Assembly (NCBI GenBank): GCA_027021705.1
Contig: JALUTT010000002.1
Location: 1-64,000 of the forward strand
DNA: 64,000 nucleotides
Source of the DNA: Anaerolineae bacterium
GTDB taxonomy: Bacteria > Chloroflexota > Anaerolineae > S140-20
Direction: 5' to 3'
Part shown: in pieces, positions 1 through 64,000 of the stretch
Layout of the letters: each line of letters starts with the position of its first letter
Position numbering within the stretch: position 1 is the stretch's first letter
Made by a program: the position numbers and the translations under genes
The notes under the pieces: generated by a model
Told to the model about the DNA's origin: nothing
The model's input: only the letters and a program-made list of their open reading frames with translations
Databases searched by the model: none

Positions 1-2
1 CA

Positions 3-674
3 CGGAGCCGGGAGGAATGGGAGCAGAAGCTGGAGCAGATGCGGGCCCGGTCCGAGGAGGAGGCAAGGCGAGATCGGGAGGCGTGGGAGAAGAAGCTGGC
101 GGAGATGTGGGCGCGGTGGGAGGCGGCGGCAGAGCGGGACCGGCAGGCGTGGGAGAAGAAGCTGGCGGAGGAACGACGCGCCTGGAACAAGCGGTGGGGA
201 GAGCTCGCCAATCGGCTGGGGACCGTCGTCGAAGACATCGTAGCTCCTAACATCCCCCGGATCGCTCGGGACTACTTTGGCCTTCCGGCGATCGAGGACT
301 TCATGATCCGTCGCAAAGTCCGCCACAAGCGGGATCGGACCCGGCGGCGGGAGTTTGACGTGATCGCCGTGGGGGAGGATTGGGTGATCATCAACGAGAC
401 GAAGACCTCTCCCAGGATCGAGGACATCCGCGACTTCATCAAGGCGCTGGAGGAGATCGAGGATTACTTCCCGGAGTACCGGGGGAAACGGGTTATCCCG
501 ATCTTCGCGTCCCTGTATATGGGCGAGGATATGGTGAACTACCTGACCCGACACCGAATCTACGCGATGGCGATGGGCGACGAAACGATGGACCTGCTTA
601 ACTTTCAGGCGTTGGGAGATCAAGGGATCCGGCAACCTCGCCAGGACAGCGCGGGAACCGGTTCTGTCTCCTAG
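3..674 (+). CDS. Coiled-coil repeat protein with C-terminal PD-(D/E)XK nuclease-like domain (DUF3782-like), 5' partial
   Basis: Frame is open from the window edge. Repeated AWEKKLAE helix, then LGTVVED...EFDVIAV...INETK, a PD-(D/E)XK-like pattern. Confidence 0.7.
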   Translation, partial: RSREEWEQKLEQMRARSEEEARRDREAWEKKLAEMWARWEAAAERDRQAWEKKLAEERRAWNKRWGELANRLGTVVEDIVAPNIPRIARDYFGLPAIEDFMIRRKVRHKRDRTRRREFDVIAVGEDWVIINETKTSPRIEDIRDFIKALEEIEDYFPEYRGKRVIPIFASLYMGEDMVNYLTRHRIYAMAMGDETMDLLNFQALGDQGIRQPRQDSAGTGSVS

Positions 675-756
675 TCTCCGAAGCCCGGCCTGATAAGCAC
701 CAGGTTCTTTGGGGTCCGATGTACACGCTGACAGAAGCGATCTAGGCGTTCGATGG

Positions 757-2184
757 ATGGGCCGACCCTTCCATGCTTCGGTAGGACTGATACTGCGCCT
801 CCCGCTCCTGGTTGTCCTCTTCACCTTCTTCTTCGCGGTCTCTCCTTCCCCGACTGACCAGACCGCGCTGACGGCCCTGCAGCAGGGTGACGAGCTGAGT
901 GCCGATTCCTGGACGGTAGCCGCCGCAACCTACCGGCAGGCCGTCGCTCGACTTCCCCACGATCCCGAACCCCATCTTCGACTGGGTCAGCTCCATCTCC
1001 GGTGGCAGCGACCGGCTCAGGCCCGGGATGCCTTTTTCGAGGCTGCCCAACGGGGCGGTGATCTCCGGCGCGTTGGGGCCGGGCTGCGGGAGGCCTACGC
1101 TGCCCTGGGGAACTGGGAGGCCGTCGCCACGTTGGCCCGGATGGCGTTGGCCCGCCAGCCGGAGGATCTCGACGCCCTGCAAGACCTGGCCGAGGCCCGC
1201 TTCCGGCAAGGGATGTGGGATGCAGCCTGGGCAGCCTGGGAGCAAGTGCTGGCCCGGCAGCCGTCCGACGCCGACGCTCTCTACCGCCTGGGCCTGATGG
1301 CGGTCGCCTCGGCCGGAGAGACCGCCTCCTTGCCCCTCGGCCTTTCCTACCTGCAGCAGGCTCACCGCCAGACTACCGATCAGGACCGCCGGCAGGCCAT
1401 TGAAACGGTCATCGCTGCGTTGGGGCAGGCTCGGGGCAGCGACGACCCGGCCTATCGCTTCGCCCTCCTGGGGCAGGCCCTCCTGCGCGTCCAAGAGCCC
1501 CGCCTGGCCGCCTACAGCCTCCGGCAGGCTGTCACCCTCAACCCCGCCTACGGGGAGGCCTATGCCTGGTTGGGGCAGGCGCTGGACCTGTTGGGGGAAG
1601 GCGAAGCGGCACTGGATGCCTTGCGGCAAGCGGTGGCGCTGGTTCCCGCCTCTCCCGTAGCCCACACCCTCCTGGGCCTCTACTGGGATCGTCGGGGTGA
1701 GACGACCCTGGCCCGTGCTGCCTACGAGACGGCCTATGACCTGGACCCCACCAACGCGGCCCTCTGCCTGGAGATCGGTGGGACCTATGCCGAGGAAGGG
1801 GCCTTCGTAGCCGCCGAGATCTGGCTTCGGGCCGCGACCTGGCTGGCCCCTCAAGACCCGGAGGTCTGGCTGGCCCTGGCCCGCTTCTACCTGGATCAGG
1901 GGGTGGACCGAGGGCTGGGACCGGCCCAACGGGCCGTCGCGCTGGCCCCTCAGCGGGCCGAAGCCCACGACCTTCTGGGCTGGGCCTACACCCTGCAGGG
2001 CGAGTACGAGCGGGCCCTGGCCGAACTCCAGCAGGCCCTGGCGCTGGACCCCACCTTGGCTTCGGCCTACAAGCACCTAGGCCGTCTTCTAGAGCTCCAA
2101 GGTGATCTCGATGCAGCCCGGCGGGCGTATGCCCGTGCTGCCGATTGGGACCCCCGCTGGAAACCACCCCACGACCAGGAGTGA
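757..2184 (+). CDS. Tetratricopeptide repeat protein with N-terminal hydrophobic anchor
   Basis: Many TPR-type motifs (AYAWLGQAL, AHDLLGWAY, ALALDP). Start codon uncertain (709 or 757). Confidence 0.8.
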   Translation: MGRPFHASVGLILRLPLLVVLFTFFFAVSPSPTDQTALTALQQGDELSADSWTVAAATYRQAVARLPHDPEPHLRLGQLHLRWQRPAQARDAFFEAAQRGGDLRRVGAGLREAYAALGNWEAVATLARMALARQPEDLDALQDLAEARFRQGMWDAAWAAWEQVLARQPSDADALYRLGLMAVASAGETASLPLGLSYLQQAHRQTTDQDRRQAIETVIAALGQARGSDDPAYRFALLGQALLRVQEPRLAAYSLRQAVTLNPAYGEAYAWLGQALDLLGEGEAALDALRQAVALVPASPVAHTLLGLYWDRRGETTLARAAYETAYDLDPTNAALCLEIGGTYAEEGAFVAAEIWLRAATWLAPQDPEVWLALARFYLDQGVDRGLGPAQRAVALAPQRAEAHDLLGWAYTLQGEYERALAELQQALALDPTLASAYKHLGRLLELQGDLDAARRAYARAADWDPRWKPPHDQE

Positions 2185-2987
2185 TGCCTATGCCCACTTA
2201 CGATGTCTCTCCCGACTGCACCATCCATTACCTGGAGCACAACCCTCAGGGCCATCCCCCTGTGCTGCTGCTCCACGGCCTGGGCTCCTGTGGTGAGGAC
2301 TGGGTGCTCCAGGTGACGCCGTTTACGGCGGCGGGCTACCGCCTCATCGCCGCCGATGCCCGGGGGTTTGGGCGTTCCTCCTACCCCGGCGGTGGACTGA
2401 CCGTGCGCCAGATGGCCGAGGATATGGCCCGGCTGCTGGAAGGGATTCAGGCGGCACCCGCTCACGTCGTCGGCATCTCGATGGGGGGGACGCTGGCGCT
2501 TCAGTTGGCCCTGGATCACCCGGACCTGGTGCGCCGGCTGGTGCTGGTCAACACCTTCGCCCGGCTGCGCCCTCGCAGCCTCCGAGGTTGGGCCTATGTC
2601 CTCCTGCGGGGGGTGCTGGTTCACACTCTGGGGTTGCCCACCCAGGCCCGGATGGTTGCCCGGCGCATCTTCCCCAAGCCGGAGCAGGCCCCGTACCGCG
2701 AAGTCCTCTACCAGCGGATCACTCAGACCAACCCGGCGGCCTACCGGGCTGCCATGCGGGCTCTGGTCCGCTTCGATGTGATGGACCGACTGGGCGAAGT
2801 CCGCGCCCCCACCCTGGTCGTCACCGGCTCCGAGGACACCACGGTGTCGCCGGAAGAGCAGGCCCACCTGGTGCGGGGGATTCCCAACGTCCGCCAGGTA
2901 GTCATCGAGGGAGGCGGACACGCCGTCATCCTCGATCACGCCGAAGCCTTCAATCAGGCGGTGCTAGACTTTTTGGGCGAGGATTGA
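2184..2987 (+). CDS. Alpha/beta hydrolase
   Basis: LLHGLG, nucleophile elbow GISMGG, C-terminal Asp (ED) and GH. ATG overlaps the upstream TGA. Confidence 0.9.
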   Translation: MPMPTYDVSPDCTIHYLEHNPQGHPPVLLLHGLGSCGEDWVLQVTPFTAAGYRLIAADARGFGRSSYPGGGLTVRQMAEDMARLLEGIQAAPAHVVGISMGGTLALQLALDHPDLVRRLVLVNTFARLRPRSLRGWAYVLLRGVLVHTLGLPTQARMVARRIFPKPEQAPYREVLYQRITQTNPAAYRAAMRALVRFDVMDRLGEVRAPTLVVTGSEDTTVSPEEQAHLVRGIPNVRQVVIEGGGHAVILDHAEAFNQAVLDFLGED

Positions 2988-3601
2988 GGGGAGAGGATCG
3001 CCGCCAGCTCGCTCAGCACCATCGCCGTCGCTCCCCAGACCTGGTGGCCCTGGATGGCGTAGAAGGGGATGCGGACCGGCTGCCCCCTGAGCTCCCGGAG
3101 CTCCTGACGACGGATCGTGGGGTCGAAGAGGGCAGCGAGGGGAACCGGGATGACCTCGGCCACTTCGACGGGATCGGGGTGGAAGCGGGGTCGGTAGGGC
3201 AGGTAGGCGACGAAGGGCGTGATCTGGAACCCGCTGGGCGGGATGTAGAGGGGTGTCAGCGAGCCCAGCATCTCCAGACCGTCCAGGGAGATGCCCAACT
3301 CCTCCCTTGTCTCTCGCAAGGCCGTCTCTGCCAGCGGCTCCCCCGGCTCCCGGGCCCCTCCCGGCAGGGAGATCTGGCCCTTGTGGTTCTCCACCTGTTC
3401 GGTGCGTCGGGTTAGGGGGAAGCAGAGGGCGTCGTCGCAGGGGTAGAGGAGGATGAGGACGCCGGCCTCCCGGACCCGCTCCGGCGGGGGCATGCGCCGC
3501 AGCATCTCCCACCGATAGGAGGGGGCCATGCGCATCTGGGCGGCCAGCCCTGGACGGGGCCGGTGTCGCAGCGCGGTGCGGATCTGCTCCAGCGTCATCA
3601 T
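2954..3601 (-). CDS. Nudix hydrolase, CoA pyrophosphatase type
   Basis: HKGQISLPGG...ETALRETREELG Nudix box and VWGATA motif. Confidence 0.9.
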   Translation of the reverse strand: MMTLEQIRTALRHRPRPGLAAQMRMAPSYRWEMLRRMPPPERVREAGVLILLYPCDDALCFPLTRRTEQVENHKGQISLPGGAREPGEPLAETALRETREELGISLDGLEMLGSLTPLYIPPSGFQITPFVAYLPYRPRFHPDPVEVAEVIPVPLAALFDPTIRRQELRELRGQPVRIPFYAIQGHQVWGATAMVLSELAAILSPQSSPKKSSTA

Positions 3602-3984
3602 TGGGCGACCACGAAGGCGATGGCCATCTCCGCCGTGTGGGAGAGGCTGATCGCCCACTCATCCAGCCCCAGTTCGGCGGCCCGTTCGGCGGCGCGACCG
3701 TACAGGTAGATGTGAGGCTTGCCCCGCCCGTCGGGGAGGACTTCGACGTCTCGCCAGCCGATGCCGTCGGAGGCCATCATCCGCATCCCCACGCCCAGGG
3801 CTTTGCTCACCGCTTCCTTGGCGGCGAAGCGGGCCGCCAACTCCGCCACCCGTCCGCGGCAGTAGAGGACCTCGGCGGGGGTGTAGACCCGCTGCAGGAA
3901 CCGCTCCCCGTAGCGGTGGACCAACCGCTCGACGCGCTTCAGTTCAACCAGGTCCACGCCGGTCGTCAACATCGGTATCGGCAC
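3598..3984 (-). CDS. acpS: Holo-[acyl-carrier-protein] synthase
   Basis: GVDLVE, ARFAAKEAVSKALG, ISLSH motifs. Confidence 0.95.
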   Translation of the reverse strand: MPIPMLTTGVDLVELKRVERLVHRYGERFLQRVYTPAEVLYCRGRVAELAARFAAKEAVSKALGVGMRMMASDGIGWRDVEVLPDGRGKPHIYLYGRAAERAAELGLDEWAISLSHTAEMAIAFVVAQ

Positions 3985-4013
3985 ATTGGACTACCTGACC
4001 CCTCTCTCAGGGA

Positions 4014-4108
4014 CCCTCCCGCAGGTTTCTCCCCCGGCCCGTAGCGCGTTACAAGCAGCCTCCGATAAGCCATTGCTGTCGTCAGGCACTACATGACCTG
4101 CGGGAGGG
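4014..4108. repeat. Palindromic element with a 13-bp inverted repeat (CCCTCCCGCAGGT...ACCTGCGGGAGGG) shared with the MITE family
   Basis: IRs at 4014-4026 and 4096-4108, separated by 69 nt. Confidence 0.75.
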
Positions 4109-4285
4109 CGATAAGTCAGGACATCAAGGGCTGTCGGTCTTCTGAACGATGAGCCGCCAGCAGGCTCAAGGGCCTGCTTCGCCCGTATTATACCCGTTTT
4201 GGTCTTCCTTGTCACTTGCGGGTGGAAAACGGGGCGGGGGTCCCACCGGGGACCCCCGCTCGCGCTGTTCGCTGCGGTGATCGGC

Positions 4286-4561
4286 TCATTCCTTGTCCTT
4301 GTGCCCGGCTGCGCTCTTCTCCGGCTTCTCGGCGCTGTCCTTTCTCCCGTTCTTGCGGGAACGATCGGTCCCAGCGTTGCCAGAGCGCCGGTGGTCGGTG
4401 ATGTAGAAGCCGGACCCCTTGAAGATGATGCCGGGCGGCTGGAGGAGACGCCGCACCGGCCCACCACACTCCGGGCACGTGGTCAGGAAGGGGTCGCCTT
4501 TGCGCTGCAACCGCTCGAACCGGATTCCACACTCCTGGCACTGGTATTCGAAGATCGGCAT
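4286..4561 (-). CDS. FmdB-family zinc-ribbon protein
   Basis: MPIFEYQCQECG...CPECG...IIFKGSGFYITD. Confidence 0.9.
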   Translation of the reverse strand: MPIFEYQCQECGIRFERLQRKGDPFLTTCPECGGPVRRLLQPPGIIFKGSGFYITDHRRSGNAGTDRSRKNGRKDSAEKPEKSAAGHKDKE

Positions 4562-4599
4562 CGCCCACTCTCCCACTTCAGAGGTTCGACAACGGTCGG

Positions 4600-4628
4600 A
4601 TTATACTCCCAACACGCTGCTTTGACAA
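4600..4628 (-). promoter_or_regulatory. Sigma70-type promoter for the FmdB-like gene
   Basis: Minus strand TTGTCA-17nt-TATAAT. Confidence 0.65.
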
Positions 4629-4644
4629 GCGCCACCACGCGACG

Positions 4645-5355
4645 CTAGGGTCCCGGCGTCGCCAGGGGCACCGGCGTCAGCATCAGGGAGGGGATGGTCG
4701 GCGTCGGCGAAGGCGTCCAGGTCGGTGTGGGCGTTCCCGCTGGCGTGGGGGATGGTGTCGTCGTCACCGTTCCGGTCACGGTCATCGTGGCTGTGACCTC
4801 CAAGGTCGCTGTCGGCGTTGGCGTCGGCGTCGGCGGGAACGGCGGCTTCTCCACCAGCTCCTTCAGGTCGTTTCCCACGCCTGCCGGCATCAGGTGAACC
4901 TTGTCCTCGCCGGGTCGGCGGACGTAGAAGGCAGCCTTGTTGGGGCTTCGGTCGCCCACGAAGAGCTGCTTCGTCGTCCCGTCCTGCAAAGTCAGGGTGA
5001 CGGTGAGGGCAGGCTGGGCCAGCCCGAAGGTATCCCAGTCGTCCACCGGCCCCAGCGTGCGGGTAGCCCGGCTGGTGGCCAGCGATTCCACGATGCGCTT
5101 CACCCGTGGCTGGTCCGCTTCCTTCTCCTCCGGGGCCGTCAACCGCCAGTTCCCCTCTTCGTCACGCTCCAGGCGTACCGGGCTCTGTCCATCGTCCACC
5201 TCCAGCCCGGTGATCTCCTCAGCAGCCACACCCACCAACGGTTCGCCGCCACTCGCCTCCGACCTCTTCTCGCCGCCCCGGATCTCGAAGAAGTAGACGT
5301 AGCCGCCCAACAGCAGGAAGATCGCCACCAGGATCAGGGTCGTTCGTCGGCTCAT
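4645..5355 (-). CDS. DUF4340 domain protein with Pro/Thr-rich tail
   Basis: N-terminal TM helix, FGLAQP and LFVGDRSP motifs. Last gene of the Gld-type ABC operon. Confidence 0.75.
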   Translation of the reverse strand: MSRRTTLILVAIFLLLGGYVYFFEIRGGEKRSEASGGEPLVGVAAEEITGLEVDDGQSPVRLERDEEGNWRLTAPEEKEADQPRVKRIVESLATSRATRTLGPVDDWDTFGLAQPALTVTLTLQDGTTKQLFVGDRSPNKAAFYVRRPGEDKVHLMPAGVGNDLKELVEKPPFPPTPTPTPTATLEVTATMTVTGTVTTTPSPTPAGTPTPTWTPSPTPTIPSLMLTPVPLATPGP

Positions 5356-5359
5356 CCTC

Positions 5360-6943
5360 TCACCTCCTCTGCCACCAGACGATCAGCCCGACCAGGGCGA
5401 CCAGGAGGGGCAGGAACAGGATGCTGGAGTAGAAGACGAAGCGCATCTGCGGTCCGGTCATCACCACCGGGCGCGGCCCAAACTGCTTCGGGGGGATGGA
5501 GATAATCGCTTCCTCCTCGGCCAGCCAGTTGATGGCGTTGAGGAAGAACAGCCCGTTGCCCAAGCTGCCGACGAAGGCGTTGGAGGCGAAATCGCTGTCC
5601 CCGATGACCACCAGCCGCGTCTTGCGCGAGGTGGCCTCCTCTTGCTCCTCGGAGCCCAGGGCCGCGTCCGCCTCCACCGTGGCGGCCAGGTCCACCGGCC
5701 CCCGCTTGTCCTCACCCGGGTTGAAGACGACCTGGCGGTCTGCTACGTTCATCTCCGCCCAACTCTCGTTGCTGGTGCGGATGAGGGACTGGTACCGGGG
5801 AACACCCGGCATATTCTGGAGGGCCTGGTCCATCTCCTCCTGCTCGACCGGTCGGGCGTGGGGCAGGAAGATCATCGGCAGGTCTTCGGTGATCTGGCTG
5901 TAGGGGTAGCGGGTGACGACCGGGGAGGCGACATCGTTCAGCAGGGAACTGCTCACATCAATGACCAGCCCATCGCCAAAGCGGACGTACCAGGGGCTGA
6001 GCACTTCGTTCAACCCGGCCTCATTGCCGGGGTCCTGGAGCACCAGCGCCTTGCCGGCCTTGAGCAGGTAGGAGCGGATCGCCTTCTGCTCTTCCTCCAG
6101 CAACGGCTTCTTAGGCGCAGCGATGACCAGGGCGGCGGCGTCGGCCGGCACCGTCCGGCTGATGGTCAGGTTAAGCGGGCGGACCTCGTAGTTGTTCATC
6201 TCCAGCGCCCGCTTGATCTGACTGTAGCCATCTTCGCCAAAGCTCTCGATGTCCCGCTCCCCGTGGCCCGTTAGGAAGTAGATTACCTTGGGGCGCTCCC
6301 GGGATACCTTCAGGATGGCGCTGGTGATGTCCTGTTCGCTGACGCTGTAGATCCGTTGCTCCTTCTCACCTCGGCGGAAGATGAGGACCCCGTAGCTGGT
6401 GACATTGTACTGCCGGGCCAGAGCCGGCTTCTCGTCAGGGTCAATCAGTTGGAACTTGATCTTGTCGGAGTAGAACTGGTACTCGCGCATCAGGTCTTCC
6501 AGGTCCCCCCAGCGGCGGTCCCGCTGCGAGAAGAAGGCGGTGATCTCCACCGGCTCCTGCAACTCTGCCAGCACCTGGCGGGTGGCCGGGGAGAGGGTGT
6601 ACTGCTTCAGTTCCGTCAGGTCAACCCGCTGAGGGTGGCGGTTGGCGATGAAGTTCACCAGCACCAGGATGCCCAGGAAGGCCAGGGTCATCAGCGCGGC
6701 GTTGGAACTGTAGCGGGCGCTCCGACCGGTGAGGGCTGCCCGCACCTGGGCCGGTCGGGCCAGGACGAAGAGGCCGATCAGCAGCAAGCCGGCGGCCAAC
6801 AGCCCTTCGGCCAGAGTGTTCAGCCGCCCCAGGATGAGCCAGATGCCCAGGGCCACGGCCAGCATCATCAGTCCGAGGCCGGCTCCGTAAGGGCTAAGCC
6901 GCTCCAGGTGAGGTCGCAAACCTTTCACCTTGGTCCCGATCAT
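5360..6943 (-). CDS. GldG-family ABC transporter auxiliary component
   Basis: DLTELKQYTLS, YFLTGHGE, VVIGDSDF, NAINWL motifs. Confidence 0.85.
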   Translation of the reverse strand: MIGTKVKGLRPHLERLSPYGAGLGLMMLAVALGIWLILGRLNTLAEGLLAAGLLLIGLFVLARPAQVRAALTGRSARYSSNAALMTLAFLGILVLVNFIANRHPQRVDLTELKQYTLSPATRQVLAELQEPVEITAFFSQRDRRWGDLEDLMREYQFYSDKIKFQLIDPDEKPALARQYNVTSYGVLIFRRGEKEQRIYSVSEQDITSAILKVSRERPKVIYFLTGHGERDIESFGEDGYSQIKRALEMNNYEVRPLNLTISRTVPADAAALVIAAPKKPLLEEEQKAIRSYLLKAGKALVLQDPGNEAGLNEVLSPWYVRFGDGLVIDVSSSLLNDVASPVVTRYPYSQITEDLPMIFLPHARPVEQEEMDQALQNMPGVPRYQSLIRTSNESWAEMNVADRQVVFNPGEDKRGPVDLAATVEADAALGSEEQEEATSRKTRLVVIGDSDFASNAFVGSLGNGLFFLNAINWLAEEEAIISIPPKQFGPRPVVMTGPQMRFVFYSSILFLPLLVALVGLIVWWQRR

Positions 6944-7650
6944 CGCCACCTCCTCGTCTCCAGGACGCGGGTCGCCAGGAAGATGCCAGCAACGATAACG
7001 CTCAGGTAGTAGATCACGTCCCGGCTATCCACGACGCCCCGGGTGAAGTCGTTGAAGTGCTGGTTCAGGGAGAGGTAGTCGAGCACCCCGGCAATCGGCG
7101 GGCCGAAGAAGTTCCCCACGGCATCAATCAGCCAGAGGATCAACCCTAGGCCGACCCCCAAGATCGCCGCCACGATCTGGTTGCGGGTCAGCGCCGAGGT
7201 GAAGAGGCCGATGGAGAGGATGGAGGAGCCGAAGAGGAGCAAGCCCAGGTAGCCGGCCGCCGTGGCCTGCAGGTCAGGCTCTCCAAAGCGGGCCAGGATG
7301 AAGGGATAGTAGAGGGTCAAGGCCAGGATGAGCAGGAAGAGGCTTAGGCTGGCCAGGAACTTGCCCAGCACTACCTCCCAATCGCGCACCGGTGCGGTGA
7401 GGAGCAACTCGATGGTTCCCGAGCGTTGCTCCTCGGCCAGCAGCCGCATCGTCAGCAGCGGCCCCACGAAGAGCAGGATCACCATCAGGTTGCCGAAGAG
7501 GTAACGCAGCGTCGCCTCGCGGGTGAGGTTCAGGATGGCGGCGAAGAGGTAGCCGGAGATGGCAAGAAAGGCCGCCGTGACCACGTAGGCGATGGGCGAG
7601 GTGAAGTAGGCGACCAGCTCCCGCCGAGCGATGGTCAGCGCATTCCGCAT
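6940..7650 (-). CDS. ABC-2 type permease (GldF-like)
   Basis: ARRELVAYFTSPIAY, MRLLAEEQRSGTIELLLTAP, multiple TM helices. Confidence 0.9.
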   Translation of the reverse strand: MRNALTIARRELVAYFTSPIAYVVTAAFLAISGYLFAAILNLTREATLRYLFGNLMVILLFVGPLLTMRLLAEEQRSGTIELLLTAPVRDWEVVLGKFLASLSLFLLILALTLYYPFILARFGEPDLQATAAGYLGLLLFGSSILSIGLFTSALTRNQIVAAILGVGLGLILWLIDAVGNFFGPPIAGVLDYLSLNQHFNDFTRGVVDSRDVIYYLSVIVAGIFLATRVLETRRWR

Positions 7651-7652
7651 CG

Positions 7653-8564
7653 TCACTCCTCCGTCGTCAATTGCAGGAAGACTTCCTCCAAGGTCATCCC
7701 GATGGGGCGCATCTCCAGGAGGTCCCATCCGCCCTGAACAACGGTACGGGCGATAGCGGCACGGGTCGCATCGTCCAGATGGCCGACCAGCTCAAAGCCC
7801 CCATCCTTCTCCTCCACGGAAGAGACCCTGTCCAAGGCGTTCAATGCCTGGACCAGGGCGGGCGTCGCCCCGTTCACCCGCAGGTAGAGCCGTTCGGCTC
7901 CTTGCAACTGGGCAGCCAGTTCCTCAGGGGTGGCGTCGGCCACGATGCGCCCCTGGTTGATGATGAGCACCCGGTTGCAGACCTGGCTCACCTCCGGCAG
8001 GATGTGGGTGCTGAGGATGATCGTCCGCTCCTGCCCGAGCTCCTTGATGAGGCTGCGGACCTCGATGATCTGCTTGGGGTCCAGGCCGATGGTGGGCTCG
8101 TCCAGGATCAGGACCTCCGGGTCGTGAAGCAGGGCCTGAGCCAGGCCCACCCGCTGGCGATACCCCTTGGAGAGGTGGCCGATGATCTCGTCGGCCTTGT
8201 CGGCCGCGTGGCAGGTCTCCAGAGCCCGTTCAATAGCCTCGTCGCGGTTGGGCACCCGGCGCAGGCGGGCCATGAAGTCGAGGTAACTCCAGACCGTCAT
8301 CTCCGGGTAGAGGGGCACGGTCTCGGGCATGTAGCCGATGTGCCGCCGGGCTTCCAACGATTGGGTGAAGACATCGTAGCCGGCCACGCGGGCCGTGCCC
8401 GCTGTGGGGGGGAGGTAGCCGGTCAGCATCCGCATCGTCGTCGTCTTGCCGGCCCCGTTGGGGCCCAGGAACCCGACCACCTCACCCTGCTTGATGTGGA
8501 AGTTCAGGTCCTCGACGGCTACGACGTTCCCGTAGTGGCGGGTCAGTCCTTGAACCTCGATCAT
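7653..8564 (-). CDS. ABC transporter ATP-binding protein (GldA-like)
   Basis: Walker A GPNGAGKTT, signature LSKGYRQR, Walker B ILDEPT. Confidence 0.95.
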   Translation of the reverse strand: MIEVQGLTRHYGNVVAVEDLNFHIKQGEVVGFLGPNGAGKTTTMRMLTGYLPPTAGTARVAGYDVFTQSLEARRHIGYMPETVPLYPEMTVWSYLDFMARLRRVPNRDEAIERALETCHAADKADEIIGHLSKGYRQRVGLAQALLHDPEVLILDEPTIGLDPKQIIEVRSLIKELGQERTIILSTHILPEVSQVCNRVLIINQGRIVADATPEELAAQLQGAERLYLRVNGATPALVQALNALDRVSSVEEKDGGFELVGHLDDATRAAIARTVVQGGWDLLEMRPIGMTLEEVFLQLTTEE

Positions 8565-8583
8565 CCGAGTGCCTCCCGAGTGC

Positions 8584-8653
8584 GAGTTGCGAGTTGCGAG
8601 TTGCAAATTGCAAATTGCAAATTGCAAATTGCAGATGGCAAACTGCAGCTAGC
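8584..8653. repeat. Degenerate heptamer tandem array (GAGTTGC/AAATTGC)
   Basis: About 10 consecutive 7-mers. Confidence 0.85.
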
Positions 8654-8852
8654 AGAAAAGGATGCGCCGGAAGGTGCGGCGGAAGCGGTGGGGCAAAGGA
8701 TGTCGGTGGGTGATGGGCGCAGGGACGGCGGCAAAGGGCGCACCTCCCGGCCTGGTCTGACCAACTCTCAAGGATACTCCCGTTGTGTTAGAAGAACACT
8801 AGAGAAAGCTTAGAAGAAGCTTAGAATTGGGGGGGAACAGGGGGAGGACAGC

Positions 8853-8881
8853 TTGTCGGGGGGGAAAAGGGCGGTTATAAT
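8853..8881 (+). promoter_or_regulatory. Sigma70-type promoter for rsmG
   Basis: TTGTCG-17nt-TATAAT. Confidence 0.65.
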
Positions 8882-8921
8882 GCCCTGTGGAGAGCCGGAC
8901 GTTGGTGGGAAATGGGATGCG

Positions 8922-9707
8922 ATGATCGCCTTACCCGTGGAGCGGTTGATGCTGGAAATGCTGGTCGAAGGCGCCCGGCAGTTGGGCCTCACCCTCACGC
9001 CGGCCCAACTCGCCGCCTTCCAGACCTACTACGAGGAGCTCGTCGTCTGGAACCGGCGCTTCAACCTGACCGCCATCACCGACTACCAGGCAGTCCAGGT
9101 GCGTCATTTCCTCGACTCTCTCTCCTGTCTGCTGGCCCTTCGGACGGTTGGGGGGCGGCCAGGGAGAGCCCCGAGGAAACCTTCGGTGGCCGGAGATGGG
9201 TTGCGGGTGATAGACGTGGGCACAGGGGCGGGGTTCCCCGGCCTGCCCCTCAAGATCGTCTGCCCCGAGATGCGGCTGACCTTGCTGGAGGCGACAGGGA
9301 AGAAGACCCGCTTTCTGGAGCACATCGTGGCCCGGCTGGGCCTGCGCCGGGTGACGGTGATCCACGGGCGGGCGGAGGAGCTGGGGCACGTGCCGGGCCA
9401 TCGGGAGGGCTACGACTGGGTGCTGGCCCGCGCCGTGGCCGAGATGCCGACGTTGGCCGAGTACTTGCTCCCGCTCTGTCGGGTGGGAGGGCATTGCCTG
9501 GCCCAGAAGGGGGAGGATGCGCCGGCCGAGGTGACGCGGGCCGAGCGGGCGATCACCCTGCTGGGAGGTGAGGTCAACCGGCTGATCCCGGTGGAGCTGC
9601 CCGGCCTGGCCGAGACCCGCTACCTGGTGGTGGTGGACAAGGTGGCGACGACGCCGGAGAAGTATCCCCGCCGACCGGGTATCCCCTCTAAGCGTCCACT
9701 GCGGTGA
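8922..9707 (+). CDS. rsmG: 16S rRNA m7G527 methyltransferase
   Basis: WNRRFNLTAI, HFLDS, DVGTGAGFPG, ARAVA, KYPRRPG motifs. Confidence 0.95.
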   Translation: MIALPVERLMLEMLVEGARQLGLTLTPAQLAAFQTYYEELVVWNRRFNLTAITDYQAVQVRHFLDSLSCLLALRTVGGRPGRAPRKPSVAGDGLRVIDVGTGAGFPGLPLKIVCPEMRLTLLEATGKKTRFLEHIVARLGLRRVTVIHGRAEELGHVPGHREGYDWVLARAVAEMPTLAEYLLPLCRVGGHCLAQKGEDAPAEVTRAERAITLLGGEVNRLIPVELPGLAETRYLVVVDKVATTPEKYPRRPGIPSKRPLR

Positions 9708-9821
9708 CGAAGGGGCGCGGACTTGCGCGATAAACATTTTCGTGTATAATTCCTGTGCCCTTTTGTAGACTTCTCGATGGGGTGGACGGGGCACTCCGTG
9801 CCATAGCTTAAGGCGAGGTGG

Positions 9822-10604
9822 GTGATGAGTGTTGACCTGGAGAAGATCCGTGAAATCTTGCGGGTGGAGATCCCCCGTTTCATCCGGGAACACCCGGAGA
9901 CCCGACACGAGATCTGGGGGATGATGCTGGAGCTGTTTCCCTCGCGCCAGGAGACGGAGCAGCGCTTTGCGCAGCTCGAACATCGCTTGGACGGCGTGGA
10001 CCGCCTGGAGACGGAAGTGCGGGAGTTCCGCCGGGAGACGGCTCAGCGCTTTGAGCAGATTGACCGGCGCTTTGAGCAGGTTGACCGGCGCTTTGAGCAA
10101 GTTGACCAACGTCTCGACCAGCTTGAGCAACGTATGGATCGCCTGGAGACGGAGATGCGGGAGGGGTTCCGAGAGGTCTACCAGGTCATAGATCGCTTGG
10201 AGACGGAGATGCGGGAGGGGTTCCGGGAGCTCCACAAGGCTATAGACCGTCTGGGCAGCCGCTGGGGGATTCGCAACGAAAGCGTGTTCCGCCAGACGGT
10301 CAAGACGCTGCTGGAGGAGTCCTTTGGGGCCAGGGTCGAATCCCGGGTGATTCGGGGGGAGCAGTTCGACATCGTCATCGCGGACGGGCAGCACATTTTG
10401 GTGGAAATTGCGGCCAGCGTGGGGCCGAAGATTCAGGAGCGCCTGGAGCGCAAGCGGAAGCTGTACGCCGACGAGGTGGGCGTCACGCCGGCGCGGGTGA
10501 TCCTCGTCACCGCCGCCATCCACAGTCGGCGTGCCCAGGCCCTGCGAGAGGCCGGCTTCGAGGTCATTGAGCCTGAGGAGGAAACTTTGGGCGAGGACGT
10601 GTAG
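9822..10604 (+). CDS. DUF3782-like coiled-coil repeat protein with PD-(D/E)XK-like C-terminus
   Basis: RFEQVDR heptads and RLETEMREGF repeats, then LGSRWG...QFDIVI...LVEI. A TTGCGC/TATAAT promoter lies at 9723-9750. Confidence 0.75.
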   Translation: MMSVDLEKIREILRVEIPRFIREHPETRHEIWGMMLELFPSRQETEQRFAQLEHRLDGVDRLETEVREFRRETAQRFEQIDRRFEQVDRRFEQVDQRLDQLEQRMDRLETEMREGFREVYQVIDRLETEMREGFRELHKAIDRLGSRWGIRNESVFRQTVKTLLEESFGARVESRVIRGEQFDIVIADGQHILVEIAASVGPKIQERLERKRKLYADEVGVTPARVILVTAAIHSRRAQALREAGFEVIEPEEETLGEDV

Positions 10605-10662
10605 TCTGCCTCCCCCATCCGTCAGACTTACAGCCCCGGAATCCTCCTTTCCGGGGCTGTTT

Positions 10663-11088
10663 TCATTCGATCCCCACTTTCAGCCCGTAGACCAGTTCCC
10701 CGCCCAGCCAGCCGGCGACGATCAAGACGATGACACCGGCGGCCATCAACGCCAGGTAGAGGGAGCGCCGAGAGCTCCGAAGGGGGTCGGGCCAGCGGAC
10801 GCGGATGTAGACGACCAAGCCGCTGAGGATGAGGAAGGCGATGCCGGCGGTGATGTGGTTGTTGATGGGGCCGCGCCGGGGATCGTTGGGGTCCAGGGTC
10901 CCCTGGTCCACGACGCCGACGAGAGCGGCCACGAGGCCGCTGATCCAGGCCAGTAGGAAGGCCCATCCGGCGAAGCGCTCGTAGTCGTCCCGGTGCTGTC
11001 GGAGGGTGCCCAGGGTGAAGAGCACCCCCAGCAGGTAGAGGGCGATGGGGAAGTGGACGACCATCGGGTGGAGAGGTCGGTCGAGCAT
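10663..11088 (-). CDS. DUF2231 membrane protein
   Basis: LHPMVVHFPIAL and GWLGGELVY motifs. Confidence 0.85.
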   Translation of the reverse strand: MLDRPLHPMVVHFPIALYLLGVLFTLGTLRQHRDDYERFAGWAFLLAWISGLVAALVGVVDQGTLDPNDPRRGPINNHITAGIAFLILSGLVVYIRVRWPDPLRSSRRSLYLALMAAGVIVLIVAGWLGGELVYGLKVGIE

Positions 11089-11498
11089 CAGGTCTCCGCT
11101 CCCATCTCGCGCAAGCGGTGCCAGATGTCGGCATCCCCTCCCAGAGGGATGAGCTCCCTCAGAGCCGTGCGCAGGAGGCCCCGCTGGGATGCCAGTCGGG
11201 CCAGTTCATCCCATGTGTAAGGGAAGACCTCTACAGGCAGCGAGGTGCCGGTGAAGGGATCGCTGTACTCGGGAATCCGGTCAAACCAGCGCCGATGAGG
11301 GTGCTCGCGCAGGGCGATCAGCAGATCGGCGTCGCTGCTGGGCAAGGCATCGCCCCGGGCCAAGGAACCGAACAACCCGACGGCGATCACCCGGCTGTCT
11401 CGGTCCAGCAGCCGGTGCGCCGCCTCGGTCAGCTCGGCGATGGCCTTATCCCTATCGAGAAAGGCGGTCCGTACAGAACCGGAGGATTTTCTCCGCAC
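11088..11498 (-). CDS. Minimal nucleotidyltransferase (MNT antitoxin)
   Basis: LFGSLARGD...SDADLLI. Overlaps the HEPN gene; start inferred at GTG 11498. Confidence 0.8.
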
Positions 11499-11844
11499 AG
11501 CCGATGGCTTGCCGGCTGTCGGTTGCGGTGTAGTAGTCGGCCGGTTTGCCATAGTCGAATCCATTCGGATAGCGGGTGGGGATGTAAAAGCGGTCCAGGA
11601 TGCGACCACAATCCACCAACTCGGGGGAGACACCGACCGCCTCCGGGAGTTCTTCCAGCAGCCGCTTCACGGAATGCCCCCAGGCCTCACCTTTCAGGTG
11701 CTGGTAGAGGGCCTTGAGCGCCTTCTCGGCGGCCTGCTGGGCGCTGAAGCAGGCCCATTCGTGGTAGCCTCCGGTCAGGTCGGCCCGGGCGTGTTCCAGG
11801 TCGCGCCATGCCTGGTCGAGCCAATCCTGGGCTCTGCTGGCCAT
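11452..11844 (-). CDS. HEPN domain protein
   Basis: [30 protein letters not shown]. Confidence 0.9.
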
Positions 11845-11872
11845 TGGGATGCTCCTTGTGCCTCTCGGGGGG

Positions 11873-12343
11873 CTATGGCAGGAGTCGCACGGCGTCGCCG
11901 ATACGGATGCGTCCGGGCTGCAGTACCCGGGCGTAAACCCGCGACCAGCCGGGGTGACGCTTCTGGGAGAGACGGCTGTAGTTCCCTCCGACGAACGAAT
12001 CCCGGATGGTGGCGCAGGGGGTCGTGTGGCGGGTCACTTCGATCAGCACCTCATCGCCCAGTTGGAGGCGGGTTCCCGCTGTGACCTGGGACCAGTCCAG
12101 GCCGACGACGGTGATGTTCTCGCCGGTGGAGCCGGGGAAGATGGGGTGGCCTTCGGCCTGGAGGGCCAGGATACGCTCCAGGGAGAAGAGGCAGAGGGCC
12201 CGTTCAGGACCCCCGTGGTGTTCGGTGTCGTTCTGATGATCGCCCACGATCCCCAGCCGTGTGACTTCCGCTTCGCGGATGGGGTGTTTGGGCACCCCAC
12301 CGTGGGAGATGTTGATCTGGAAGACGTGGCCCTGCCGGCTCAT
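11873..12343 (-). CDS. MOSC domain protein (YiiM-like)
   Basis: [31 protein letters not shown]. Confidence 0.85.
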
Positions 12344-13254
12344 CGTCCTTCCCCCCTGATGAGCGTCCGGGCCTGACCCTCGGCGTGGTAGCTGCTGCGC
12401 ACCAGAGGACCGCTCTCCACCCATCGGAAGCCCATTGCCATCCCCTCCTCGTGCAGGCGGGCGAACTCGTCGGGATGCCAGTAACGGGCCACCGGCAGGT
12501 GCTTACGGGTGGGGCGCAGGTACTGACCGATGGTGACGATGTCCACTTCGTGGGCCCGCAGGTCCCGCATCACCTGGAGCACCTCCTCCCACGTCTCGCC
12601 CAGCCCCACCATCAGCCCCGACTTGGTGATGGCGTCAGGGTCCATCTCCTTGGCCATCTGCAGGACCCGGAGGGAGCGCTCGTAGATGGCCTGGGGCCGG
12701 ACGAGGCGGTAGAGGCGGGGGACCGTCTCCACGTTGTGGTTGAGGATCTCCGGGCGGGCGTCCATCACCATCTTGAGGGCCTCCCGGTCGCCTTTGAAGT
12801 CGGGGATGAGGACCTCGACGGTGCAGCCGGGAACCAGCCGGCGGATCTCCTCGATGGTGCGGGCGAAGATGTGAGCGCCTCCGTCGGGCAACTCGTCCCG
12901 GTTGACCGAGGTGAGGACGGCGTGCCGGAGCCCCATCGCCCGCACCGCTTCGGCCACGCGGCGGGGTTCCTCTTCGTCCACGGGGCCGGGGCGTCCCGTC
13001 TTGATGTTGCAGAAGCGGCAACTGCGGGTGCAGACGTCGCCCAAGAGGAGGAAGGTCGCCGTCCCTCGCCCCCAGCACTCGCCCAAGTTAGGGCACATCG
13101 CCTCTTCGCAGACGGTGTGCAGGACTTTGACCTGCATCAGGTGCTTGAGGTGCCGGTAGTTGGGGCCGGTAGGCAGCATCACCCGCAGCCAGGGCGGCTT
13201 GCGCCGAGGGGGATGGGCGACGGGAATCTGGTCGGGATGGATGACCGAACTCAC
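12340..13254 (-). CDS. lipA: Lipoyl synthase
   Basis: [27 protein letters not shown] start after AAGGAGG; the longer ORF-track start runs through a MITE. Confidence 0.95.
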
Positions 13255-13277
13255 AGGACCTCCTTGGAGATGTTGGG

Positions 13278-13397
13278 GTAACTGTTTACCCTCCCGCAGG
13301 TTAGGCGCGTTTCCGACGCGAAACCGTGCTTCAAATGGCCCATCGGGGCTGAAAGCGCCCTCGACCGGTGACCTGCGGGAGGGTAGGCTGACTTGAC
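13278..13397 (-). mobile_element. MITE copy 1 (one end eroded, no TSD)
   Basis: Near-identical reverse complement of the copies at 21614 and 61839. Confidence 0.8.
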
Positions 13398-13406
13398 GAC
13401 GTGCCT

Positions 13407-15602
13407 TCACGACGCTCCCTTCAGCCGCATAGCCACCCGTTCAGGAGTCAGGGGAATCTCGTCGAACCAGACGCCGGTGGCGTCGCGGACGGCGGCGATC
13501 AGGGCCGGGGCCAGGGGCAGGTAGGGCATCTCCCCCATCCCTCGCGCCCCCCACGGCCCTTCGGGATCGGCGTACTCCAGGATGACCGACTCGACCCGGT
13601 CGGGGATGTCCAGCACGGTGGGGATCAGGTAGGTGCTGAGTTGGTCGGTGAGGACGTACCCGTTCTGGGTCTTGAACTCCTCCAGCACGGCGTAGCCCAG
13701 GGCCTGGACGACGCCTCCCTCGATCTGCCCCTCGATGAGCTGGGGGTTGATGGCCTGCCCGACGTCGTTGGCCGAGATGACGCGCCGCACGTGGATGAGG
13801 CCGGTCTCGTCATCCACTTCGACCTCGACGACCTGGGCAACGTAACCGTAGGTGAAGTTGGGCATGCTGTGGCCCGTCTCCGGGTCGAAGGGGGTGGTCT
13901 TGGGGGCCAGGTAGGTGTGTTCGCCGATGGCCGGCCGCTCCTCGTCGTGCCAGGCGGCCAGGGCTTTGCGGGCAGCCCCCCGGATGGCGTTGCCGGCCAT
14001 AAAGGTGCCTCGAGAGGCGGAGGCACTGCCGGCGTTGCGGCTGTTGAGCGTGTCGGCGGTGACCAGGTGGACCTTTTCCAGCGGAACGCCGACGGCCTCG
14101 GCGGCCATCTGGCAGATGACGGTGTGGTGGCCCTGGCCGACCTCGGCACCGGCGTAGGTGAGCCAAACCTCTTCGATCTCCCCATCCCCCCGCAGCTCGA
14201 TGCGGGCCCAACTGTTCTCCTGATAGCCGAAGCTGAAGCCGATGTTCTTGAAGCCGGCGGCGAAGCCGATCCCGCGCCGAGGGGAGGGTCTCTCCGGGCG
14301 GTGCCATCCCCTTTCGTCCTGGGTCCAGCCCCCGGACCGGGCTGCGGCCTCGATGACCGGCCCGATGGTGACGCCCGGTGGAACAGGGGTGCCCACGGAC
14401 ATCAGGCTGCCCTCCCGCAGGACGTTGCGCAGCCGGAACTCCACCGGGTCCATACCCAGCGCCTCGGCCAGCTTGTTCACCTGCATCTCGGCGACAAAGG
14501 CCCCTTGGGGCGCACCGAAGCCCCGGAAGGCGGCGGTGGGGAGGTTGTTGGTGTAGACGCCGTAGACATCCACCTTGACGTGGGGGATCTCGTAAGGGCC
14601 GGTGCAGGTGACGGTCGTGTTGCCCAGGACCTTGTTGGTCGTGTAGCAGTAAGCGCCGGCATCGGCGATCACCTCGACCTGGGCGGCAACGATCTTCCCC
14701 TCGCGGGTGGCTCCCCAGCGGGCCCGGATGCGCATCGGGTGGCGCTTGCCGTGGCCGATGATGGACTCCCGGCGGCTCCAGACGATCTTGACCGGGCGCC
14801 GGAGCTTCCAGGCGGCCAGGGCCAGGACGATCTGGACGGACATATCCTCGCGGCCGCCGAAGGCCCCACCGACGGCGGGGTAGACGACCCGCACCTGCTC
14901 CAGGGGGAGGCCCAGGGCGTGGGCGATCTGCTCCTGGTCTTCGTGGATCCACTGCCCGGCCACCTGGACGGTCACCCGGCCTTCCTCGTCCACGTAGGCC
15001 AGGCCGGCCTCGGGCTGGAGGTAGGCGTGCTCTTGGAAGGGGAGGCGGTATTCCCCCTCGACGACCACGTCGGCCTGGGCGAAGCCCTCATTTACATCCC
15101 CCTTGCGCACCCGGTAGTGGACGAGGACGTTGCTGTCGCCTCGCTCCGGGTGGACGAGGGGGGCGTCAGGCTGCATCGCCTCGACGGGGTCGGTGACGAC
15201 GGGCAGGTCTTCGTACTTGACCTCGATGAGGGCCAAGGCTTGAGCGGCGGCCTTCTCTGTCTCGGCCACGACGAGGGCTACCTGGTCGCCGACGAAGCGG
15301 ACGACGTCGGCGCCGGGCTTGTCGGAGCCGGGGCCGCAGAGGACCGGCTGGTCGGGCATCTGCAGGCCGTACTCGTTGACGGGCACGTCTTTGGCGGTGA
15401 AAACGGCCACGACGCCGGGGTGGGCCTCTGCTCTGCTGGTGTCTATGCGCCGGATGCGGGCGTGGGGCCGCTCGGCGAAGAGGATTTTCATATGCAGCAT
15501 ACCGGGCATCGAGAGGTCGCCCGGGAAGAGGGCCTCGCCGGTGACCTTGCTCCGGGCGTCCACCCGGGGGACGGACCGACCGATCACGCGATGGGAACTC
15601 AT
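13407..15602 (-). CDS. Xanthine dehydrogenase family molybdopterin-binding subunit
   Basis: [35 protein letters not shown]. Confidence 0.92.
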
Positions 15603-15835
15603 CGGCGCTTCCTCCGTCTCAGCTCCTCGAACTCTTGGAGGGTGATGCCTGCTTGTTTCAGGATACTCCGGAGCGTACCCATAGGGATTTCACGGGGGTG
15701 CATTGGCACGACAACCTGCCGTCCATCGGGATGCCGCAGGATCCGATGACTGCCCGTCTGCCGGCGCTCCTCGAATCCCAGACGACGTAGTACCTTCAGC
15801 ACTTCACGCGGGCGTGGGGGCACGGTCAACCTCAA
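15599..15835 (-). CDS. HicA-family toxin
   Basis: RQTGSH...VVPMH...[11 protein letters not shown]. Start approximate. Confidence 0.88.
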
Positions 15836-16049
15836 CGGGGATTCGGGCGCTCATTACATCTCTGGGAGCTTCTTCTCCTTCCTCAAGGAGGACGGCCAAG
15901 TATCCCTCGATGGCTTCACGGATCATGGCGAGGGCTTCATCAAAGCTGCGGCCGCAAGAAACACAGCCGGGCAGAGCAGGTACTTCCGCGTTCCACCATC
16001 CGGGGCTCTCAGGGTCCGGTCGTATGATGACCGTGTAAGCGTAAGTCAT
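15804..16049 (-). CDS. HicB-family antitoxin
   Basis: AEVPALPGCVSCG...EALAMIREAI. Confidence 0.88.
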   Translation of the reverse strand: MTYAYTVIIRPDPESPGWWNAEVPALPGCVSCGRSFDEALAMIREAIEGYLAVLLEEGEEAPRDVMSARIPVEVDRAPTPA

Positions 16050-16055
16050 CCTCCC

Positions 16056-17483
16056 CTACTCCCTTGTCGCCTCTTCAAAGGCCCGCAGGATCTTGTAGTA
16101 GCCGGTGCATCGGCAGAGGTTGCCGGTGATGCTCTGACGGACCTGCTCGGGGGCGGGATGGGGCTTCTCCGCCAGCAGGGCAGCGCCGGCCATCAGGAAC
16201 CCCGGGGTGCAGTAGCCGCACTGGACGGCTCCCGTCTTGATGAACGCTTCCTGGAGGGGGTGCAGCCGACCATCTTCCCGGAGCCCTTCGACGGTGACGA
16301 TGCTGGCCCCGTGGGCGCGGGGGGCCGGCACCAGGCAGCTCATCACCGCGATGCCGTCCAGGAGGACCGTGCAGGCTCCGCACTCCCCCTCGGCACAGCC
16401 CTCCTTGGTGCCGGTGAGCCCCACATCTTCCCGCAGCATCCGCAGCAGGGTCTTGTCGTTGGCCCCGTGTACGGTGACGGCCCGCCCGTTGACGACCGTC
16501 TGGATCGGTTCCGGCCCCCCCTCCCGGTGCACGATGGTCCGGCCGGCCAGGGGGGGGAAGTGGCCGTTGGTCTTGCCCCAGAGCAAGGGCGGGTCCTGGG
16601 GCCAGCCGGCCCGCTCCTCGCCCCGCCACACCTGCCGGAGCGCCCGCCGGGTGAAGACCTCGACCATACGACGGCGGTAGGCAGCGGAGCCCCGCACATC
16701 GTCAATGGGGCGGGAGGCCTGGGCGGCCAGGCGGGCGGCCTGGGCGATGCGCTCCTCATCAAGGGGATGGCCCACCAACAGGGCCTCGGCCTCCTCGGCC
16801 CGCACGATGGTGGGGGCCACGCTGCCCAGCGTGATGCGGGCGTCGGTCACCATCCCGTCCGGCCCACCGTCGAAGGTCAGCAGCACGGCGACATTGACGA
16901 CGGCGATGGCCTGGGCCCGGCGCAACCCCAGCTTCAGGAAGGTCCCCCGCTGGTTCTCCCTCAGCGCGGGGAAGGCGATCTCCACCAGCATCTCGTCGGG
17001 GGCCAGGTCCACCTGGCGGACCCCCCGGTAGAAGTCGGCGAGGGGGATGGTGCGCTCGCCCCGGAGGCTGCGCAGGGTGAGGCGAGCATCCATCGCCCAG
17101 AGGGGCGGGATGGTGTCGTTGGCCGGGCTGGCGGTGATCAGGTTGCCCGCCACCGTGCCCGTGTTGCGGATCTGGGGGGCACCGACGGCCCAGCAAGCGG
17201 CGGCCAGGGGGAAGGCCCGCTCGACGCAGAGGGCCGAGGCGATTACCTGGTTGTGGGTCACCAGCGGCCCCAGGCGGATCCAGCCCTCGTCATCGAGCCG
17301 GATGCGGTCGAGGCCGGCGACGCGGCTGATGTCAACGAGCGTCTCCACGCCGGGGCGCTGCCGGCGTTCCATCTCCAGGACCAGATCGGTGCCGCCGGCG
17401 ATGAGCCGGGCTCGCTCCCCGTGCTCCGCCAGCAGCCGCAGGGCTTCTTCCACGGATGTGACGGTGTAGAAGTTGTGCCACAT
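16056..17483 (-). CDS. Xanthine dehydrogenase family FAD-binding subunit fused to a C-terminal 2x[2Fe-2S] domain
   Basis: AGGTDL and QIRNTGTVAGN, then GCAEGECGAC, QCGYCTPG, GNLCRCTGY. Confidence 0.9.
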   Translation of the reverse strand: MWHNFYTVTSVEEALRLLAEHGERARLIAGGTDLVLEMERRQRPGVETLVDISRVAGLDRIRLDDEGWIRLGPLVTHNQVIASALCVERAFPLAAACWAVGAPQIRNTGTVAGNLITASPANDTIPPLWAMDARLTLRSLRGERTIPLADFYRGVRQVDLAPDEMLVEIAFPALRENQRGTFLKLGLRRAQAIAVVNVAVLLTFDGGPDGMVTDARITLGSVAPTIVRAEEAEALLVGHPLDEERIAQAARLAAQASRPIDDVRGSAAYRRRMVEVFTRRALRQVWRGEERAGWPQDPPLLWGKTNGHFPPLAGRTIVHREGGPEPIQTVVNGRAVTVHGANDKTLLRMLREDVGLTGTKEGCAEGECGACTVLLDGIAVMSCLVPAPRAHGASIVTVEGLREDGRLHPLQEAFIKTGAVQCGYCTPGFLMAGAALLAEKPHPAPEQVRQSITGNLCRCTGYYKILRAFEEATRE

Positions 17484-17585
17484 AGGGTCACCTTCCGTCG
17501 TCGTGCTCTGGGTGGGACCGGAGGCTCCCCGGTCTGCCGGCGATGCCGTCCGGCAGGGATGGGGAAGCCAGGTCCGGTCGTCGGG

Positions 17586-18413
17586 CTATCGGCCGCCGGA
17601 GTCAGATGAAGGGGCCGAGGGAGCGGGGGCGCTGCGCAGGCGCTCTCGCCGGTTCCGCACTTGGATGATCTCGGCCATAATGCTGACGGCGATCTCCTCC
17701 GGCGTCTCGGCGTGGATGGCCAGCCCGATGGGGCTGTGGATGCGCCGGATCGCCTCCTCGGGCACGCCCCTCTCTTGCAGCGCCTTGGTCGCCGTCACCC
17801 AACGCCGGCGGCTGCCGATGACGCCGATGTATGCTGCTTCCGTCTCGAGGAGGTAGGGTAGGGTCTCCACGTCAAGGGTGTAGCTTCGGGTCACGCTGAT
17901 CACGTAGGTCTGGGCGTTGATGGGAACTTGACGGACCACTTCTCCCAGGGAACCAACGAGGAGTTCGTCGGCGTCGGGGACCTGCTCCGGGGTGCAGAGC
18001 TCAGGCCGGTCATCGGCGACGATGACGCGGAAGCCCAGCCACCGAGCCAGGTGGGCGACGGCCTTGCCCACGTGGCCGGCGCCCAGGATGAGCACCTGGG
18101 GCGGGGGGAGGATCGGTTCGATGAAGACCTCCATCTCACCGCCGCAGACGCCGACGCTCTCAGACCGGGGGCCGGCCAGGGAGTAGTGCTCGAGGCGGGC
18201 CTGTCCGCTGCGTAGGACCTCCAGCGCCGTCTGGATGACCCGGTGCTCCAGTTCTCCCCCGCCGACGGTCCCCTGGGTGCGTCCGTCGGGATAGATCAGC
18301 ATCCGAGCCGTGGCCCCTCGGGGGACGGAGCCCCGGGCCCGGATGACGGTGGCCATCGCAACCGGTTGGCCGTTTCTCTGCGCTTCTACAATGGCTGCGT
18401 AGAGGGATGTCAT
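17586..18413 (-). CDS. XdhC/CoxI-family Moco sulfuration/insertion accessory protein
   Basis: GTVGGG, CGG, GAGHVG, YIGVIGS, PIGL...TPEEIAVSI. Confidence 0.9.
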   Translation of the reverse strand: MTSLYAAIVEAQRNGQPVAMATVIRARGSVPRGATARMLIYPDGRTQGTVGGGELEHRVIQTALEVLRSGQARLEHYSLAGPRSESVGVCGGEMEVFIEPILPPPQVLILGAGHVGKAVAHLARWLGFRVIVADDRPELCTPEQVPDADELLVGSLGEVVRQVPINAQTYVISVTRSYTLDVETLPYLLETEAAYIGVIGSRRRWVTATKALQERGVPEEAIRRIHSPIGLAIHAETPEEIAVSIMAEIIQVRNRRERLRSAPAPSAPSSDSGGR

Positions 18414-18420
18414 CCGTCGT

Positions 18421-19269
18421 TTATCTTCCCCAAGCTTGAGCTAGGGCACGGCGAGCCAGTTGCAGGGCCATCGCCTGCCGGTATTCGGCACTGCCCAGAA
18501 AGTCCGACGGCGGATTGGGGATGTCAAGCGTCAGCGTTGCCGCATCCAGGGGAGCCCCCTGGAGTTCCCGTTCGAGGGCCGGGAGGCGGATGGGGTGATC
18601 GGCCACACCCCCCAGGGCCAGACGTATCGCCTGAACGGTGTCGCCGGCGCGGACCAGCCAGGCGGCGGCGCAGACGATGGGCTGGTCGTGGGGGGTTCGC
18701 CCCACCCAGGCCCAGGCGGCCCTGGCCGGCGGATCGTCGGGTCTGGGCAAGGGCAGGCTGACCTCGGTGATCAGCGCCCCATCGGCCAGCAGTCGCTCTC
18801 GGTAGGCCAGGAAGCTCTCCAACGAGGTCTGGCGGGGTTGGGGTGCCCAGAGGGTCAGGTGGGCGTCCAGGGCCAGCAGGGCAACGATGAGGGGGGTGCT
18901 GGCCTGGGGAGCGGCCAGGATCCCGCCGACGGTGGCCGCCGTGCGCAGGGTGCTGGGGGCGGTGGCGTGGGCCGTCTCCGCCAGCAGCCGTAGGAAGGTC
19001 TGGCCGGCCGGTGGATCGCTCAGCAATGGGGCCTGGGCCAACTGCTGAAGCGTCGTGGTGGCACCGATGCGTAGCCGATCCCCTTCCGAACGGATGTAGG
19101 CCAGTCCCAGGTCGGCCAGGTCTACAACGGCCTCCACATCACGGCGCCGGGAGGGCACGAGGGTGGTGCCGCCGGCCAGGGGAACGGTGCGGGTCTCGCG
19201 CCGGCGTAGCAGCCGGACGGCTTCCTCCAGGTCGGTTGGACGGTGGTACTCCCGAAGGTTGAGCATCAT
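18421..19269 (-). CDS. Stand-alone FAD-binding subunit of the xanthine dehydrogenase family
   Basis: YHRP, LAGGT, ATVGG, SDFLGSAEYR. Confidence 0.8.
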   Translation of the reverse strand: MMLNLREYHRPTDLEEAVRLLRRRETRTVPLAGGTTLVPSRRRDVEAVVDLADLGLAYIRSEGDRLRIGATTTLQQLAQAPLLSDPPAGQTFLRLLAETAHATAPSTLRTAATVGGILAAPQASTPLIVALLALDAHLTLWAPQPRQTSLESFLAYRERLLADGALITEVSLPLPRPDDPPARAAWAWVGRTPHDQPIVCAAAWLVRAGDTVQAIRLALGGVADHPIRLPALERELQGAPLDAATLTLDIPNPPSDFLGSAEYRQAMALQLARRALAQAWGR

Positions 19270-19276
19270 CGGTTCC

Positions 19277-19783
19277 CTACTTTTTCCCTTCTTCTCCTTC
19301 TCTAGGCCCTCCGGGGAGGTCGGGGTAGACCTTCCAGTAGGGCTTCTCCGGCTCCCAAGCGGCACGGAACTCGTCGGGGGGGCGGGCCAGGAGCATCTCC
19401 GCCTGGGCGGTGATGGTGCCGTCGGGGAGGCGGATTTCGCCGGCCACCCTGGCCCGGTGGTTCCCAGGCCGTTCCACCCACCCCACCGCCGTCAGGGGCA
19501 CGCCCACGGGGGTAGGACGGCGATAGCGGATGTCCATCTTCAGGGTGACCATCAGGTCCTCGTCGGAGCCGTGGATGAGCAGGGCGCGGCCGGCCACTTC
19601 GTCCAAGATGGCGGCGACGATCCCGCCGTGGACGACGCCGGGGTAGCCCTGGTATGTCTCCGGCACGGTGATGTGGGCGATCACCCGCTCCTTCTCGTGG
19701 TCCTCGTAGAAGGCCAGGTGAAGTCCCACCGGGTTCTGCACACCGCAGACGAAGCACATCCGGGAGTTGGGTTGTTTGTTCAT
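19277..19783 (-). CDS. PaaI-family hotdog thioesterase
   Basis: CFVCG.NP.GL and QGYPGVVHGGIVAAILDE. Confidence 0.88.
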   Translation of the reverse strand: MNKQPNSRMCFVCGVQNPVGLHLAFYEDHEKERVIAHITVPETYQGYPGVVHGGIVAAILDEVAGRALLIHGSDEDLMVTLKMDIRYRRPTPVGVPLTAVGWVERPGNHRARVAGEIRLPDGTITAQAEMLLARPPDEFRAAWEPEKPYWKVYPDLPGGPREGEEGKK

Positions 19784-19808
19784 CGCGACCTTGACGGCGT
19801 TCTGTGAG

Positions 19809-20021
19809 TTATTCCTTCCAGTAAGCTCTAGCTCTTTCAAATATCTCTTGTATCGTTTGGCCTTCGTAGAGCCGCCGAGAGATCTCCACGTAATCCGTAG
19901 CTTCACGGTGAAGTAGGGTGAGGAATCGAAGTGCAGCAGCAGGACCGAGGGCCTTGTTCAGGGCTTCGATGCCAATGGTCCTGATTTCCGTATCACTCAT
20001 AACTCTTACTTTCTTCGTCAT
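19809..20021 (-). CDS. Small putative antitoxin
   Basis: GIEALNKALGPAAALRF...DY. Overlaps the PIN gene; lower GC than flanks. Confidence 0.65.
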   Translation of the reverse strand: MTKKVRVMSDTEIRTIGIEALNKALGPAAALRFLTLLHREATDYVEISRRLYEGQTIQEIFERARAYWKE

Positions 20022-20463
20022 CTTTTGCCATCCTTCTGACGTAGTCAACGGGATTCATCACGGCCATTTCGAGGTCCAGTCGTCTGGCCCGTTTGATCAG
20101 CTTATCATCACAGGTCAGGAAGACGTCGGCACCGACGTAAGAAGCACATGCCAGGTGGATGGCATCTTTCGCAGATAGTGACCCTTCGCGCTGGAAAGCT
20201 TCGGCGATCTCCTGGATCGCTTCCTCGGGGCCTACCCGTATCGCGCACAGAGTTGCTAGGCGAAGCACTTCCAGCTTCCGTTCTGGGAAAGGACAGAGCA
20301 TAGTTTCATCTTCGTGCATAAAGGACCAGACCAATTGGACTGCACCTTCTTCCGCCTGTATGAAGATCTCCTGGCAGGCTAGAGCTTCCATCCGAATCCG
20401 AATTTGCCCGGGATCGTCGAATCCCCTTTGGAAGCAGTTGTAGTCCAGGTAGATCAGGGTCAT
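19993..20463 (-). CDS. PIN-domain (VapC-like) toxin
   Basis: IYLDYN...DAIHLACA...FLTCD. Confidence 0.85.
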   Translation of the reverse strand: MTLIYLDYNCFQRGFDDPGQIRIRMEALACQEIFIQAEEGAVQLVWSFMHEDETMLCPFPERKLEVLRLATLCAIRVGPEEAIQEIAEAFQREGSLSAKDAIHLACASYVGADVFLTCDDKLIKRARRLDLEMAVMNPVDYVRRMAKDDEESKSYE

Positions 20464-20469
20464 ACGGTA

Positions 20470-21474
20470 TTACCTTTTGCTCGAAGGCGCGAAGGTGTCA
20501 ATCATCAGCCGGACGTCGCCCAGGGGATAGAGGATGGGGCAGGTGGCTCCGTGGTCCAGGTACTCCTGGACCTTGGCCTTGGCCTCTTCGGGAGTGCCGC
20601 TGGCGGTGATGCGGTAGACCAGGTCGTCCGGCACGTACTGCATCGCCTGTTCGATCTGCTCCTTCGTGGCCGGCCAGCCCAGGATGGACTGCACCTTTTC
20701 CACGACCTCCTGTTTGACACCGCTGGCCTGGGCGATGTGGGGCTGTTGGGCCAGGTACTGGGTCAGCAGTGCCTTGGCCCCGTAGATGGCCCGATCCCGA
20801 TCGTGGTCCACCGAGCAGACGATGAGTTGGGGGCGGTCTATCTCCTCCAGCGTCCGCCCGGCCCGGCGGGCCCCGATCTCCAAGTGCTCCAGAGCGCGGT
20901 CGTTGTACTCCGGCGGCACGCAGTAGTTGAGCACCACGCCGTCGGCGATCTCGCCGGCCAGTTCCATCATCTTCATCCCGGTGGCCCCGATGTAGATGGG
21001 CACGTTGCGGGGCTCCCGGCGACCGTGCACCACGTCCAGTTCGATGCCGGTCACGTGGACGAACTCGCCGTGGAAGGTCACGTTTTCCATATTCAGGAGC
21101 CGGCGGAGCACCGTCACCGTCTCCCGCATCGCCGTCAGGGGTTTGCGCCGTCGGATCCCCACGTTGCGGGCCAGCGGATCCCACCAGGCCCCGATGCCGC
21201 AGATGATCCGGTCGGGGGCCAGATCGTCCAGGGTCAGGAAGGTGGCGGCCAGGAGGCCGATGTTGCGGGTCCAGTTGTTGATGACGCCGGAGCCCACCTT
21301 GATGCGCTCGGTGACGGCGGCGAAGGCGGCCATGGGCACGATGGCGTCGCGTACCAGGCGGCTCTCGGCCTGCCAGACGGCCTCGAAGCCTTTCTCCTCG
21401 GCGTAGCGGACATACTGCATCCCATCCCGGATGGGATGGGCATCCTGCAGGTAGAGGGCAACACGTTGAGACAC
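20470..21474 (-). CDS. Luciferase-like (LLM class) flavin-dependent oxidoreductase
   Basis: [34 protein letters not shown]. Confidence 0.88.
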
Positions 21475-21613
21475 CGGAGACCTCCTTAACGGGTTGGCGA
21501 GGGGCAGCGTCTGGAACCCATTTTACACCAGGACCGTCCATCCGGCAACATTGTCTAGGCGGCCCGCCGGAATAGGGATTCCGGCGTTCCAAAGGCTTAT
21601 GGGTAGTCGTCGG

Positions 21614-21735
21614 GTATCTATTCAGCCTACCCTCCCGCAGGTCACCGGTCGAGGGCGCTTTCAGCCCCGATAGGTTACTTGAAGCACGGTTTCGCGTCGG
21701 AAATGCGCCTAACCTGCGGGAGGGTGAACAGTTAC
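21614..21735 (+). mobile_element. MITE copy 2 with 8-bp TSD GTCGTCGG
   Basis: Termini GTATCTATTCA / TGAACAGTTAC. TSD at 21606-21613 and 21736-21743. Confidence 0.88.
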
Positions 21736-22632
21736 GTCGTCGGTGATTCGGGCCAGCACGAGGCCGATGGACAGGAGGAGGCCGAAGAGGAGCTCCAGTT
21801 GGGCGGTTCCGGCCAGGAGCCGGTTCATAGCCGGACCGTCTGGGCTCCGACGGAGGGCCCGGATCAAGCGGAGGGCGTTGGGCAGGGAGAGCCAGGGGAG
21901 CAGCAGCCAGACGGACCGGCGGCCGGCCGGCCTCAGCAGTGGCAAGAGAGCGTAGGCGATGACCAGAAGCAGGGTGTACTCCAGCCGGGTGAGCCGTGCG
22001 CCCATCAGCACCGCCAGCGTCCGCTTGCCGGCCCGGCCATCGGTCTCAAGGTCCCGCAGGTTGTTGACGACCAGGATGGCCGTCGCCAGCAGGCCCATCG
22101 AAGTCGCGGCCAGCAGGGCGGTGGCGGTGAGGCGCAGGGTCTGAACGTAGTAGGTCCCGCCGACGGCCACGAGCCCGAAGAAGAGAAAGACGAAGAGGTC
22201 GCCCAGGCCGTAGGAGCCGAAGGGGTAGGGGCCGCCGCTGTAGGCGACGGCAGCGGCGATGGCCGCCGCACCGAGGATCAAGAGGGGCCACCCTCCCACA
22301 GCGATCAGGAAGCTTCCCGCCGCCGCGGCCAGGGCAAAGGTGATCCACATTCCCCTCCGCAGGTGGGGCAGAGGGATCAGTCCGCTCTGGGCGACCCGAA
22401 GAGGACCTTGCCGTCCGGCCCGATCCACGCCCTTGACGTAGTCGTAGTAGTCGTTGGCCAGGTTGGCCCCGATCTGGAGGAGCAGGGCCACAATGAGCGC
22501 GGCCAGTGCCGGGAGGGGAGCGAAGCGCCCGTCGGCGTAGGCCAGCGCCGTGCCGACCAGAACCGGGGCCACGGCCGCCGGCAAGGTCTTAGGCCGTATC
22601 GCGATGCGCCAGGCTTGCCAACGGGAAGACAT
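21709..22632 (-). CDS. menA: 1,4-dihydroxy-2-naphthoate polyprenyltransferase
   Basis: RPKTL, NLANDYYD, VVNNLRD...D...GKRTL. The stop codon lies inside the MITE. Confidence 0.93.
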   Translation of the reverse strand: MSSRWQAWRIAIRPKTLPAAVAPVLVGTALAYADGRFAPLPALAALIVALLLQIGANLANDYYDYVKGVDRAGRQGPLRVAQSGLIPLPHLRRGMWITFALAAAAGSFLIAVGGWPLLILGAAAIAAAVAYSGGPYPFGSYGLGDLFVFLFFGLVAVGGTYYVQTLRLTATALLAATSMGLLATAILVVNNLRDLETDGRAGKRTLAVLMGARLTRLEYTLLLVIAYALLPLLRPAGRRSVWLLLPWLSLPNALRLIRALRRSPDGPAMNRLLAGTAQLELLFGLLLSIGLVLARITDDVTVHPPAG

Positions 22633-22633
22633 T

Positions 22634-23938
22634 TCACTGACCGACAAGCAGGGCGTTGACTTTCTCGGCGGCCGTGGTCAGGACCTGGGCGGGGTCGGCG
22701 CCGGTGAAGAGGGCCTCCTCAACGGCCAGGCCGATCTCCCGGCTGGCAGCGGCGTAGGCGGGGATGTTGGGCCGCACCCGCGCGACGGCCATCTGGTCCA
22801 CGATCACCTGGGCCCGGGGTTCCTGCTCCAGGTAGGCTCGGTATTCCGCCGACTCGACGACGGAGCGGCGCAGGGGCAGGTAACCGGTTTCGGTGCTCCA
22901 CCGGCGGTTGACCTCCGGCGAGGTCATCCAGCGGACGAAGGCCCAGGCCGCCTCCCGGTCCCGGACGTTGCTGAGGATGGCGATGTTGGCTCCACCGACG
23001 CCGGTGGCAGCGCCGGCCGGCCCGGCCGGCAGCGGAGCCACACCCAGGTCGTCTCCCAGGGCTTGGATGTAGCGGTTCAGCCGAGCGGTGGAGGCCAACA
23101 ACATCCCGATCTGCCCCTCCTCGAAGCCTCGGTCCGGCGGGCTCAGGGGCAGGCTGCCCGCCTCAACCATCGTCTGCCAGAAGCGCAGGGCCTCGATGCC
23201 GGGGGATTCCTGAAAGCGGGCGGCGCTGTAATCGTCGTTGAAGATCTCCCCGCCGGCCTGCCAAAGGAAGGCGAACCAGTAGTAGACGACGCCCCGCTTG
23301 GCCTGCACCGGAAAGCTCAGCCCCCACTGGTCCGGCTGGCCGTCCCCATCCCGGTCGGCGGTGAGGGCCTGGGCCATCGTCGCCAGCTCCTCCCAGGTCG
23401 TCGGTGGGCGGTCGGAGTCCAGCCCTGCCTCGCGGAAGAGCCGCCGGTTGTAGTAGAGGGCGATGTTGCTCAGGGAGAAGGGCATCGTCCAGATGGTGCC
23501 GTCGTAGGTGGCCGTCTTCCAGGCCATAGGCCAGATGTCCTCCCGGTCGAAGTCGGGATCGGCCTGGATGAAGGTCTCCATCGGCACCAGGGCACCGGCA
23601 TCGGCCAGCTCTGAGGACCAGAACTGGTCCACCATCGAGAGGTCGGGGGCGGCCTGGCCGGCAATGGCCGTCAGCAGCTTGTCCCGCATCGTCCAGAGGT
23701 TGCCCCCGTAGCTGGGCTCGACGACGATGCCGGGGTGGGTCTCGTTGAACTCCCGGACCAGGGCCTCGAACTGCTGGCCGAAGGTCCCCCCGTAGGGGTG
23801 CCAGAGGGTGAGGGTGACGGGAGCCGGGGTGTCGGTGGGGGCGCCGGCCGCCGGGGCCTCCGGCGTGCTCCCGGAACCGGCGCAGGCGGTGGAGAGGAGG
23901 GCGATGATGGATAGGATGAGCAGGGTGCGTCGTATCAT
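22634..23938 (-). CDS. ABC transporter substrate-binding lipoprotein (carbohydrate/UgpB-like)
   Basis: Lipobox LSTAC, LYYNRRLF, PPTTWEEL, TGYLP. Confidence 0.88.
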   Translation of the reverse strand: MIRRTLLILSIIALLSTACAGSGSTPEAPAAGAPTDTPAPVTLTLWHPYGGTFGQQFEALVREFNETHPGIVVEPSYGGNLWTMRDKLLTAIAGQAAPDLSMVDQFWSSELADAGALVPMETFIQADPDFDREDIWPMAWKTATYDGTIWTMPFSLSNIALYYNRRLFREAGLDSDRPPTTWEELATMAQALTADRDGDGQPDQWGLSFPVQAKRGVVYYWFAFLWQAGGEIFNDDYSAARFQESPGIEALRFWQTMVEAGSLPLSPPDRGFEEGQIGMLLASTARLNRYIQALGDDLGVAPLPAGPAGAATGVGGANIAILSNVRDREAAWAFVRWMTSPEVNRRWSTETGYLPLRRSVVESAEYRAYLEQEPRAQVIVDQMAVARVRPNIPAYAAASREIGLAVEEALFTGADPAQVLTTAAEKVNALLVGQ

Positions 23939-23973
23939 GGCGTTCCTCTCTGTTTGGTCGGGTGGTCGTATGC

Positions 23974-24050
23974 GGTCCTTAGTCCTTGGTCCTCAGTCCG
24001 CGGTCGGCGGTCGGCGGTCGGCGGTCGGCGGTCGGTGGTCGTTGGTTGGC
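23974..24050. repeat. Degenerate heptamer tandem array (GGTCGGC/GGTCCTT)
   Basis: About 11 consecutive 7-mers. Confidence 0.85.
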
Positions 24051-24096
24051 GATCGAAGGGTCAAGCGGATCACGGCCCACCGGGATGAGGGGCCGG

Positions 24097-25155
24097 TCAC
24101 CAGACGTAGATGGGGTTGCTGAAGATCCAGCCGCACCGCCGGCCCCGGTAGGACTTGTAGGCTTCGATGCGGTAGACGCCGGGGTCCACGAGCAGAGCCT
24201 TGAGCTCCCGCCCCCGGGTCCGGGCGACGACGCGCCCGTTGTGCAGGAGCCGGATCTCGGCGGGGGCAGGGACCTGGGCGGTGAACTGGATGCCCATCTG
24301 CCGCTTCAGGTCCCCTCCCATCACCGCCTCCTGGGAGCCGCTGCGGGCCCAGAAGCGGAACCCCCGGGTAGGAGCGATCAGATCGTACCCCACCCAGGCC
24401 CGGCCGGCCCTCAGCGCTTCGTAGATCAGCGCTTTGTCCGTCTCGGGGTCCTGGCGCAGGGGGTGCTCCAGCAGCACGTGGGTGTTGACGGCCCGGAAGA
24501 GGTAGGTGTACGGGAAGATGACCCGTTCCATCGGTCCCAGCCGGTAGGTTGTGCCGTGAGCGTCGGCCCCACCGATGGCGACCACCCGCCGTCCCTGCTG
24601 GGTCAGCGTGTCCCACATCGCCAGGGTGTGGCGGAAGGGGCCTCGGATGCCCCGGGCTGGGAAGAAGGCGTAGAAGATGGCGTGAAGCCGGCTCCGCAGC
24701 AGGGCCTTGAACTCCGACATATAGTTCCAGAGCTCCAGGCCGGTGAAGCCGGTCAGGTGCTCCCAGTCGCACCAGGGGATGGCGGCCAGGTCGGGGTCCA
24801 GGGGGCTGCCGCGCTCGACGGGGTGGGCCAGGAAAGTGAGCGCCCCACGCTCGTTGGCTGCATCAATGAGGGCTTGGGGGTCGCCAGCCTGGGGGGCCAT
24901 CTCCGCGTCGGCCCCGTAGATGAGCAGGTGGTTGCACTGGGGGTTGCGGCGGATGTCGTGGACTTCCTCACCGACCAGGAGGAGGGCTTTCCCGTAGTAT
25001 CCCTCCAGCCCTCCGACCCAGATGTTGTGGTCGGTCACGGCGACGAAGTCGAGGCCCGCTTCGGCGGCGGCGTGGGCGACCTGGGCGTGGGTCCAGTGCC
25101 CATCAGAGTAGGGCGTGTGGCTGTGCAAGTTGCCGGCGTATTCGTACCAGGGCAT
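24097..25155 (-). CDS. PHP-domain metallohydrolase (CehA/McbA-like)
   Basis: GNLHSHT.YSDG, TDHN, AHP, GGADAH, SNPIY. Confidence 0.85.
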   Translation of the reverse strand: MPWYEYAGNLHSHTPYSDGHWTHAQVAHAAAEAGLDFVAVTDHNIWVGGLEGYYGKALLLVGEEVHDIRRNPQCNHLLIYGADAEMAPQAGDPQALIDAANERGALTFLAHPVERGSPLDPDLAAIPWCDWEHLTGFTGLELWNYMSEFKALLRSRLHAIFYAFFPARGIRGPFRHTLAMWDTLTQQGRRVVAIGGADAHGTTYRLGPMERVIFPYTYLFRAVNTHVLLEHPLRQDPETDKALIYEALRAGRAWVGYDLIAPTRGFRFWARSGSQEAVMGGDLKRQMGIQFTAQVPAPAEIRLLHNGRVVARTRGRELKALLVDPGVYRIEAYKSYRGRRCGWIFSNPIYVW

Positions 25156-25178
25156 CGCGTCGTAGGGTCCTCGCCCGC

Positions 25179-25892
25179 TCAGACTTCCAGCTTGAAGGGG
25201 TTGAAGTCGGTGTCGTAGTCGTAGTAGTCCTCGTGCTCGACCCGCTTGAGGCCGTTGACGATCTGGTAGGTGATGGGGGTCATCAGCGCCTCGATGCCGA
25301 CTTTGAAGATGTAGTTGGTGACGATGAGGGTGAGGGCGATGCTCCAGGGGAAGACGCCGAAGGCAGAGGCGATCACGATGAAGAAGGCGGTGTCCACCCC
25401 CTCACCGACCAGGGTGCTGCCGATGGTGCGGGTCCAGAGCCAGCGTCCCCGGGTGAGGATCTTCATTTTGGCCATCACGTAGGAGTTGGAGAACTCGCCG
25501 GCGAAGTAGGCGATCAGGCTGGCGACGATGATGCCGCCGGAGCTGACGCCCCCCAGGATGGCGTCGTAGGCGGCCTGGCCGGCGTAGGCTTCCCATTCGG
25601 GATCGCCGGGCAGCCGTCCCACGATCCAGAAGATGGCGGCCATCAGCGCCGAGAGGGCGAAGCCGGTCCAGATCACCTTGCGGGAGCGCCGATAGCCGTA
25701 GACCTCCGTCAGCACGTCGCCGAAGATGTAGCTGATGGGGAAGAGCAGGGTGCCGGCGTCGAAGGCCAGGGGCAGCCCGAAGAGGGAGACGCCCCAGTCC
25801 ACGATCTTGGCCGATGAAGCGATGTTGCTGATGAGCAGCACGGCCACAAAGATGGCGGTGATGGTGTCGTAGAACTTGTATCCTCGTGTCAT
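25179..25892 (-). CDS. yhhQ: Queuosine precursor transporter (YhhQ/VUT family)
   Basis: SNI...FPISYIFGDVLTEVYG...LWTRTIGST. Confidence 0.88.
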   Translation of the reverse strand: MTRGYKFYDTITAIFVAVLLISNIASSAKIVDWGVSLFGLPLAFDAGTLLFPISYIFGDVLTEVYGYRRSRKVIWTGFALSALMAAIFWIVGRLPGDPEWEAYAGQAAYDAILGGVSSGGIIVASLIAYFAGEFSNSYVMAKMKILTRGRWLWTRTIGSTLVGEGVDTAFFIVIASAFGVFPWSIALTLIVTNYIFKVGIEALMTPITYQIVNGLKRVEHEDYYDYDTDFNPFKLEV

Positions 25893-25960
25893 CGCGCCGT
25901 TGCCTCGAATAGCTAGGGTGTGATGGGCGGGAGATTGCTGACCTCGGTCGCCTGAGAGCG

Positions 25961-26226
25961 TCGGGCTTGGAAAGCCCTCCTACCGGGGCGCAGGAGGCCC
26001 TTCAGGGTGTAGGAGGCCCTTCCAGGGCCGAAGATCGGGCTTGGAAAGTCGGGCTTGGAAAGCCCTCCTACAAGGGGGCCACCGGCAGAATCTCTGCGCT
26101 GGCCCCATATCGGGCTTGGAAAGCCCTCCTACCGGGGCGCAGGAGGCCCTTCAGGGCGTAGGAGGCCCTTCCAGGGCCGAAGATCGGGCTTGGAAAGTCG
26201 GGCCTGGAAGGCCCTCCTACAAGGGG
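25961..26226. repeat. GTAG-type REP/BIME cluster, 149-bp tandem duplication
   Basis: TCGGGCTTGGAAAGCCCTCCTAC units and inverted GTAGGAGG units. Blocks start at 25961 and 26110. Confidence 0.8.
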
Positions 26227-27185
26227 GTGGTTGGTACGGGAGGCCGTTTCACCTCGGCCACGCGGTCCCAGAGGCGGCAGAAGGCACAGAGGCCGGGAGC
26301 GCTGGTCGGCTGACCGCAGCGCTCGCAGGCGTGGAGCCGCCCTTCCTCCCGCTCCTGGACGGCGGCGAAGAGCCCCTCCTCCTTGGCCCGCAGGAAGCTG
26401 AGGTAGAACTGGAGTTTGGCCCCCGGCGATTGGGCCTCCAGTTGGGCCAGGAGTTCCTTGTAGGCGATGGTCTTGCTCCCCACGGCGTGGGGGCATTCTT
26501 CGTAGATGTAGTCAATCCCCCGCAGCAGGGCGTAGGCCGCCGTCTCCCGCTCGTAGAAGCGGCAGAAGGGCTTCACCTTCCGGGCCAGGCCGGGGTGGCT
26601 GGCCGGCAGCACCGGGGCCTGGCGGGCCAGGTAGCCGGTCTGCCAGTGGAGCACGTTGGAGAAGAGGACGGCCACCTCGTCGTCCAGGTTGTGGCCCGTC
26701 GCCAGCACGTCGTACCCCATCTCGTGGGCGATCCGGTTCATCTCGTGGCGCTTCACCAGCCCACAGACGGAGCAGGGCTTGCCCCGCCCCCGGTTGCTGA
26801 TGCGGGCCGCCTCGGGGATGGTCGCCCCGTAGAGGGCGTTGACGTCGAGGACGTGCAGTTGGGCGTCGGGCCAGAGGGTTTCGACGAACTGCTCCACCTT
26901 CTCGAAGGACTGGCCGGAATAGTCGAAGCGGGTGGCGATCCCCAGGTCAATGTAGAGGCCATCGGCCTGGTAGCCCAGGCGCAGGAGCACGTCCCAGAGG
27001 CCCAGGCTGTCCTTCCCGCCGGAGACGGCGACGAGGACCCGCTCGTCGCGGCGGAACATCTTGTAGCGGCGGATGGTGCGGGCCGTCTGCTCGACGAACC
27101 ACTCCTGGTAGTGCTCCCCGCAGAGCGCCAGCTTGTGGTGGCGCATGTTGATGGCGGCCTTCTGACCGCACTTGCGGCACTTCAT
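26217..27185 (-). CDS. ttuA: tRNA 2-thiouridylase TtuA/Ncs6 family
   Basis: N- and C-terminal Zn fingers, PP-loop SGGKDS, CSVC, TGHNLDDE, ECP. Confidence 0.88.
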   Translation of the reverse strand: MKCRKCGQKAAINMRHHKLALCGEHYQEWFVEQTARTIRRYKMFRRDERVLVAVSGGKDSLGLWDVLLRLGYQADGLYIDLGIATRFDYSGQSFEKVEQFVETLWPDAQLHVLDVNALYGATIPEAARISNRGRGKPCSVCGLVKRHEMNRIAHEMGYDVLATGHNLDDEVAVLFSNVLHWQTGYLARQAPVLPASHPGLARKVKPFCRFYERETAAYALLRGIDYIYEECPHAVGSKTIAYKELLAQLEAQSPGAKLQFYLSFLRAKEEGLFAAVQEREEGRLHACERCGQPTSAPGLCAFCRLWDRVAEVKRPPVPTTPL

Positions 27186-27382
27186 TACGGACTCCCTCCT
27201 GAGATCACGGCCACCAGCTTGATCTCGTCGCCCTCTTCCAGACGGGTATCCTCGGTGATCAGCTTGCCGTCGCGCACGGGCAGGACCATCTCCGGCGTCA
27301 GCCCGACCTTCTCGATGGCTTCTCGAACGGTGATGCCGGCTTCCACTTCCCACTCCTGATCGCGAAGGGTGATCTTCACCAT
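27185..27382 (-). CDS. ttuB: ThiS/MoaD-family sulfur carrier (TtuB-like)
   Basis: 65-aa beta-grasp protein ending ...VAVISGGSP, coupled to ttuA. Confidence 0.78.
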   Translation of the reverse strand: MVKITLRDQEWEVEAGITVREAIEKVGLTPEMVLPVRDGKLITEDTRLEEGDEIKLVAVISGGSP

Positions 27383-27584
27383 AGCCTCCTCCTTCCCAGG
27401 GTTGTGAATCCCGGAGACCGGGTCTTCGGCTGCTGGATTCACGCCCGGATTGTACGCGAAAGCGGGGTGAGCGTCAAGGCGCAGGGTGGCCATCGGGGAT
27501 CGTCGGGAAGGCGTAGGGTATCCGTAGGGAAAGCGTGGGGAGGGCGTTCAGAAAGAAAATCGGCTTTGTGGTAAAGTACAATCA

Positions 27585-27655
27585 GCAAGGCGCTCCTTTT
27601 CTCCTCCTTTGCATAGAGAGCCGGGTAGGGTGCAGGCCCCCGCCCGGCTCTCTGT
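27585..27655 (+). ncRNA. Candidate small RNA with anti-Shine-Dalgarno tract
   Basis: Extended -10-like TGTGGTAAAGT/TACAAT upstream, CTCCTTTTCTCCTCCTTT tract, 11-bp stem AGAGAGCCGGG/CCCGGCTCTCT. Confidence 0.4.
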
Positions 27656-27667
27656 GGTCTGGCGGAA

Positions 27668-27704
27668 AGCAGCCCTCCCGGTCCCTGGGACCGGGAGGGC
27701 TGCT
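27668..27704. terminator. Long perfect hairpin downstream of the dsrE-like gene
   Basis: AGCAGCCCTCCCGGTCCC-T-GGGACCGGGAGGGCTGCT. Confidence 0.65.
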
Positions 27705-27747
27705 TGTGTGTATCCCCTCGCTCACGGAGCGTGGATGGAGGGCTAGG

Positions 27748-28254
27748 TTAGATGAAGATGATCTGGGCGCCTTCGGTCATGTCAATGAAGTCGCTGGCGG
27801 TGACGATGCCCTCGACGCCTTCGACGAAGTCGTCCATCGTCAGGCCCATCATGTCCACCGTCATCTTGCAGGCGTACAGCTTGGCACCACCATCCACCAG
27901 CATCTGCAGGTATTCGCGCACCGGCGGCACGTCCAGGTCCGCGATCTTCTTCTTCAAGAAAGCGGTGGCGAAGGCGGTCATACCCGGCAGGGCGCCCATC
28001 CACTGGGGGATGCCCAGATTGCCGGTGGGCAGACCCATCAGGCTGAACTTGAAGCTGGTGTTGGCGACCGGGGCGATTTCCAGGTGGTCCACGCGCTTCT
28101 TGTTGATGATGTCCAGCCCCCAGAAGGTGAAGAAGATGGTCACGTCCACGCCATTGCCCAGGGCGGCCCAACCCATAATCAGGGCCGGCAAGGCCATGTC
28201 TAGATCGCCCTTGGAGCAGATGAAGGCGATATGGCGGTTCTTTTCCTCAGCCAT
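27748..28254 (-). CDS. DsrE/DsrF/DrsH-like (DsrE2-type) sulfurtransferase
   Basis: IFFTFWGL, YACKMTVDMM, GAQIIFI. Confidence 0.88.
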   Translation of the reverse strand: MAEEKNRHIAFICSKGDLDMALPALIMGWAALGNGVDVTIFFTFWGLDIINKKRVDHLEIAPVANTSFKFSLMGLPTGNLGIPQWMGALPGMTAFATAFLKKKIADLDVPPVREYLQMLVDGGAKLYACKMTVDMMGLTMDDFVEGVEGIVTASDFIDMTEGAQIIFI

Positions 28255-28352
28255 TGTTGCTCTCCTTGATCCTGTGTCGGGAAGACCCCAAGGGTTTCCG
28301 GCCGGAGAACCCTTAGGGCCTTCGGCGGCTCCGAGAAGATCCAGGCGTGCTC

Positions 28353-28670
28353 TTAGACGCAGCCTTGGGGCTTCCCCAGCCCGGCGATGCGGGCGACCTT
28401 CTTGGCCGGGCCTTTGGGGAAGAGCTTGAACAGTTCCTTGGTGGGGATGCCCCCGGCTTTGGTGATCCGCCGCAGGGTTGGCGGTTCCCCCCGCGCCTTG
28501 AAGTCGGCCCGGCAGAACTCGATCACCTTCCAGTGGCGGTCGGTCAACTCCTCGATGCCCTCCTCACGGGCGAGCACTTTGGCGATCTCCGGCGTCCAAT
28601 CGTCGGGGTTGACCATAAACCCCTCATCGTCGAACTCAATGGGCTTCCCAGCGATCTCTCGAACAGCCAT
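28353..28670 (-). CDS. TusE/DsrC-family sulfur relay protein
   Basis: DDEGF, LT..HWKVI, LFPKGP...AGLGKPQGCV. Only the penultimate Cys is kept in the C-terminal arm. Confidence 0.9.
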   Translation of the reverse strand: MAVREIAGKPIEFDDEGFMVNPDDWTPEIAKVLAREEGIEELTDRHWKVIEFCRADFKARGEPPTLRRITKAGGIPTKELFKLFPKGPAKKVARIAGLGKPQGCV

Positions 28671-28730
28671 AGGTTTTCCTCCTTATTGGCTCTATAGCTT
28701 CTTCTGGCTTTATAGCTTACAGCTCTGGAG

Positions 28731-28830
28731 CTTGCCCCCTGCCCCCTGCAACTTGCCCCTTGCTCCTTGCCCCTTGCCCCCTGCCCCTTGCCCCTTGCAA
28801 CTTGCAACTTGCAACTTGCCCCTTGCCCCC
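28731..28830. repeat. Degenerate heptamer tandem array (CCCTTGC/AACTTGC)
   Basis: About 14 consecutive 7-mers. Confidence 0.85.
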
Positions 28831-28832
28831 TC

Positions 28833-29573
28833 TCACTTCGCGCTCTCACCAACGGAGCGGAGCACGAGCAAGGTCTTGGAAAGTCCTCGCCGGACGGCAG
28901 GGTCGTTCAACTGCCGCAAGATGTGCAGCAGCGAGGTATCGGTCGGTTCCTCGGCCCTGGCCGTGACGGCCACCTGACCCATCATCTGCATGATCTCGGG
29001 CTGGGTCATCTCCTTGATGGTCCGCAGGATGAGGACGATGTTGTCGGCCAGTTGGCGCACATCCTCCTCGGTGAAGGAGGTCACGATCCGATCCACCATC
29101 TCCAGACCGCCCTGCAGGAAGACGAAGTACCCCTTCTGCTCCATCTCCTCCAGGCGGCGCATCAGGGTGAGGAAGACCTCCCGCGTGAGCGGGCTGAGGT
29201 CCTGCCACAGGTCCATCAGGCTCTCCAGTTGGTCCAGCATCTGCTCCAGGTTGCGGGTGTTGCGCAACAACCGCTTGAGGAGGTGGAAGATGTCCTCGAT
29301 CTGGACGTAGCCTTCGATCTCCTCCAGTTGCTGGACCGAGAGCCGGAAGATGTCGTTGAAGATGGGCGTCAGGTCGTCCTTGAGCTCATCCCACTCCTGG
29401 CGACGACGGCGCTGCTGGCGGGCTTCCTCGGTCAGAAAGGCGACCTGGGTGGTCAGGGCATCCAGCTTCTGGTGGATCTCCGCCAGGGCTTGAGCCGGGG
29501 GAAGGTCCGCCGCCACGGCCAGAGGGGCTTCTTGGGCTTGCCTGGGGTCTTGTGCCATCTGCCTTGCCTCCAT
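28833..29573 (-). CDS. DUF1641 domain helical protein
   Basis: C-terminal SLLHILRQLNDPAVRRGL. Typical SQR neighbour. Confidence 0.8.
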   Translation of the reverse strand: MEARQMAQDPRQAQEAPLAVAADLPPAQALAEIHQKLDALTTQVAFLTEEARQQRRRRQEWDELKDDLTPIFNDIFRLSVQQLEEIEGYVQIEDIFHLLKRLLRNTRNLEQMLDQLESLMDLWQDLSPLTREVFLTLMRRLEEMEQKGYFVFLQGGLEMVDRIVTSFTEEDVRQLADNIVLILRTIKEMTQPEIMQMMGQVAVTARAEEPTDTSLLHILRQLNDPAVRRGLSKTLLVLRSVGESAK

Positions 29574-29584
29574 CGAAGCGCCTC

Positions 29585-30817
29585 CTACATCCACTTGCCG
29601 GCCATCGTCATCTGCGCCGGGATGGGCATTTCCTTCCCCTTGAGCAGGATGTTCCAGTAGATCCAGCGGAAGAGCATCTTGCCCCAGTGGTTGACCTCCG
29701 ACTCCTGGAGCAGGGAGAAGGGGCCGATGCCCGGCAGGGGATACTTCCCCGGCAGGGGCTCCACGTCGTAGTTGAAGTCAATGAGGATGCCCTTGCCAAA
29801 GCCCGATTCGATGTAGCAGTTGGCGTGGCCGTCGAAAGCGTGGATCATCTCCAGGCCGTCAATGTAGCGCAGGAAGTTCTCGACGAAGACCTCCACGGCG
29901 AAGTGGGCCACCGAACCGGCCTTCGACGTGGGGAGGTTGGCCGCGTCGCCCAGGGCGAAGATGTTGTCGAACTGGGTGGAGAGGAAGGTGTGCTTGTCCA
30001 CCGGCACGTGGTTCAGTTCGTCCCCCAGCCCTGAGCGCTCGATGACGTCCGCGCCCATATTCACCGGCACGGCGACCAGCAGGTCGTAGGGGATCTCCTG
30101 CTCGTCATAAGAGATGAGCAGCTTCTTGTCCGGGTCCACCCGCTCGACGAAGAACTCGGGCACCACGGAGATGTTCTTCTCCTCCAGGATGTTGCCCAGC
30201 AGCTTCGAGGCCCGGGGCTTGGTGAAGGCACCGGGCAAGGGGGTCACCAGGGTCAGTTCCACCCGATCCCGCATGCCCTGGGTGTAGAAGTACCAGTCGG
30301 CCAGCATGATGAACTCCAGGGGGGCGACAGGGCACTTGAAGGGCGTTTCCATGATCGTGACCACCATACGGCCCCCGGACCAAGTGCGCAGGTGACGGGC
30401 CAGAGCCAAGGCTCCCTCGTAGGTGTAGAAGTCGTGGATGGACTTGCGCCATTCGTGTTCGGCCAGGCCGGGCGTCTCCTCGGGCCGAGGATGGGTGCCA
30501 GTGGCGATGATGAGGAAGTCGTAGTTCAGGTAGCGGTTGTCCTTGGCGATGCGCACCCGGTTGTGCTCCGGCTCGATCATCTCGATCTTGGAGACGATCA
30601 TCTCGACGCCCGGTGGGATGAAGTCCCGCTTGGGCTTGATCACGTCGTTCCGACCGTAGATGCCAAAGGGGATGAAGAGGAAGCCGGGCTGATAGTAATG
30701 GGTCTCCTCCTGGTCCACGATGGTGATCTTCCACTCATCGGGGTCCAAGTGGTGGACCAGTTTGTTGACGACCATCGTTCCGGCCGTCCCGGCTCCAAGG
30801 ACCAGTAATCGTTTCAT
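29585..30817 (-). CDS. sqr: Sulfide:quinone oxidoreductase (type III-like)
   Basis: GAGTAG, YQPG, KCPVAPLE, GDA, SKAGS, FDGHANCYIE. Confidence 0.82.
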   Translation of the reverse strand: MKRLLVLGAGTAGTMVVNKLVHHLDPDEWKITIVDQEETHYYQPGFLFIPFGIYGRNDVIKPKRDFIPPGVEMIVSKIEMIEPEHNRVRIAKDNRYLNYDFLIIATGTHPRPEETPGLAEHEWRKSIHDFYTYEGALALARHLRTWSGGRMVVTIMETPFKCPVAPLEFIMLADWYFYTQGMRDRVELTLVTPLPGAFTKPRASKLLGNILEEKNISVVPEFFVERVDPDKKLLISYDEQEIPYDLLVAVPVNMGADVIERSGLGDELNHVPVDKHTFLSTQFDNIFALGDAANLPTSKAGSVAHFAVEVFVENFLRYIDGLEMIHAFDGHANCYIESGFGKGILIDFNYDVEPLPGKYPLPGIGPFSLLQESEVNHWGKMLFRWIYWNILLKGKEMPIPAQMTMAGKWM

Positions 30818-30833
30818 CGTGTTCTCACTCCTC

Positions 30834-31598
30834 CTACAGGTTGGTTAGTTGGGCAATCGTCTTCAGTTTTCCCACCAGGACGCTGCGCTCGGTGGCGATG
30901 TGGGAGATGATGTCGGCGATCCGCTGCAGCAGGGAGAGCACCCACGCGCGCCGGTCCTGCTCCAGATGGTAGACCTCCTCCAGGTGGGGGATCAGGACCT
31001 CCGGCGAGACCTCAAAGGTGGCGGCGATGGCCTCGATCTCCTCCTGAGACGGGGGCCAGCGGTCGGGGGCGATGCCGCCCACGATGACCATCCCTTTCAG
31101 TTCAGAGCCGACGCGTACGAAGGCGCGGGCGCAGAGGAGTCCCAGGTGGCTCCGGGTGAACTTGGGCTCCAGTTCGACCGTAGCAGCCAGGCCCTGCCAT
31201 CCCTCGATGCACTTCTGGAGGGCGTTGGTGTGTTGGTTGATGGCGGAGAAGAGGCCGCACGGATTGCTCAACCGGGTGATGGGGCGGACCTGCATGTCGG
31301 TGATGATCAGCATCAGGCCCAGCGCCTCGGCGAAGGTGTCTTGGATCAGTTGGACGCATTCTAGGGGCAGCAGGGAAGCCAGGTCATCGTCGGCAGGGGG
31401 GGAGGGGGTGAGTTGCAACGAGGGTGTTGAGCCGTTCACCTGGGCCTGAAGCCATTCCTTCACCCGGTCGGCCGGGAAACGCCACAGCCGGCCCACCTTG
31501 ATGGCCGGAATCTGACCGGCCTCGGCCATCCGGTAGATGGTCGAGCGGTCCACCTGGAGCAACTCCTGCATATCCTTCGCGGTCAGCATTTCCGCCAT
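30834..31598 (-). CDS. HTH_17 (excisionase-like) + PocR sensor domain regulator, paralog B
   Basis: MLTAKD...VDRSTIYRMAEAGQIPAIKVGRLWRF, then IQDTFAEALG...ITD..PIT..SNPC. Confidence 0.82.
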   Translation of the reverse strand: MAEMLTAKDMQELLQVDRSTIYRMAEAGQIPAIKVGRLWRFPADRVKEWLQAQVNGSTPSLQLTPSPPADDDLASLLPLECVQLIQDTFAEALGLMLIITDMQVRPITRLSNPCGLFSAINQHTNALQKCIEGWQGLAATVELEPKFTRSHLGLLCARAFVRVGSELKGMVIVGGIAPDRWPPSQEEIEAIAATFEVSPEVLIPHLEEVYHLEQDRRAWVLSLLQRIADIISHIATERSVLVGKLKTIAQLTNL

Positions 31599-31694
31599 AC
31601 TGTCCCTCCCCCAGTTATTGTGATAACCGGAACTTTCGCGCTTATTGTACCCTGCCTTTTTCTGCACGATAAGTGATATATTGCAGGATTCAAA

Positions 31695-31763
31695 CGTGAT
31701 AAGTGTCACAATATGCAGAAAAGGAAACAAGATGCAGAATATGCAAAGTGTGCAGGGCTAGCA
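31695..31763. promoter_or_regulatory. CRP/FNR-like palindrome plus 9-bp-phased GCA direct repeats
   Basis: CGTGA-N6-TCACA at 31695-31710. TGCA/AGCA at 31733, 31742, 31751 and 31760. Confidence 0.55.
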
Positions 31764-31869
31764 TAGATCTGAAGCGTTGGCCGGCGTGGATAACCCTGAG
31801 TCAAGACTCCCGAAGTCTGCCAGACCTCAGGAGTCTCCCAACACTTATTCGCGCTAACGGGCCTTGTGG

Positions 31870-32355
31870 TCAGCCGAGGGAAGGGGTCAAGCGGGCGTCG
31901 GGGGGAACCGTCTGGGTGCGGTCTATGACCACCTGGCGGTCAGCATTTTGCCGCAGCGCCAGGTGGGGCAGGGGGTGGGCGGCAGGACCGGCCTCCACGG
32001 TCCCGTCGGGAGCGAAGCGGCTGCCGTGGCAGGGGCAGCGGAACCCCTCCGGCGTCTGGTCCACCAGGCAGCCCAGATGGGTGCAGACGGCGGAGATGGC
32101 GAAGTAGCCGTGCTCGTCCCGGGCCAGGTAGGCCCGGGCCGGCGCGATGTAGAGGAGGCCGCCGGGGGCGAGGGAGGAAGCGTCCGGAACCGGGACGGGC
32201 GGCGGCGCTGGCGTGGTGATGGGCGGGGTGAGGAAACGCCAGAGGGCTCGCACCGAGCCCAGGAGGGCGAGGACCAGGCTGCCACCCAGCAGCCGGCCCA
32301 GGAAGGTCCGGCGGCTCATCCCCTCTCTCGTTCGGGAGGCGTCGTGCTCGTTCAT
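31870..32355 (-). CDS. Rieske [2Fe-2S] protein with Tat signal
   Basis: SRRTFLG, CTHLGC, CPCHGS. Confidence 0.93.
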   Translation of the reverse strand: MNEHDASRTREGMSRRTFLGRLLGGSLVLALLGSVRALWRFLTPPITTPAPPPVPVPDASSLAPGGLLYIAPARAYLARDEHGYFAISAVCTHLGCLVDQTPEGFRCPCHGSRFAPDGTVEAGPAAHPLPHLALRQNADRQVVIDRTQTVPPDARLTPSLG

Positions 32356-32370
32356 TGGACTTGCGTTCCG

Positions 32371-33828
32371 TTACGGTGGTGACAGGAACGGCTTCAGCGC
32401 GTCGTCGCGCGGATAGGCGTGACAGGCGTGGCAGTAACGCGATTCCTGCTCGTCGGGTTTCTGTTGGCAGGCGCTCCCGTAGACCAGCGGCACCTCCACC
32501 TCTTCTCCCGACACCTTGAGGGTCTCCACGAAGCGGCCCGGTGCCACCTCTCGGACGGCCCACATCTTCTCTCCCCTAGGGGTGACGACCACCCGGTCGC
32601 CCACCCGGAGCTTCCCGTGGCCGTTGAGTTGGGCCTGGCGCATCGCCGGCTCGTCCTCGGCCGTGATGGGGGCCGTCTGAGGGAGCTCCCACAGCGTGCC
32701 GTGGCAGGTGCGGCACCGGACCACCTGGCTGTCGGTGACGGCATCGGCGATGTGGCCGTTCCCCATCACCTCGTCGCTGGTATGACAGTCTATGCAGTCC
32801 AGCTCCCACTCGCAGAGGGTGAACTGGCCGATGGGCTGGTAGTACTCGGCCAGGCGGCGCTGCTGGCGGGGCAGGAAGTCGGAGAGGGAGGGGCCGGCCG
32901 GCGGCAGGTCCGGGCGTGGCGTGAAGGCCATCGTGCGCAGGGAGTAGTTGCCCCGGTTGTGGCAGTGGTTGCACTGGGAGAAGGGGATGGCGGTGGTCAG
33001 GCGGTGCAGCCGGCCGTGGCCGGGCTCGTCCCGAGGGATGGTGGGGTCCTGGCCCCGGTAGAGGCCGTCGTCGGCGTAGAGGTAGTGGCAGGCGGCACAA
33101 CCGGTGCTGCGGTAGCGGTAAGGCTGGGGCGTCGCCGGCTCCGACAGGTGGCAGCCGCCCTCCAGGCAGGATCGACGGAAGCGGGTGTCTATGGGATGTC
33201 CGGAAGCGGTGACGCCCTGGGCGGCGAGGGCCGGCATCAGCTCGTCGGGGGCGGAGACGGGCAGGGGCTTCAGCGCGGCGACGAAGCCGGGCGGTGGGTT
33301 CGGGTCCTGGGCAGCCATCACCCCGTAGCGCCCCTCCTGGTCGGGCTGAGCGCCGAAGGCGTGGCGCACCAGGGCGATGCCGCCGGCGTAGGTGGCCATC
33401 AGGCTGCGGCCAACCCGCTCCACCCCATCGCGGCCTGCTTGGCCCGTGTGGCTGTGGCAGTTGCAGGCCCGGGCCATCGTCGCGAAGCCCGAGGGGTTGC
33501 GTCCGCCCACCAGCCCGGCGTGGGCCCGCTCCCGGTCCAGGGCCAGCCCGTTGCCACCGTGGCAGCTCACGCAGCCGAAGGTCTCCAGGGGATGGCTGGG
33601 GCTGATCTCCTCGATGCCCACGTGGCAGGTCGTGCACAGCTCCGGCTGGCCTGTCCGCGAGGGGGTGATGGACCGGATGCCCAGAGGGATGGGATCGTCG
33701 GGATGGGCGGCGTTGTAGCGGCGTTGCCATTGCTGCCACTCGGCCTGCCCGGTCCGCCACCAGGCGAAGGCCATCGCCAGGAGCAGAAAGAGGGCAGCTC
33801 CCACCGTCCACCGGACCGGATGCTTCAC
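32371..33828 (-). CDS. Membrane-anchored multiheme cytochrome c
   Basis: Seven CxxCH motifs plus CNCH and CLEGGCH. N-terminal TM helix. Confidence 0.88.
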   Translation of the reverse strand: MKHPVRWTVGAALFLLLAMAFAWWRTGQAEWQQWQRRYNAAHPDDPIPLGIRSITPSRTGQPELCTTCHVGIEEISPSHPLETFGCVSCHGGNGLALDRERAHAGLVGGRNPSGFATMARACNCHSHTGQAGRDGVERVGRSLMATYAGGIALVRHAFGAQPDQEGRYGVMAAQDPNPPPGFVAALKPLPVSAPDELMPALAAQGVTASGHPIDTRFRRSCLEGGCHLSEPATPQPYRYRSTGCAACHYLYADDGLYRGQDPTIPRDEPGHGRLHRLTTAIPFSQCNHCHNRGNYSLRTMAFTPRPDLPPAGPSLSDFLPRQQRRLAEYYQPIGQFTLCEWELDCIDCHTSDEVMGNGHIADAVTDSQVVRCRTCHGTLWELPQTAPITAEDEPAMRQAQLNGHGKLRVGDRVVVTPRGEKMWAVREVAPGRFVETLKVSGEEVEVPLVYGSACQQKPDEQESRYCHACHAYPRDDALKPFLSPP

Positions 33829-34898
33829 GGTATCACCTCCCCCACGGTCAAGACGATGAGGAGCAGGGCGATGAAGGCGAAGAGGGCCTGCACAGGGCCT
33901 CGTCGTCGGTCGAACCAGCGGCCGGCCCGGGCGTGGGGGTCCAGCCAGGGGATGGCGGCCAGGAGGGTGAGCAAGGCCAGCGGGATGCCCACCCCGGCCC
34001 AGAAGGGGGGGAGGTGGCGCAGCAGGCGCTGTACCCAGAGGAAGATCCAGGGAGCCTGGGCCGTGGGGGGAGGGCGGTCCAGGGAGGCAGAGGCACCTAG
34101 AGGGGCCGGGCGGAGGGCTGAGAGCAAGAGGAGCCCACCGGTGATCAGGAGGGCGGCGATGGTCTCCCGCTGGAAGAGGACTTCCTTGGAGACCATCCGG
34201 CGGGGCCGGCCCGCCGGGCGCGGAGGGCGGGAGATGCCGCCGTCCACCCGCAGCCGGAAGAGGTGGTAGACGATGCCGAAGACGACCGGGAGGGTCAAGC
34301 CGATGACGTGCCAGCCGTAGAAGCGGAGCAGGGCCGCCTCCCCGATCTGCCGGTCGCCCACCAGCACCAGGTAGAGGGACCGGCCCAGATGGGGGATCCG
34401 ACCGACCAGGTTGGTGCCCACCAGCAGGGCCCAGTGGGCGCCCTCATCCCAGCGCAACACGTAACCGCTGAAGTCCCAGAGCAGGACGAGGACCAGCAGG
34501 CCGAGCCCGATCAGCCAGTTGAGGCGGCGGGGGCGGGCGTAGGCCCCGGTGAAGACGATGCGGGCCATGTGGAGCGTGACGGCCAGGACGAAGAGCTGGG
34601 CGGCCCAGTAGTGGAGCGCCCGGATCAGGCTGCCAAAGGCCACCACGTCTTCGATCAGGACGATGGAGGCGTGGGCCTCCTCCGGCGTGGGCTGGTAGTA
34701 GAGGGTGAGGAAGAGCCCGGTCAGGATGGTGAGGGTGGCGGCCAGGATGCTGATGCCGCCCAGACCGAAGGTGTAGGTGAGGCGGATGCTCTCGGCCGGG
34801 AGGCGGTCCGGGTGCAGGGCGTAGAGGATAGATTGGTGTCTCTGCCAGAGACGGCGGCGCCGTCGGGTAGAAGTGAGGACGCGCATCATCCTCGTCAT
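33825..34898 (-). CDS. Cytochrome b of a Rieske/cytochrome b complex (b6-like N-part and subunit IV-like C-part in one chain)
   Basis: TFGLGG, HYW...LHMAR, SGYVLRWD, RFYGWH...YH, APWIF. Confidence 0.88.
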   Translation of the reverse strand: MTRMMRVLTSTRRRRRLWQRHQSILYALHPDRLPAESIRLTYTFGLGGISILAATLTILTGLFLTLYYQPTPEEAHASIVLIEDVVAFGSLIRALHYWAAQLFVLAVTLHMARIVFTGAYARPRRLNWLIGLGLLVLVLLWDFSGYVLRWDEGAHWALLVGTNLVGRIPHLGRSLYLVLVGDRQIGEAALLRFYGWHVIGLTLPVVFGIVYHLFRLRVDGGISRPPRPAGRPRRMVSKEVLFQRETIAALLITGGLLLLSALRPAPLGASASLDRPPPTAQAPWIFLWVQRLLRHLPPFWAGVGIPLALLTLLAAIPWLDPHARAGRWFDRRRGPVQALFAFIALLLIVLTVGEVIP

Positions 34899-34933
34899 CG
34901 GATCCCCTCCACAGGCTACCCGAGCCCCTGGGG

Positions 34934-35971
34934 TCAGCGGGCGAAGACGGGTAGGAAGTGGGAGAGCTGCCCGGCGTAGACGAAGACGTAGCGCAGCAGG
35001 AAGCCGCCGATCAGCACCAAGAGGCTGCTGGCCAGGCTCAACTGCCGGCGGTACTTGATGGCCCCCTCCTTCAGGATGATGGGGAAGAGCTCGTACCCCT
35101 CGACGGCCAGGGGGAGCAGCAGGCCCAGCCCGATCACGCCGATCCAGAAGGGGGCGGTGAAAGGCCCTCCCAGGATCAGCTTGAGCGAGGCGGCCGAGCT
35201 CCAGGTGTTCAGCGTCTGGTGCAGGAAGAAGGGGATGATGATGAAGATCTCCAGCACGATCAGCACGGCGTCCACCGAGACCAGCAGGTGCCGTTCGTGC
35301 TCCAGGGCTGCCGGGTCCAGCAGGTCTCCCACCAGGGTGGCGACCAGCAGGAGGAAGGCCACGCCGGTGGACATAGCCGAGAAGAGGAAGAGCTGGGCGA
35401 CCATCGGGGTGTTCCAGAAGGGGCGGGCCGGGATAGCTCCCAGGAGGACGCCGGTGTACATCCCTACGCCCAGGGAGATGGGAAAGCCGACGGCGGCCAG
35501 CACCCCTCGCCCGATGCGCACCGTCCGGGAGGGGATCGGCTGCCAGCGGGCAGGGGCGAGGAGGTCGCCGACGCGCTGGGGAACCCGGATCAGGTTGCGC
35601 AGGGGCCGGGGCAGCCAGAGGACCAGGTAGAGGAGCGAGACGATGACGAAGAGGGTCAGCAGCCAGCTCCCGATGGACATGGGCGAGGTAAACTGGATGG
35701 TGGTGAAGAGCAGCCAGAAGTGCAGAGGGCGTCCCAGGTCGAAGACGAGCATGGCGAGGCCCAACATCAGGGGCCAGGGGGCCAGCAGGGCTCCCAGCCT
35801 GGCGATGCGGCGGTAGCGCCCGCCGCCCAGGTAGGTGGCCAGGCCGGACATGGCGAAGATCCCGGCGCTGATGCCGGCGGTGTAGAGGTAGATGACCACC
35901 AGCAGGCCCCATTCGATCGTCGTCGGTGATCCGCTGTAGCCTTGGAGAAAAGGGTCGTAGGTTGTGGGCAT
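34934..35971 (-). CDS. psrC: NrfD/PsrC membrane anchor subunit
   Basis: WGLLVVIYLY, DLGRP, SPMSIGSW, YTGVLL, RPFWN. Confidence 0.85.
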   Translation of the reverse strand: MPTTYDPFLQGYSGSPTTIEWGLLVVIYLYTAGISAGIFAMSGLATYLGGGRYRRIARLGALLAPWPLMLGLAMLVFDLGRPLHFWLLFTTIQFTSPMSIGSWLLTLFVIVSLLYLVLWLPRPLRNLIRVPQRVGDLLAPARWQPIPSRTVRIGRGVLAAVGFPISLGVGMYTGVLLGAIPARPFWNTPMVAQLFLFSAMSTGVAFLLLVATLVGDLLDPAALEHERHLLVSVDAVLIVLEIFIIIPFFLHQTLNTWSSAASLKLILGGPFTAPFWIGVIGLGLLLPLAVEGYELFPIILKEGAIKYRRQLSLASSLLVLIGGFLLRYVFVYAGQLSHFLPVFAR

Positions 35972-35986
35972 CGTGCACCTGCCTCT

Positions 35987-36550
35987 CTAGTCCACGAGGT
36001 AGAAGATGGCCGGCCCGGTTCCCGCTTCGGGGTAGAGGGTGTAGTGTTGGTGGGTGGCGAGCAGCTTGGAGACCTCGCTCTCGGGGTCGTTGAGGTCGCC
36101 GAAGTGGCGAGCTCCTCCCACGCAGGTCTCCACGCAGGCCGGAGGCTGCCCGGCGTCCAGACGGTGCACGCAGAAGGTGCACTTGTCCACCACGCCCCGC
36201 TCTTCGTCGAAGTAGCGGGCGTCGTAGGGGCAGGCCTGGATGCAGTAGCGGCAGCCGATGCACCGGTCGTAGTCAATGAGCACCAGCCCGTCCTCCCGGC
36301 GGTAGGTCGCGCCGGTGGGGCAGACCCGCTCGCAGGGCGGGTTGGTGCAGTGGTGGCAGTTCTCCGGCGCGAAGAAGAGGCTGACGTCGGGATAGCTCCC
36401 TTTGGTCTGGTGGGCGATCCAGTTGCGGTGATGTCCGATGGGCACGTTGTTCTCGACCGAGCAGGCGACCATACAGGCTTCACAGTCTATGCACCGCTTG
36501 GGCTCCATCACGAAGACCCAGCGGGGCGTCTTCTTCGTCGTATCCGCCAT
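35987..36550 (-). CDS. psrB: 4x[4Fe-4S] electron transfer subunit (PsrB/NrfC)
   Basis: CIDCEAC, CHHCTNPPC..CP, CIGCRYC..ACP, KCTFC. Confidence 0.88.
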   Translation of the reverse strand: MADTTKKTPRWVFVMEPKRCIDCEACMVACSVENNVPIGHHRNWIAHQTKGSYPDVSLFFAPENCHHCTNPPCERVCPTGATYRREDGLVLIDYDRCIGCRYCIQACPYDARYFDEERGVVDKCTFCVHRLDAGQPPACVETCVGGARHFGDLNDPESEVSKLLATHQHYTLYPEAGTGPAIFYLVD

Positions 36551-36563
36551 CGTCGTTCACTCC

Positions 36564-38810
36564 CTACGCTTTGGTGACCTTCACCATCGTCTGGCTGAGG
36601 GCCTGCGAGCCGGTGATGGGGTCGGTGAAGGTGAGGTGCAGGTCCGAATCGCTGGCCCCGGCCCCGTAGGCCGTGCGCAGCCCCTTGCTCAGATGGCCGA
36701 AGCCGGGCGTCATGTAGACGCAGTCGGGGCGGATCCGTTCGGTCACGTGGGCCCGGGTCTTCACCCGACCGGCGGCGCTCTCCACCCACACTTCGTCGCC
36801 GTCGGCGATCCCCCGGGCGGCGGCGGCCTTGGGGTGGATCCAGAGGGGGTTGTCCGGCACCCGCTCGTGGAGCAGCCGGTTGTTGTGGGTGGCGAACTGG
36901 GTGTGCTGGGCCACCTTGCCCGTCAGCAGGTAGAACTGGCCTTCAAAGGGCTCCGGCGGCGCTTCCCAGGTGGGCACGGCGGGAAAGCCGGCGTTGCGCA
37001 GCACCTCGCTGGCCAGCTCGATCTTGCCGCTGGGGGTGTTCCAGCTCAGCGTAGGCTTCCCCTCCGCCTCGGCCGGGGCGGTTTCCGGCAGCCGGTAGAA
37101 GCCCCGCTCCTTCAGCTCCTCCAGCGTGATCTCCAGCGGGGCGAGTTGTTGCCGCAGGTAGTCCTCCTCGTCCTCGTAGGGGAAGTAGTCGCCCAGGCCC
37201 AGCCGCTCGCCCAGTTGCTTGAAGATCCACAAGCCCGACCGGCTCTCCCCCAGAGGCTCGACGGCCGGCTGGCGGATGAAGACGATGCCGTCCACCACCG
37301 TCAGTGGGTCGTACCGCTCCAGGTAGCTGGCCTCGGGCAGGACCACGTCGCTGAACCAGGCGGTGTCGTTCATCGCGATGTCAATGGTGACGATGAACTC
37401 CAGCTTGCTGAAGGCTTCCAGTGTCTTGCGACGCTCGGGCAGGGCGTTGACCGGGTTCTGGCGGTAGATGAACCAGCCCTTGGCCTGGTAGGGTTCGCCC
37501 CGCAGGATGTTGTCGCGGATCTCCTGGAAGACGCCCAGCTTCAGGGGCACCAGCGGGTACTTCCAGGGCACGCCGTCCAGCCGCAGGGCGGCCACGCGCG
37601 GGTAGGGGGGGTGGGGGAGGGAGGCCAGGCCGGCCCCTTCCTCGCCGGCGGCCGGCTGGAGGCCGCCGGGCTGCCCCCAGTTGCCCACCAGCGCGTTCAG
37701 GATGGCGATGGCCCGCTCCGTCTGGAAGGAGTTGAGGAAGTTGCTGGTGCGCCAGTTGGGGTGGGCGAAGGCGTGGGGGGCTGCCAGGGCGAACTCGTGG
37801 GCGATCCGCCGGATGGTCGAGGCCGGGATCTCCGTCTTGGTGGCGGCCCACTCCGGCGTGTAGTCGCGCACCGCCTCCTTGAGCTCGTCGAAGCCCACGG
37901 TGTAGGCTTCCACGAAGGCGTGGTCGTAGAGGTCGTTGTAGATGATCTCGTGGATCAGCGCCAGGTGGAAGGCCAGGTCGGTCCCCGGCTTGATGGGCAG
38001 CCATTCCGTGGCCTTGGCTGCCGTCTTGGTGAAGCGGGGGTCCAGCACAACGACCTTGGCCCCCCGGGCGATGGCCGCCACCAGCGCCTGGCTCTCCGAG
38101 TTGGAGATGGCCTCCAGCAGGTTGCGGCCCGTGTAGATGATGTACTGGGCAGCGCTGTAGTCGCGGCCCGGCTCCTGCACCCCGTAGGTGAGCAGGTTGG
38201 CGACGATCATCGCGTTGAAGCAGAGGGAGCGCTGGGTCCCGTAGTTGGGCGAGCCGTAGGCTTTCAGCAAGTTCTCGAAAACGGGCTGGAGCAGGTTGTG
38301 GGTGGTGCTGAAGATCATCGCCTCGGGGCCGTATTTTTCCTTGATCTCCAGCATTCGCTCCGCCACGTAGTCCAGGGCTTGCTCCCAGGAGACGCGCTGC
38401 CACTTGCCGCTGCCCCGCTCGCCGGCCCGGATCATCGGGTAGAGCAGGCGGTCGGGGTCGTAGAGGGTGGCCACCCCCGCCTGCCCTCGGGGGCAGAGCA
38501 TCCCGTTGGAGTGGGGGTGATGGGGGTTGCCGTCCAGCTTGTAGACCTTCCCGTCCTTGACCTTGGCGACCAGGCCGCAGCGCCAGACGCACTGCTCGCA
38601 CAAAGAGTAGACCTCGCGGTCGAAGACGACGGGCGGGAGCGGTTTCAGTCCACCGTCCGGCGAGAGGGACGGCTCCAAGGAGAGGCGGGGGAGCCGCAGC
38701 CCCAGCCCCAGGGCGGCCAGGGTCCCGGCGCTCACCCCTAGGAAAGTCCGCCGGCTGATGGGGCGGTCCAACACCGACGGTTCGGGTGCTTCACGTCCTT
38801 TCTTGCTCAT
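36564..38810 (-). CDS. psrA: Polysulfide/thiosulfate reductase-type molybdopterin catalytic subunit
   Basis: Tat motif SRRTFLG, CEQCVWRC...C [4Fe-4S] motif, SLCF Cys ligand, KPGTD, DVVLPEASYLER. Confidence 0.82.
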   Translation of the reverse strand: MSKKGREAPEPSVLDRPISRRTFLGVSAGTLAALGLGLRLPRLSLEPSLSPDGGLKPLPPVVFDREVYSLCEQCVWRCGLVAKVKDGKVYKLDGNPHHPHSNGMLCPRGQAGVATLYDPDRLLYPMIRAGERGSGKWQRVSWEQALDYVAERMLEIKEKYGPEAMIFSTTHNLLQPVFENLLKAYGSPNYGTQRSLCFNAMIVANLLTYGVQEPGRDYSAAQYIIYTGRNLLEAISNSESQALVAAIARGAKVVVLDPRFTKTAAKATEWLPIKPGTDLAFHLALIHEIIYNDLYDHAFVEAYTVGFDELKEAVRDYTPEWAATKTEIPASTIRRIAHEFALAAPHAFAHPNWRTSNFLNSFQTERAIAILNALVGNWGQPGGLQPAAGEEGAGLASLPHPPYPRVAALRLDGVPWKYPLVPLKLGVFQEIRDNILRGEPYQAKGWFIYRQNPVNALPERRKTLEAFSKLEFIVTIDIAMNDTAWFSDVVLPEASYLERYDPLTVVDGIVFIRQPAVEPLGESRSGLWIFKQLGERLGLGDYFPYEDEEDYLRQQLAPLEITLEELKERGFYRLPETAPAEAEGKPTLSWNTPSGKIELASEVLRNAGFPAVPTWEAPPEPFEGQFYLLTGKVAQHTQFATHNNRLLHERVPDNPLWIHPKAAAARGIADGDEVWVESAAGRVKTRAHVTERIRPDCVYMTPGFGHLSKGLRTAYGAGASDSDLHLTFTDPITGSQALSQTMVKVTKA

Positions 38811-38832
38811 CTCGCGTTTCCCCTTTGGCGTT

Positions 38833-39411
38833 TTACGCTTTCTGTCCTGTGCTCCCCACCTGGTCGGCCTTCGCCCTGGGGTCGCCCGTCTTGCCCAGGA
38901 CGTAGAAGAGGATCAGCGTGATCTCCGTGAACAGGATGATCAGCAACCAGGGGTTGGCGTGGATCAGGTCTGCCAGGACGACGCTACCCAGGTTGGCCAG
39001 GGCCGAGATCTTGGGGAAGACCTGCGGGTAGGTCAGGCCGTAGAGGATGGCCCCGACCAGGAAGCCCAACATCCCGGGGATCAGGTAGTCCAGGTTGCCT
39101 TGGCCGCCACCGGCGACGCAGGTTCCCGGTCAGAAGCCCGCCAGGGCCATGCCCACGCCGAAGATCAGCCCGCCCACCAGGTTGCCGACGACGTAGGTGG
39201 GGGTGATTTTCATCAGTGTGATCACGCCCAGGGCTTGCAGGCCGTAGAGGCCGATCATCCCCACGACCAGGGCGGACATCATGAACTTGAGCACGGCCAG
39301 GTCCGTGAAGCGGAAGACGTTGACGATCTTGGAGTACTTGGTCAGGCCGGCCTTCTGCAGCAGCCAGCCGAAGCAGAAGCCGAAGATCAGCGCGAGCAGG
39401 TAGTCGAGCAT
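38833..39411 (-). CDS. YeeE/YedE thiosulfate-transporter-family protein, probable selenoprotein (UGA=Sec at 39130-39132)
   Basis: Two in-frame ORFs joined by one TGA in GF-U-PGT (the G-x-C-P-G-T motif), followed by a SECIS-like hairpin. Confidence 0.85.
39090..39129 (-). promoter_or_regulatory. Putative bacterial SECIS element
   Basis: Directly 3' of UGA: CCGGG/CCTGG lower stem, TGC/GCA, GTCGCC/GGCGGC upper stem, apical loop GGT starting at +19. Confidence 0.6.
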
Positions 39412-39421
39412 CGTATTCCCC

Positions 39422-39958
39422 CTAGAACTTGCTGCCGTAGAGGATCATCGCGGTCACGATGCCGGAGACGAACATACCGGCGATGAAGATGAAGGCGGCG
39501 GGAGCCAGGGCGATCCCCCCGGCGATGGCCAGCCCGCTGGTGCAGCCGCCGGCGATGCCTGCGCCGTACTCCAGGATGATGCCGCCGACGAAGGCGGCCA
39601 CCCAGCGCTTCCAGCGGCTGGGCCCGAAGACCCGCTTCCACTGGGGGTCGGGCACCGGGTCCAGTTTGAAGGTGTCGGAGAGCTTGGAGGCGGCGAAGGC
39701 CCCGAAGAAGGCACCGACCAGCAGGATCACCTGCCAGGTGATGCCCGGCGGCATGACGAACTTGAAGTAGAGGTTCTTCTCCACCAGGTCGGGTGCCACC
39801 GCCTTCAGGATGAGCCCGCCGATGTTCTCGAAGGAGCCGGAGGCTCCGATGGCCTGGTGGCTGAGGGCGACGATGAGGACGGCGACGATCCCCAGGCCGG
39901 CCCCCGACCAGATGGGGGACCACTCTTCTTTCCTCAGAGCGCGGATGATCGCGTTCAC
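39422..39958 (-). CDS. YeeE/YedE family protein (Cys form)
   Basis: IGASG and GAGIAGGCTSG motifs, multi-TM. Confidence 0.88.
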   Translation of the reverse strand: MNAIIRALRKEEWSPIWSGAGLGIVAVLIVALSHQAIGASGSFENIGGLILKAVAPDLVEKNLYFKFVMPPGITWQVILLVGAFFGAFAASKLSDTFKLDPVPDPQWKRVFGPSRWKRWVAAFVGGIILEYGAGIAGGCTSGLAIAGGIALAPAAFIFIAGMFVSGIVTAMILYGSKF

Positions 39959-39977
39959 CTTTCCCTCCCTTTCTCTC

Positions 39978-40973
39978 CTATGAGAGCTCCTTGCGCAGCG
40001 CCATCAGCAACTCCACCTCCTCAGGGTCCAGGCGGGTGACGGCGGAGAGCAGGTTCAAATCCAGACGGGAGACCGCTTTGAGCACCTGCGGCCCCAGGGG
40101 GCGGTTGCTCAGCAGCCGGGCGATGGCTTCTAAAGTGGCGGGATCGGCCTCGGCCAGGGTGGCGATGACCTCCGCCAGCGCTGGCGGTTCGGCGGTGGGG
40201 GCCGGCTGCCCGGTGGGGTAGGGCCTTACCTCGCCAGGGGATGGGATGGACGGGGGCGCAGCGGGGGCACCGGCCAGGGCCGCCTGCATCTCCATCAGCA
40301 TGTTGGCCCGCCACCAGGCGGCGAGGCGGCTGGGCACCTGCTCGAAGTGCCACACCAGGCCGAGGAAGACCAGGGCCAGCAGGAGGATGAGGGCGATGAG
40401 CACCAGGTTGCTGACGTTGGTCCTGGGCTGTTCGGCGGCCTGGCTCTCGGCGTAGACCTTGTTCAGGTCAATGATCTCGCCTCCCGACGGGGCGCTCACC
40501 GGACCGGCTGCGGCCGGGGCGGCGGGGGCCTCCGAAGAGGGCGCCGAGGGGGCCGATGGGGCTTCGCCGGCCGGAGGGGCTCCACCGCCGCCGCCGGTGC
40601 CCACTTCAACGCCCAGCACGCCGGCGTACTGCTGGGCCAGGTCCATGTAGTCGTTGGGGTGGCACGACTGACAACTGGCCTGGACGTCGCCCAAGGGGGC
40701 GACCAGCCCCTGGTGGGCGGCTTCCTTGTCCGTGGCCTGCACGTCGCCGGCGTGGCAGAATTCGCAGAAATCGCCGAAGGCGTGGGCCGTGTGCCACTCC
40801 CCCTCGTTGTTCACCGGGTCCTGCCCTTGCACCTCGTGGCAGTTCTTGCAGGAGGAGACCGAGGACCCGCACTGGGCTACTGCCTGTCGCTCGTTCAGCC
40901 CCCCCATCAGCACCAGGCTGAGGGCGGCCAGGGCGAGCAGCAGGCCCACCCGTATCGGTATGCGACGGTTCAT
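39978..40973 (-). CDS. Tri-heme cytochrome c with linker, TM helix and C-terminal helical tail
   Basis: Signal peptide, CKNCH, CEFCH, CQSCH, Ala/Pro linker, TM segment. Confidence 0.8.
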   Translation of the reverse strand: MNRRIPIRVGLLLALAALSLVLMGGLNERQAVAQCGSSVSSCKNCHEVQGQDPVNNEGEWHTAHAFGDFCEFCHAGDVQATDKEAAHQGLVAPLGDVQASCQSCHPNDYMDLAQQYAGVLGVEVGTGGGGGAPPAGEAPSAPSAPSSEAPAAPAAAGPVSAPSGGEIIDLNKVYAESQAAEQPRTNVSNLVLIALILLLALVFLGLVWHFEQVPSRLAAWWRANMLMEMQAALAGAPAAPPSIPSPGEVRPYPTGQPAPTAEPPALAEVIATLAEADPATLEAIARLLSNRPLGPQVLKAVSRLDLNLLSAVTRLDPEEVELLMALRKELS

Positions 40974-41009
40974 GCTTCCCTCCATCCAACTCCGTGCGAT
41001 GGGTGACGG

Positions 41010-41741
41010 TTACGATCTTGCCGAAAGGCCACGCTCCGTGGCGAGGTGGGACATGATGTTGGCGATGCGTTGCAGCAAGGTGAGCACCCAGGCTCGCCGG
41101 TCCGCTTCCAGGTGGAAGACCTCCGTCAGGTGGGCGGCCAACGCCTCTGGGGGAACGTCGAACGTGGTGGCGATCGCCCGGAGGGCCTCGTCGGAGGGGG
41201 GCCAGTCGTCGGGGGCAACGCCTCCCAGGAGCACCATGCCCTTCAACTCGTGGCCAACGCGGATCAAGGCCCGGGCGCAGAGGAGGCCGGAGGTCGTGCG
41301 CGTGAACTGCGGCTCCAGGTCAATGATGGTCGCCAGATCGTGCCAGTCCTGGATGCAGTGGGAGAGGGCGTTGGGGTTCTGGACGATGATCTCCAGGAAG
41401 CCGCAGAGGTTGCTGAAGCGGGTGATGGGGTGCCCCTCCAGATCGGTGATGACCAGGGTCACGCCCAGCGCCTCGGCGAAGGTGTCCTGGATCAGCTGGA
41501 CGCACTCCAGAGGCAGCAGGGAGGCCAGGTCGCTCTGGGAGATCAGGGCATCGGCGGGAAGGGATGGGGCCGAAGTCTCGACCCGGCTCTGGAGCCACCG
41601 CTTGACCAGGTTAGCGGGGAAGCGCCACTGCTTGCCCACTTTGATGGCCGGGATCTGACCGGCCTCGGCCATCCGATAGATGGTCGAGCGGTCCACCTGG
41701 AGCAGCGCTTGCAGGTCCTTGGCGGTCAGCATCTCGTCCAT
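41010..41741 (-). CDS. HTH_17 + PocR regulator, paralog A
   Basis: Highly similar to 30834-31598 (VDRSTIYRMAEAGQIPAIKVG; DLASLLPLECVQLIQDTFAEALG). Confidence 0.82.
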   Translation of the reverse strand: MDEMLTAKDLQALLQVDRSTIYRMAEAGQIPAIKVGKQWRFPANLVKRWLQSRVETSAPSLPADALISQSDLASLLPLECVQLIQDTFAEALGVTLVITDLEGHPITRFSNLCGFLEIIVQNPNALSHCIQDWHDLATIIDLEPQFTRTTSGLLCARALIRVGHELKGMVLLGGVAPDDWPPSDEALRAIATTFDVPPEALAAHLTEVFHLEADRRAWVLTLLQRIANIMSHLATERGLSARS

Positions 41742-41844
41742 AGGCTTCCTCGTTCCGTGGGTCGAATATGTGAAAGTTTGAACGTGCGTGCCCATCTTAG
41801 TCCGTTTCCCCGTCTCCAGCAAGTGACGTATGGCAGCGCCAACA

Positions 41845-41916
41845 GGTGACAGACGTCACAATCGGCATTAGGCGCATTGGCTGCAGAAGATGCAATCGAG
41901 ATATGCGGCATATGCA
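41845..41916. promoter_or_regulatory. CRP/FNR-like palindrome plus 9-bp-phased GCA direct repeats
   Basis: GGTGA-N6-TCACA at 41845-41860. NGCA at 41864, 41873, 41882, 41891; TGCG/TGCA at 41904 and 41913. Confidence 0.55.
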
Positions 41917-42094
41917 AGTTGGCCGGGGGACTGCCGCCGGCCCGACGCGCGGGGCTGAACCTCGGCGCTGAGGAGCGTGACCAAAAGCTGTTGAATCACT
42001 GAGCAACTGAAGGAAATGAGCTCACTGAGGGGTTGTACGCCTCCTACCCGCCGTCGGGTCACGGCCTTGCCGACGACCTGGGCCGCCCTGCCCA

Positions 42095-42540
42095 AGGCTC
42101 AGTGTCTTCACCTCCCTCAGCTTCAGGGATTCTGGGGGCTTGGTTGGCGGACGGACAAGCTGTCAACGGATTGGGAACGGATTGAACGGATTTGGAACGG
42201 ATGGGGTGGTGCTCCCAAGAGGGCTTGTCCAGCCTTTCGCACCGCTTCGTGCCCTTTGAGCTCTTGGTGTCCTTCGTGTCTCCCGCCGTGGCCGGAGTGG
42301 ACGAGCTGTCAACGGATTGGGGAACGGATTGAACGGATGGGGGACGACGGCTCAGTGTCTTCACTTCCCTCAGTGCGTCAGTGATTCCAGGGGCTTTTGA
42401 ACCGAGCGTGACCGGAGGCTGTTGGGGGAAAGATGCAGGAGCGTTGCGCTTCTACCGCTCCCAACCCATTTTGGTCACACTCGGCGCCGAGAGGGCGAAA
42501 TCAGCGGCCGGCGGCTGGCGGTCGGCAGTCGGCGGGTGGG
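42095..42540. repeat. Mosaic of short tandem arrays and duplicated blocks
   Basis: Two GCTGTCAACGGATTGGG(G)AACGGATTGAACGGAT blocks, two CTCAGTGTCTTCAC.TCCCTCAG blocks, CTTCGTGYC 9-mers, GGTCGGC-like 7-mers. Confidence 0.75.
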
Positions 42541-42637
42541 GTGAAAGGAAAGGGCGCGGAAGCCAGGGGCTCCCGCGCCCGATGGGGTCAAAAGGGGAAA
42601 AGCGTCGCGAGGACGCGAGGACTTGCGTCCCTCCAGG

Positions 42638-45001
42638 CTACTTCCGCTGCAGCCGGATGGTCACCTCCAGGGGTGAGGGCTCGTCGGAGACCAGCAGGTC
42701 GTCCTCCATCAGTGGGGTGTACCCCTCGGCCCCCACGATGATGCTGTAGCGCTGGCCCCGCTCCAGGGGCAAAGGGAGCTCGAAGTAGCCGTTGCGGTCG
42801 GCCGTGGCCCAGGTGTAGACCTGGGTCTCGTCGCCATCCCACTCGCCGGTGCGGACGCCAGGCTGGAGGACGATGAAGGCAGCCCCTTCGATCCCCCGCC
42901 CGGTATCGGCGTCCAGGATCGTCCCTTGGATGATGAGGCCCTCCGTAGGAGGCAGGGGGGTGGGGGTGGGGGCCGCACCACTGCCGATGACGGCGGTGCC
43001 GCTCTGCACCAGTTCCCCTTCTACGTAGAGCTCCAGGGTGTAGGTGCCATCGTCAAGGGGTTGGCCGCTCTCCCGGTAGATACGGTCCCAGAAGAGGCCG
43101 CTCTCCCCCCACTGCCAGGTGGCCTCGAAGCGGGCCAACTCCTCCCCGTCCAGCAGCCACCGCTCCTCCCAGGCCATCCCATCGCGCATACCGGTGTACT
43201 CCCAGAAGACGTAGAGTTCCTCTAGGCTGCTGGGGAACTGGGTTCCGGGGTTGAGGGGCTGCTCGTCGGCATCTATGCCGCTGGCGAAGGTGATGGGACC
43301 GAAGGCGGAGGTGCCGGCCTCCCCGGCGACGGTGAAGTCGGCCACGGCGACCAGCTTCTCTTCGATGTAGAGCTCCAGCCGGTAGCTGCCCGGCTCCAGC
43401 GGCTCGCGGCTGTCCAGGGCCACCCAGGTGGAGCCGCTGGCCCCCTGGTCCCAGGTCCCGCCGCCCTCGGCGACTGCCTCGCCCTCGTAGTACCAGGTCC
43501 GGCTCCAGGCCAGGCCATCGCGCATCCCCTCGTAGTCGAAGAAGGCGTAGACGCGCTGGATGCCGGCCGGGAGCAGGCGGCCGGGGTTCACCGGCTGCCC
43601 ATCGTCGGTGATCCCCTCGGCGAAAGTGAGGTTGCGGAAGGTGGGCCGGCCCGTCTCACCACCTCCCACGACGATGGACGCTTCGGCCAGCTTCTCCCCC
43701 TCCACGTAGAGCTCGACCCGGTACTCCCCATCGGCCAGCCCCTGCTCGTTGAGGATGGCGACCCACCAGGTGCCCGACTCGCCGCCGGCCCAGGGGCCGG
43801 GGGGGATGCTGCCCCCCTCGTCGTACTCGCCGTTGTAGTACCAGCGGGCCTCCCAGGTGAGCCCATCCTGCATGTTCTCGTAGTCGAAGAAGAGGTAGAT
43901 GTGGGTGCTGCCGGAGGGGAGCTGGGTGACGATGGCCGTCGGCTCGTCGTTCTCCGTCACGTCGGGGGCGAAGAGGAGCCGGCTGAAACGGGGGGTCCCC
44001 GTGGGGCGCTCGGAGGGCTGCGGCGTAGGCTGGGCGATCCCCATCCGGGCGGCCTCGATGAGCCCCTTGGCCAGGTTGATGGGGCGGAGAGCATTGATGA
44101 AGCCGCCGACGGGGATGCAGTTGTCGTTTTCGTCAATCCGTCCGTCGCCGTTGGTGTCGGCCAGGTAGCGGCAGTCGGCGAAGCGCTCGGCCCCGCCGTA
44201 GCCCACTTGGGTGGGGACGCCGACCAGCTCGCCGGCCATGTTGGCCCCCAGCCCACCGCTGTTGCCGCCGGCGATGGTGGCATCGGTCTTAATGTAGGCC
44301 CGTCCCTCGATCCCCCGCTCCCGGGTGAAGCCGCTGACCGAGCCCTCGGTGAGGGTGATCGTCTCTCCGCCGATGCCCGGATAGCCGAAGATGCGCAACC
44401 GGTCGCCCAGCTCCAGTTGGTCCGAGTCGCCCAGAGGCACGTAGGCCAGGTTCAGAGAGGCCGGGTCCACCGGACGTCCGTTCAGGTCCGTGGTGATGCG
44501 CAGGACGGCCAGGTCGAGCCGGGGGTCCATCGCGACCACCTCGGCCAGGTAGGTCAGTTCGGGGGGCTCGTCGGAGTGGCTGGTGAGGGCGATGCCCAGG
44601 GCGTCGGGGCGGTAGGCCGGGTCGGGATCGGTAGCGACGTGGGCGTTGGTCAAGATGTAGCCGTCGGGGCTGACAATGGTGCCGGAGCCGGTCCACAGGG
44701 GCTGGTAGCCGTTAGGCCCCTCTTGGAGGGCGATGATCTGGACGGTGGCCCGGATCAGGTGCCGGATGCGCTGGTGCTCCTCTTCGGCGCCGGGGGGCGT
44801 TGCAGGGGCCTCGGTGGGGGGCGTGGTCGGCGCGGTCGAGGTCTCCGTCGGGGGAGCCGGCGTTTCCGGCTGGCGGACCGGCGCTTGCGTGGGGCGGGCG
44901 GTCGGCGTGACGGTGGGCAGCGCCCCGCCGGAGGAGAGGTTGCACGCCAGCGCCGACAGGATCAACAGGCCGATGAGAAGGGGGGAGATGTTCTTGTTCA
45001 T
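42638..45001 (-). CDS. Lipoprotein trypsin-like serine protease with three repeated beta-sandwich-like modules
   Basis: Lipobox ALAC, TNAHV, DLAVL, GGNSGG. Three F..Y.(G/N)M.DG..W...W repeats and a C-terminal carboxypeptidase-regulatory-like domain. Confidence 0.85.
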   Translation of the reverse strand: MNKNISPLLIGLLILSALACNLSSGGALPTVTPTARPTQAPVRQPETPAPPTETSTAPTTPPTEAPATPPGAEEEHQRIRHLIRATVQIIALQEGPNGYQPLWTGSGTIVSPDGYILTNAHVATDPDPAYRPDALGIALTSHSDEPPELTYLAEVVAMDPRLDLAVLRITTDLNGRPVDPASLNLAYVPLGDSDQLELGDRLRIFGYPGIGGETITLTEGSVSGFTRERGIEGRAYIKTDATIAGGNSGGLGANMAGELVGVPTQVGYGGAERFADCRYLADTNGDGRIDENDNCIPVGGFINALRPINLAKGLIEAARMGIAQPTPQPSERPTGTPRFSRLLFAPDVTENDEPTAIVTQLPSGSTHIYLFFDYENMQDGLTWEARWYYNGEYDEGGSIPPGPWAGGESGTWWVAILNEQGLADGEYRVELYVEGEKLAEASIVVGGGETGRPTFRNLTFAEGITDDGQPVNPGRLLPAGIQRVYAFFDYEGMRDGLAWSRTWYYEGEAVAEGGGTWDQGASGSTWVALDSREPLEPGSYRLELYIEEKLVAVADFTVAGEAGTSAFGPITFASGIDADEQPLNPGTQFPSSLEELYVFWEYTGMRDGMAWEERWLLDGEELARFEATWQWGESGLFWDRIYRESGQPLDDGTYTLELYVEGELVQSGTAVIGSGAAPTPTPLPPTEGLIIQGTILDADTGRGIEGAAFIVLQPGVRTGEWDGDETQVYTWATADRNGYFELPLPLERGQRYSIIVGAEGYTPLMEDDLLVSDEPSPLEVTIRLQRK

Positions 45002-45084
45002 CCCGGTGTGCTCCTGGGGAGGCAGTTATCGGGAGGGAGAGCAGGAAGCGCTCAAGGTGCGTTCAGGCGCTCCCTAAGAGGTTG

Positions 45085-45285
45085 TTAAGCAAGAGCAACC
45101 TCGTACTCGATGTGGGTTGGCATAGTCATCCGGTGGGATGCGTCCAAGATCTCCAGGGCTACCAGGTTCCCTGACGCATCGTAATCGAGAATAATTCCGG
45201 GCTTGTCTTCGTCGCTTTCCGCTACGGGGGCGTCGGAGAAAATCACCGTCAGGGTGTCGGTCTCTCGGTCATAGATGATTTTCAT
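45085..45285 (-). CDS. DUF2283 protein (putative antitoxin)
   Basis: YDRETDTL...LDYDASGNLVALEILDAS. Confidence 0.85.
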   Translation of the reverse strand: MKIIYDRETDTLTVIFSDAPVAESDEDKPGIILDYDASGNLVALEILDASHRMTMPTHIEYEVALA

Positions 45286-45575
45286 TCTTCTTCTCTCCAA
45301 TACTTCTTCACCTTGCTGGTGCGATAGACGGTCACCACCTCCGGTGGCTCACGATCAATGTCTACGAAAACCCTCAGCAGGTGCTCGCGTGGTGGTTTAC
45401 CCCATTCAACACGGGATTGGTAGACGACACGCCCCTCTCGCACGGGCAAGACTTGTTCTGGCATTGAGAGGGTCTTCATCACTTCCACCTCTTGGATTCT
45501 GCGTCGGGCCATTTGTTGGCGAGCGTGGTCGGTCAGCCGGTACCTTATGAGCGGTCTCGCAACATGCTTTTCCAT
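45282..45575 (-). CDS. DUF4258 protein (RelE-like putative toxin)
   Basis: LTDHARQQMARR...LRVFVD...VVTVY. Confidence 0.8.
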   Translation of the reverse strand: MEKHVARPLIRYRLTDHARQQMARRRIQEVEVMKTLSMPEQVLPVREGRVVYQSRVEWGKPPREHLLRVFVDIDREPPEVVTVYRTSKVKKYWREEE

Positions 45576-45582
45576 ACCACCT

Positions 45583-46173
45583 TCATAGCTGCCGTAGCGA
45601 TTCGAGGAAGGCCCGCAGGCGGCCCTGCTCGGCGTCGAAGCGGTCGGCCTCCGCCAGCAGGGTGGCGATGACCACCCGCTCGCCGTCCAGCCGGAGCGCC
45701 ACGTCGGCCCCCACAACGACGACGGGGAGCTGCTCCACGTAGGGGTTGTCGCCGGTATAGACAAAGGTGAAGGTGCGCCGCGTCGCCACCTGCCCTTGGA
45801 CCTCCACCAGGTCGGTCCGGAGGGGCTTGTAGGCGATGGCGGTCCGGCTTCGCTCCAGGGCCAGCCCCTCCAGGGCCAGCCGGAGGTCGGCCTCCGGGGC
45901 GAGGGGGCGGACGCGGAGCTCCAGCGTGGTGGGGAAGGTCCCGCCCATCGGATCGCGCACCCGGAGCAGGAGGGTGGTGTCGCTGCTGCGCCGCCAGCCG
46001 GCCGGATAGCGGACGCTGATGCCGGTGTTCGGGTCGCGGAACTCCGTTGTGCGGCTCAGCACCGAGGCCCGCAGGAACCATCCCAGGGCCAGTCCGATGA
46101 GGACCAGGCCGAGGACCAGCCAGTCGGCGTATCGGTCTCGATCTCCCGTGACGGGACGGAGGGTTGAAACCAT
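45583..46173 (-). CDS. Membrane-anchored hypothetical protein (PsbP/DcrB-like fold suspected)
   Basis: N-terminal TM helix, ISVRYPAGW, C-terminal FLESL. Confidence 0.6.
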   Translation of the reverse strand: MVSTLRPVTGDRDRYADWLVLGLVLIGLALGWFLRASVLSRTTEFRDPNTGISVRYPAGWRRSSDTTLLLRVRDPMGGTFPTTLELRVRPLAPEADLRLALEGLALERSRTAIAYKPLRTDLVEVQGQVATRRTFTFVYTGDNPYVEQLPVVVVGADVALRLDGERVVIATLLAEADRFDAEQGRLRAFLESLRQL

Positions 46174-46235
46174 CGTGGACTCCTTGCGATGCGAGGGCGC
46201 GGACGGAAGGCGTCAAGAGCCGGATGGGCCGGGGC

Positions 46236-47192
46236 TCATTGCTGTTGAGGGATGTCGGCCCCGGCGAGGGTCAGCCGGTTGGCCCGGCGCATCAGGTAGA
46301 AGAGCAGGCTGAAGGTGGCGGTGGCGACGATGGCGGCCAGGATCAGCCCCGGCCAGGGGTTGAAGCCGCCCCCTTGGAGGCTGAGGCCGGTGGTCGTCAG
46401 CTCCCCTCGCAGGTAGGTGAAGAGGCCGTTGAGGGTGGCGGCCAGGGCAACGCCGCCGGGCAGCCACCAGGTCGGCTCGACCTCGAACTTGGCCCGCCCC
46501 AGGAAGTAGCCGCTGATGCCGGAGAAGCTGGCCTGGGCCAGGGCGGTGACGACGATGCGGATGACGCCGGCCTTCAGGTCCACCCCGCCGCTGGAGAGGA
46601 CGTAGTGGACGTTGAGGACGGTGGCGAAGCCTAGGCCGGCCGCCGTCCCGTAGATCACCCCATCCACCCGCTCGTCGAACTCCGGCAGGGGGTAGACGGC
46701 GTAGCGGACGGCGGCGTACTTGAGGAACTCCTGGGTGAGGCCGATGACCAGGATGGAACCCAGGAGGGTGGTCAGGGGGTCGGCTCCCAGCCAGCGTTGC
46801 ACCTGGAAGAGGTCCTGGACCACCGGGATGGCCACAGCTTGGGCCAGCAGCCCGCCCAGGAGGAAGATACCCAGGACGTAGCTCTTGGGCTCCGGCTCCA
46901 GCCGGTCCTGGAGGTAGAAGAAGGCCATCCAGAGCAGGGCCGGCACCAGGGCCAGGAGGAGGCCGGCCAGGAGCAGGGGGGTGCCGGCGAGGGTGGGGTT
47001 CACCAGGTCCACCAGCAGGGCGACGAGCAGGACGAAGGCGATGAGGGCGGCGATCTGGAGGAAGCCGGCTTGCCAGAGGCTGCGGCGGTCCCGGGCGACC
47101 TTCGCATAGTGATCAGGGCAGTAGGGCCGGCCACCCAGCCGGGGGGCATCGGGACCGACGGGCCGGTGGCAGACGCAGCAGATCGTTTCCAT
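46236..47192 (-). CDS. PrsW-family intramembrane protease homologue with N-terminal Zn-binding motif; catalytic motifs degenerate
   Basis: D..EPEP, QEFLK, FDE.VDGVIYG...GLGFA. N-terminal CCVC...YCPDH. Confidence 0.8.
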   Translation of the reverse strand: METICCVCHRPVGPDAPRLGGRPYCPDHYAKVARDRRSLWQAGFLQIAALIAFVLLVALLVDLVNPTLAGTPLLLAGLLLALVPALLWMAFFYLQDRLEPEPKSYVLGIFLLGGLLAQAVAIPVVQDLFQVQRWLGADPLTTLLGSILVIGLTQEFLKYAAVRYAVYPLPEFDERVDGVIYGTAAGLGFATVLNVHYVLSSGGVDLKAGVIRIVVTALAQASFSGISGYFLGRAKFEVEPTWWLPGGVALAATLNGLFTYLRGELTTTGLSLQGGGFNPWPGLILAAIVATATFSLLFYLMRRANRLTLAGADIPQQQ

Positions 47193-47281
47193 ACTTTTCC
47201 CCCTCGTGCGGTCAGGACCGGGCGGTGATCCGTAGATGGGACGCGCTTCGTAGCCTATTGTATACCGCCTTCGTTCAAAAG

Positions 47282-48031
47282 TCAATCGTCCTCCGCGTTT
47301 CCGCTCAGCGATTCCTCCTCCAGCCAGTTGTACAGGCTCTGGGTCAGCATCGCCCGAACGATGGAGGTCCCGTTGTCGGCAGGAGGATGGGCTTCCAGGG
47401 CCCGCAGGAGGTTCTGGGCCACCTCGGGGCTCATCCCATAGCGTTGGATGTGGTCGGCGAAGGTATCCTTCACCACCTCTGGCAGGTCGGTGGCGGCCAG
47501 GAGTCCCAGGATCTCAACCTCCGAGGTGCGCAGGTGCAGCAGGCGGTAGCGCAGAGTACGGCGGATGGCAAAGCTCAAGCCCGATGCGTCCACTAGGATC
47601 AGCACCCAGAAGGTGCCGAGGATGAGCCCCAGGATGGTGGCGACGTAGACCGGGCGCAGCCACGGGTCCCGGCCCAGCCAGGGCAGGAGCGTGAAAAGGG
47701 CGAGGGGGATTGCCCGCACCAACCAGGCGATGAGGGCGGAGAAGCCGGCCACTATGAGCCCCAAGGTCGAGAAGAGCCCCCAGCGGGCGAGTTCCTGGCT
47801 CGGCGGGACGAGGGGGGGCAGGGGAGAAAGAGGGAGTTCTAGGACGGCGTCCAGGGCCACCACGGCCAGCCCCACCAGGGCGGCCGCGGCCATCCAGGTC
47901 CAGGGCACGCCGAGCAGCCTCCGGGCCTGGGTGGTCTGTCCCCAGTGCCACGTCAGCACGGTGCCCAGCAGCACGCCGAGCCACAGCACTCCTAGGAAAG
48001 CACGACGCAGCCAGAGCCACCCATAGGACAT
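47282..48031 (-). CDS. Hypothetical membrane protein
   Basis: About 4 TM helices plus a soluble C-terminal domain. Confidence 0.6.
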   Translation of the reverse strand: MSYGWLWLRRAFLGVLWLGVLLGTVLTWHWGQTTQARRLLGVPWTWMAAAALVGLAVVALDAVLELPLSPLPPLVPPSQELARWGLFSTLGLIVAGFSALIAWLVRAIPLALFTLLPWLGRDPWLRPVYVATILGLILGTFWVLILVDASGLSFAIRRTLRYRLLHLRTSEVEILGLLAATDLPEVVKDTFADHIQRYGMSPEVAQNLLRALEAHPPADNGTSIVRAMLTQSLYNWLEEESLSGNAEDD

Positions 48032-48143
48032 CTGATTTCCTCCGACGTGGGGCACACAGCCGTGCGCCCGTGCTCGGAACGATGGGATCGCTTGCGTTTC
48101 TGACCGCGGTGGGAATCCCGAGATCTAAGAAAGTTGCCAGAAG

Positions 48144-48172
48144 TTGACAAATCCGACTAAATGGGGGATAAT
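48144..48172 (+). promoter_or_regulatory. Sigma70-type promoter
   Basis: TTGACA-17nt-GATAAT. Confidence 0.65.
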
Positions 48173-48210
48173 TCTCTCTGTCTGACCAAAACTCTCTTGG
48201 ATGGACGGCT

Positions 48211-49023
48211 ATGAAGATCACACCCCCTATTCCCAAGGAACACGGTGCCTGGTTCATGCTGCTGGTGCCCCTGGCGCTGGGCACCGCCATCGCGCCCGTC
48301 CGCCACGGGCGGGTTGTCGTCTTCTTGATCGCCGCGTTGAGCTTCTTCCTGATGCGCTATCCCCTGGCCACGCTGATCAGGACGCGCCGGCGCCCCACGG
48401 CGAACCGGACGACGTTGATGCGTTGGGCTGCTTTCTATGGCAGCCTCAGCCTGCTGAGCGGCGGCTGGCTCGTCCTGGCCCACGGGCTGGTCTGGCTGAT
48501 GGCGATCGGGATCCTGGGTGGGCTGCTGCTCCTCTTCTACCTGGCGCTCGTCGCCCGCCGTCGGGAGATGACGGTCTACGGAGAACTGGCAGGCATCTTT
48601 GGCCTGGCTCTGGGCGCGCCGATGGCCTACTACGCCGCCAGCGGCCGGCTGGATACGACGGCCGCCGTCCTGGGACTGATCAACGCCCTCTACTTCGGCG
48701 GTTCTGTCTTCTACATCAAACTCAAGGTGCGCCAGCAGCCCCGTCTCCCCGCCCCCGACCGGATCGGTGAGCGGCTAGTCAAGGCCAAGGCCTGCCTGGC
48801 CTACCAGACGGCTGTGCTCACTATTGTGTTGGCCTTGGTGGCGCTGCGGCAGGCCCCGCTGCTTACCCCCCTCGCCTTCGTCCCGATGACCTTCAAGGTG
48901 CTCTACGGAGCCTGGCGCTGGCAGGATCGCAAATCCCTTAACCTGGTCCGCCTGGGCGTGGCCGAGATTGCTCACTCCCTAACCTTCGCAGTGCTGGTCA
49001 TCATCGCCTTCGGGAGATCGTGA
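48211..49023 (+). CDS. YwiC-like membrane protein
   Basis: PKEHGAW at the N-terminus and LGVAE near the C-terminus. Confidence 0.82.
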
Positions 49024-50042
49024 TGGTCGGGCCGCACCGGCGCTACAACCCGCTGACGGGGGAGTGGGTCCTCGTCTCTCCCCAGCGGATACAGCGCCCC
49101 TGGCGGGGCCAGGTGGAGCCGTCTCCTCAGGAGGCGCGCCCTGCTTACGATCCCGACTGCTACCTCTGCCCCGGCAACGAACGGGCCGGCGGCCAGCGCA
49201 ACCCTCCTTATACCGATACCTTTGTCTTCGACAACGATTTCCCCGCCCTCCTGCCCGACGCCCCGCCCTTCCAGATGGACGAGCAGGGGCTGCTCATCGC
49301 CCGGCGCGAACGGGGCATCTGCCGTGTCCTCTGCTTCTCCCCTCGCCACGACCTGACGCTGGCGACGTTGTCCTCGTCTGCCCTCCTGCGCGTGGTAGAG
49401 ACCTGGATCGAGCAATATCGGGATCTGGGGGCGCGCCCCTTCATCCGCTACGTCCAGATCTTTGAGAACAAGGGAACGATGATGGGAGCCAGCAACCCCC
49501 ACCCTCACGGTCAGGTCTGGGGGGTGGAGCACCTACCCAACGAGCCGGCCAAGGAGTTGCGGGCCCAGCGAGTCTACCGGCGCTCTCACGGCTCCTGCCT
49601 CTTGTGCGACTATCGGGACCTGGAGGTACGGCTGGGGGAGCGGGTCGTCGGCCAGAACGATCACTTCCTCGTCATAGTCCCCTTCTGGGCCATCTGGCCC
49701 TTCGAGACGTTGCTGCTCAGCCGGCGGCACGTCGGCTCCCTGGCCGATCTGACCGAGGAGGAGCAGGCCGGGTTGGCCGACATCCTCCAGCAGCTCACCC
49801 GCTGCTACGATGCCCTTTTCCAAACTCCCTTCCCCTACTCGATGGGCTTTCATCAGCAGCCTACCGATGGGCACCCCTACCCGGCCTGGCACCTGCACGC
49901 CCACTTCTACCCTCCGCTGCTCCGCTCGGCGACCATTCGGAAGTTTATGGTCGGCTACGAAATGCTGGGGGAGCCCCAGCGGGATCTGACGCCGGAGGAG
50001 GCGGCCGGCCGGCTGCGGTCGGTCGCCGGCCGTCGTTTTTGA
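49020..50042 (+). CDS. galT: Galactose-1-phosphate uridylyltransferase
   Basis: [46 protein letters not shown]. Confidence 0.95.
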
Positions 50043-50217
50043 AAACTCCCTTGAGCCATAATGGTCCCTAAAAGGCGCGACCGTTGGGAGAGGGCACCTC
50101 CCGACGGCCACTGACCCCCGCCACCGCTTGCACCGGAGGCAGGGGCTGAGAGGATTAGAGCGCGACCAAGGGGGACCGCCGATACGCTGGACATTGCACG
50201 GTATAGGGAGAGTTGCC

Positions 50218-50733
50218 GTGGGTACGTCTCTGGTAGAGAGGCCTGAGGAGTCCCTGGAACAGCAGGTAGGCCGGCTGCTCCGGGAGCGGGGGCTGACGCT
50301 GGCCCTGGCGGAAAGCTGCACCGGCGGGCTGCTGGGCCACCGCATCACCGAGGTGCCCGGCAGCTCCGCCTACTTCCTGGGCGGGATCGTCGCCTACAGC
50401 TACGAGGCCAAAGAGCGGCTGTTGGGGGTGCGTCACAACACCCTCTACGACCACGGCGCGGTCAGTGCCGAGACCGCCGTGGAGATGGCCCGGGGAGCCC
50501 GCCGAGCCCTGGGAGCCGACGTCGCCCTCGCCATCACCGGCATCGCCGGCCCCACCGGCGGCACGCCCGACAAGCCCATCGGCCTCACCTACGTCGCCCT
50601 CTCCGCCCGCGACCGGGAGGTGTGGGAGCGGCACGTTTGGAACCAGGACCGCAGCGGCAACAAGGCCCTCTCCGCCGAGGCGGCGCTGAAGCTCCTGCTC
50701 CGCTACCTGCGGGAGACTGCCGGGGCCGGCTGA
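50218..50733 (+). CDS. CinA C-terminal family (NMN deamidase PncC-like)
   Basis: AESCTGG, GSS.YF.GG, GAVS, TGIAGP. Confidence 0.88.
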   Translation: MGTSLVERPEESLEQQVGRLLRERGLTLALAESCTGGLLGHRITEVPGSSAYFLGGIVAYSYEAKERLLGVRHNTLYDHGAVSAETAVEMARGARRALGADVALAITGIAGPTGGTPDKPIGLTYVALSARDREVWERHVWNQDRSGNKALSAEAALKLLLRYLRETAGAG

Positions 50734-50745
50734 CCATCCCGCTCC

Positions 50746-51102
50746 CTACGCGCCCTCCTCCTCCTCGCCCACCAGGAGGTTGAGCACCAGGCTCACCAGG
50801 CTGACCAGCAGCGCCCCCCAAAAGGCAGCCCAGAACCCCTCCACGTAGAAGCCGGGCGTCAACCAGGCGGCCAGTCGGAAGAGCAGCGCGTTGATGACCA
50901 AGACGAAGAGCCCCAACGTCAGCAGCACCAGCGGACAGGTGAGGAGGATGAGTAGGGGGCGCAGGAGGGCATTGACCAGCCCCAGCACCAGGGCGACCAC
51001 GGCCAAGGAGAGGCCGTTGGTGGCGTAGACGCCGGGGATCAGTTGGGTCGCCACGAAGACGGCCAGGATGTTGATGACCCAGCGGATCAGCAGTTGTCGC
51101 AC
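50746..51102 (-). CDS. YvlD-like 4-TM 'phage holin family' membrane protein
   Basis: NALLRPLL..LT.P..LLTLGLF..VINA. Confidence 0.85.
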   Translation of the reverse strand: MRQLLIRWVINILAVFVATQLIPGVYATNGLSLAVVALVLGLVNALLRPLLILLTCPLVLLTLGLFVLVINALLFRLAAWLTPGFYVEGFWAAFWGALLVSLVSLVLNLLVGEEEEGA

Positions 51103-51111
51103 CGGCCCTCC

Positions 51112-51489
51112 TCACTCCACGAAGATCTCAACCCGCTCGCCATCCTCTTCATCAATCACGTCCACGATCTTCCCCTCGGCCCCGGAGCGGATCGCCTCCA
51201 TCACCTCTTCCAGGTCAATGTCGTTAGGGGCGAAGCGAGCGCCCATCCTGAGCCCCACGTTGATCAGCCCCCAGGGCAGGTTAATGTTGACCTTGGACCG
51301 GCCCGTGTCCAGGTCGGTCACCCGGACGCGGAACCAGCGGGGCTTCCTGCCCCGACCGCCCGGCCAGCGCTTTTCCCGACGGCGATCCTCCTCCCTCAGG
51401 GCTTCCAGCAACTGGGCTCCTTCCTCGGCGGTGATCTGGCCGCTTTCGATCATCTTCAGGATCTGCAACCGTTCTTCTGCTGTTGCCAT
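51112..51489 (-). CDS. SHOCT-like (YvlB/LiaX N-terminal) domain protein
   Basis: EERLQILKMIESGQITAEEGAQLL, then KVNINLP...VEIFVE. Confidence 0.8.
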   Translation of the reverse strand: MATAEERLQILKMIESGQITAEEGAQLLEALREEDRRREKRWPGGRGRKPRWFRVRVTDLDTGRSKVNINLPWGLINVGLRMGARFAPNDIDLEEVMEAIRSGAEGKIVDVIDEEDGERVEIFVE

Positions 51490-51575
51490 AGGATACCTCC
51501 TAATGGGCTGTATGAGCATCCCGACATCTTCACGCGCCGGTCTTGATGAGCCGCCGAGCGCCCCACGCTATCACC

Positions 51576-52814
51576 CTATCCCATAACCTCGATGGCGGCT
51601 CCTTTCTGAGATACCCCCACTCTCAGGGCCCATCCCATCGCCAGGCCCCCGGCCAGTGTCAGCCCTCCTGCCAGCAAAAAGACCTCTCGCAGTCCCAAGA
51701 GCCCACCCAACCAGCCGGCAGCTCCCATAGAGGTCAGGTTGGCTAGGGTGATCGCCATGTCCACCACCGATCCGGCCCGCCCTAGCATCCGCTGAGGGAT
51801 CTCCTGCTGCATCATAGTCTGCAATCCCGCATTCAGCGGCGGGATTGTCAGGCCGACGAAAGGGATGATCAGGAGCGCCGCGGAGTAGCCAGGGGCCATC
51901 CCGAAGAGGGCCACCGCGAGCCCCAGCAGGAACATCGCTGTGACTGAGACCCGCAGGGGGGAAAAGCGCTTCCCCAGAGTCCCCATCGCCAGCCCTCCCA
52001 GGAGCATCCCACCTCCCTGGGCTGCCTGGAGCCCTCCCAGCGCTTCCGGGGGTGCCTGAAAAGCGCGACGGAGGAAGGGGACGAAGAGCACGTTGACCGC
52101 TCCCAACCCCAGCATGGCCACACCCAGACCCAGGATGATCCCCTGAAGGAGGCGGCTCTGCAGGACGTACCGCACCCCTTCGGCTAGATCGTGCCAGGCC
52201 GGTCGCTGGAGGGCTTCCTTGGAGGCAGGGCGGGTGACCACCCCTCGGATGCTCAACACCAGCAAGGCCGAGACCAGGTAGCTGGCACCGTCCACCCCGA
52301 AAGCCACGCCTGTTCCCCAGCGGCCCACAACGATACCGGCCAGGATGGGACCGGAGAGGATCGCCACGGTTCGCCCCACCTGCATCCAACCGTTGGCGGA
52401 CATCAGGTCCTCCTCCGCCACCAAGGCGGGCAGGAGCGCACCACGGGCGGGGTAGAAGAGGACGCTGAAGGAGGAGATCGAGAAGGCGATCCCGAAGGCC
52501 CAGAACAGGTGACCGGGGTCTCGAAGCAAGAGGAAGGCGGGCACCAGGGCAGCACGGGCCAGATCGGAGACGACCATCACCCGACGTCGGTCCCAACGGT
52601 CCACCAACGTTCCTGCAAAGATGCCTAGGAGGAGCTGGGGGAGGGCGAAGGCGATCAGCACACCTCCCAGAGCGCGCGCCGAATCGCCTGGGTCTGTGAA
52701 GAAGCTGTCAATCCGCACCGCTAGGGCTAGAAAGGAAAAGGTATCCCCGGCCCCTGAGATCCACTGGGCCAGCCAAAGCAACAAGAAGTTCCGATTGCGC
52801 AGCATAGAGCTCAT
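51576..52814 (-). CDS. MFS transporter (DHA3/H+ antiporter-like)
   Basis: RNRNFLLLW, GTLVDRWDRRRVM, about 12 TM helices. Confidence 0.9.
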   Translation of the reverse strand: MSSMLRNRNFLLLWLAQWISGAGDTFSFLALAVRIDSFFTDPGDSARALGGVLIAFALPQLLLGIFAGTLVDRWDRRRVMVVSDLARAALVPAFLLLRDPGHLFWAFGIAFSISSFSVLFYPARGALLPALVAEEDLMSANGWMQVGRTVAILSGPILAGIVVGRWGTGVAFGVDGASYLVSALLVLSIRGVVTRPASKEALQRPAWHDLAEGVRYVLQSRLLQGIILGLGVAMLGLGAVNVLFVPFLRRAFQAPPEALGGLQAAQGGGMLLGGLAMGTLGKRFSPLRVSVTAMFLLGLAVALFGMAPGYSAALLIIPFVGLTIPPLNAGLQTMMQQEIPQRMLGRAGSVVDMAITLANLTSMGAAGWLGGLLGLREVFLLAGGLTLAGGLAMGWALRVGVSQKGAAIEVMG

Positions 52815-52820
52815 GACGTG

Positions 52821-53843
52821 CTACTCCCGGCTCAATACCAGGCGCATATGGATCAAGGTCTGGACCGCCTCGAAGCCGACCCCCTGCAGCAGGTCGAGCG
52901 CCAGCTGGTCTTCGTGGGAGAGGCGGGCGGTGATGGGGTGGCCAGGCGCCGAGGTCAGCACGGCCAGGCCCTGGGCGATCAGCGCGGCCTCCACCTGCCC
53001 TCGGACCGACGGGGCGACGAGGAGGCGGAGGCGATGGCTTGCCCGCCTCTGCCGACGCACCTCCACGCCCACCGCCGCCAGCAGGCGGTCCCCTTGCTCC
53101 CACAGCCACCAGGAGCGACGCCGTCCGCTCAGCCAATCCCCCAGCCGCTCCCAGAGGCCCAGCCGGTAGGGATCGGGACGGACGGGGGCCATCCAGGCCA
53201 GGCCGTCCGGCCAACTCTCTCGGGCCAGATGATAGATGTGGCGCTGATCCCCGGGACGGGCGGGGCGGAGCGGCTGTGATGGCGCGGGGAGGGTATCCGG
53301 GGGAGCGTCCGGCGGGCGTTGGAGGAAGATCACCCGCCCCTCCTCCTGGAAGCCCAGCCGCCGATAGAGGCGCAGGGCGGCCTCGTTGTTGGCCCGCACC
53401 TGGAGTCCCACCCACGCACCACCGTGCTGACGGGCAAAGGTGATGGCCGCTTCCATCAAGGCGGTGCCGATCCCCTGCCGTCGGTAGTCGGGGTGGACGG
53501 CCACGTTGCCGATCAACCAGCCCTGCCCGCCGGGACGAGGCAGGCCCGATCCGTAGGGGGGGAAGGGGCGGATGGAGGCGTTGCCCACGATCCGCCCCTC
53601 CTCGACCCAGACGAAGCCGGAGAGCACCCCCTCACCGGGGGGCACGACCTGGTTGGTCAGCCAGAGCAAGGGGGAGACCCAGGCCAGCCAACGCATCTCC
53701 CGCAACGCCCGCCGGCCGGCCTCGTCCAGTTCATCCCCAAAGGCCAAGGCGATCAGGTCGGCCACGGGCCGCAGGTCGGTGATGGCGCGAAAGGGACGAA
53801 TTCCGTCGGGGTTCCGACGTCCCCGAGCAGCCTGGGCGACCAT
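52821..53843 (-). CDS. Tandem GNAT acetyltransferase
   Basis: VAVHPDYRRQGIG and N..AL.LY.RLGF, plus a second degenerate GNAT domain. Confidence 0.85.
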   Translation of the reverse strand: MVAQAARGRRNPDGIRPFRAITDLRPVADLIALAFGDELDEAGRRALREMRWLAWVSPLLWLTNQVVPPGEGVLSGFVWVEEGRIVGNASIRPFPPYGSGLPRPGGQGWLIGNVAVHPDYRRQGIGTALMEAAITFARQHGGAWVGLQVRANNEAALRLYRRLGFQEEGRVIFLQRPPDAPPDTLPAPSQPLRPARPGDQRHIYHLARESWPDGLAWMAPVRPDPYRLGLWERLGDWLSGRRRSWWLWEQGDRLLAAVGVEVRRQRRASHRLRLLVAPSVRGQVEAALIAQGLAVLTSAPGHPITARLSHEDQLALDLLQGVGFEAVQTLIHMRLVLSRE

Positions 53844-53847
53844 CGGC

Positions 53848-55026
53848 CTACGATCCCATCGCCTCGAGGAGTCGGGCCGCTTCCTCGGCGCTCAGCTTGC
53901 CCGCCTCGACCATCCGCAGCACCATCAACCGTTCCTCCTCGGTGACCGGTTCCTCGTCCTGACGGATGCGCACATCCCGCTCCGGGGCGACGTCCTCCTC
54001 CCACCACCGCCACTGCCGCTGAGCTGCTCTGGCCCGGCGTCGGGCCGCCTTGGCCATCTTCCGGGCGTGGCGTTGGGCACGTCGGGCGGCCTTCTCCGCC
54101 TTGCGCCGCACCTTCCTGGCCTCCCAGCGACTCAACTGGGCCTGGATCAGCGCATCAATCTCGCTGAGTCGGGCGTCCAACTGGCGTCCGACCTCCGCCA
54201 TCACCCGCTCGATGGTCTCCTCGATCTCCTCTCCCAAAGTGACGCCGAAAGCGACACCCACGCCCTCGGTGGGGGGAGCGAGGAGCACATCCCCACCGGC
54301 CTGGACCTCCAGTGTCGCCTCACCCGTACCGATCCGACCAACCAGGCGATGGCGCTCCGGCTGTTGACGCTCCACGAAGGAGATCGCTTCGTCCTCGATG
54401 ATCTCGCCTTCTGCCTGCACCGTCACCTGGACGTTGCTCTCCTCGTCCAGGCGGAGGAGCGCATCGCCATCCACCTGGAAGCGATACGTCTTCCCAGCCG
54501 TCAACGGGGTGTGGAGCAAAAGGTCGCCTTCTACCTGCTCGACGGCAGCACCGCCTTCCAGGTCTCGGACCACCAGGTCCCCGGCGATCTGCTGGGCAGT
54601 CAGGAGCCCCTCCACCTGCTTGAGGATGACGTCGCCGAAGACCTGGCCCAGGGTCAGGTCTCCCTGGACCCGTCGGGCGTGGAGGTCCCCCTGCACCTCA
54701 TCGGCCGTCGTCGGCCCCACCTGCTTGAGGGTCAGGTCGCCGCGCACCTGGCGCAAGGCCAGCGGCCCCTCCAGACGACGCAGCGTCAGGTTTCCCTCGG
54801 CCCGTTCCACGGTCACCGTCGTTCCCTCGGGACAGACGACGGTGCAGCGGGCCTGGAGGCTCAGGGTGAAGGTCTCGCCCTCCCTGCTGACCTCCATCTC
54901 CATCGCATTCCCATAGAGCTTGACGACGATCTCCCGTTCCCCTTCCCCCCGAATGGTCAGGTCATCCTCGCTGTGAGCAATGGTCAGGTGGGGGCGAGCC
55001 GAAACTTCGAACCGCTGAACGTACAT
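53848..55026 (-). CDS. DUF4097 (toast-rack beta-repeat) protein with C-terminal SHOCT-like domain
   Basis: Repeated V.GDL units, a coiled coil, EERLMVLRMVEAGKLSAEEA. Confidence 0.8.
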   Translation of the reverse strand: MYVQRFEVSARPHLTIAHSEDDLTIRGEGEREIVVKLYGNAMEMEVSREGETFTLSLQARCTVVCPEGTTVTVERAEGNLTLRRLEGPLALRQVRGDLTLKQVGPTTADEVQGDLHARRVQGDLTLGQVFGDVILKQVEGLLTAQQIAGDLVVRDLEGGAAVEQVEGDLLLHTPLTAGKTYRFQVDGDALLRLDEESNVQVTVQAEGEIIEDEAISFVERQQPERHRLVGRIGTGEATLEVQAGGDVLLAPPTEGVGVAFGVTLGEEIEETIERVMAEVGRQLDARLSEIDALIQAQLSRWEARKVRRKAEKAARRAQRHARKMAKAARRRARAAQRQWRWWEEDVAPERDVRIRQDEEPVTEEERLMVLRMVEAGKLSAEEAARLLEAMGS

Positions 55027-55081
55027 CTTGCCCTCCTGTCTCGAATCCAGAGCCTGCTGTTGGCGGAGAACGGCTCACGCC

Positions 55082-55462
55082 TTACCGCTGGCGGAGGAGG
55101 TTCAACGCCTCCTGGGCTGTGATCTTGCCTTCCTGGAGCATCTGCAACACAGCCATCCTCTCCTCTTGAGGGGGCGGAGCACCCTCTTCCTCGGGGATCT
55201 CGTAGCCCAGGGCCCGGATCACCTCCCGCAGGCGGCTGCGGACGGTGGGGTAGGAGAGCCCCAGTTCTTCCTGTACCCGGTTCAGCTTCCCCTCGCAGCG
55301 GATGAAGGTCTCGATGAAGTGGAGCTGTTCGGGCGTAAGCTGGTGGAACCGTCCTAGGTCGAAGTGACCTTCGATGCTCGTGTCGCAGTTGCGGCAGTAA
55401 AGCCGGGTGACGATCAGGGTCTCCTGACAGACAGGACACCGACCGATGAGAGGGTACACCAT
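55082..55462 (-). CDS. DUF2089 Zn-ribbon/HTH regulator with SHOCT-like tail
   Basis: CPVC, CRNC, LGLSYPTVRSRL, GKITAQEAL. Confidence 0.88.
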   Translation of the reverse strand: MVYPLIGRCPVCQETLIVTRLYCRNCDTSIEGHFDLGRFHQLTPEQLHFIETFIRCEGKLNRVQEELGLSYPTVRSRLREVIRALGYEIPEEEGAPPPQEERMAVLQMLQEGKITAQEALNLLRQR

Positions 55463-55557
55463 GCAGCCTCCTTTCGCCTGCCAGGCCGGCCACCGGATGC
55501 GGCCTGGCTCCACGCCCTCAGCCCAGATGGGAACGTCTGGGGCTTCCGACCTGCAAG

Positions 55558-55586
55558 ATTATAGCACGAAAATTGATGTCTGTCAA
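55558..55586 (-). promoter_or_regulatory. Consensus sigma70 promoter of the DUF2089 operon
   Basis: TTGACA-17nt-TATAAT with extended -10 TG. Confidence 0.75.
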
Positions 55587-55893
55587 GGGGGAAACTTAAT
55601 TTTCTTTGTCGGAATGTGAATATTCTCAAGCTCGTTATTTACTTTCTTAAGGGTGTCTTTCCCTGCGGCTCCGCTTTCCCCATTGTTGCCACCGGATGAC
55701 GCATCCTGTGGCGGTTCGGAGGATTGCGCATCCGCCAAGAGCGCTGGGAAGCTGGGTTGGGCGTTCAATAGGTCGGCTGGAGGATGGTCACCCATAGGAG
55801 CAAACAGCCGTTCGCCCCTATGGACGGGGCCCGGCGATCTACTTCCTACGGGGAGGCCACCAGCCTTTGGAGGGGAGGGAGGGAACAAGGTGA

Positions 55894-56643
55894 TCAGGAG
55901 GCCGGCTTCCGCCGGTCACGTGGGGAGAGGTGCCGGTGTCGCCACCAGACCTGCCAGACACGGAGGGCGGCTTCGATCTTCACCGGGATGGACATCTTGG
56001 AACGTCCAATCCGGCGATCCTCGAAGTAGATGGGGATCTCCAATACTCGGAAGCCCAGCTTCTGGGTCACGTAGGCCATCTCGACCTGGAAGACGTAGCC
56101 GTTGGAGCGGATGGTCTCCAGGTCAATGGCCTCCAGGACCTCCCGCCGCCAGCATTTGAAGCCGGCGGTGGCATCCTTCACCTTGAGGCCCAGGATGGGG
56201 CGGGCGTAGACACTGTTGGCCCACCAGCTCAACAGGTAGCGCCCTAATCCCCACCGCTCGTCCAGCCGGCCCCCTTCCACGTAGCGGGACCCAACGACAA
56301 CGTCGTATTCCCGGACCTTCTCCAGAAACCGGGGGATGTAGCGGGGGTGATGGGAGAAATCGGCGTCCATCTGGATAATGTAATCAGCGCCCCGGTCCAG
56401 GGCCCAGCGGAATCCGGCGCGATAGGCCCGCCCCAACCCCCGAGGGCCGGTCCGGTGGAGGACGTGCACCCGTTCCGGATAGCGACGGGCTAAGCCATCC
56501 GCAATGCGCCCCGTCCCGTCGGGGGAGGCATCGTCCACGATCAGCGTCTCTAGCCCTTCGATCTCCAGGGCCAGCAGCGCCGTCACCAGGGGGGTGACGT
56601 TCTCGGCTTCGTTGTAGGTGGGGACGACGACGATAGGTTTCAC
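55894..56643 (-). CDS. Polyprenol monophosphomannose synthase (GT2)
   Basis: VPTYNE, DD.SPDGT, MDADFSH, GSRY, D.TAGF, F.DR..G.SKM. Confidence 0.9.
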
Positions 56644-56669
56644 CGCTTGCCCTCCAGGGAGAGTACGGC

Positions 56670-56716
56670 CAAAGAAAAAAGGGTTTACGCAGGCGACCTG
56701 GCCCGGCGCAAACCCT
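56670..56716 (-). terminator. Intrinsic terminator after the response regulator
   Basis: Minus strand AGGGTTTGCG...CGTAAACCCT followed by a T-run. Confidence 0.6.
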
Positions 56717-56742
56717 GGCGAGGCAGAGCTAAGGTGCAGCCC

Positions 56743-57603
56743 TCAGCGCGTCACCGTCTGCGCTTTGATCGCGGCCCGCTTGATGTCCATCGGCGTGGCG
56801 AAGGGACCGTCCTTATCGGTCACCACTCCGACGGCGATGGAGATCTGGGGACGGGAGCTTCGATCGGTCTCCCGATCCTTGAGGGGGTAGAAGTAGTCTA
56901 TGGCCTGCTCTAGGCGCGATGTCACTTTCTGCTTCAGGTCCTGCACCTTGGCCGGCGTGGTGACCACCAGGAAATCGGCTTCCCCCAAGTGCCCGATGAA
57001 GGGGTCCCCATCTCCGATCTCCTTAGCCACATTGCGCATCATCAGGGCCACGGCTCGCAGGACATCGTCGCTGGCCACAAAGCCATAACTATCGCTGAAC
57101 TCGCGCAGGCCTCGGATTCCCACGGAGAGCAACGCCCACCCCCCCTGCTGGAGGGCTGTCTGGAGGCGTTCATCAATGAGGGGGTCTGTGGGAAGGCCGG
57201 TGATGGGGTTCACCAGGGTGCCCAGGCTGGCTCGCCGCAGGGCGTTGCGCACCCGGAGGCGAAGCTCCTGGATGTCGAACGGTTTGGTGATGTAATCCAC
57301 CGCGCCCAATTCTAGCCCCGTCAGGCGGTCAATCCGTTCCCGGCGTTCGGTGAGAAAGATGATAGGAATGTGCTCAGTGCGACGATGGGATCGGAGCCGA
57401 CGGCAGACCTCGTACCCGTCAATGTCTGGCAGGCGAATGTCCAGCACGACCAGGTCCGGGATCACCTCCTGGGTCAACCGCAGGGCATCCTCTCCCCAGG
57501 CAGCGGAGAGCACCTCATAGCCCTGAGCCTCGAAGTAGGCCGTGAGCATCTCCGCCGTATCCACATCGTCTTCAACCACGAGGATTCGTTGCACCTCTGT
57601 CAT
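56743..57603 (-). CDS. Response regulator: receiver + degenerate GGDEF-like domain
   Basis: VEDD, LDIRLPDIDG, DYITKPF, then NPITGLP...YGF..SD.VL...GEADF. Confidence 0.85.
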   Translation of the reverse strand: MTEVQRILVVEDDVDTAEMLTAYFEAQGYEVLSAAWGEDALRLTQEVIPDLVVLDIRLPDIDGYEVCRRLRSHRRTEHIPIIFLTERRERIDRLTGLELGAVDYITKPFDIQELRLRVRNALRRASLGTLVNPITGLPTDPLIDERLQTALQQGGWALLSVGIRGLREFSDSYGFVASDDVLRAVALMMRNVAKEIGDGDPFIGHLGEADFLVVTTPAKVQDLKQKVTSRLEQAIDYFYPLKDRETDRSSRPQISIAVGVVTDKDGPFATPMDIKRAAIKAQTVTR

Positions 57604-57630
57604 CGGTTTTTCCTCCACGACAGACGGTGG

Positions 57631-58260
57631 CTAGCCAATCGGGTCTTTGTAGACCAGGAACTCGCAGCTCTTGTCCCCCACAGCGATGCAGGCGATCTCC
57701 TCAACGCGGAACTCCTTGCCTCCACTGGCCCACCGGAGGCCCTCTTGCAGCAGGCCGACGGCAGCATGGCAGACAGGCTTCTCGGCCTTGCGTCCCCAAC
57801 AGACAGGGCAGCGCTCGATGATGTAGACGAAGTTCCCATCGCGCTCCTCGACCCGGCTGATCTGGTCGCTGACCTGGGTGAAGACCCGCGCCATAGCCGG
57901 CAGCCCCATCTTGAGCTTCATATGAAGGGGGACCATCTTCAAGGCCAGATCACCCACGCCAGCCAGTGCGCCAAAGCCCTGCAACCCTCGAGCAAAGGAG
58001 GCCCTGCCAGCCCGGAGTGCCAACCCTCGTCCCCCTCGAGGTCCGTACATATCCTCCAAAGCCTGGTTTAGGGCAGCGTAGTCGGCGAAGTCGAACTCCT
58101 TCTCGAGGTTATCCGGGGGGAAGTTATCAATGTACTCGCTCAGGCCGGCCATGTTGAGGATGGCGTTCAAGCCATTCCTCCCCATGATCTCCTCCATCGC
58201 CTGCAAATAGATGCGGGCGATCTTATTTGGGTAGTAGTACCCACTCTTCTCCTTAGCCAC
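57631..58260 (-). CDS. V4R (4-vinyl reductase-like) domain protein
   Basis: CPVC...PVCH...G.LQE...VEE..CIA.G...CEF. Confidence 0.85.
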   Translation of the reverse strand: MAKEKSGYYYPNKIARIYLQAMEEIMGRNGLNAILNMAGLSEYIDNFPPDNLEKEFDFADYAALNQALEDMYGPRGGRGLALRAGRASFARGLQGFGALAGVGDLALKMVPLHMKLKMGLPAMARVFTQVSDQISRVEERDGNFVYIIERCPVCWGRKAEKPVCHAAVGLLQEGLRWASGGKEFRVEEIACIAVGDKSCEFLVYKDPIG

Positions 58261-58428
58261 GCTGTGACCTCCTGCTGCAGTTGTGGGTTCCCAATCGAAC
58301 TACAGGCTGAAATGGGTGTAAGGCATACCAGCCCTTCCCAGGTCCGTAGCAGGCGCGAGACCCTCCCCCGGCCAGAGGGGACGGCTATGGCAACGCACCG
58401 ACGCCCGGTGAAGGGCAAATCACTGAGT

Positions 58429-58457
58429 AGATTACCATAGGTAGAGTTCCTTGTCAA
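58429..58457 (-). promoter_or_regulatory. Sigma70-type promoter of the V4R operon
   Basis: TTGACA-17nt-TAATCT. Confidence 0.55.
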
Positions 58458-58568
58458 GGTGTGCCCCATAACTTTCTGGGGCTTTTCGGTGCTCAAGCCA
58501 ACCCCGGATTTCCAAGGTCTCCGCGAGGCGTCTTCACCCTGAGATGCCCTCGGACTCGGCTCCTCTCA

Positions 58569-59903
58569 TCACAGCGTCTCCAGATACCGGTCCAGCTCCC
58601 ACGGGGTAACCTGAATGCGGTAATCGTCCCACTCAGCCCGCTTGGCCCGGGTGAAGACCTGGTAGATGTGCTCCCCTAGTGCCTCCTGGATCACCTCGTC
58701 GGCGTCCAGTTCCTTCAGAGCCTCTCCCAACGTCCCCGGCAGCACCTTGATGCCCCGCTGGCGCAGGTCCTCATCGGTGAAGAGATAGACATCCTCGTTC
58801 ACCGGCTCCGGGGGCGTCATCCCTTTTTCGATCCCGTCCAGGCCGGCGGCCAGCATCGCCGCGAAGGCCAGGTAGGGGTTGGCGCTGGGATCGGGACAGC
58901 GCAGTTCCACCCGAGTGGACTGCTCCCGTCCCGGAGAGTAGCGGGGGATGCGGATCAACGCCGAGCGGTTGATCTGCGCCCAGCAGATGTAGACGGGAGC
59001 TTCGTATCCGGGCACCAGCCGCTTGTAGGAGTTCACCGTCGGAGCTACCACGGCCGCCAGCGCCCGCGCGTGGACCAACTGACCGGCAATGAAGCCGTAG
59101 GCGATGGGCGAGAGGTGATAGGGATCGTCGGGATCGTAGAAGGCGTTCTTCCCGTCCAGTGTGAAGAGGCTCTGATGGGTGTGCATCCCCGATCCGTTGA
59201 CGCCGAAGATGGGCTTGGGCATAAAGGTGGCGTAGAGACCGTGGGTGGCAGCGATGGCCTTGACCGTGTACTTGAAGGTCATCGCGTTGTCCGCGCTGGT
59301 GAGAGCATCGGCGTACCGAAAGTCAATCTCGTGCTGCCCGGTAGCCACCTCGTGGTGCCCCATCTCCACCTCCATCCCCATCGCCTCCAGAGCCAGGATG
59401 ATGTCGGAGCGAACCCGCTGAGCTTCATCGCGGGGGGAGAAGTCGAAGTAGCCGCCCACATCGTGGGGCACCGGCTGGGTAGGGTAGTCCTGGTCTCTCT
59501 TGAAAAGGAAGAACTCCAACTCCGGCCCCGTGTTGTAGATGTATCCCATCTTGCGTGCCCTGGCCATCACCCGCTTCAGGATGTAGCGGGGGTCTCCGGC
59601 GAAGGGCTTCCCATCAGGGCGATGAACGTCGCAGATGATCCGGGCCCGGCGGCGCTCCGGACTGCTCCAGGGGAGCACCTGGTAGGTATCAGGATCGAGG
59701 TGGAGCACCATATCCGATTCGTAGATGCGGGCGAACCCCTCAATGGAGGAGCCGTCGAACCAGACCCCTCGGTCCAGTGCTTCCTCCAACCGCCCAATGG
59801 GGATGGTGACACTCTTGATCGTCCCGGCGATGTCGGTGAACTGAAGACTGACAAAGCGCACCTTGTCCTCGCGGGCCCGCTCCAGCACTTCCTGCGCGTT
59901 CAT
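58569..59903 (-). CDS. glnA: Glutamine synthetase type I
   Basis: FDGSSI, HHEVA.GQHEI, FMPKP, NGSGMH, NSYKRLVPGYEAP, NRSA.IR. Confidence 0.96.
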   Translation of the reverse strand: MNAQEVLERAREDKVRFVSLQFTDIAGTIKSVTIPIGRLEEALDRGVWFDGSSIEGFARIYESDMVLHLDPDTYQVLPWSSPERRRARIICDVHRPDGKPFAGDPRYILKRVMARARKMGYIYNTGPELEFFLFKRDQDYPTQPVPHDVGGYFDFSPRDEAQRVRSDIILALEAMGMEVEMGHHEVATGQHEIDFRYADALTSADNAMTFKYTVKAIAATHGLYATFMPKPIFGVNGSGMHTHQSLFTLDGKNAFYDPDDPYHLSPIAYGFIAGQLVHARALAAVVAPTVNSYKRLVPGYEAPVYICWAQINRSALIRIPRYSPGREQSTRVELRCPDPSANPYLAFAAMLAAGLDGIEKGMTPPEPVNEDVYLFTDEDLRQRGIKVLPGTLGEALKELDADEVIQEALGEHIYQVFTRAKRAEWDDYRIQVTPWELDRYLETL

Positions 59904-59957
59904 CGCTCCCTCCTTGACTGTAGGCTGTGGAGAACAGGGGAGCCCCCCCGTCCTATA

Positions 59958-60032
59958 GAAAAAAGGGCACGACAGGGCGTGCCCAAGGCGCAAAAGAGAG
60001 AGGGCGCGGCAGCTCTAGAAGGACCGCGCCCT
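59958..60032 (-). terminator. Two tandem hairpin/U-tract terminators downstream of tRNA-Pro
   Basis: AGGGCGCGG/CCGCGCCCT and GGGCACG/CGTGCCC stems, each followed by T-rich runs on the minus strand. Confidence 0.6.
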
Positions 60033-60040
60033 TTGTTAAG

Positions 60041-60118
60041 TGGTCGGGGCGGGCGGATTTGAACCGCCGACCTCTACAACCCCATTGTAGCGCGCTAGCC
60101 GAGCTGCGCCACGCCCCG
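60041..60118 (-). tRNA. tRNA-Pro(GGG)
   Basis: CGGGGCG acceptor stem, CTACA-ATGGGGT-TGTAG anticodon arm, GGTTCAAATC T-loop, encoded CCA. Confidence 0.95.
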
Positions 60119-60176
60119 AAAGTCCCTCCAATTATACCACGTTCGCCAGATTCGGCAAGTGGTCTCGCCACCGCGC

Positions 60177-61814
60177 TCAGATGGTCACGGTCACCTCGTG
60201 GTACCCCGTGGCCCCGTCAGGGCGTGTGGGCCGCCTCTCCTCGATCTGCAAAGCTCCGGTGCCGTCGGTGGCTCGCACCCGGAAGGTGTGCCGCCCTGGG
60301 ACGGCGGGCCAGTCGTAGCGCCACTGTACCCAGGTCAGCGGGCTCAGGGGCGGAGTGCGCAGCACGGCCTCCACCCAGGGGCCGCCATCCACCTGGACCT
60401 CGACCTTCTGGATGCCGCGGTCTCCCGCCCAGGCGATGCCCCCGATGGGTACCTTCCCGTCCACCTGTTGATCAACGGCCACGGTGTCAATCACCGAGAT
60501 GATCCGGGGCCGGGCCTCGGCGCTCCAGCCCCGATCTACCCAGTAGCCGGGTCCCTCCCGGTCAATGGCCTCGATGCGGGTGATCCACTTGGGCTGTTTC
60601 ATCCCGTACCGGTTTGGGATGTAGATGCGCAGCGGGTAGCCGTGCTCCACCGGCAGCGTCTCGCCGTTCATCCCGTAGACCAAGAGGGTGCGCGGGTCCA
60701 TCAGATCGGCCATAGCGACGCTCTCGTAGAAGCCATCGGCCGCCTCGACGTAGAGTTCCCGGGCCTCCGGGCGCAAGCCCAGGTCCTGCAGGAGATCGCG
60801 GAGGCGGACACCGGTCCAGTACCCGGTGCCGATGAGGTCACCGCCGATGGGGTTGGAGATGCAGCTCAAGGTGATGGCCTGGGTCACCGGCGGGTAGGCC
60901 ATCAGGTCGGCCAGGGTGAGGGGGCGGGGGTTGTCGAAGAGGCCATCCACCTGGAGCACCCACGAATCCCCTTCGATGCTGACGGGACGGGCGTTGATGT
61001 CAATGCGGTAGAAGGCTTCTGTCGGCGTCACCTCGGGCCGGGTGCCGGGGGCCGGCGCGATGAAGTCGCGCGGGGCGACGGCGAGGGTGGCTTGAGGGGA
61101 AGCCCCCGGCAGCGCACTCCCGGCCGCCAGGGGCGGGGTCGGCGTCGGGGGCACGGAGGCCGCCCCGCCGGGGAGGGGCTGACCCGCACCCGAGGGGGCC
61201 GGGCGGCTCCCCAGCAGACGGCCCAGCCCCCACGCACCCAGGACGACGCCGGCCGAGCCCACCGCCATCTTGGCCAGCAGGGCGCGTCGGAAGGCCCGAT
61301 CCTGGGGGGAGAGCGTTGGCTCGGCGGCCGGGGAGAGCGCGTGGCCCAGCAAGGCCCCCCCACCGGCGAGGAGCAGCCCGATCCAGAGCAGCCCCCCGAC
61401 CGGTTTCGCCAGGACCCCGGCGCTCACCTCGATCCCGCCCACGAGGAGGGCGAGGAGGAGCCCTCCACCCGCCCCAACCTGCCAGCCGGGACGGGTGGTG
61501 CGCCCTATCGCCAGGGCAAGCAGCCCCCCGAGCACTCCACCGGCCACGACCACCAACCCGATGGCCATCGCCTGTTCAACCCCCTTGGCGACCCGATCGG
61601 TCGGTCCCAGACCTACCAACCGGACGAGCCCAACGATGCTGTCAATGCCCAGGGTGACCACGTTGCCGGGGAGGACGCGGGCCAGCCAGTCGAAGAGGTC
61701 AAAGGGCACGAAGGGAAGGGCGGCAAGTTGCTCTCCCAGGAAGAAGAGGGCCACCAGCGGGCTGCTGATGAGCGCTCCCAACAGGATGCCGAGGGAAAAG
61801 GTGGGTCTCCGCAT
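60177..61814 (-). CDS. Membrane-bound sulfite oxidase family molybdoenzyme
   Basis: About 5 TM helices, then FYRID, TLSCISN, MNGE.LP.EHGYPLR, YGMK..KW, GYW..RGW. Confidence 0.88.
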   Translation of the reverse strand: MRRPTFSLGILLGALISSPLVALFFLGEQLAALPFVPFDLFDWLARVLPGNVVTLGIDSIVGLVRLVGLGPTDRVAKGVEQAMAIGLVVVAGGVLGGLLALAIGRTTRPGWQVGAGGGLLLALLVGGIEVSAGVLAKPVGGLLWIGLLLAGGGALLGHALSPAAEPTLSPQDRAFRRALLAKMAVGSAGVVLGAWGLGRLLGSRPAPSGAGQPLPGGAASVPPTPTPPLAAGSALPGASPQATLAVAPRDFIAPAPGTRPEVTPTEAFYRIDINARPVSIEGDSWVLQVDGLFDNPRPLTLADLMAYPPVTQAITLSCISNPIGGDLIGTGYWTGVRLRDLLQDLGLRPEARELYVEAADGFYESVAMADLMDPRTLLVYGMNGETLPVEHGYPLRIYIPNRYGMKQPKWITRIEAIDREGPGYWVDRGWSAEARPRIISVIDTVAVDQQVDGKVPIGGIAWAGDRGIQKVEVQVDGGPWVEAVLRTPPLSPLTWVQWRYDWPAVPGRHTFRVRATDGTGALQIEERRPTRPDGATGYHEVTVTI

Positions 61815-61838
61815 AGGATGTCACCCCTTTCATCAAGG

Positions 61839-61959
61839 GTATCTATCAGCCTACCCTCCCGCAGGTCACCGGTCGAGGGCGCTTTCAGCCCCGATGGGCT
61901 ATTTGAAGCACGGTTTCGCGTCGGAAACGCGCCTAACCTGCGGGAGGGTGAACAGTTAC
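61839..61959 (+). mobile_element. MITE copy 3 with 8-bp TSD CATCAAGG
   Basis: TSD at 61831-61838 and 61960-61967. Same termini and interior as copy 2. Confidence 0.88.
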
Positions 61960-62074
61960 CATCAAGGTAGACTTACGCAACGATAAAGTTATTATACACC
62001 AAAAGGCCGAAACTGGGCAAAGGTGCCGATTCGTGTATAATGGCCTTACTGCACAGTGGCAGGGGAGGACAGGG

Positions 62075-62605
62075 ATGAGCCACATGACACAGAACGGGCG
62101 TGTCCCGCCCATCGTTTCCATTGTGGGCCGGTCAGACAGCGGGAAGACGACGCTGCTGGAGCGACTGATCCCCGAACTGCGGGGACGGGGCTACCGGGTG
62201 GGGACGATCAAGCACCACGCCCATCCAGGCTTCGAGGTGGACAAACCGGGCAAGGATACCTGGCGTCACGCCCAGGCAGGGGCCGAAGCGGTCGCTTTGG
62301 TTGCACCGGGGAAGATGTTCCTCCTGCGCCGGACCGAAGGCGAGCTGGACCTGGGGGCCGTCGCGGCGATGATGGGCGAGGTAGACATCGTGCTGACGGA
62401 GGGGTATCGGTGGGCCGATACGCCCAAGGTCGAAGTGGTGCGGGCCGCCCGCAGCCGCGAGCCCCTTTGCACCTCCGAAGAGTTGGTCGCCCTGGTCACC
62501 GACCTCCCCCTGGAGATGGGGGTCCCCCGCTTCGATCTGGAGGAGGTGGAGGGACTGGCCGACCTGCTGGAACGGCGGTTCCTGCGAAGTCAGGAGGAAG
62601 GCTGA
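62075..62605 (+). CDS. mobB: Molybdopterin-guanine dinucleotide biosynthesis protein B
   Basis: GRSDSGKTT, IKH, D.PGKDTWRH..AGA, LTEGY. Confidence 0.92.
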   Translation: MSHMTQNGRVPPIVSIVGRSDSGKTTLLERLIPELRGRGYRVGTIKHHAHPGFEVDKPGKDTWRHAQAGAEAVALVAPGKMFLLRRTEGELDLGAVAAMMGEVDIVLTEGYRWADTPKVEVVRAARSREPLCTSEELVALVTDLPLEMGVPRFDLEEVEGLADLLERRFLRSQEEG

Positions 62606-63867
62606 TGGACCTGGAACGGTTGGCGGCGCTGGCGGAGCGGTTCACCGGCGGGCCGGTGCAGGTGGAGCCCCGCCGTTGCCTGAACGTCCGCCATCGAGAT
62701 GCCGGCTGTCGCCTCTGTGCTGAGGCCTGCCCTGTCGAAGCGATCACCGTTGCCGAGGACCCCCTGGCCCCCGTCGTCCCGGCCGGCGTCGTCGGGGTCC
62801 GTTCGACCAGCCCGGCGGTGACGCTGGACGAGGAGGTCTGCGCCAACTGCGGCCTTTGCCTGCGGGTCTGCCCCACCGGCGTCTTCAGCCAGCCCGGTGC
62901 TGGCGAGGACCGGCTGCGGGCGACGGTGGCCGCGCTGCCCAGTGGAGAGCCGGTCGAGTTGGCCTGTCCGCTGGGGGCGGAGCGGCGGGAGAGCCGCCTG
63001 CCCGAGGGCGCTGTGGTGGCCACACCCCGCTGCCTGGCCGCGCTAGACGTACCTCTGCTGCTGACGCTGGCCCTGGACGGTCATTCCCTCTGGCTCAACG
63101 ACGCCCTCTGTGCCGACTGCCCTCTGGGGGCGGTGCAGCCGGCCATCGTCGCTGCCGCTCAGGAGGCCAACGGCTGGCTGGGGGCCTTCGGACGTGGGGT
63201 CAAGGTTTGCACCTACACGGCGAACCCCGAGGGGCTGCTAGACCGGCCCCGCCCGGTCCGGCCCCTGGCGGGCGAGGAGGTACCCGTGAGCCGGCGGGAC
63301 TTCTTCCGGGCGCTGGCCGGGCTGGTTTCGCAGGCGGCGGCCACCGTCGTCGCGGCGGGGCTTCCCCAGGTCGGAGAGGACCTGCCGCAGCCGATGCGGG
63401 GATTGCCTCCCAAACACGTGCCGGCCCAGCGGCGGCGGTTGCAAGCGGTCTGGCGACGGGTGGGCCGTTTCCCCGGCCCGGTGCCGACGGCGGACCTGCC
63501 CATCGCGGCGCTGGAGGTGGCCTCGGATCGGTGTACCGCCTGCACTCTCTGCGCCCGCTTCTGCCCCACCGGGGCTCTGGAGTTTCGGGACGATGAGGCG
63601 AGCTTTGTCCTTTTCTTCCGGGCGGGCCTCTGTGTGGACTGCAGGCTCTGTCTCCGGGTCTGCCCCACCGAGGCGATCACCTGCGGCGAGCAGATCGCCG
63701 GGCACCGGCTGCTGGCGGAGGAAGGGGAGTCGTTGGTGGCCGGCCGCCTGGCTCCCTGCCGGCGCTGTGAAGCGCCAACGAACGCCGATGTCGGTGGCGG
63801 CCTCTGCTACGTCTGCCTCCTGCGGCCCGACTCCCTGGTCGGGCTGCGGGACCTGCTGGGGCCGTGA
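62605..63867 (+). CDS. Polyferredoxin-like 4Fe-4S protein
   Basis: CRLCAEACP, CANCGLCLRVCP, CTACTLCARFCP, CVDCRLCLRVCP, internal SRRDFF. Confidence 0.85.
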   Translation: MDLERLAALAERFTGGPVQVEPRRCLNVRHRDAGCRLCAEACPVEAITVAEDPLAPVVPAGVVGVRSTSPAVTLDEEVCANCGLCLRVCPTGVFSQPGAGEDRLRATVAALPSGEPVELACPLGAERRESRLPEGAVVATPRCLAALDVPLLLTLALDGHSLWLNDALCADCPLGAVQPAIVAAAQEANGWLGAFGRGVKVCTYTANPEGLLDRPRPVRPLAGEEVPVSRRDFFRALAGLVSQAAATVVAAGLPQVGEDLPQPMRGLPPKHVPAQRRRLQAVWRRVGRFPGPVPTADLPIAALEVASDRCTACTLCARFCPTGALEFRDDEASFVLFFRAGLCVDCRLCLRVCPTEAITCGEQIAGHRLLAEEGESLVAGRLAPCRRCEAPTNADVGGGLCYVCLLRPDSLVGLRDLLGP

Positions 63868-63882
63868 TGCCCTGGGGGTGGG

Positions 63883-64000
63883 TCAGCCGCGTCCCGGCAG
63901 CATAGGCCGGCCCAGAGCCTGGGCTACCTCCCGTCGCACCGCTTCGTCGTCAATGTAGAAGACCTGGCCGCTGCGGGCGGGATCGGCGACGGTGGCCAGG
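63883..64000 (-). CDS. 3' end of an unidentified CDS running off the window
   Basis: Open frame LATVADPARSGQVFYIDDEAVRREVAQALGRPMLPGRG* with GC-rich third positions. Confidence 0.45.
   Translation of the reverse strand, partial: LATVADPARSGQVFYIDDEAVRREVAQALGRPMLPGRG

Follow-up and report, generated by a model that had tools for sequence, protein, structure and literature searches.

The operon described here lies on the minus strand of a 64,000-nucleotide stretch (the window) of an uncultured hydrothermal-vent Chloroflexota genome and comprises ten genes at positions 31870-41822. As listed in Table 1, a regulator is followed by a trihaem cytochrome as the first structural gene, a YeeE/YedE protein split in two, the three subunits of a Psr-type molybdoenzyme and a cytochrome b/multihaem cytochrome/Rieske set. 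Along the run the intergenic gaps are 24, 19, 10, 22, 13, 15, -19, -4 and 15 nt, the cytochrome b gene overlapping psrC by 19 nt and the multihaem gene by 4 nt, and the GC3 of the ten reading frames is 0.87-0.97. No strong terminator-like site was found inside the run (8 weak sites in 13.8 kb versus 5.6 +/- 2.6 in shuffles), and the sole strong one, at 42580-42552, lies upstream of regulator 1. The run is one operon, tightly packed and with all ten genes present, as the preliminary description had claimed; one correction to its gene list is that the cytochrome b joins a b6-like part to a subunit-IV/ExtQ-like part.

Regulator 1 likely starts at the ATG at 41741, and four of its Cys are common to its paralogue, regulator 2 (30834-31598). 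The sulfur theme extends downstream on the same strand, where regulator 2 heads a second unit of five genes that is probably co-regulated with the operon.

Table 1 Features of the operon and of the adjoining unit.
Feature	Position	Strand	Basis
Regulator 1, HTH_17 (MerR/excisionase-type) + PocR sensory domain	41010..41822	-	Pfam PocR 83.8 bits, HTH_17 55 bits
Trihaem c-type cytochrome	39978..40985	-	Translation: signal peptide, three CxxCH, C-terminal TM helix
YeeE/YedE half-protein, like C-terminal half, motif GGCTSG	39422..39958	-	Pfam Sulf_transp 63.3 bits, profile positions 169-309/310
YeeE/YedE half-protein, like N-terminal half	38833..39411	-	Pfam Sulf_transp 72.5 bits, TGA read as U
PsrA/PhsA/SrrA-clade molybdopterin catalytic subunit (PsrA)	36564..38810	-	Tat motif SRRTFL; Pfam Molybdopterin 175.8 bits
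PsrB, four-cluster ferredoxin subunit, 187 aa	35987..36550	-	Fer4_11 109.6 bits
PsrC, NrfD-family membrane quinone-site subunit, 345 aa	34934..35971	-	Pfam NrfD 181.5 bits, profile positions 6-310/313
Cytochrome b, 375 aa, b6-like part fused to subunit-IV/ExtQ-like part	33825..34952	-	Cytochrome_B 131.5 bits
Multihaem cytochrome c, membrane-anchored, ExtM-like, 485 aa, nine haem motifs	32371..33828	-	NCBIfam ExtM
bc-type Rieske [2Fe-2S] protein, Tat motif, TM anchor, CTHLGC ... CPCHGS	31870..32355	-	Pfam Rieske 41 bits
Adjoining second unit, five genes	27748..31730	-	Pfam and NCBIfam profile matches
PocR regulator 2	30834-31598/31730	-	67% identity to regulator 1
Type III sulfide:quinone reductase (SQR), Cys form	29585-30817	-	NF049943 SQR_III 644.2 bits, above cut-off 525
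DUF1641 protein	28833-29594	-	Pfam DUF1641
DsrC-like protein	28353-28670	-	Pfam DsrC 121.3 bits
DsrE-like protein	27748-28254	-	Pfam DrsE_2 112 bits

Molybdoenzyme, cytochromes and split channel

PsrA, predicted to be exported via Tat, further contains the Pfam domains Molybdop_Fe4S4 and Molydop_binding. It matches NCBIfam PhsA at 620.8 bits, below the cut-off of 694, and Thermus PsrA (2vpw_A) at 504.9 bits across residues 64-748; C71, C74, C78 and C106 align with the FS0 cysteines of 2vpw_A, and Cys197 with its Cys173. The translation of PsrB holds four Cys groups and no signal peptide, with matches to TtrB (217.2 bits) and to DsrO (205.6 bits, above the cut-off of 200). Since PsrA, PhsA and SrrA are reported to be intermixed in trees (PMC12949373, PMC10100899), the PsrA tree suggested earlier would leave the substrate undecided. 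The characterised clade members in Table 1 of PMC10100899 are all reductases, and a Psr homologue is described as reducing tetrathionate (PMC12949373).

The bc-type genes had been likened to the Ext genes of Geobacter, and ExtM, ExtP and ExtQ are indeed their top NCBIfam matches, all below the cut-offs. The multihaem cytochrome scores 159.7 bits against ExtM (E 8.7e-47, profile positions 15-391/599, cut-off 800), and cytochrome b scores 224.8 bits against ExtP (cut-off 290) and 41.8 bits against ExtQ. Multiple haems were correctly anticipated, and the earlier count of seven to nine is refined to seven canonical CxxCH motifs with a CX4CH and a CXCH in addition; relatives have CX4CH in place of the CXCH. 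The haem motifs are invariant in alignments of 8 and of 19 relatives; a search for sequence relatives in the PDB found none. In cytochrome b all four His haem ligands line up with their counterparts in cytochrome b6, Gly occupies the haem-ci Cys position, and a quick tree places it in a lineage of 41 cytochrome-linked cytochromes b, apart from 12 others (SH-aLRT 98). The best NCBIfam matches of the Rieske protein are b6f/bc1 Rieske subunits, all below cut-offs, and its N-terminal hydrophobic anchor aligns with those in other cytochrome b-bearing clusters. The trihaem cytochrome, which matches no Pfam family, continues from an Ala/Pro-rich linker through a single TM helix into a short tail on the cytoplasmic side; in an alignment with 7 relatives its three CxxCH, three more His and the additional Cys39 do not vary.

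Within the N-terminal-type YeeE half, an in-frame TGA at 39130-39132 is read as selenocysteine (Sec) in the motif G-F-U-P-G-T. A conserved hairpin begins about 10 nt past this UGA, and tRNA-Sec and selB are both encoded in the source genome. The same codon in 55 related loci is TGA in 19 and TGC/TGT in 32, with no recognisable motif in 4.

Linkage among relatives

Conservation of linkage, like gene content, cofactor motifs and packing, is established for this operon. Related loci were picked by the multihaem cytochrome itself, and psrA was found with it in 52 of the best 80, counts that rest on our own gene calls and tblastn thresholds among kin that are not independent. Where the multihaem gene has at least 9 kb of flanking sequence in each direction (n=39), psrA is present in 33 loci, the trihaem cytochrome in 33, YeeE in 34, a nearby Rieske gene in 31 and a nearby cytochrome b gene in 19. 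Five genomes of another family (4 genera) keep the same gene order at 34-68% protein identity; among relatives the psrABC half and the cytochrome half may be colinear, divergent or convergent, so the linkage has outlasted rearrangement. From the PsrA side, an orthologue (62-67% identity) occurs in 7 of 401 sampled genomes of the phylum and is accompanied by the multihaem cytochrome in 7/7, whereas three genomes in which the PsrA homologues reach just 37-40% identity are without this cytochrome and have no YeeE at their psrA loci (1.5 kb each side). The psrA-cytochrome linkage is not a matter of chance. The gene-neighbourhood search proposed in the preliminary description thus finds the PsrA orthogroup tied to the multihaem and Rieske genes, in part also to cytochrome b, across Anaerolineae-class genomes despite rearrangements. 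The two halves are linked in 33/39 loci; the divergent and convergent orders mean separate transcripts in many relatives.

These orders would suit two independent modules in one regulon, with PsrABC as a quinol-dependent polysulfide/thiosulfate reductase served by the YeeE transporter, and the remainder as a stand-alone menaquinol:cytochrome c reductase of general use, for instance for SQR-made quinol, exchanging no electrons directly with PsrABC. The Psr enzymes of Thermus and Wolinella are complete as PsrABC and need no further partner; PsrABC is complete here too and matches 2vpw. Moreover, cytochrome b/multihaem/Rieske genes are without psrA within 10 kb in 6/39 fully flanked loci, and in the genome G362 the two sets are on separate contigs. 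We nevertheless consider this arrangement decidedly unlikely, given the co-occurrence in both directions and the other complete bc complexes that the genomes already have. The few cytochrome loci lacking nearby psrA still adjoin FmdE-like, MobA or MobB genes of molybdenum-cofactor handling. In lineages without cytochrome b the multihaem and Rieske genes share an operon with such FmdE-like and MobA genes, which ties them to the molybdoenzyme and not to a general bc complex.

In 27/52 psrA-bearing clusters the multihaem cytochrome has no cytochrome b gene beside it; the cytochromes, and not a second quinone site, are therefore the constant partners of the enzyme. In five genomes without a cluster cytochrome b, the cluster Rieske proteins have no membrane anchor, and every cytochrome b found is 31-38% identical, comes with a Rieske protein and a c-type cytochrome of its own and groups apart from the cluster-linked lineage. 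The two quinone-reactive modules of the preliminary description thus hold for this operon, with NrfD and cytochrome b, but not for about half of its kin. Such a pair, encoded by overlapping genes of one operon, could in principle support quinol-based electron bifurcation or a closed two-site quinone loop, the Qo site sending one electron uphill to low-potential sulfur reduction at Psr and the other downhill, by way of the multihaem cytochrome, to an acceptor of high potential, so that polysulfide/thiosulfate reduction becomes feasible or energy-conserving. A bifurcating role has been proposed for unusual Rieske/cytochrome b complexes of anammox bacteria. It is very improbable here, as no structural path connects the b haems with the periplasmic PsrB and about half of the related clusters are without cytochrome b.

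Electron flow and substrate

From these genes we infer the direction of flow, the substrate, the docking and what YeeE and the trihaem cytochrome do. Tentatively, we favour a wiring from menaquinol via Rieske/cytochrome b and the nine-haem cytochrome to PsrBA, which would reduce a chalcogen compound of middle or high potential (tetrathionate-like, or else selenite). Unlike textbook PsrABC, which has no cytochrome chain, a periplasm-facing Psr/Phs/Srr-clade molybdoenzyme acting on a sulfur or selenium compound would here be built into a c-type cytochrome chain. The Qo site of the operon-encoded Rieske/cytochrome b complex (ExtP/Q-like) would oxidise menaquinol in a Q-cycle that builds proton-motive force, and the high-potential electron of the Rieske cluster would pass to the membrane-anchored nine-haem cytochrome, replacing cytochrome c1/f. 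Docked on PsrB/PsrC, this cytochrome would feed the PsrB iron-sulfur wire to the Mo centre of PsrA, with PsrC as enzyme anchor and second, direct quinol entry. Because a Rieske cluster cannot drive polysulfide/thiosulfate reduction, the acceptor would be a chalcogen compound of middle to high potential, such as tetrathionate, another polythionate or selenite. The split YeeE channel, with Sec/Cys at the pore position, may carry the sulfur/selenium substrate or product over the membrane, and the trihaem cytochrome may connect to the wider cytochrome pool.

The proposed docking would resemble that of ActA in alternative complex III (ACIII) and of QrcA in Qrc. The complex modelling called for earlier lent it weak support, giving PsrB + PsrC + cytochrome residues 30-485 a score of 0.48 (runs 0.47, 0.48, 0.55), with at least 82% of contacts agreeing between runs and partner pLDDT of at least 78; the best of 3 controls reached 0.01, including 0.01 with PsrC replaced. 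The mark for a pass is reached by 116/157 solved complexes and 2/215 mismatches, and at <=0.60 by only 18/157 solved complexes plus both passing mismatches. A pass as weak as 0.48 is, for this method, wrong in more cases than it is right, except where the complex was already probable on other grounds. The score may reflect likeness to solved ACIII/Qrc complexes.

Several observations weigh against the preferred wiring. A complete NrfD quinol site, redundant under it, is also encoded, the Q-cycle input is not constant in the family, and the ExtM, ExtP, ExtQ and PhsA matches all fall below curated cut-offs. The SQR, DsrC-like and DsrE-like neighbours, together with ArsR-type regulators at relatives' loci, fit sulfide/sulfane-sulfur handling no less well than they fit the reduction of tetrathionate or selenite. 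An oxidative chain would accommodate them: the Psr-like enzyme would be a dehydrogenase for sulfide/polysulfide or thiosulfate passing electrons through PsrB and PsrC to menaquinone, Rieske/cytochrome b would re-oxidise the quinol through the nine-haem and trihaem cytochromes towards a terminal oxidase, and YeeE would bring sulfur in for a cytoplasmic DsrE/DsrC-type relay. The SQR-containing unit indeed lies directly downstream under its 67%-identical paralogous regulator, a DsrE-like gene adjoins the cytochrome b/multihaem/Rieske genes in G362, and the nearest relatives encode a dihaem cytochrome ending ...GGC, which we take to recall a sulfur-carrier arm. Haem-copper oxidases occur in 5/5 and cytochrome bd in 4/5 tested cluster-bearing genomes, a survey that cannot tell the flow directions apart, and the source genome has an ACIII-like complex. 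The same logic, from sulfur oxidation via quinone and Rieske/cytochrome b to periplasmic cytochromes, appears in a model for cable bacteria (PMC13047784). We hold this direction to be rather unlikely: no characterised PsrA/PhsA/SrrA member in the tables of PMC10100899 and PMC7331816 (Table 1) is an oxidase, neither dsrA nor soxB was found in the source genome (94.9% complete), and SQR adjoins the module in only 1 of the best 80 related loci (L044).

The ExtM likeness might also point to electron transfer by the cytochromes to extracellular or mineral acceptors (Fe(III), Mn(IV), electrodes), with Psr incidental. Ext proteins of Geobacter are reported at higher abundance on Fe(III) growth (PMC5877670), and cytochromes of relatives give weak Pfam MtrC/MtrF-like matches. 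The cytochrome genes are instead linked, tightly and specifically, with those for a molybdoenzyme, YeeE and molybdenum-cofactor handling, and no porin or outer-membrane conduit gene was matched by Pfam among the called genes of 19993-55026, which leaves such a role exceedingly improbable.

As analogues of the operon, the haloarchaeal Nar-NarBC cluster, the ExtMOPQ genes of Geobacter and ACIII/Qrc come closest. The haloarchaeal periplasm-facing nitrate reductase is described as encoded with a Rieske/cytochrome b pair and as antimycin-sensitive (PMC4683180, citing Martinez-Espinosa 2007), and the Geobacter ext cluster (ExtM, Rieske ExtO, cytochrome b ExtP) has been tied to selenite/tellurite reduction (PMC5877670). 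No description of Psr combined with Rieske/cytochrome b, a nine-haem cytochrome and Sec-YeeE was found in the literature searched, in keeping with the earlier view of an undescribed system. This association of a molybdoenzyme, Rieske/cytochrome b, a nine-haem cytochrome and a Sec-bearing sulfur channel recurs across the class. Another contig of the same genome (C22) encodes an ExtM-like cytochrome of 871 aa (28% identity, E 8e-33) at a distance of 1.8 kb upstream of the genes for a QrcB/QrcC/NrfD/ActD-type complex; a TPR gene and a small open frame separate the two. An ExtM-like cytochrome thus neighbours an NrfD-type complex twice in the genome.

The ten-gene operon and its products

Ten open frames occupy the minus strand at window 31870-41822, with a third-position GC of 0.87-0.97 and intergenic gaps of 24, 19, 10, 22, 13, 15, -19, -4 and 15 nt. 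A consensus scan of 13.8 kb yielded no convincing terminator inside the run (8 weak matches versus 5.6 +/- 2.6 in shuffles), and the sole strong hairpin with a T-run lies at 42580-42552, upstream of the regulator. The preliminary description of this DNA had seen a single packed minus-strand run, and these frames, gaps and scan bear it out with small amendments. Nine of the ten frames have clear family matches; the exception is the trihaem cytochrome, for which no Pfam family match was obtained. An alignment of this cytochrome with seven relatives contains an invariant extra Cys in the motif A-Q-C-G-S, seven residues before the first CxxCH and directly after the predicted signal peptide, and a short, conserved cytoplasmic tail follows the membrane helix in the relatives. 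Outside the operon, a TtuA-like PP-loop gene (26217-27353) comes after a second sulfur unit, and 48211-49023, about 6 kb away, encodes a YwiC-like membrane protein that also matches UbiA weakly; such proteins recur near the cytochrome b, multihaem and Rieske genes of several relatives (L024:3772-4605, L082, L094 and L097).

Genes of the operon, the second sulfur unit and a lipoprotein found in related loci (numbers without prefix are window positions; those prefixed L refer to loci from relatives' genomes)
Feature	Location	Strand	Properties
Regulator	first in transcription order	minus	HTH_17 and PocR sensory domain
Trihaem cytochrome, 335 aa	39978-40985	minus	signal peptide, three CxxCH, low-complexity linker, one C-terminal membrane helix
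YeeE/YedE piece, 178 aa	third gene	minus	Sulf_transp profile, C-terminal half
YeeE/YedE piece, 192 aa	38833-39411	minus	Sulf_transp profile, N-terminal half; one in-frame TGA
PsrA, 748 aa	fifth gene; 36564-38810	minus	twin-arginine motif
PsrB, 187 aa	sixth gene	minus	four cysteine groups
PsrC, 345 aa	seventh gene	minus	NrfD family
Cytochrome b, 375 aa	eighth gene	minus	ExtP-like and ExtQ-like parts
Multihaem cytochrome, 485 aa	ninth gene; 32371-33828	minus	nine haem motifs
Rieske protein, 161 aa	last gene; 31870-32355	minus	CTHLGC ... CPCHGS
Second sulfur unit	27748-31730, downstream	minus	PocR/HTH regulator, SQR, DUF1641, DsrC-like, DsrE-like
Dihaem lipoprotein	L032:7500-8195; L034:5998-6681 and 7143-7871; L035:8138-8827; 17 further loci

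By sequence, PsrA truly belongs to the Psr/Phs/Srr clade. Among solved structures it is closest to Thermus thermophilus PsrA (2vpw_A; 504.9 bits over residues 64-748), in which identical cysteines align with C71, C74, C78 and C106 of the FS0 site and with Cys197, the last corresponding to chain Cys173, which we take to be the molybdenum ligand. The best NCBIfam model is PhsA (NF012032), at 620.8 bits against a curated cut-off of 694, a score that puts PsrA inside the clade but does not make it an equivalog of Salmonella PhsA. PsrB (Fer4_11, 109.6 bits) and PsrC (NrfD, 181.5 bits) are encoded beside it. The closest known enzyme is Thermus PsrABC (2VPW-2VPZ), taken together with the wider PsrA/PhsA/SrrA lineage, to which Wolinella Psr, Salmonella Phs, Bacillus selenitireducens Srr and the Psr homologue of Shewanella ANA-3 belong. 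Like Thermus PsrABC, the enzyme has a Tat-exported catalytic subunit (motif SRRTFL), aligned FS0 and Mo-ligand cysteines, a four-cluster PsrB and an NrfD-type PsrC; unlike it, the operon adds a trihaem cytochrome, a split YeeE pair, a Rieske/cytochrome b complex and a nine-haem cytochrome. According to PMC12949373, PMC10100899 and PMC13047784, PsrA, PhsA and SrrA sequences are intermixed in trees, and a PsrA phylogeny would not settle the substrate. PMC12949373 also describes srrE/D/F-type extra genes as marking srr operons; the window's operon contains no rhodanese or chaperone gene, and srrE/D/F-type extras appear to be absent from the window. Elsewhere in the same genome, two other molybdopterin-enzyme genes with one in-frame TGA each (contig C5, 63091-64851; contig C56, 110079-110846) may encode selenocysteine-containing formate-dehydrogenase-type enzymes.

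In the cytochrome b, four His align with the haem bL/bH ligands of cytochrome b6, and a Gly occupies the position of the b6 haem-ci Cys. Its first 240 residues match ExtP (224.8 bits, cut-off 290) and its last 110 match ExtQ (41.8 bits, cut-off 150); a subunit-IV/C-terminal part is weakly supported, with Cytochrom_B_C scoring 19.5 bits, slightly below the cut-off of 20.7. The Rieske protein has both CxH...CxxH boxes, the disulfide Cys and a Tat/transmembrane N-terminus. The multihaem cytochrome begins with a membrane helix, and its nine haem motifs are invariant in alignments with 8 and with 19 relatives. ExtM is its sole NCBIfam match (159.7 bits, E 8.7e-47, cut-off 800); its profile found no match among PDB sequences, and an AlphaFold2 model built from 19 sequences (mean pLDDT 49.3, pTM 0.38) was too poor for a fold search. 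Compared with bc1 and b6f complexes, the cytochrome c1, f or dihaem c subunit is absent and this nine-haem-motif, ExtM-like cytochrome stands in its place. A further bc-type complex of the window's genome, on contig C96 (L030, 4320-5999), contains a fusion of cytochrome b with a dihaem cytochrome c domain, and a 446-aa DUF4405 protein is encoded upstream of it.

The in-frame TGA of the N-half-like YeeE piece, at 39130-39132, takes the place of Cys in the motif G-[FY]-C-P-G-T, giving G-F-U-P-G-T in the window. Among the 55 related loci with an N-half-like YeeE gene, the same codon is TGA in 19 and TGC or TGT in 32, and the motif was not found in the remaining 4. In the TGA versions, alifold finds a small common hairpin some 10 nt past this codon, and tRNA-Sec and selB (above cut-off) are present in the window's genome. 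From these comparisons, the codon is a real Sec/Cys pair. Selenocysteine-containing YeeE/YedE, with the motif GUxSG, already figures among the prokaryotic selenoproteins listed in PMC13188914. The two YeeE pieces are like the YeeE/TsuA thiosulfate transporter family in belonging to Sulf_transp, but they differ from the listed proteins in the two-gene split and in placing Sec in G-[FY]-U-P-G-T of the N-half-like piece rather than in GUxSG. The alternation of Sec and Cys in the YeeE pore offers a natural experiment on cargo handling by this transporter family.

Conserved and variable parts among relatives

An alignment search across all prokaryotes, with one genome per species, recovered 422 relatives of the multihaem cytochrome, of which the best 80 all belong to Chloroflexota metagenome-assembled genomes (Anaerolineae, Caldilineaceae, Ardenticatenaceae, Aggregatilineales and Thermoflexales). 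At these 80 loci, chosen via the cytochrome itself, tblastn with the window's proteins and a second set from one relative located psrA in 52. Where the cytochrome gene is flanked by 9 kb or more in both directions (39 loci), 33 loci have psrA, 33 the trihaem cytochrome and 34 YeeE; a Rieske gene is nearby in 31 and a cytochrome b gene in 19. The psr half and the cytochrome half occur in colinear, divergent and convergent arrangements. A protein atlas gave weak leads to Thermodesulfobacteriota, Nitrospinota and Bacteroidota (scores 0.89-0.91).

A survey of 401 genomes of the phylum, searched for the cytochrome and for PsrA, provides a PsrA-side count that is independent of the cytochrome: PsrA orthologues (62-67% identity) occur in seven genomes and the cytochrome in all seven, although the surveyed genomes are kin and such counts overstate independence. 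The cytochrome was found in nine of the 401 genomes, the window's own included. Five genomes, from one family and four genera, keep the full order trihaem-YeeE-YeeE-psrA-psrB-NrfD-cytochrome b-multihaem-Rieske at 34-68% protein identity; another splits the set between two contigs, one with the DsrE-like, cytochrome b, multihaem and Rieske genes and the other with YeeE-YeeE-psrA-psrB, and yet another has the cytochrome alone. Three more genomes hold only 37-40% PsrA homologues, with no cytochrome in the genome and no YeeE within 1.5 kb. The preliminary description had allowed that the cytochrome genes might prove unlinked to psrABC in relatives; instead, psrA lies near the cytochrome gene at 33 of the 39 fully flanked loci, and the two co-occur in all seven PsrA-bearing genomes.

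Other parts vary. The Psr part is anchored in the membrane by an NrfD of the window's type, by a second-type NrfD (~395 aa) or, at some of the loci, by a cytochrome b561-type protein, and no cytochrome b adjoins the multihaem gene in 27 of the 52 psrA-bearing loci. In five genomes without a cluster cytochrome b, checked whole, every cytochrome b found (31-38% identity) adjoins its own Rieske and c-type cytochrome. A quick tree of 53 rows contains a branch (SH-aLRT 98) parting 41 cytochrome-linked cytochromes b from the others, with those of the five genomes and the window genome's two others on its far side. Lineages that lack the cluster cytochrome b have a Rieske protein that has lost its hydrophobic anchor, and its gene shares an operon with those for the multihaem cytochrome, MobA and an FmdE-like protein. 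These anchorless proteins (L062:11158-11589, L071 about 11206-11556 and others) keep an MNRRDFL start and share a conserved ...DRFIA end. Accessory genes among the 87 related loci comprise multi-domain rhodaneses (18), FmdE-like genes (35), NarJ/TorD-like chaperones (5) and a dihaem class-I cytochrome c lipoprotein (20, including the window's nearest relatives). In those nearest relatives the lipoprotein (about 225-240 aa) is encoded between psrC and cytochrome b, and nine of ten inspected copies end in Gly-Cys, mostly as ...NPEGGC; tblastn found no homologue of it in the window's genome. Given what is conserved and what varies, the constant core consists of the trihaem cytochrome, split YeeE, PsrAB, an anchor and the ExtM-like cytochrome, and is defined without the Rieske/cytochrome b pair, whose presence as in the window is one of two common states.

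These observations bear on whether the operon simply brings two independent modules under a common regulon. We consider this improbable, weakened as it is by the seven-of-seven co-occurrence and by operons in which molybdenum-cofactor genes accompany the cytochrome; where no psrA lies within 10 kb of the cytochrome gene, FmdE-like, MobA or MobB genes still adjoin it. Plain PsrABC needs no such cytochromes, and the constancy of these cytochromes therefore argues that the enzyme exchanges electrons with a haem chain.

Relation to known respiratory systems

Geobacter sulfurreducens extHIJKLMNOPQS, with ExtM as multihaem cytochrome, ExtO as Rieske protein, ExtP as cytochrome b and ExtQ as membrane protein, likewise combines a Rieske/cytochrome b pair, a large multihaem cytochrome and a selenoprotein, and the rhodanese genes of 18 of the 87 related loci add to the likeness. 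The kinship named in the preliminary description was apt, ExtM, ExtP and ExtQ being the best NCBIfam matches of the multihaem cytochrome and of the two parts of the cytochrome b, but all three fall below their cut-offs, and ExtO is not matched by the Rieske protein (E up to 0.01). Unlike Geobacter ExtM, given as 12 haems and 68 kDa in PMC5877670, the cytochrome here has nine haem motifs in 485 aa, and a single protein unites the ExtP-like and ExtQ-like parts. The Geobacter cluster also includes the ExtI porin, the ExtH rhodanese and the ExtKL selenocytochrome; in the window, neither a porin nor ExtKL, ExtN or ExtS was seen, and Pfam scans of the called genes from 19993 to 55026 returned no match to a porin or rhodanese family. 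The Geobacter cluster has no molybdoenzyme and is itself not biochemically characterised.

In haloarchaea, the genes for NarB (Rieske) and NarC (cytochrome b) accompany those of a periplasm-facing nitrate reductase. This, too, brings a Tat-exported enzyme of the DMSO-reductase family together with a Rieske/cytochrome b module, which is thought to feed electrons through a Q-cycle (PMC4683180). Methanoperedens Nar has a Rieske/cytochrome b module together with multihaem cytochromes. The likeness drawn here is one of gene company. Nar is Asp-ligated whereas the Psr clade is Cys-ligated, and the Nar systems have neither an NrfD-type quinol subunit nor a YeeE channel.

Alternative complex III (ACIII, ActABCDEF) and QrcABCD also join a multihaem cytochrome to PsrB-like iron-sulfur and NrfD-type subunits, a likeness to which complex modelling lends weak support. 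Unlike ActB1 and QrcB, which lost their cofactor, the window's PsrA retains a Tat signal, the FS0 site and the Mo-ligand Cys, and is thus probably catalytic; moreover, the operon has no ActD, ActE or ActF and carries the Rieske/cytochrome b pair in addition. We rejected its identification as ACIII on account of these catalytic features and of a separate ACIII/Qrc-like cluster on contig C22 of the same genome (L029, 2605-12327), where separate genes encode the QrcB-like and QrcC-like subunits, accompanied by genes for NrfD, ActD and a triple class-I cytochrome c. Upstream of these QrcB/QrcC/NrfD/ActD-type genes, across 1.8 kb that hold a TPR gene and a small open frame, C22 encodes an 871-aa ExtM-like cytochrome (28% identical, E 8e-33).

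All parts of the operon thus come from known families, and the concept has precedents in Nar-NarBC and ACIII/Qrc. For the combination and its substrate we found no published description: searches of open-access text, for Chloroflexota or elsewhere, located no Psr-type enzyme with a Rieske/cytochrome b or ExtM-like module.

Possible routes of electron flow

Because of the ExtM-like neighbour of the C22 cluster and a complex prediction, we think that the nine-haem protein may sit on PsrB/PsrC as ActA or QrcA does on its complex. The modelling had been suggested in the preliminary description, and it placed cytochrome residues 30-485 against PsrB and PsrC with weak support (score 0.48; runs 0.47, 0.48 and 0.55), the runs agreeing in at least 82% of contacts with partner pLDDT of at least 78. 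The best control reached 0.01, including 0.01 with PsrC replaced. Of 157 solved complexes, 116 passed the mark applied, as did 2 of 215 mismatched pairs, but scores of 0.60 or less account for 18 of the 157 solved complexes and for both passing mismatches. According to the prediction method itself, a pass as weak as this one is wrong in most cases if the guess was not already likely; resemblance to structures already solved for ACIII/Qrc may also contribute to the score.

In the window's version, the Rieske/cytochrome b pair would oxidise menaquinol by a Q-cycle, and the Rieske protein would hand the high-potential electron to the nine-haem cytochrome. By established redox chemistry, a Rieske centre cannot drive polysulfide or thiosulfate reduction, so a reductive role points to tetrathionate-like polythionates or selenite. 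Our preferred reading, which we hold tentatively, is therefore a route from menaquinol through Rieske/cytochrome b and the nine-haem cytochrome to PsrBA, reducing a tetrathionate-like polythionate or selenite. Precedents are a Psr homologue with tetrathionate activity (PMC12949373), the link of ext genes to selenite and tellurite (PMC5877670), and a haloarchaeal nitrate reductase that is encoded with, and dependent on, a Rieske/cytochrome b pair (PMC4683180).

Electrons could also run the other way, reduced sulfur being oxidised and its electrons passing via SQR and PsrC to quinone, then through Rieske/cytochrome b and the haem chain to an oxidase. The second sulfur unit fits such a flow: its PocR/HTH regulator is 67% identical to the operon's own, and its type III SQR scores 644.2 bits, above cut-off, as the Cys form of a 'selenoprotein subtype' model, with DUF1641, DsrC-like and DsrE-like proteins alongside. 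Haem-copper oxidases, too, occur in all five cluster-bearing genomes tested, and cytochrome bd in four of the five; lifestyle therefore cannot separate the two directions. Oxidation is not known for any member of the clade, and the window's genome yielded neither dsrA nor soxB, an absence that does not itself decide the direction. Taken together, we regard oxidation as rather unlikely.

In a bolder arrangement, PsrABC, the nine-haem cytochrome and Rieske/cytochrome b would form one membrane supercomplex with two quinone sites, bifurcating or looped, so that polysulfide or thiosulfate respiration conserves energy. One menaquinol electron would be pushed to the low-potential sulfur site of PsrA and the other would pass down the haem chain. 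We consider this very unlikely; if true, it would give sulfur respiration a new bioenergetic principle and stand as a living intermediate that links catalytic Psr enzymes with ACIII/Qrc. Quinol bifurcation as such is possible but unsupported and slightly less probable again, and the same words apply to electron transfer to minerals by the cytochromes, to which we give the smallest chance of all.

Textbook Psr and Phs enzymes draw electrons directly from menaquinol via PsrC and conserve little or no energy. A Psr enzyme with its own Rieske/cytochrome b complex and haem wire, as in our preferred menaquinol-to-PsrBA route, would show a way to electrogenic respiration of sulfur or selenium compounds. 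Such an enzyme joined to a cytochrome module would, in addition, count as a catalytically active relative of alternative complex III and Qrc, and would provide the Geobacter ExtM/ExtP-type module with a defined enzymatic partner.

A search of sequencing runs found no RNA run with near-identical sequence, and it retrieved near-identical DNA in 8 DNA rows from 4 studies, comprising hydrothermal-vent metagenomes of three studies besides a possible source run. Since the module is common in uncultured Anaerolineae-class Chloroflexota and the window's DNA is present in these metagenomes, it may matter for the cycling of sulfur intermediates in such habitats.

Follow-up and report, generated by a model that had tools for sequence, protein, structure and literature searches.

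The window, a stretch of 64,000 nucleotides from an Anaerolineae bacterium, contains on the minus strand at 38833..39411 a gene that reads as a 192-aa protein when TGA is translated as selenocysteine (Sec, U). The frame holds one TGA, at codon 94 (39130..39132), in the context GMALAGF-U-PGTCVAGGGQG, where the motif U-P-G-T-C includes a second cysteine, Cys98. The translation and a match to the YeeE/YedE family PF04143 (72.5 bits against a cut-off of 27, profile positions 9-155) point to one half of a split YeeE/YedE channel, of PmpB/YedE2 type and putatively with Sec. The first-pass annotation of this DNA had described two open reading frames in one frame, 39130-39411 (93 aa) and 38833-39072 (79 aa), with a single TGA between them, and both were found again; its coordinates for the gene were correct, and the strand, which it had left unstated, is minus. 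As it had also expected, gene callers split the gene, and in public collections the pieces of 93 aa and 79 aa are entered as two genes. The plus strand of the locus is open as well, but that reading was rejected as the shadow of a membrane gene. Directly upstream, a 178-aa gene (39422..39958, minus strand) that ends 10 nt before the Sec gene encodes a PmpA/YedE1-type partner half with the motif GGCTSG and matches PF04143 at profile positions 169-309.

The two genes correspond to complementary parts of the single-chain channel TsuA. In a phmmer comparison, residues 7-106 of the Sec half matched residues 5-103 of 6LEO, the TsuA/YeeE of S. thermophila, with an E value of 1.9e-6, and position 94 fell on Cys91, which bears out the earlier proposal that the UGA occupies the conserved Cys of YeeE/YedE proteins. 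The profile of the partner half matched TsuA residues 227-330, with Cys139 on Cys293. TsuA depends on both Cys91 and Cys293 (PMC7449682), PmpB has been mapped to the N-terminal half with Cys91 and PmpA to the C-terminal half with Cys293 in a proposed heterodimer (PMC11582611), and YedE1E2, which imports zero-valent sulfur, needs both halves and both cysteines (PMC10812762). The Sec half covers TsuA residues ~1-181, that is, the N-terminal half and an extra helix. Its single-chain model was mediocre (pLDDT 66, pTM 0.51) and placed an extra C-terminal helix at 154-175; residues 2-172 of the model could be superimposed on residues 1-181 of 6LEP with a middling Z score (Z 5.4, rmsd 4.3, 158 aligned), and a Foldseek search with this mediocre model returned nothing with an E value of 0.001 or below, the best match being again 6LEP at E 2.9. 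When the profiles of the two halves were compared with each other, the match was not significant (E 0.33), though it aligned the two Cys motifs, and a match to DUF6691 within the pair scored 23.5 bits (cut-off 27). Given this complementarity and the literature on PmpAB and YedE1E2, the two halves very probably form a Cys/Sec heterodimer.

The pair lies within a larger operon, whose order on the minus strand is PocR regulator, triheme cytochrome, PmpA half, Sec half, PhsA/PsrA-like enzyme, 4Fe-4S subunit, NrfD anchor, cytochrome b, ExtM-like cytochrome and Rieske protein; the first seven of these genes are separated by 10-24 nt. The triheme c-type cytochrome (39978..40985, 335 aa) has CxxCH motifs at 46, 74 and 105 and a membrane anchor from about residue 193, and it had no match in Pfam or NCBIfam. 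Downstream of the Sec gene, the PhsA/PsrA-like molybdopterin oxidoreductase (36564..38810) starts 22 nt past the Sec gene, carries a twin-arginine-like signal, SRRTFLG, and scored 620.8 bits against the PhsA model NF012032, below its cut-off of 694; Phs and Psr have been described as indistinguishable by sequence (PMC13047784). It is followed by a PsrB/TtrB-like 4Fe-4S subunit (35987..36550), an NrfD/PsrC membrane anchor (34934..35971, PF03916), a cytochrome b/b6-like membrane protein (33825..34898, PF00033; 357 aa from an internal ATG chosen by eye), a multiheme cytochrome c distantly like Geobacter ExtM (32371..33828; 159.7 bits against NF040943, cut-off 800) and a Rieske 2Fe-2S protein (31870..32355, PF00355), all on the minus strand. 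A scan for promoters and terminators within the operon found nothing above chance.

We compared this arrangement and the Sec gene itself across 94 homologous loci, drawn from a pool of 71 GTDB loci and loci from searches of relatives and of the class by keeping those with at least 50% identity and dropping 8 duplicates. The partner half was present with its Cys in 93 of them, the remaining locus being truncated by a contig end, and the Cys codon was TGC in 76 and TGT in 17 of the 93. The triheme cytochrome adjoined the pair in 87 loci and the molybdoenzyme in 86, and most of the misses lay at contig ends. None of the homologues of the cytochrome, the PmpA half or the PsrA-like enzyme in the 94 loci had an in-frame TGA at a conserved position. 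Among the best 120 longer homologues of the partner half (P0251-P0370), 119 had a cytochrome homologue fused N-terminally to the PmpA half; some of these proteins are named as Anaerolineaceae, Myxococcota-type genera or Deltaproteobacteria. The order within the fusion, with the cytochrome outside, one helix and the partner N-terminus inside, fits the inverted topology of the TsuA halves (PMC7449682). A complex prediction of cytochrome residues 37-230 and three hemes against the two halves, in which the natural Cys homologue P0003 (80% identical) stood in for the Sec half, scored 0.23 against a mark of 0.32, a value that speaks neither for nor against a contact. Upstream of the operon lies a regulator with HTH_17 and a PocR sensory domain (41010..41822, minus strand), whose homologue was present in 9/94 loci; in 42/94 an ArsR/SmtB-like gene, recognised by eye and usually with one N-terminal Cys, was found there instead. 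A PocR-regulator paralogue at 30834-31730 on the minus strand means that two paralogues bracket the operon.

Further genes related to sulfur and molybdenum metabolism were observed elsewhere in the window. A cluster at 26217-30817 (minus strand), downstream of the operon, encodes a type III sulfide:quinone reductase (SQR), DUF1641, DsrC/TusE-like, DsrE2, ThiS/TtuB and TtuA proteins; it could be a cytoplasmic sulfur relay and a potential receiver of the cargo in this genome. Its SQR matches the NCBIfam 'selenoprotein subtype' model (644 vs 525 bits) and is a 410-aa open reading frame with no in-frame TGA, and an SQR fell inside the fetched flanks of only 2/94 loci. A xanthine-dehydrogenase-family molybdoenzyme cluster with XdhC lies at 13407-19365 (minus strand), a sulfite-oxidase-like gene at 60177-61814 and MobB at 62033-62605.

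The TGA codon was the same in contigs from a second study. Neither X2, with 17 differences from the window, nor X3, with 11, had a change that altered the codon, and the kinds of change listed for them are incompatible with TGC, TGT or TGG at codon 94. The runs behind the compared contigs are labelled hydrothermal vent metagenomes; run X1, which may be the source of the window, was left out of the comparison. Raw reads with TGC or TGT had been named beforehand as evidence that would speak against Sec; because these contigs, assembled sequences rather than raw reads, come from another study and keep the codon unchanged, we conclude that the TGA is no assembly error.

Across the 94 dereplicated genes, column 94 was occupied by TGA in 57, by TGC in 30 and by TGT in 7, giving 37 Cys genes and nothing else, in agreement with the expectation that homologues would carry Cys or UGA rather than Trp. 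The motif UPGTC was present in 57/57 TGA genes and CPGTC in 20/37 Cys genes, and Cys98 was correspondingly invariant in the Sec forms (57/57) and kept in only 20/37 Cys forms. Residues 95-113, which are absent from both called pieces, were conserved in relatives. A clade of nine Cys genes (L026, L027, L078, L089, L095, L126, L127, L129 and L132) has CAAP[IV] in place of CPGTC, with both Pro95 and Cys98 lost and the operon retained. In a quick tree built with the column masked and with its root untested, there were at least 8 switches between Sec and Cys, 2 of them forced by strong branches. The closest named loci were from Anaerolineae, and in a sample of 301 genomes of the phylum strong matches occurred within the class only (16/301). 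A DNA pattern that contains the TGA retrieved at least 120 metagenome stretches, 117 of them distinct; all 117 were homologous and one was a copy of the query gene. This set was selected for TGA and therefore says nothing about how frequent TGA is.

The first-pass annotation had proposed a check for the Sec machinery, and the genome, which is 94.9% complete, contains selA (456 bits), selB (303.7 bits), selD (375.9 bits) and selC, the last as a tRNA-Sec(UCA) with a score of 72.5; tRNA-Trp(CCA) genes are also present. The selD gene carries an in-frame TGA of its own. Among the GTDB loci, selA was found in 41/43 genomes with a TGA gene and in 18/26 with a Cys gene, and in the class sample in 17/18 and 15/15, respectively. 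Since 362 of 401 class genomes (a tally that includes the unpublished G328), or 90% of the class, have selA, its co-occurrence with TGA is a weak discriminator. No match to selA was obtained in three genomes with a TGA gene, namely G162, which is 91% complete and has two TGA copies, G409 and G423.

The sequence directly 3' of the UGA folds into a bacterial SECIS-like hairpin (39090..39129, minus strand), identified by folding and comparison, with a core 6-bp stem of 39117-39112 paired with 39108-39103 and a GGU apical loop at 39111-39109 whose first G lies at +19. The fold energy of the 40 nt after the UGA is -19.9 kcal/mol, and with this energy, its 6 bp and the GGU loop at +19 the hairpin agrees with the bacterial SECIS consensus as given in the Fig. 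2 legend of PMC13188914. Taken alone it is little above chance (z -1.65, with 11/200 shuffles folding as well), and at random TGA triplets of this genome of 66% GC a loose SECIS rule was passed by 559/3000 (18.6%) and a tight rule by 67/3000 (2.2%). The relatives gave a sharp result. All five outer pairs of the upper stem formed in 53/57 TGA genes and in 3/37 Cys genes, the stem was kept in 3/28 when only Cys genes of CPGT type were considered, and the tight rule was passed by 52/57 TGA genes against 4/37 Cys genes; the structure was defined on the query gene, the relatives are not independent of one another, and the stem lies in sequence that is also under coding constraint. It is this comparison (53/57 vs 3/37) and not the single-sequence fold that makes the hairpin convincing. 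Third codon positions over codons +1..+10 had an entropy of 0.83 bits in TGA genes and 1.49 in Cys genes, and residue +8 was Gly, Ser or Cys in 56/57 TGA genes, with mostly stem-preserving codons, and Ala in 21/37 Cys genes. The loop-closing pair was C-G in 34, U-A in 7 and A-U in 1 of 55 TGA genes and unpaired in 13; for changes on both sides of this pair, 0/500 shuffles reached the count in the TGA genes, whereas 492/500 did so in the Cys genes. The upper stem of the TGA genes is thus sharply distinguished and carries compensatory changes.

Of the two-tier hairpin described in the first pass, the fold and the G-starting loop at +19 were recovered, and the lowest tier proved to be less well kept: its positions (+1..+5 with +36..+40) were 73% paired in the TGA genes, compared with 94% in the two tiers above it, so that it is the upper hairpin that is conserved. 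The metagenome copies with TGA were less uniform, with all five upper-stem pairs in 88/117. Two Cys genes, L055 and L135, kept the whole hairpin, possibly as expected after a recent change from Sec to Cys, and one TGA gene, L128, has a different stem, yet a G at +19.

These results strongly support the recoding of UGA94 to selenocysteine, and the gene at 38833-39411, judged from its sequence and its relatives, is almost certainly intact, with a TGA that is predicted to encode Sec. The alternative that the TGA is a real stop, in a pseudogene or in a true two-gene split from which 93-aa and 79-aa pieces or nothing would be made, would account for the two called genes in public collections, and codon 114, a Met, offers a possible start for the second piece; it seems extremely improbable, because in 57 genes from many families the stop would fall exactly on an essential Cys with the frame open on both sides and would never appear as TAA or TAG, the SECIS-type stem is selected in TGA genes only, and the conserved residues 95-113 belong to neither piece. 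Equally hard to credit is a reading of the UGA as Trp or Cys through an alternative code or a suppressor. At the column, 115 of 120 database proteins have Cys and 5 have Trp, but all five Trp proteins (P0011, P0033, P0082, P0098 and P0115) come from JGI short contigs. P0033 matches the TGA locus L246 at 99%, the other four being untraced to DNA; this match indicates that the Trp of P0033 is a TGA read as Trp and that gene callers sometimes read the TGA of the Sec column in this way. Moreover, none of the 94 genes has TGG at the column, TGA terminates many ordinary genes within the window, and the sole tRNA found with a UCA anticodon is the 95-98-nt tRNA-Sec. We put the probability of the reading as a whole, that an intact gene with a recoded Sec codon encodes the N-terminal half of a split channel in a sulfur-respiration module, at roughly 90%.

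According to this reading, SelB and tRNA(Sec), guided by the hairpin at +13..+27, would recode UGA94 and yield a 192-aa membrane protein. The product would be the N-terminal half, of PmpB/YedE2 type, of an hourglass-shaped YeeE/YedE channel, with the 178-aa gene supplying the C-terminal half, and the pore would carry an outer Cys139 (equivalent to Cys293) and a central Sec94 (equivalent to Cys91), with Thr24 in place of the third relay Cys (equivalent to Cys22). The outer Cys would hand sulfane sulfur on to the inner selenol, and Cys98, four residues past the Sec, may speculatively serve as a resolving thiol. A selenol is a better nucleophile and a better leaving group than a thiol. We infer that such chemistry suits a covalent transfer of persulfide type rather than a hydrogen-bond relay. 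The module would combine the outward-facing triheme cytochrome beside the channel with an exported Psr/Phs-like molybdoenzyme fed by quinol-oxidising subunits. Most likely, the pair resembles PmpAB/YedE1E2 and serves sulfur respiration as a sulfane-sulfur channel; by analogy, movement of sulfane sulfur or polysulfide across the membrane, as in YedE1E2, is somewhat favoured as its activity. The more specific proposal that the YeeE pair works together with the triheme cytochrome and the Psr-like enzyme as a selenol-gated, redox-coupled translocator of sulfane sulfur in Anaerolineae sulfur respiration is tentative.

Other functions would leave the Sec in place. The first-pass annotation had called the protein a TsuA-type thiosulfate uptake protein, a function that is probably wrong. 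In such a case the pair would import thiosulfate for assimilation; its best NCBIfam and PDB matches are indeed to TsuA, and the molybdoenzyme scores best with the thiosulfate reductase PhsA. However, the scores fall far short of the cut-offs set for TsuA (50.5 vs 400 bits for NF052577 and 27.7 vs 645 for NF041049), and at the TsuA Cys22 column, Thr24 here, 118 of 120 homologues have Thr and the other 2 have Ser. In E. coli, TsuA requires YeeD (PMC11073785), whereas a motif search of the same strand in the 94 loci, with flanks of varying length, detected no gene of TusA/YeeD type. This genome (G000) has two TusA-family genes, on contigs C99 and C171, and the one on C171 stands beside a separate full-length YeeE. 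Because the Cys22 equivalent and an adjacent YeeD/TsuB are lacking and a separate YeeE stands with TusA on C171, a TsuA-type function is doubtful, and we regard both this role and thiosulfate as the cargo as unlikely. The same low standing applies to a module that handles selenium oxyanions or selenide, or that relays a sulfur signal to the ArsR or PocR regulator in the manner of SoxT1B, a precedent described in PMC11582611. Low-scoring matches to YedE models with a link to selenium (38.2 and 28.2 bits), the weak match to ExtM of a selenite/tellurite reduction operon and the ArsR-like gene upstream in 42/94 loci point in that direction, but the YedE and ExtM scores are far below their cut-offs, no sel gene was noticed among the genes that recur nearby, and Cys versions of the module are common, including in genomes with no selA match. 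Taken singly, a selenium species is a still less probable cargo than thiosulfate, and a signalling role of the channel is less probable again. The sulfane-sulfur channel therefore remains our preferred reading.

Sec candidates were also observed in other YeeE channels of the class. A full-length YeeE (~320 aa) with a TGA at the Cys22 column was present in 5/401 class genomes (L285-L289, at G150:C57, G119:C156, G286:C128, G342:C15 and G324:C205), an example being L281:881-1846 on the minus strand. These genes read QRGRF-U-M or QCGNF-U-M and have Cys at 91, with Asp at 293 in the four that reach that column; in four relatives at a greater distance, all three columns are Cys. A small hairpin near +30..+44 recurred in four of the Cys22-TGA genes, and Sec at the Cys22 site was not found in the catalogues examined. 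In addition, L278:436-1725 (minus strand; G299:C323) encodes a distant PmpB-type half (31% identity) fused to a domain that is rhodanese-like by eye, with a TGA at the Cys91 column (IGGY-U-PGTS), an unrelated hairpin and, if its last TGA is read through, an end in GGG-U-G. L278 is perhaps a separate origin of Sec at the Cys91 site. Going by these sequences, Sec candidates exist at all three pore positions, namely the catalogued Cys293 site, the Cys91 site of the present gene and the Cys22 site of L285-L289. If Sec has truly been recruited separately at three pore cysteines, it would follow that YeeE moves sulfur by covalent (per)sulfide or selenosulfide chemistry and not through a hydrogen-bond relay. 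How YeeE/YedE proteins transfer sulfur, through hydrogen bonds or covalently, is debated (PMC7449682, PMC11582611), the hydrogen-bond relay having been proposed from the TsuA crystal structure (PMC7449682).

Reading the TGA as Sec repairs a systematic annotation error in a widespread Anaerolineae gene that has been stored as 93-aa and 79-aa fragments or with Trp. The fragment annotation hides the transporter of a conserved sulfur-respiration operon. The main value of the present findings is mechanistic and lies in natural Sec/Cys pairs that differ little elsewhere and in Sec candidates at three pore positions. As selenium can be traced by 75Se, 77Se NMR and anomalous scattering, the Sec/Cys pairs offer a direct test of the transfer mechanism.

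The channel resembles several known systems and differs from each of them. TsuA/YeeE of Spirochaeta thermophila and E. coli (6LEO, 6LEP, 8J4C and 8K1R; PMC7449682, PMC11073785) is homologous, with U94 equivalent to Cys91 and Cys139 to Cys293. As described there, TsuA is one chain of 330-350 aa with three cysteines (22, 91 and 293) and YeeD/TsuB as its partner, whereas here the chain is split, the gene order is permuted, Cys22 is replaced by Thr and no YeeD-like neighbour was found. YedE1E2 of Cupriavidus pinatubonensis and PmpAB of Serratia are closer in design, being likewise encoded by adjacent half genes with one pore Cys each, often beside an ArsR regulator (PMC10812762, PMC11582611). According to these reports, their halves have ~130 aa and 4 helices and are linked to a persulfide dioxygenase; the halves here have 178 and 192 aa, the latter with the extra C-terminal helix, a predicted Sec in place of Cys and the second Cys98, and they are linked to the triheme cytochrome and a Psr/Phs respiratory module. 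This module has features of both PsrABC/PhsABC and the Geobacter Ext/MccSep system (PMC13510729), sharing the molybdoenzyme, Fe-S, NrfD, ExtM-like cytochrome, Rieske and cytochrome b components with them. The accessible text on Ext/MccSep (PMC13510729) mentions neither YeeE nor YedE, and in the present operon the predicted Sec resides in the channel and not in the reductase.

Finally, YeeE/YedE (PF04143) is itself a listed family of predicted selenoproteins, with the motif GUxSG and WP_012471001.1 as an example (PMC13188914, PMC9312934), and Table S3 of Peng 2016 gives a YeeE/YedE selenoprotein for 5 organisms (PMC5029168). Three examples in the deep-Sep supplement (PMC12013277) read A[D/G]G-U-PSGHGLSG and have, by eye, the WSPY... 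and W..RFG motifs of the partner half; from these shared motifs we regard them as PmpA-type halves with Sec at the Cys293 site. The catalogued GUxSG site is Cys in 93/93 partner halves of the loci compared here. No Sec form at the Cys91 site appeared in literature searches or in the accessible parts of PMC2398784, PMC13326102, PMC13510729, PMC13047784 and PMC13490349, and the present gene adds a Sec site, equivalent to Cys91, not found in the catalogues examined. The catalogued and the present forms belong to the same Pfam family, are half-size, carry Sec for a conserved pore Cys and are both predicted only. They differ in that the catalogued form has Sec at the Cys293 site of a PmpA-type half, whereas the form from Anaerolineae has it at the Cys91 site of a PmpB-type half (GF/Y-U-PGTC). 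Relative to the published examples examined, the predicted Sec at the Cys91 site is a new site variant within a catalogued selenoprotein family.
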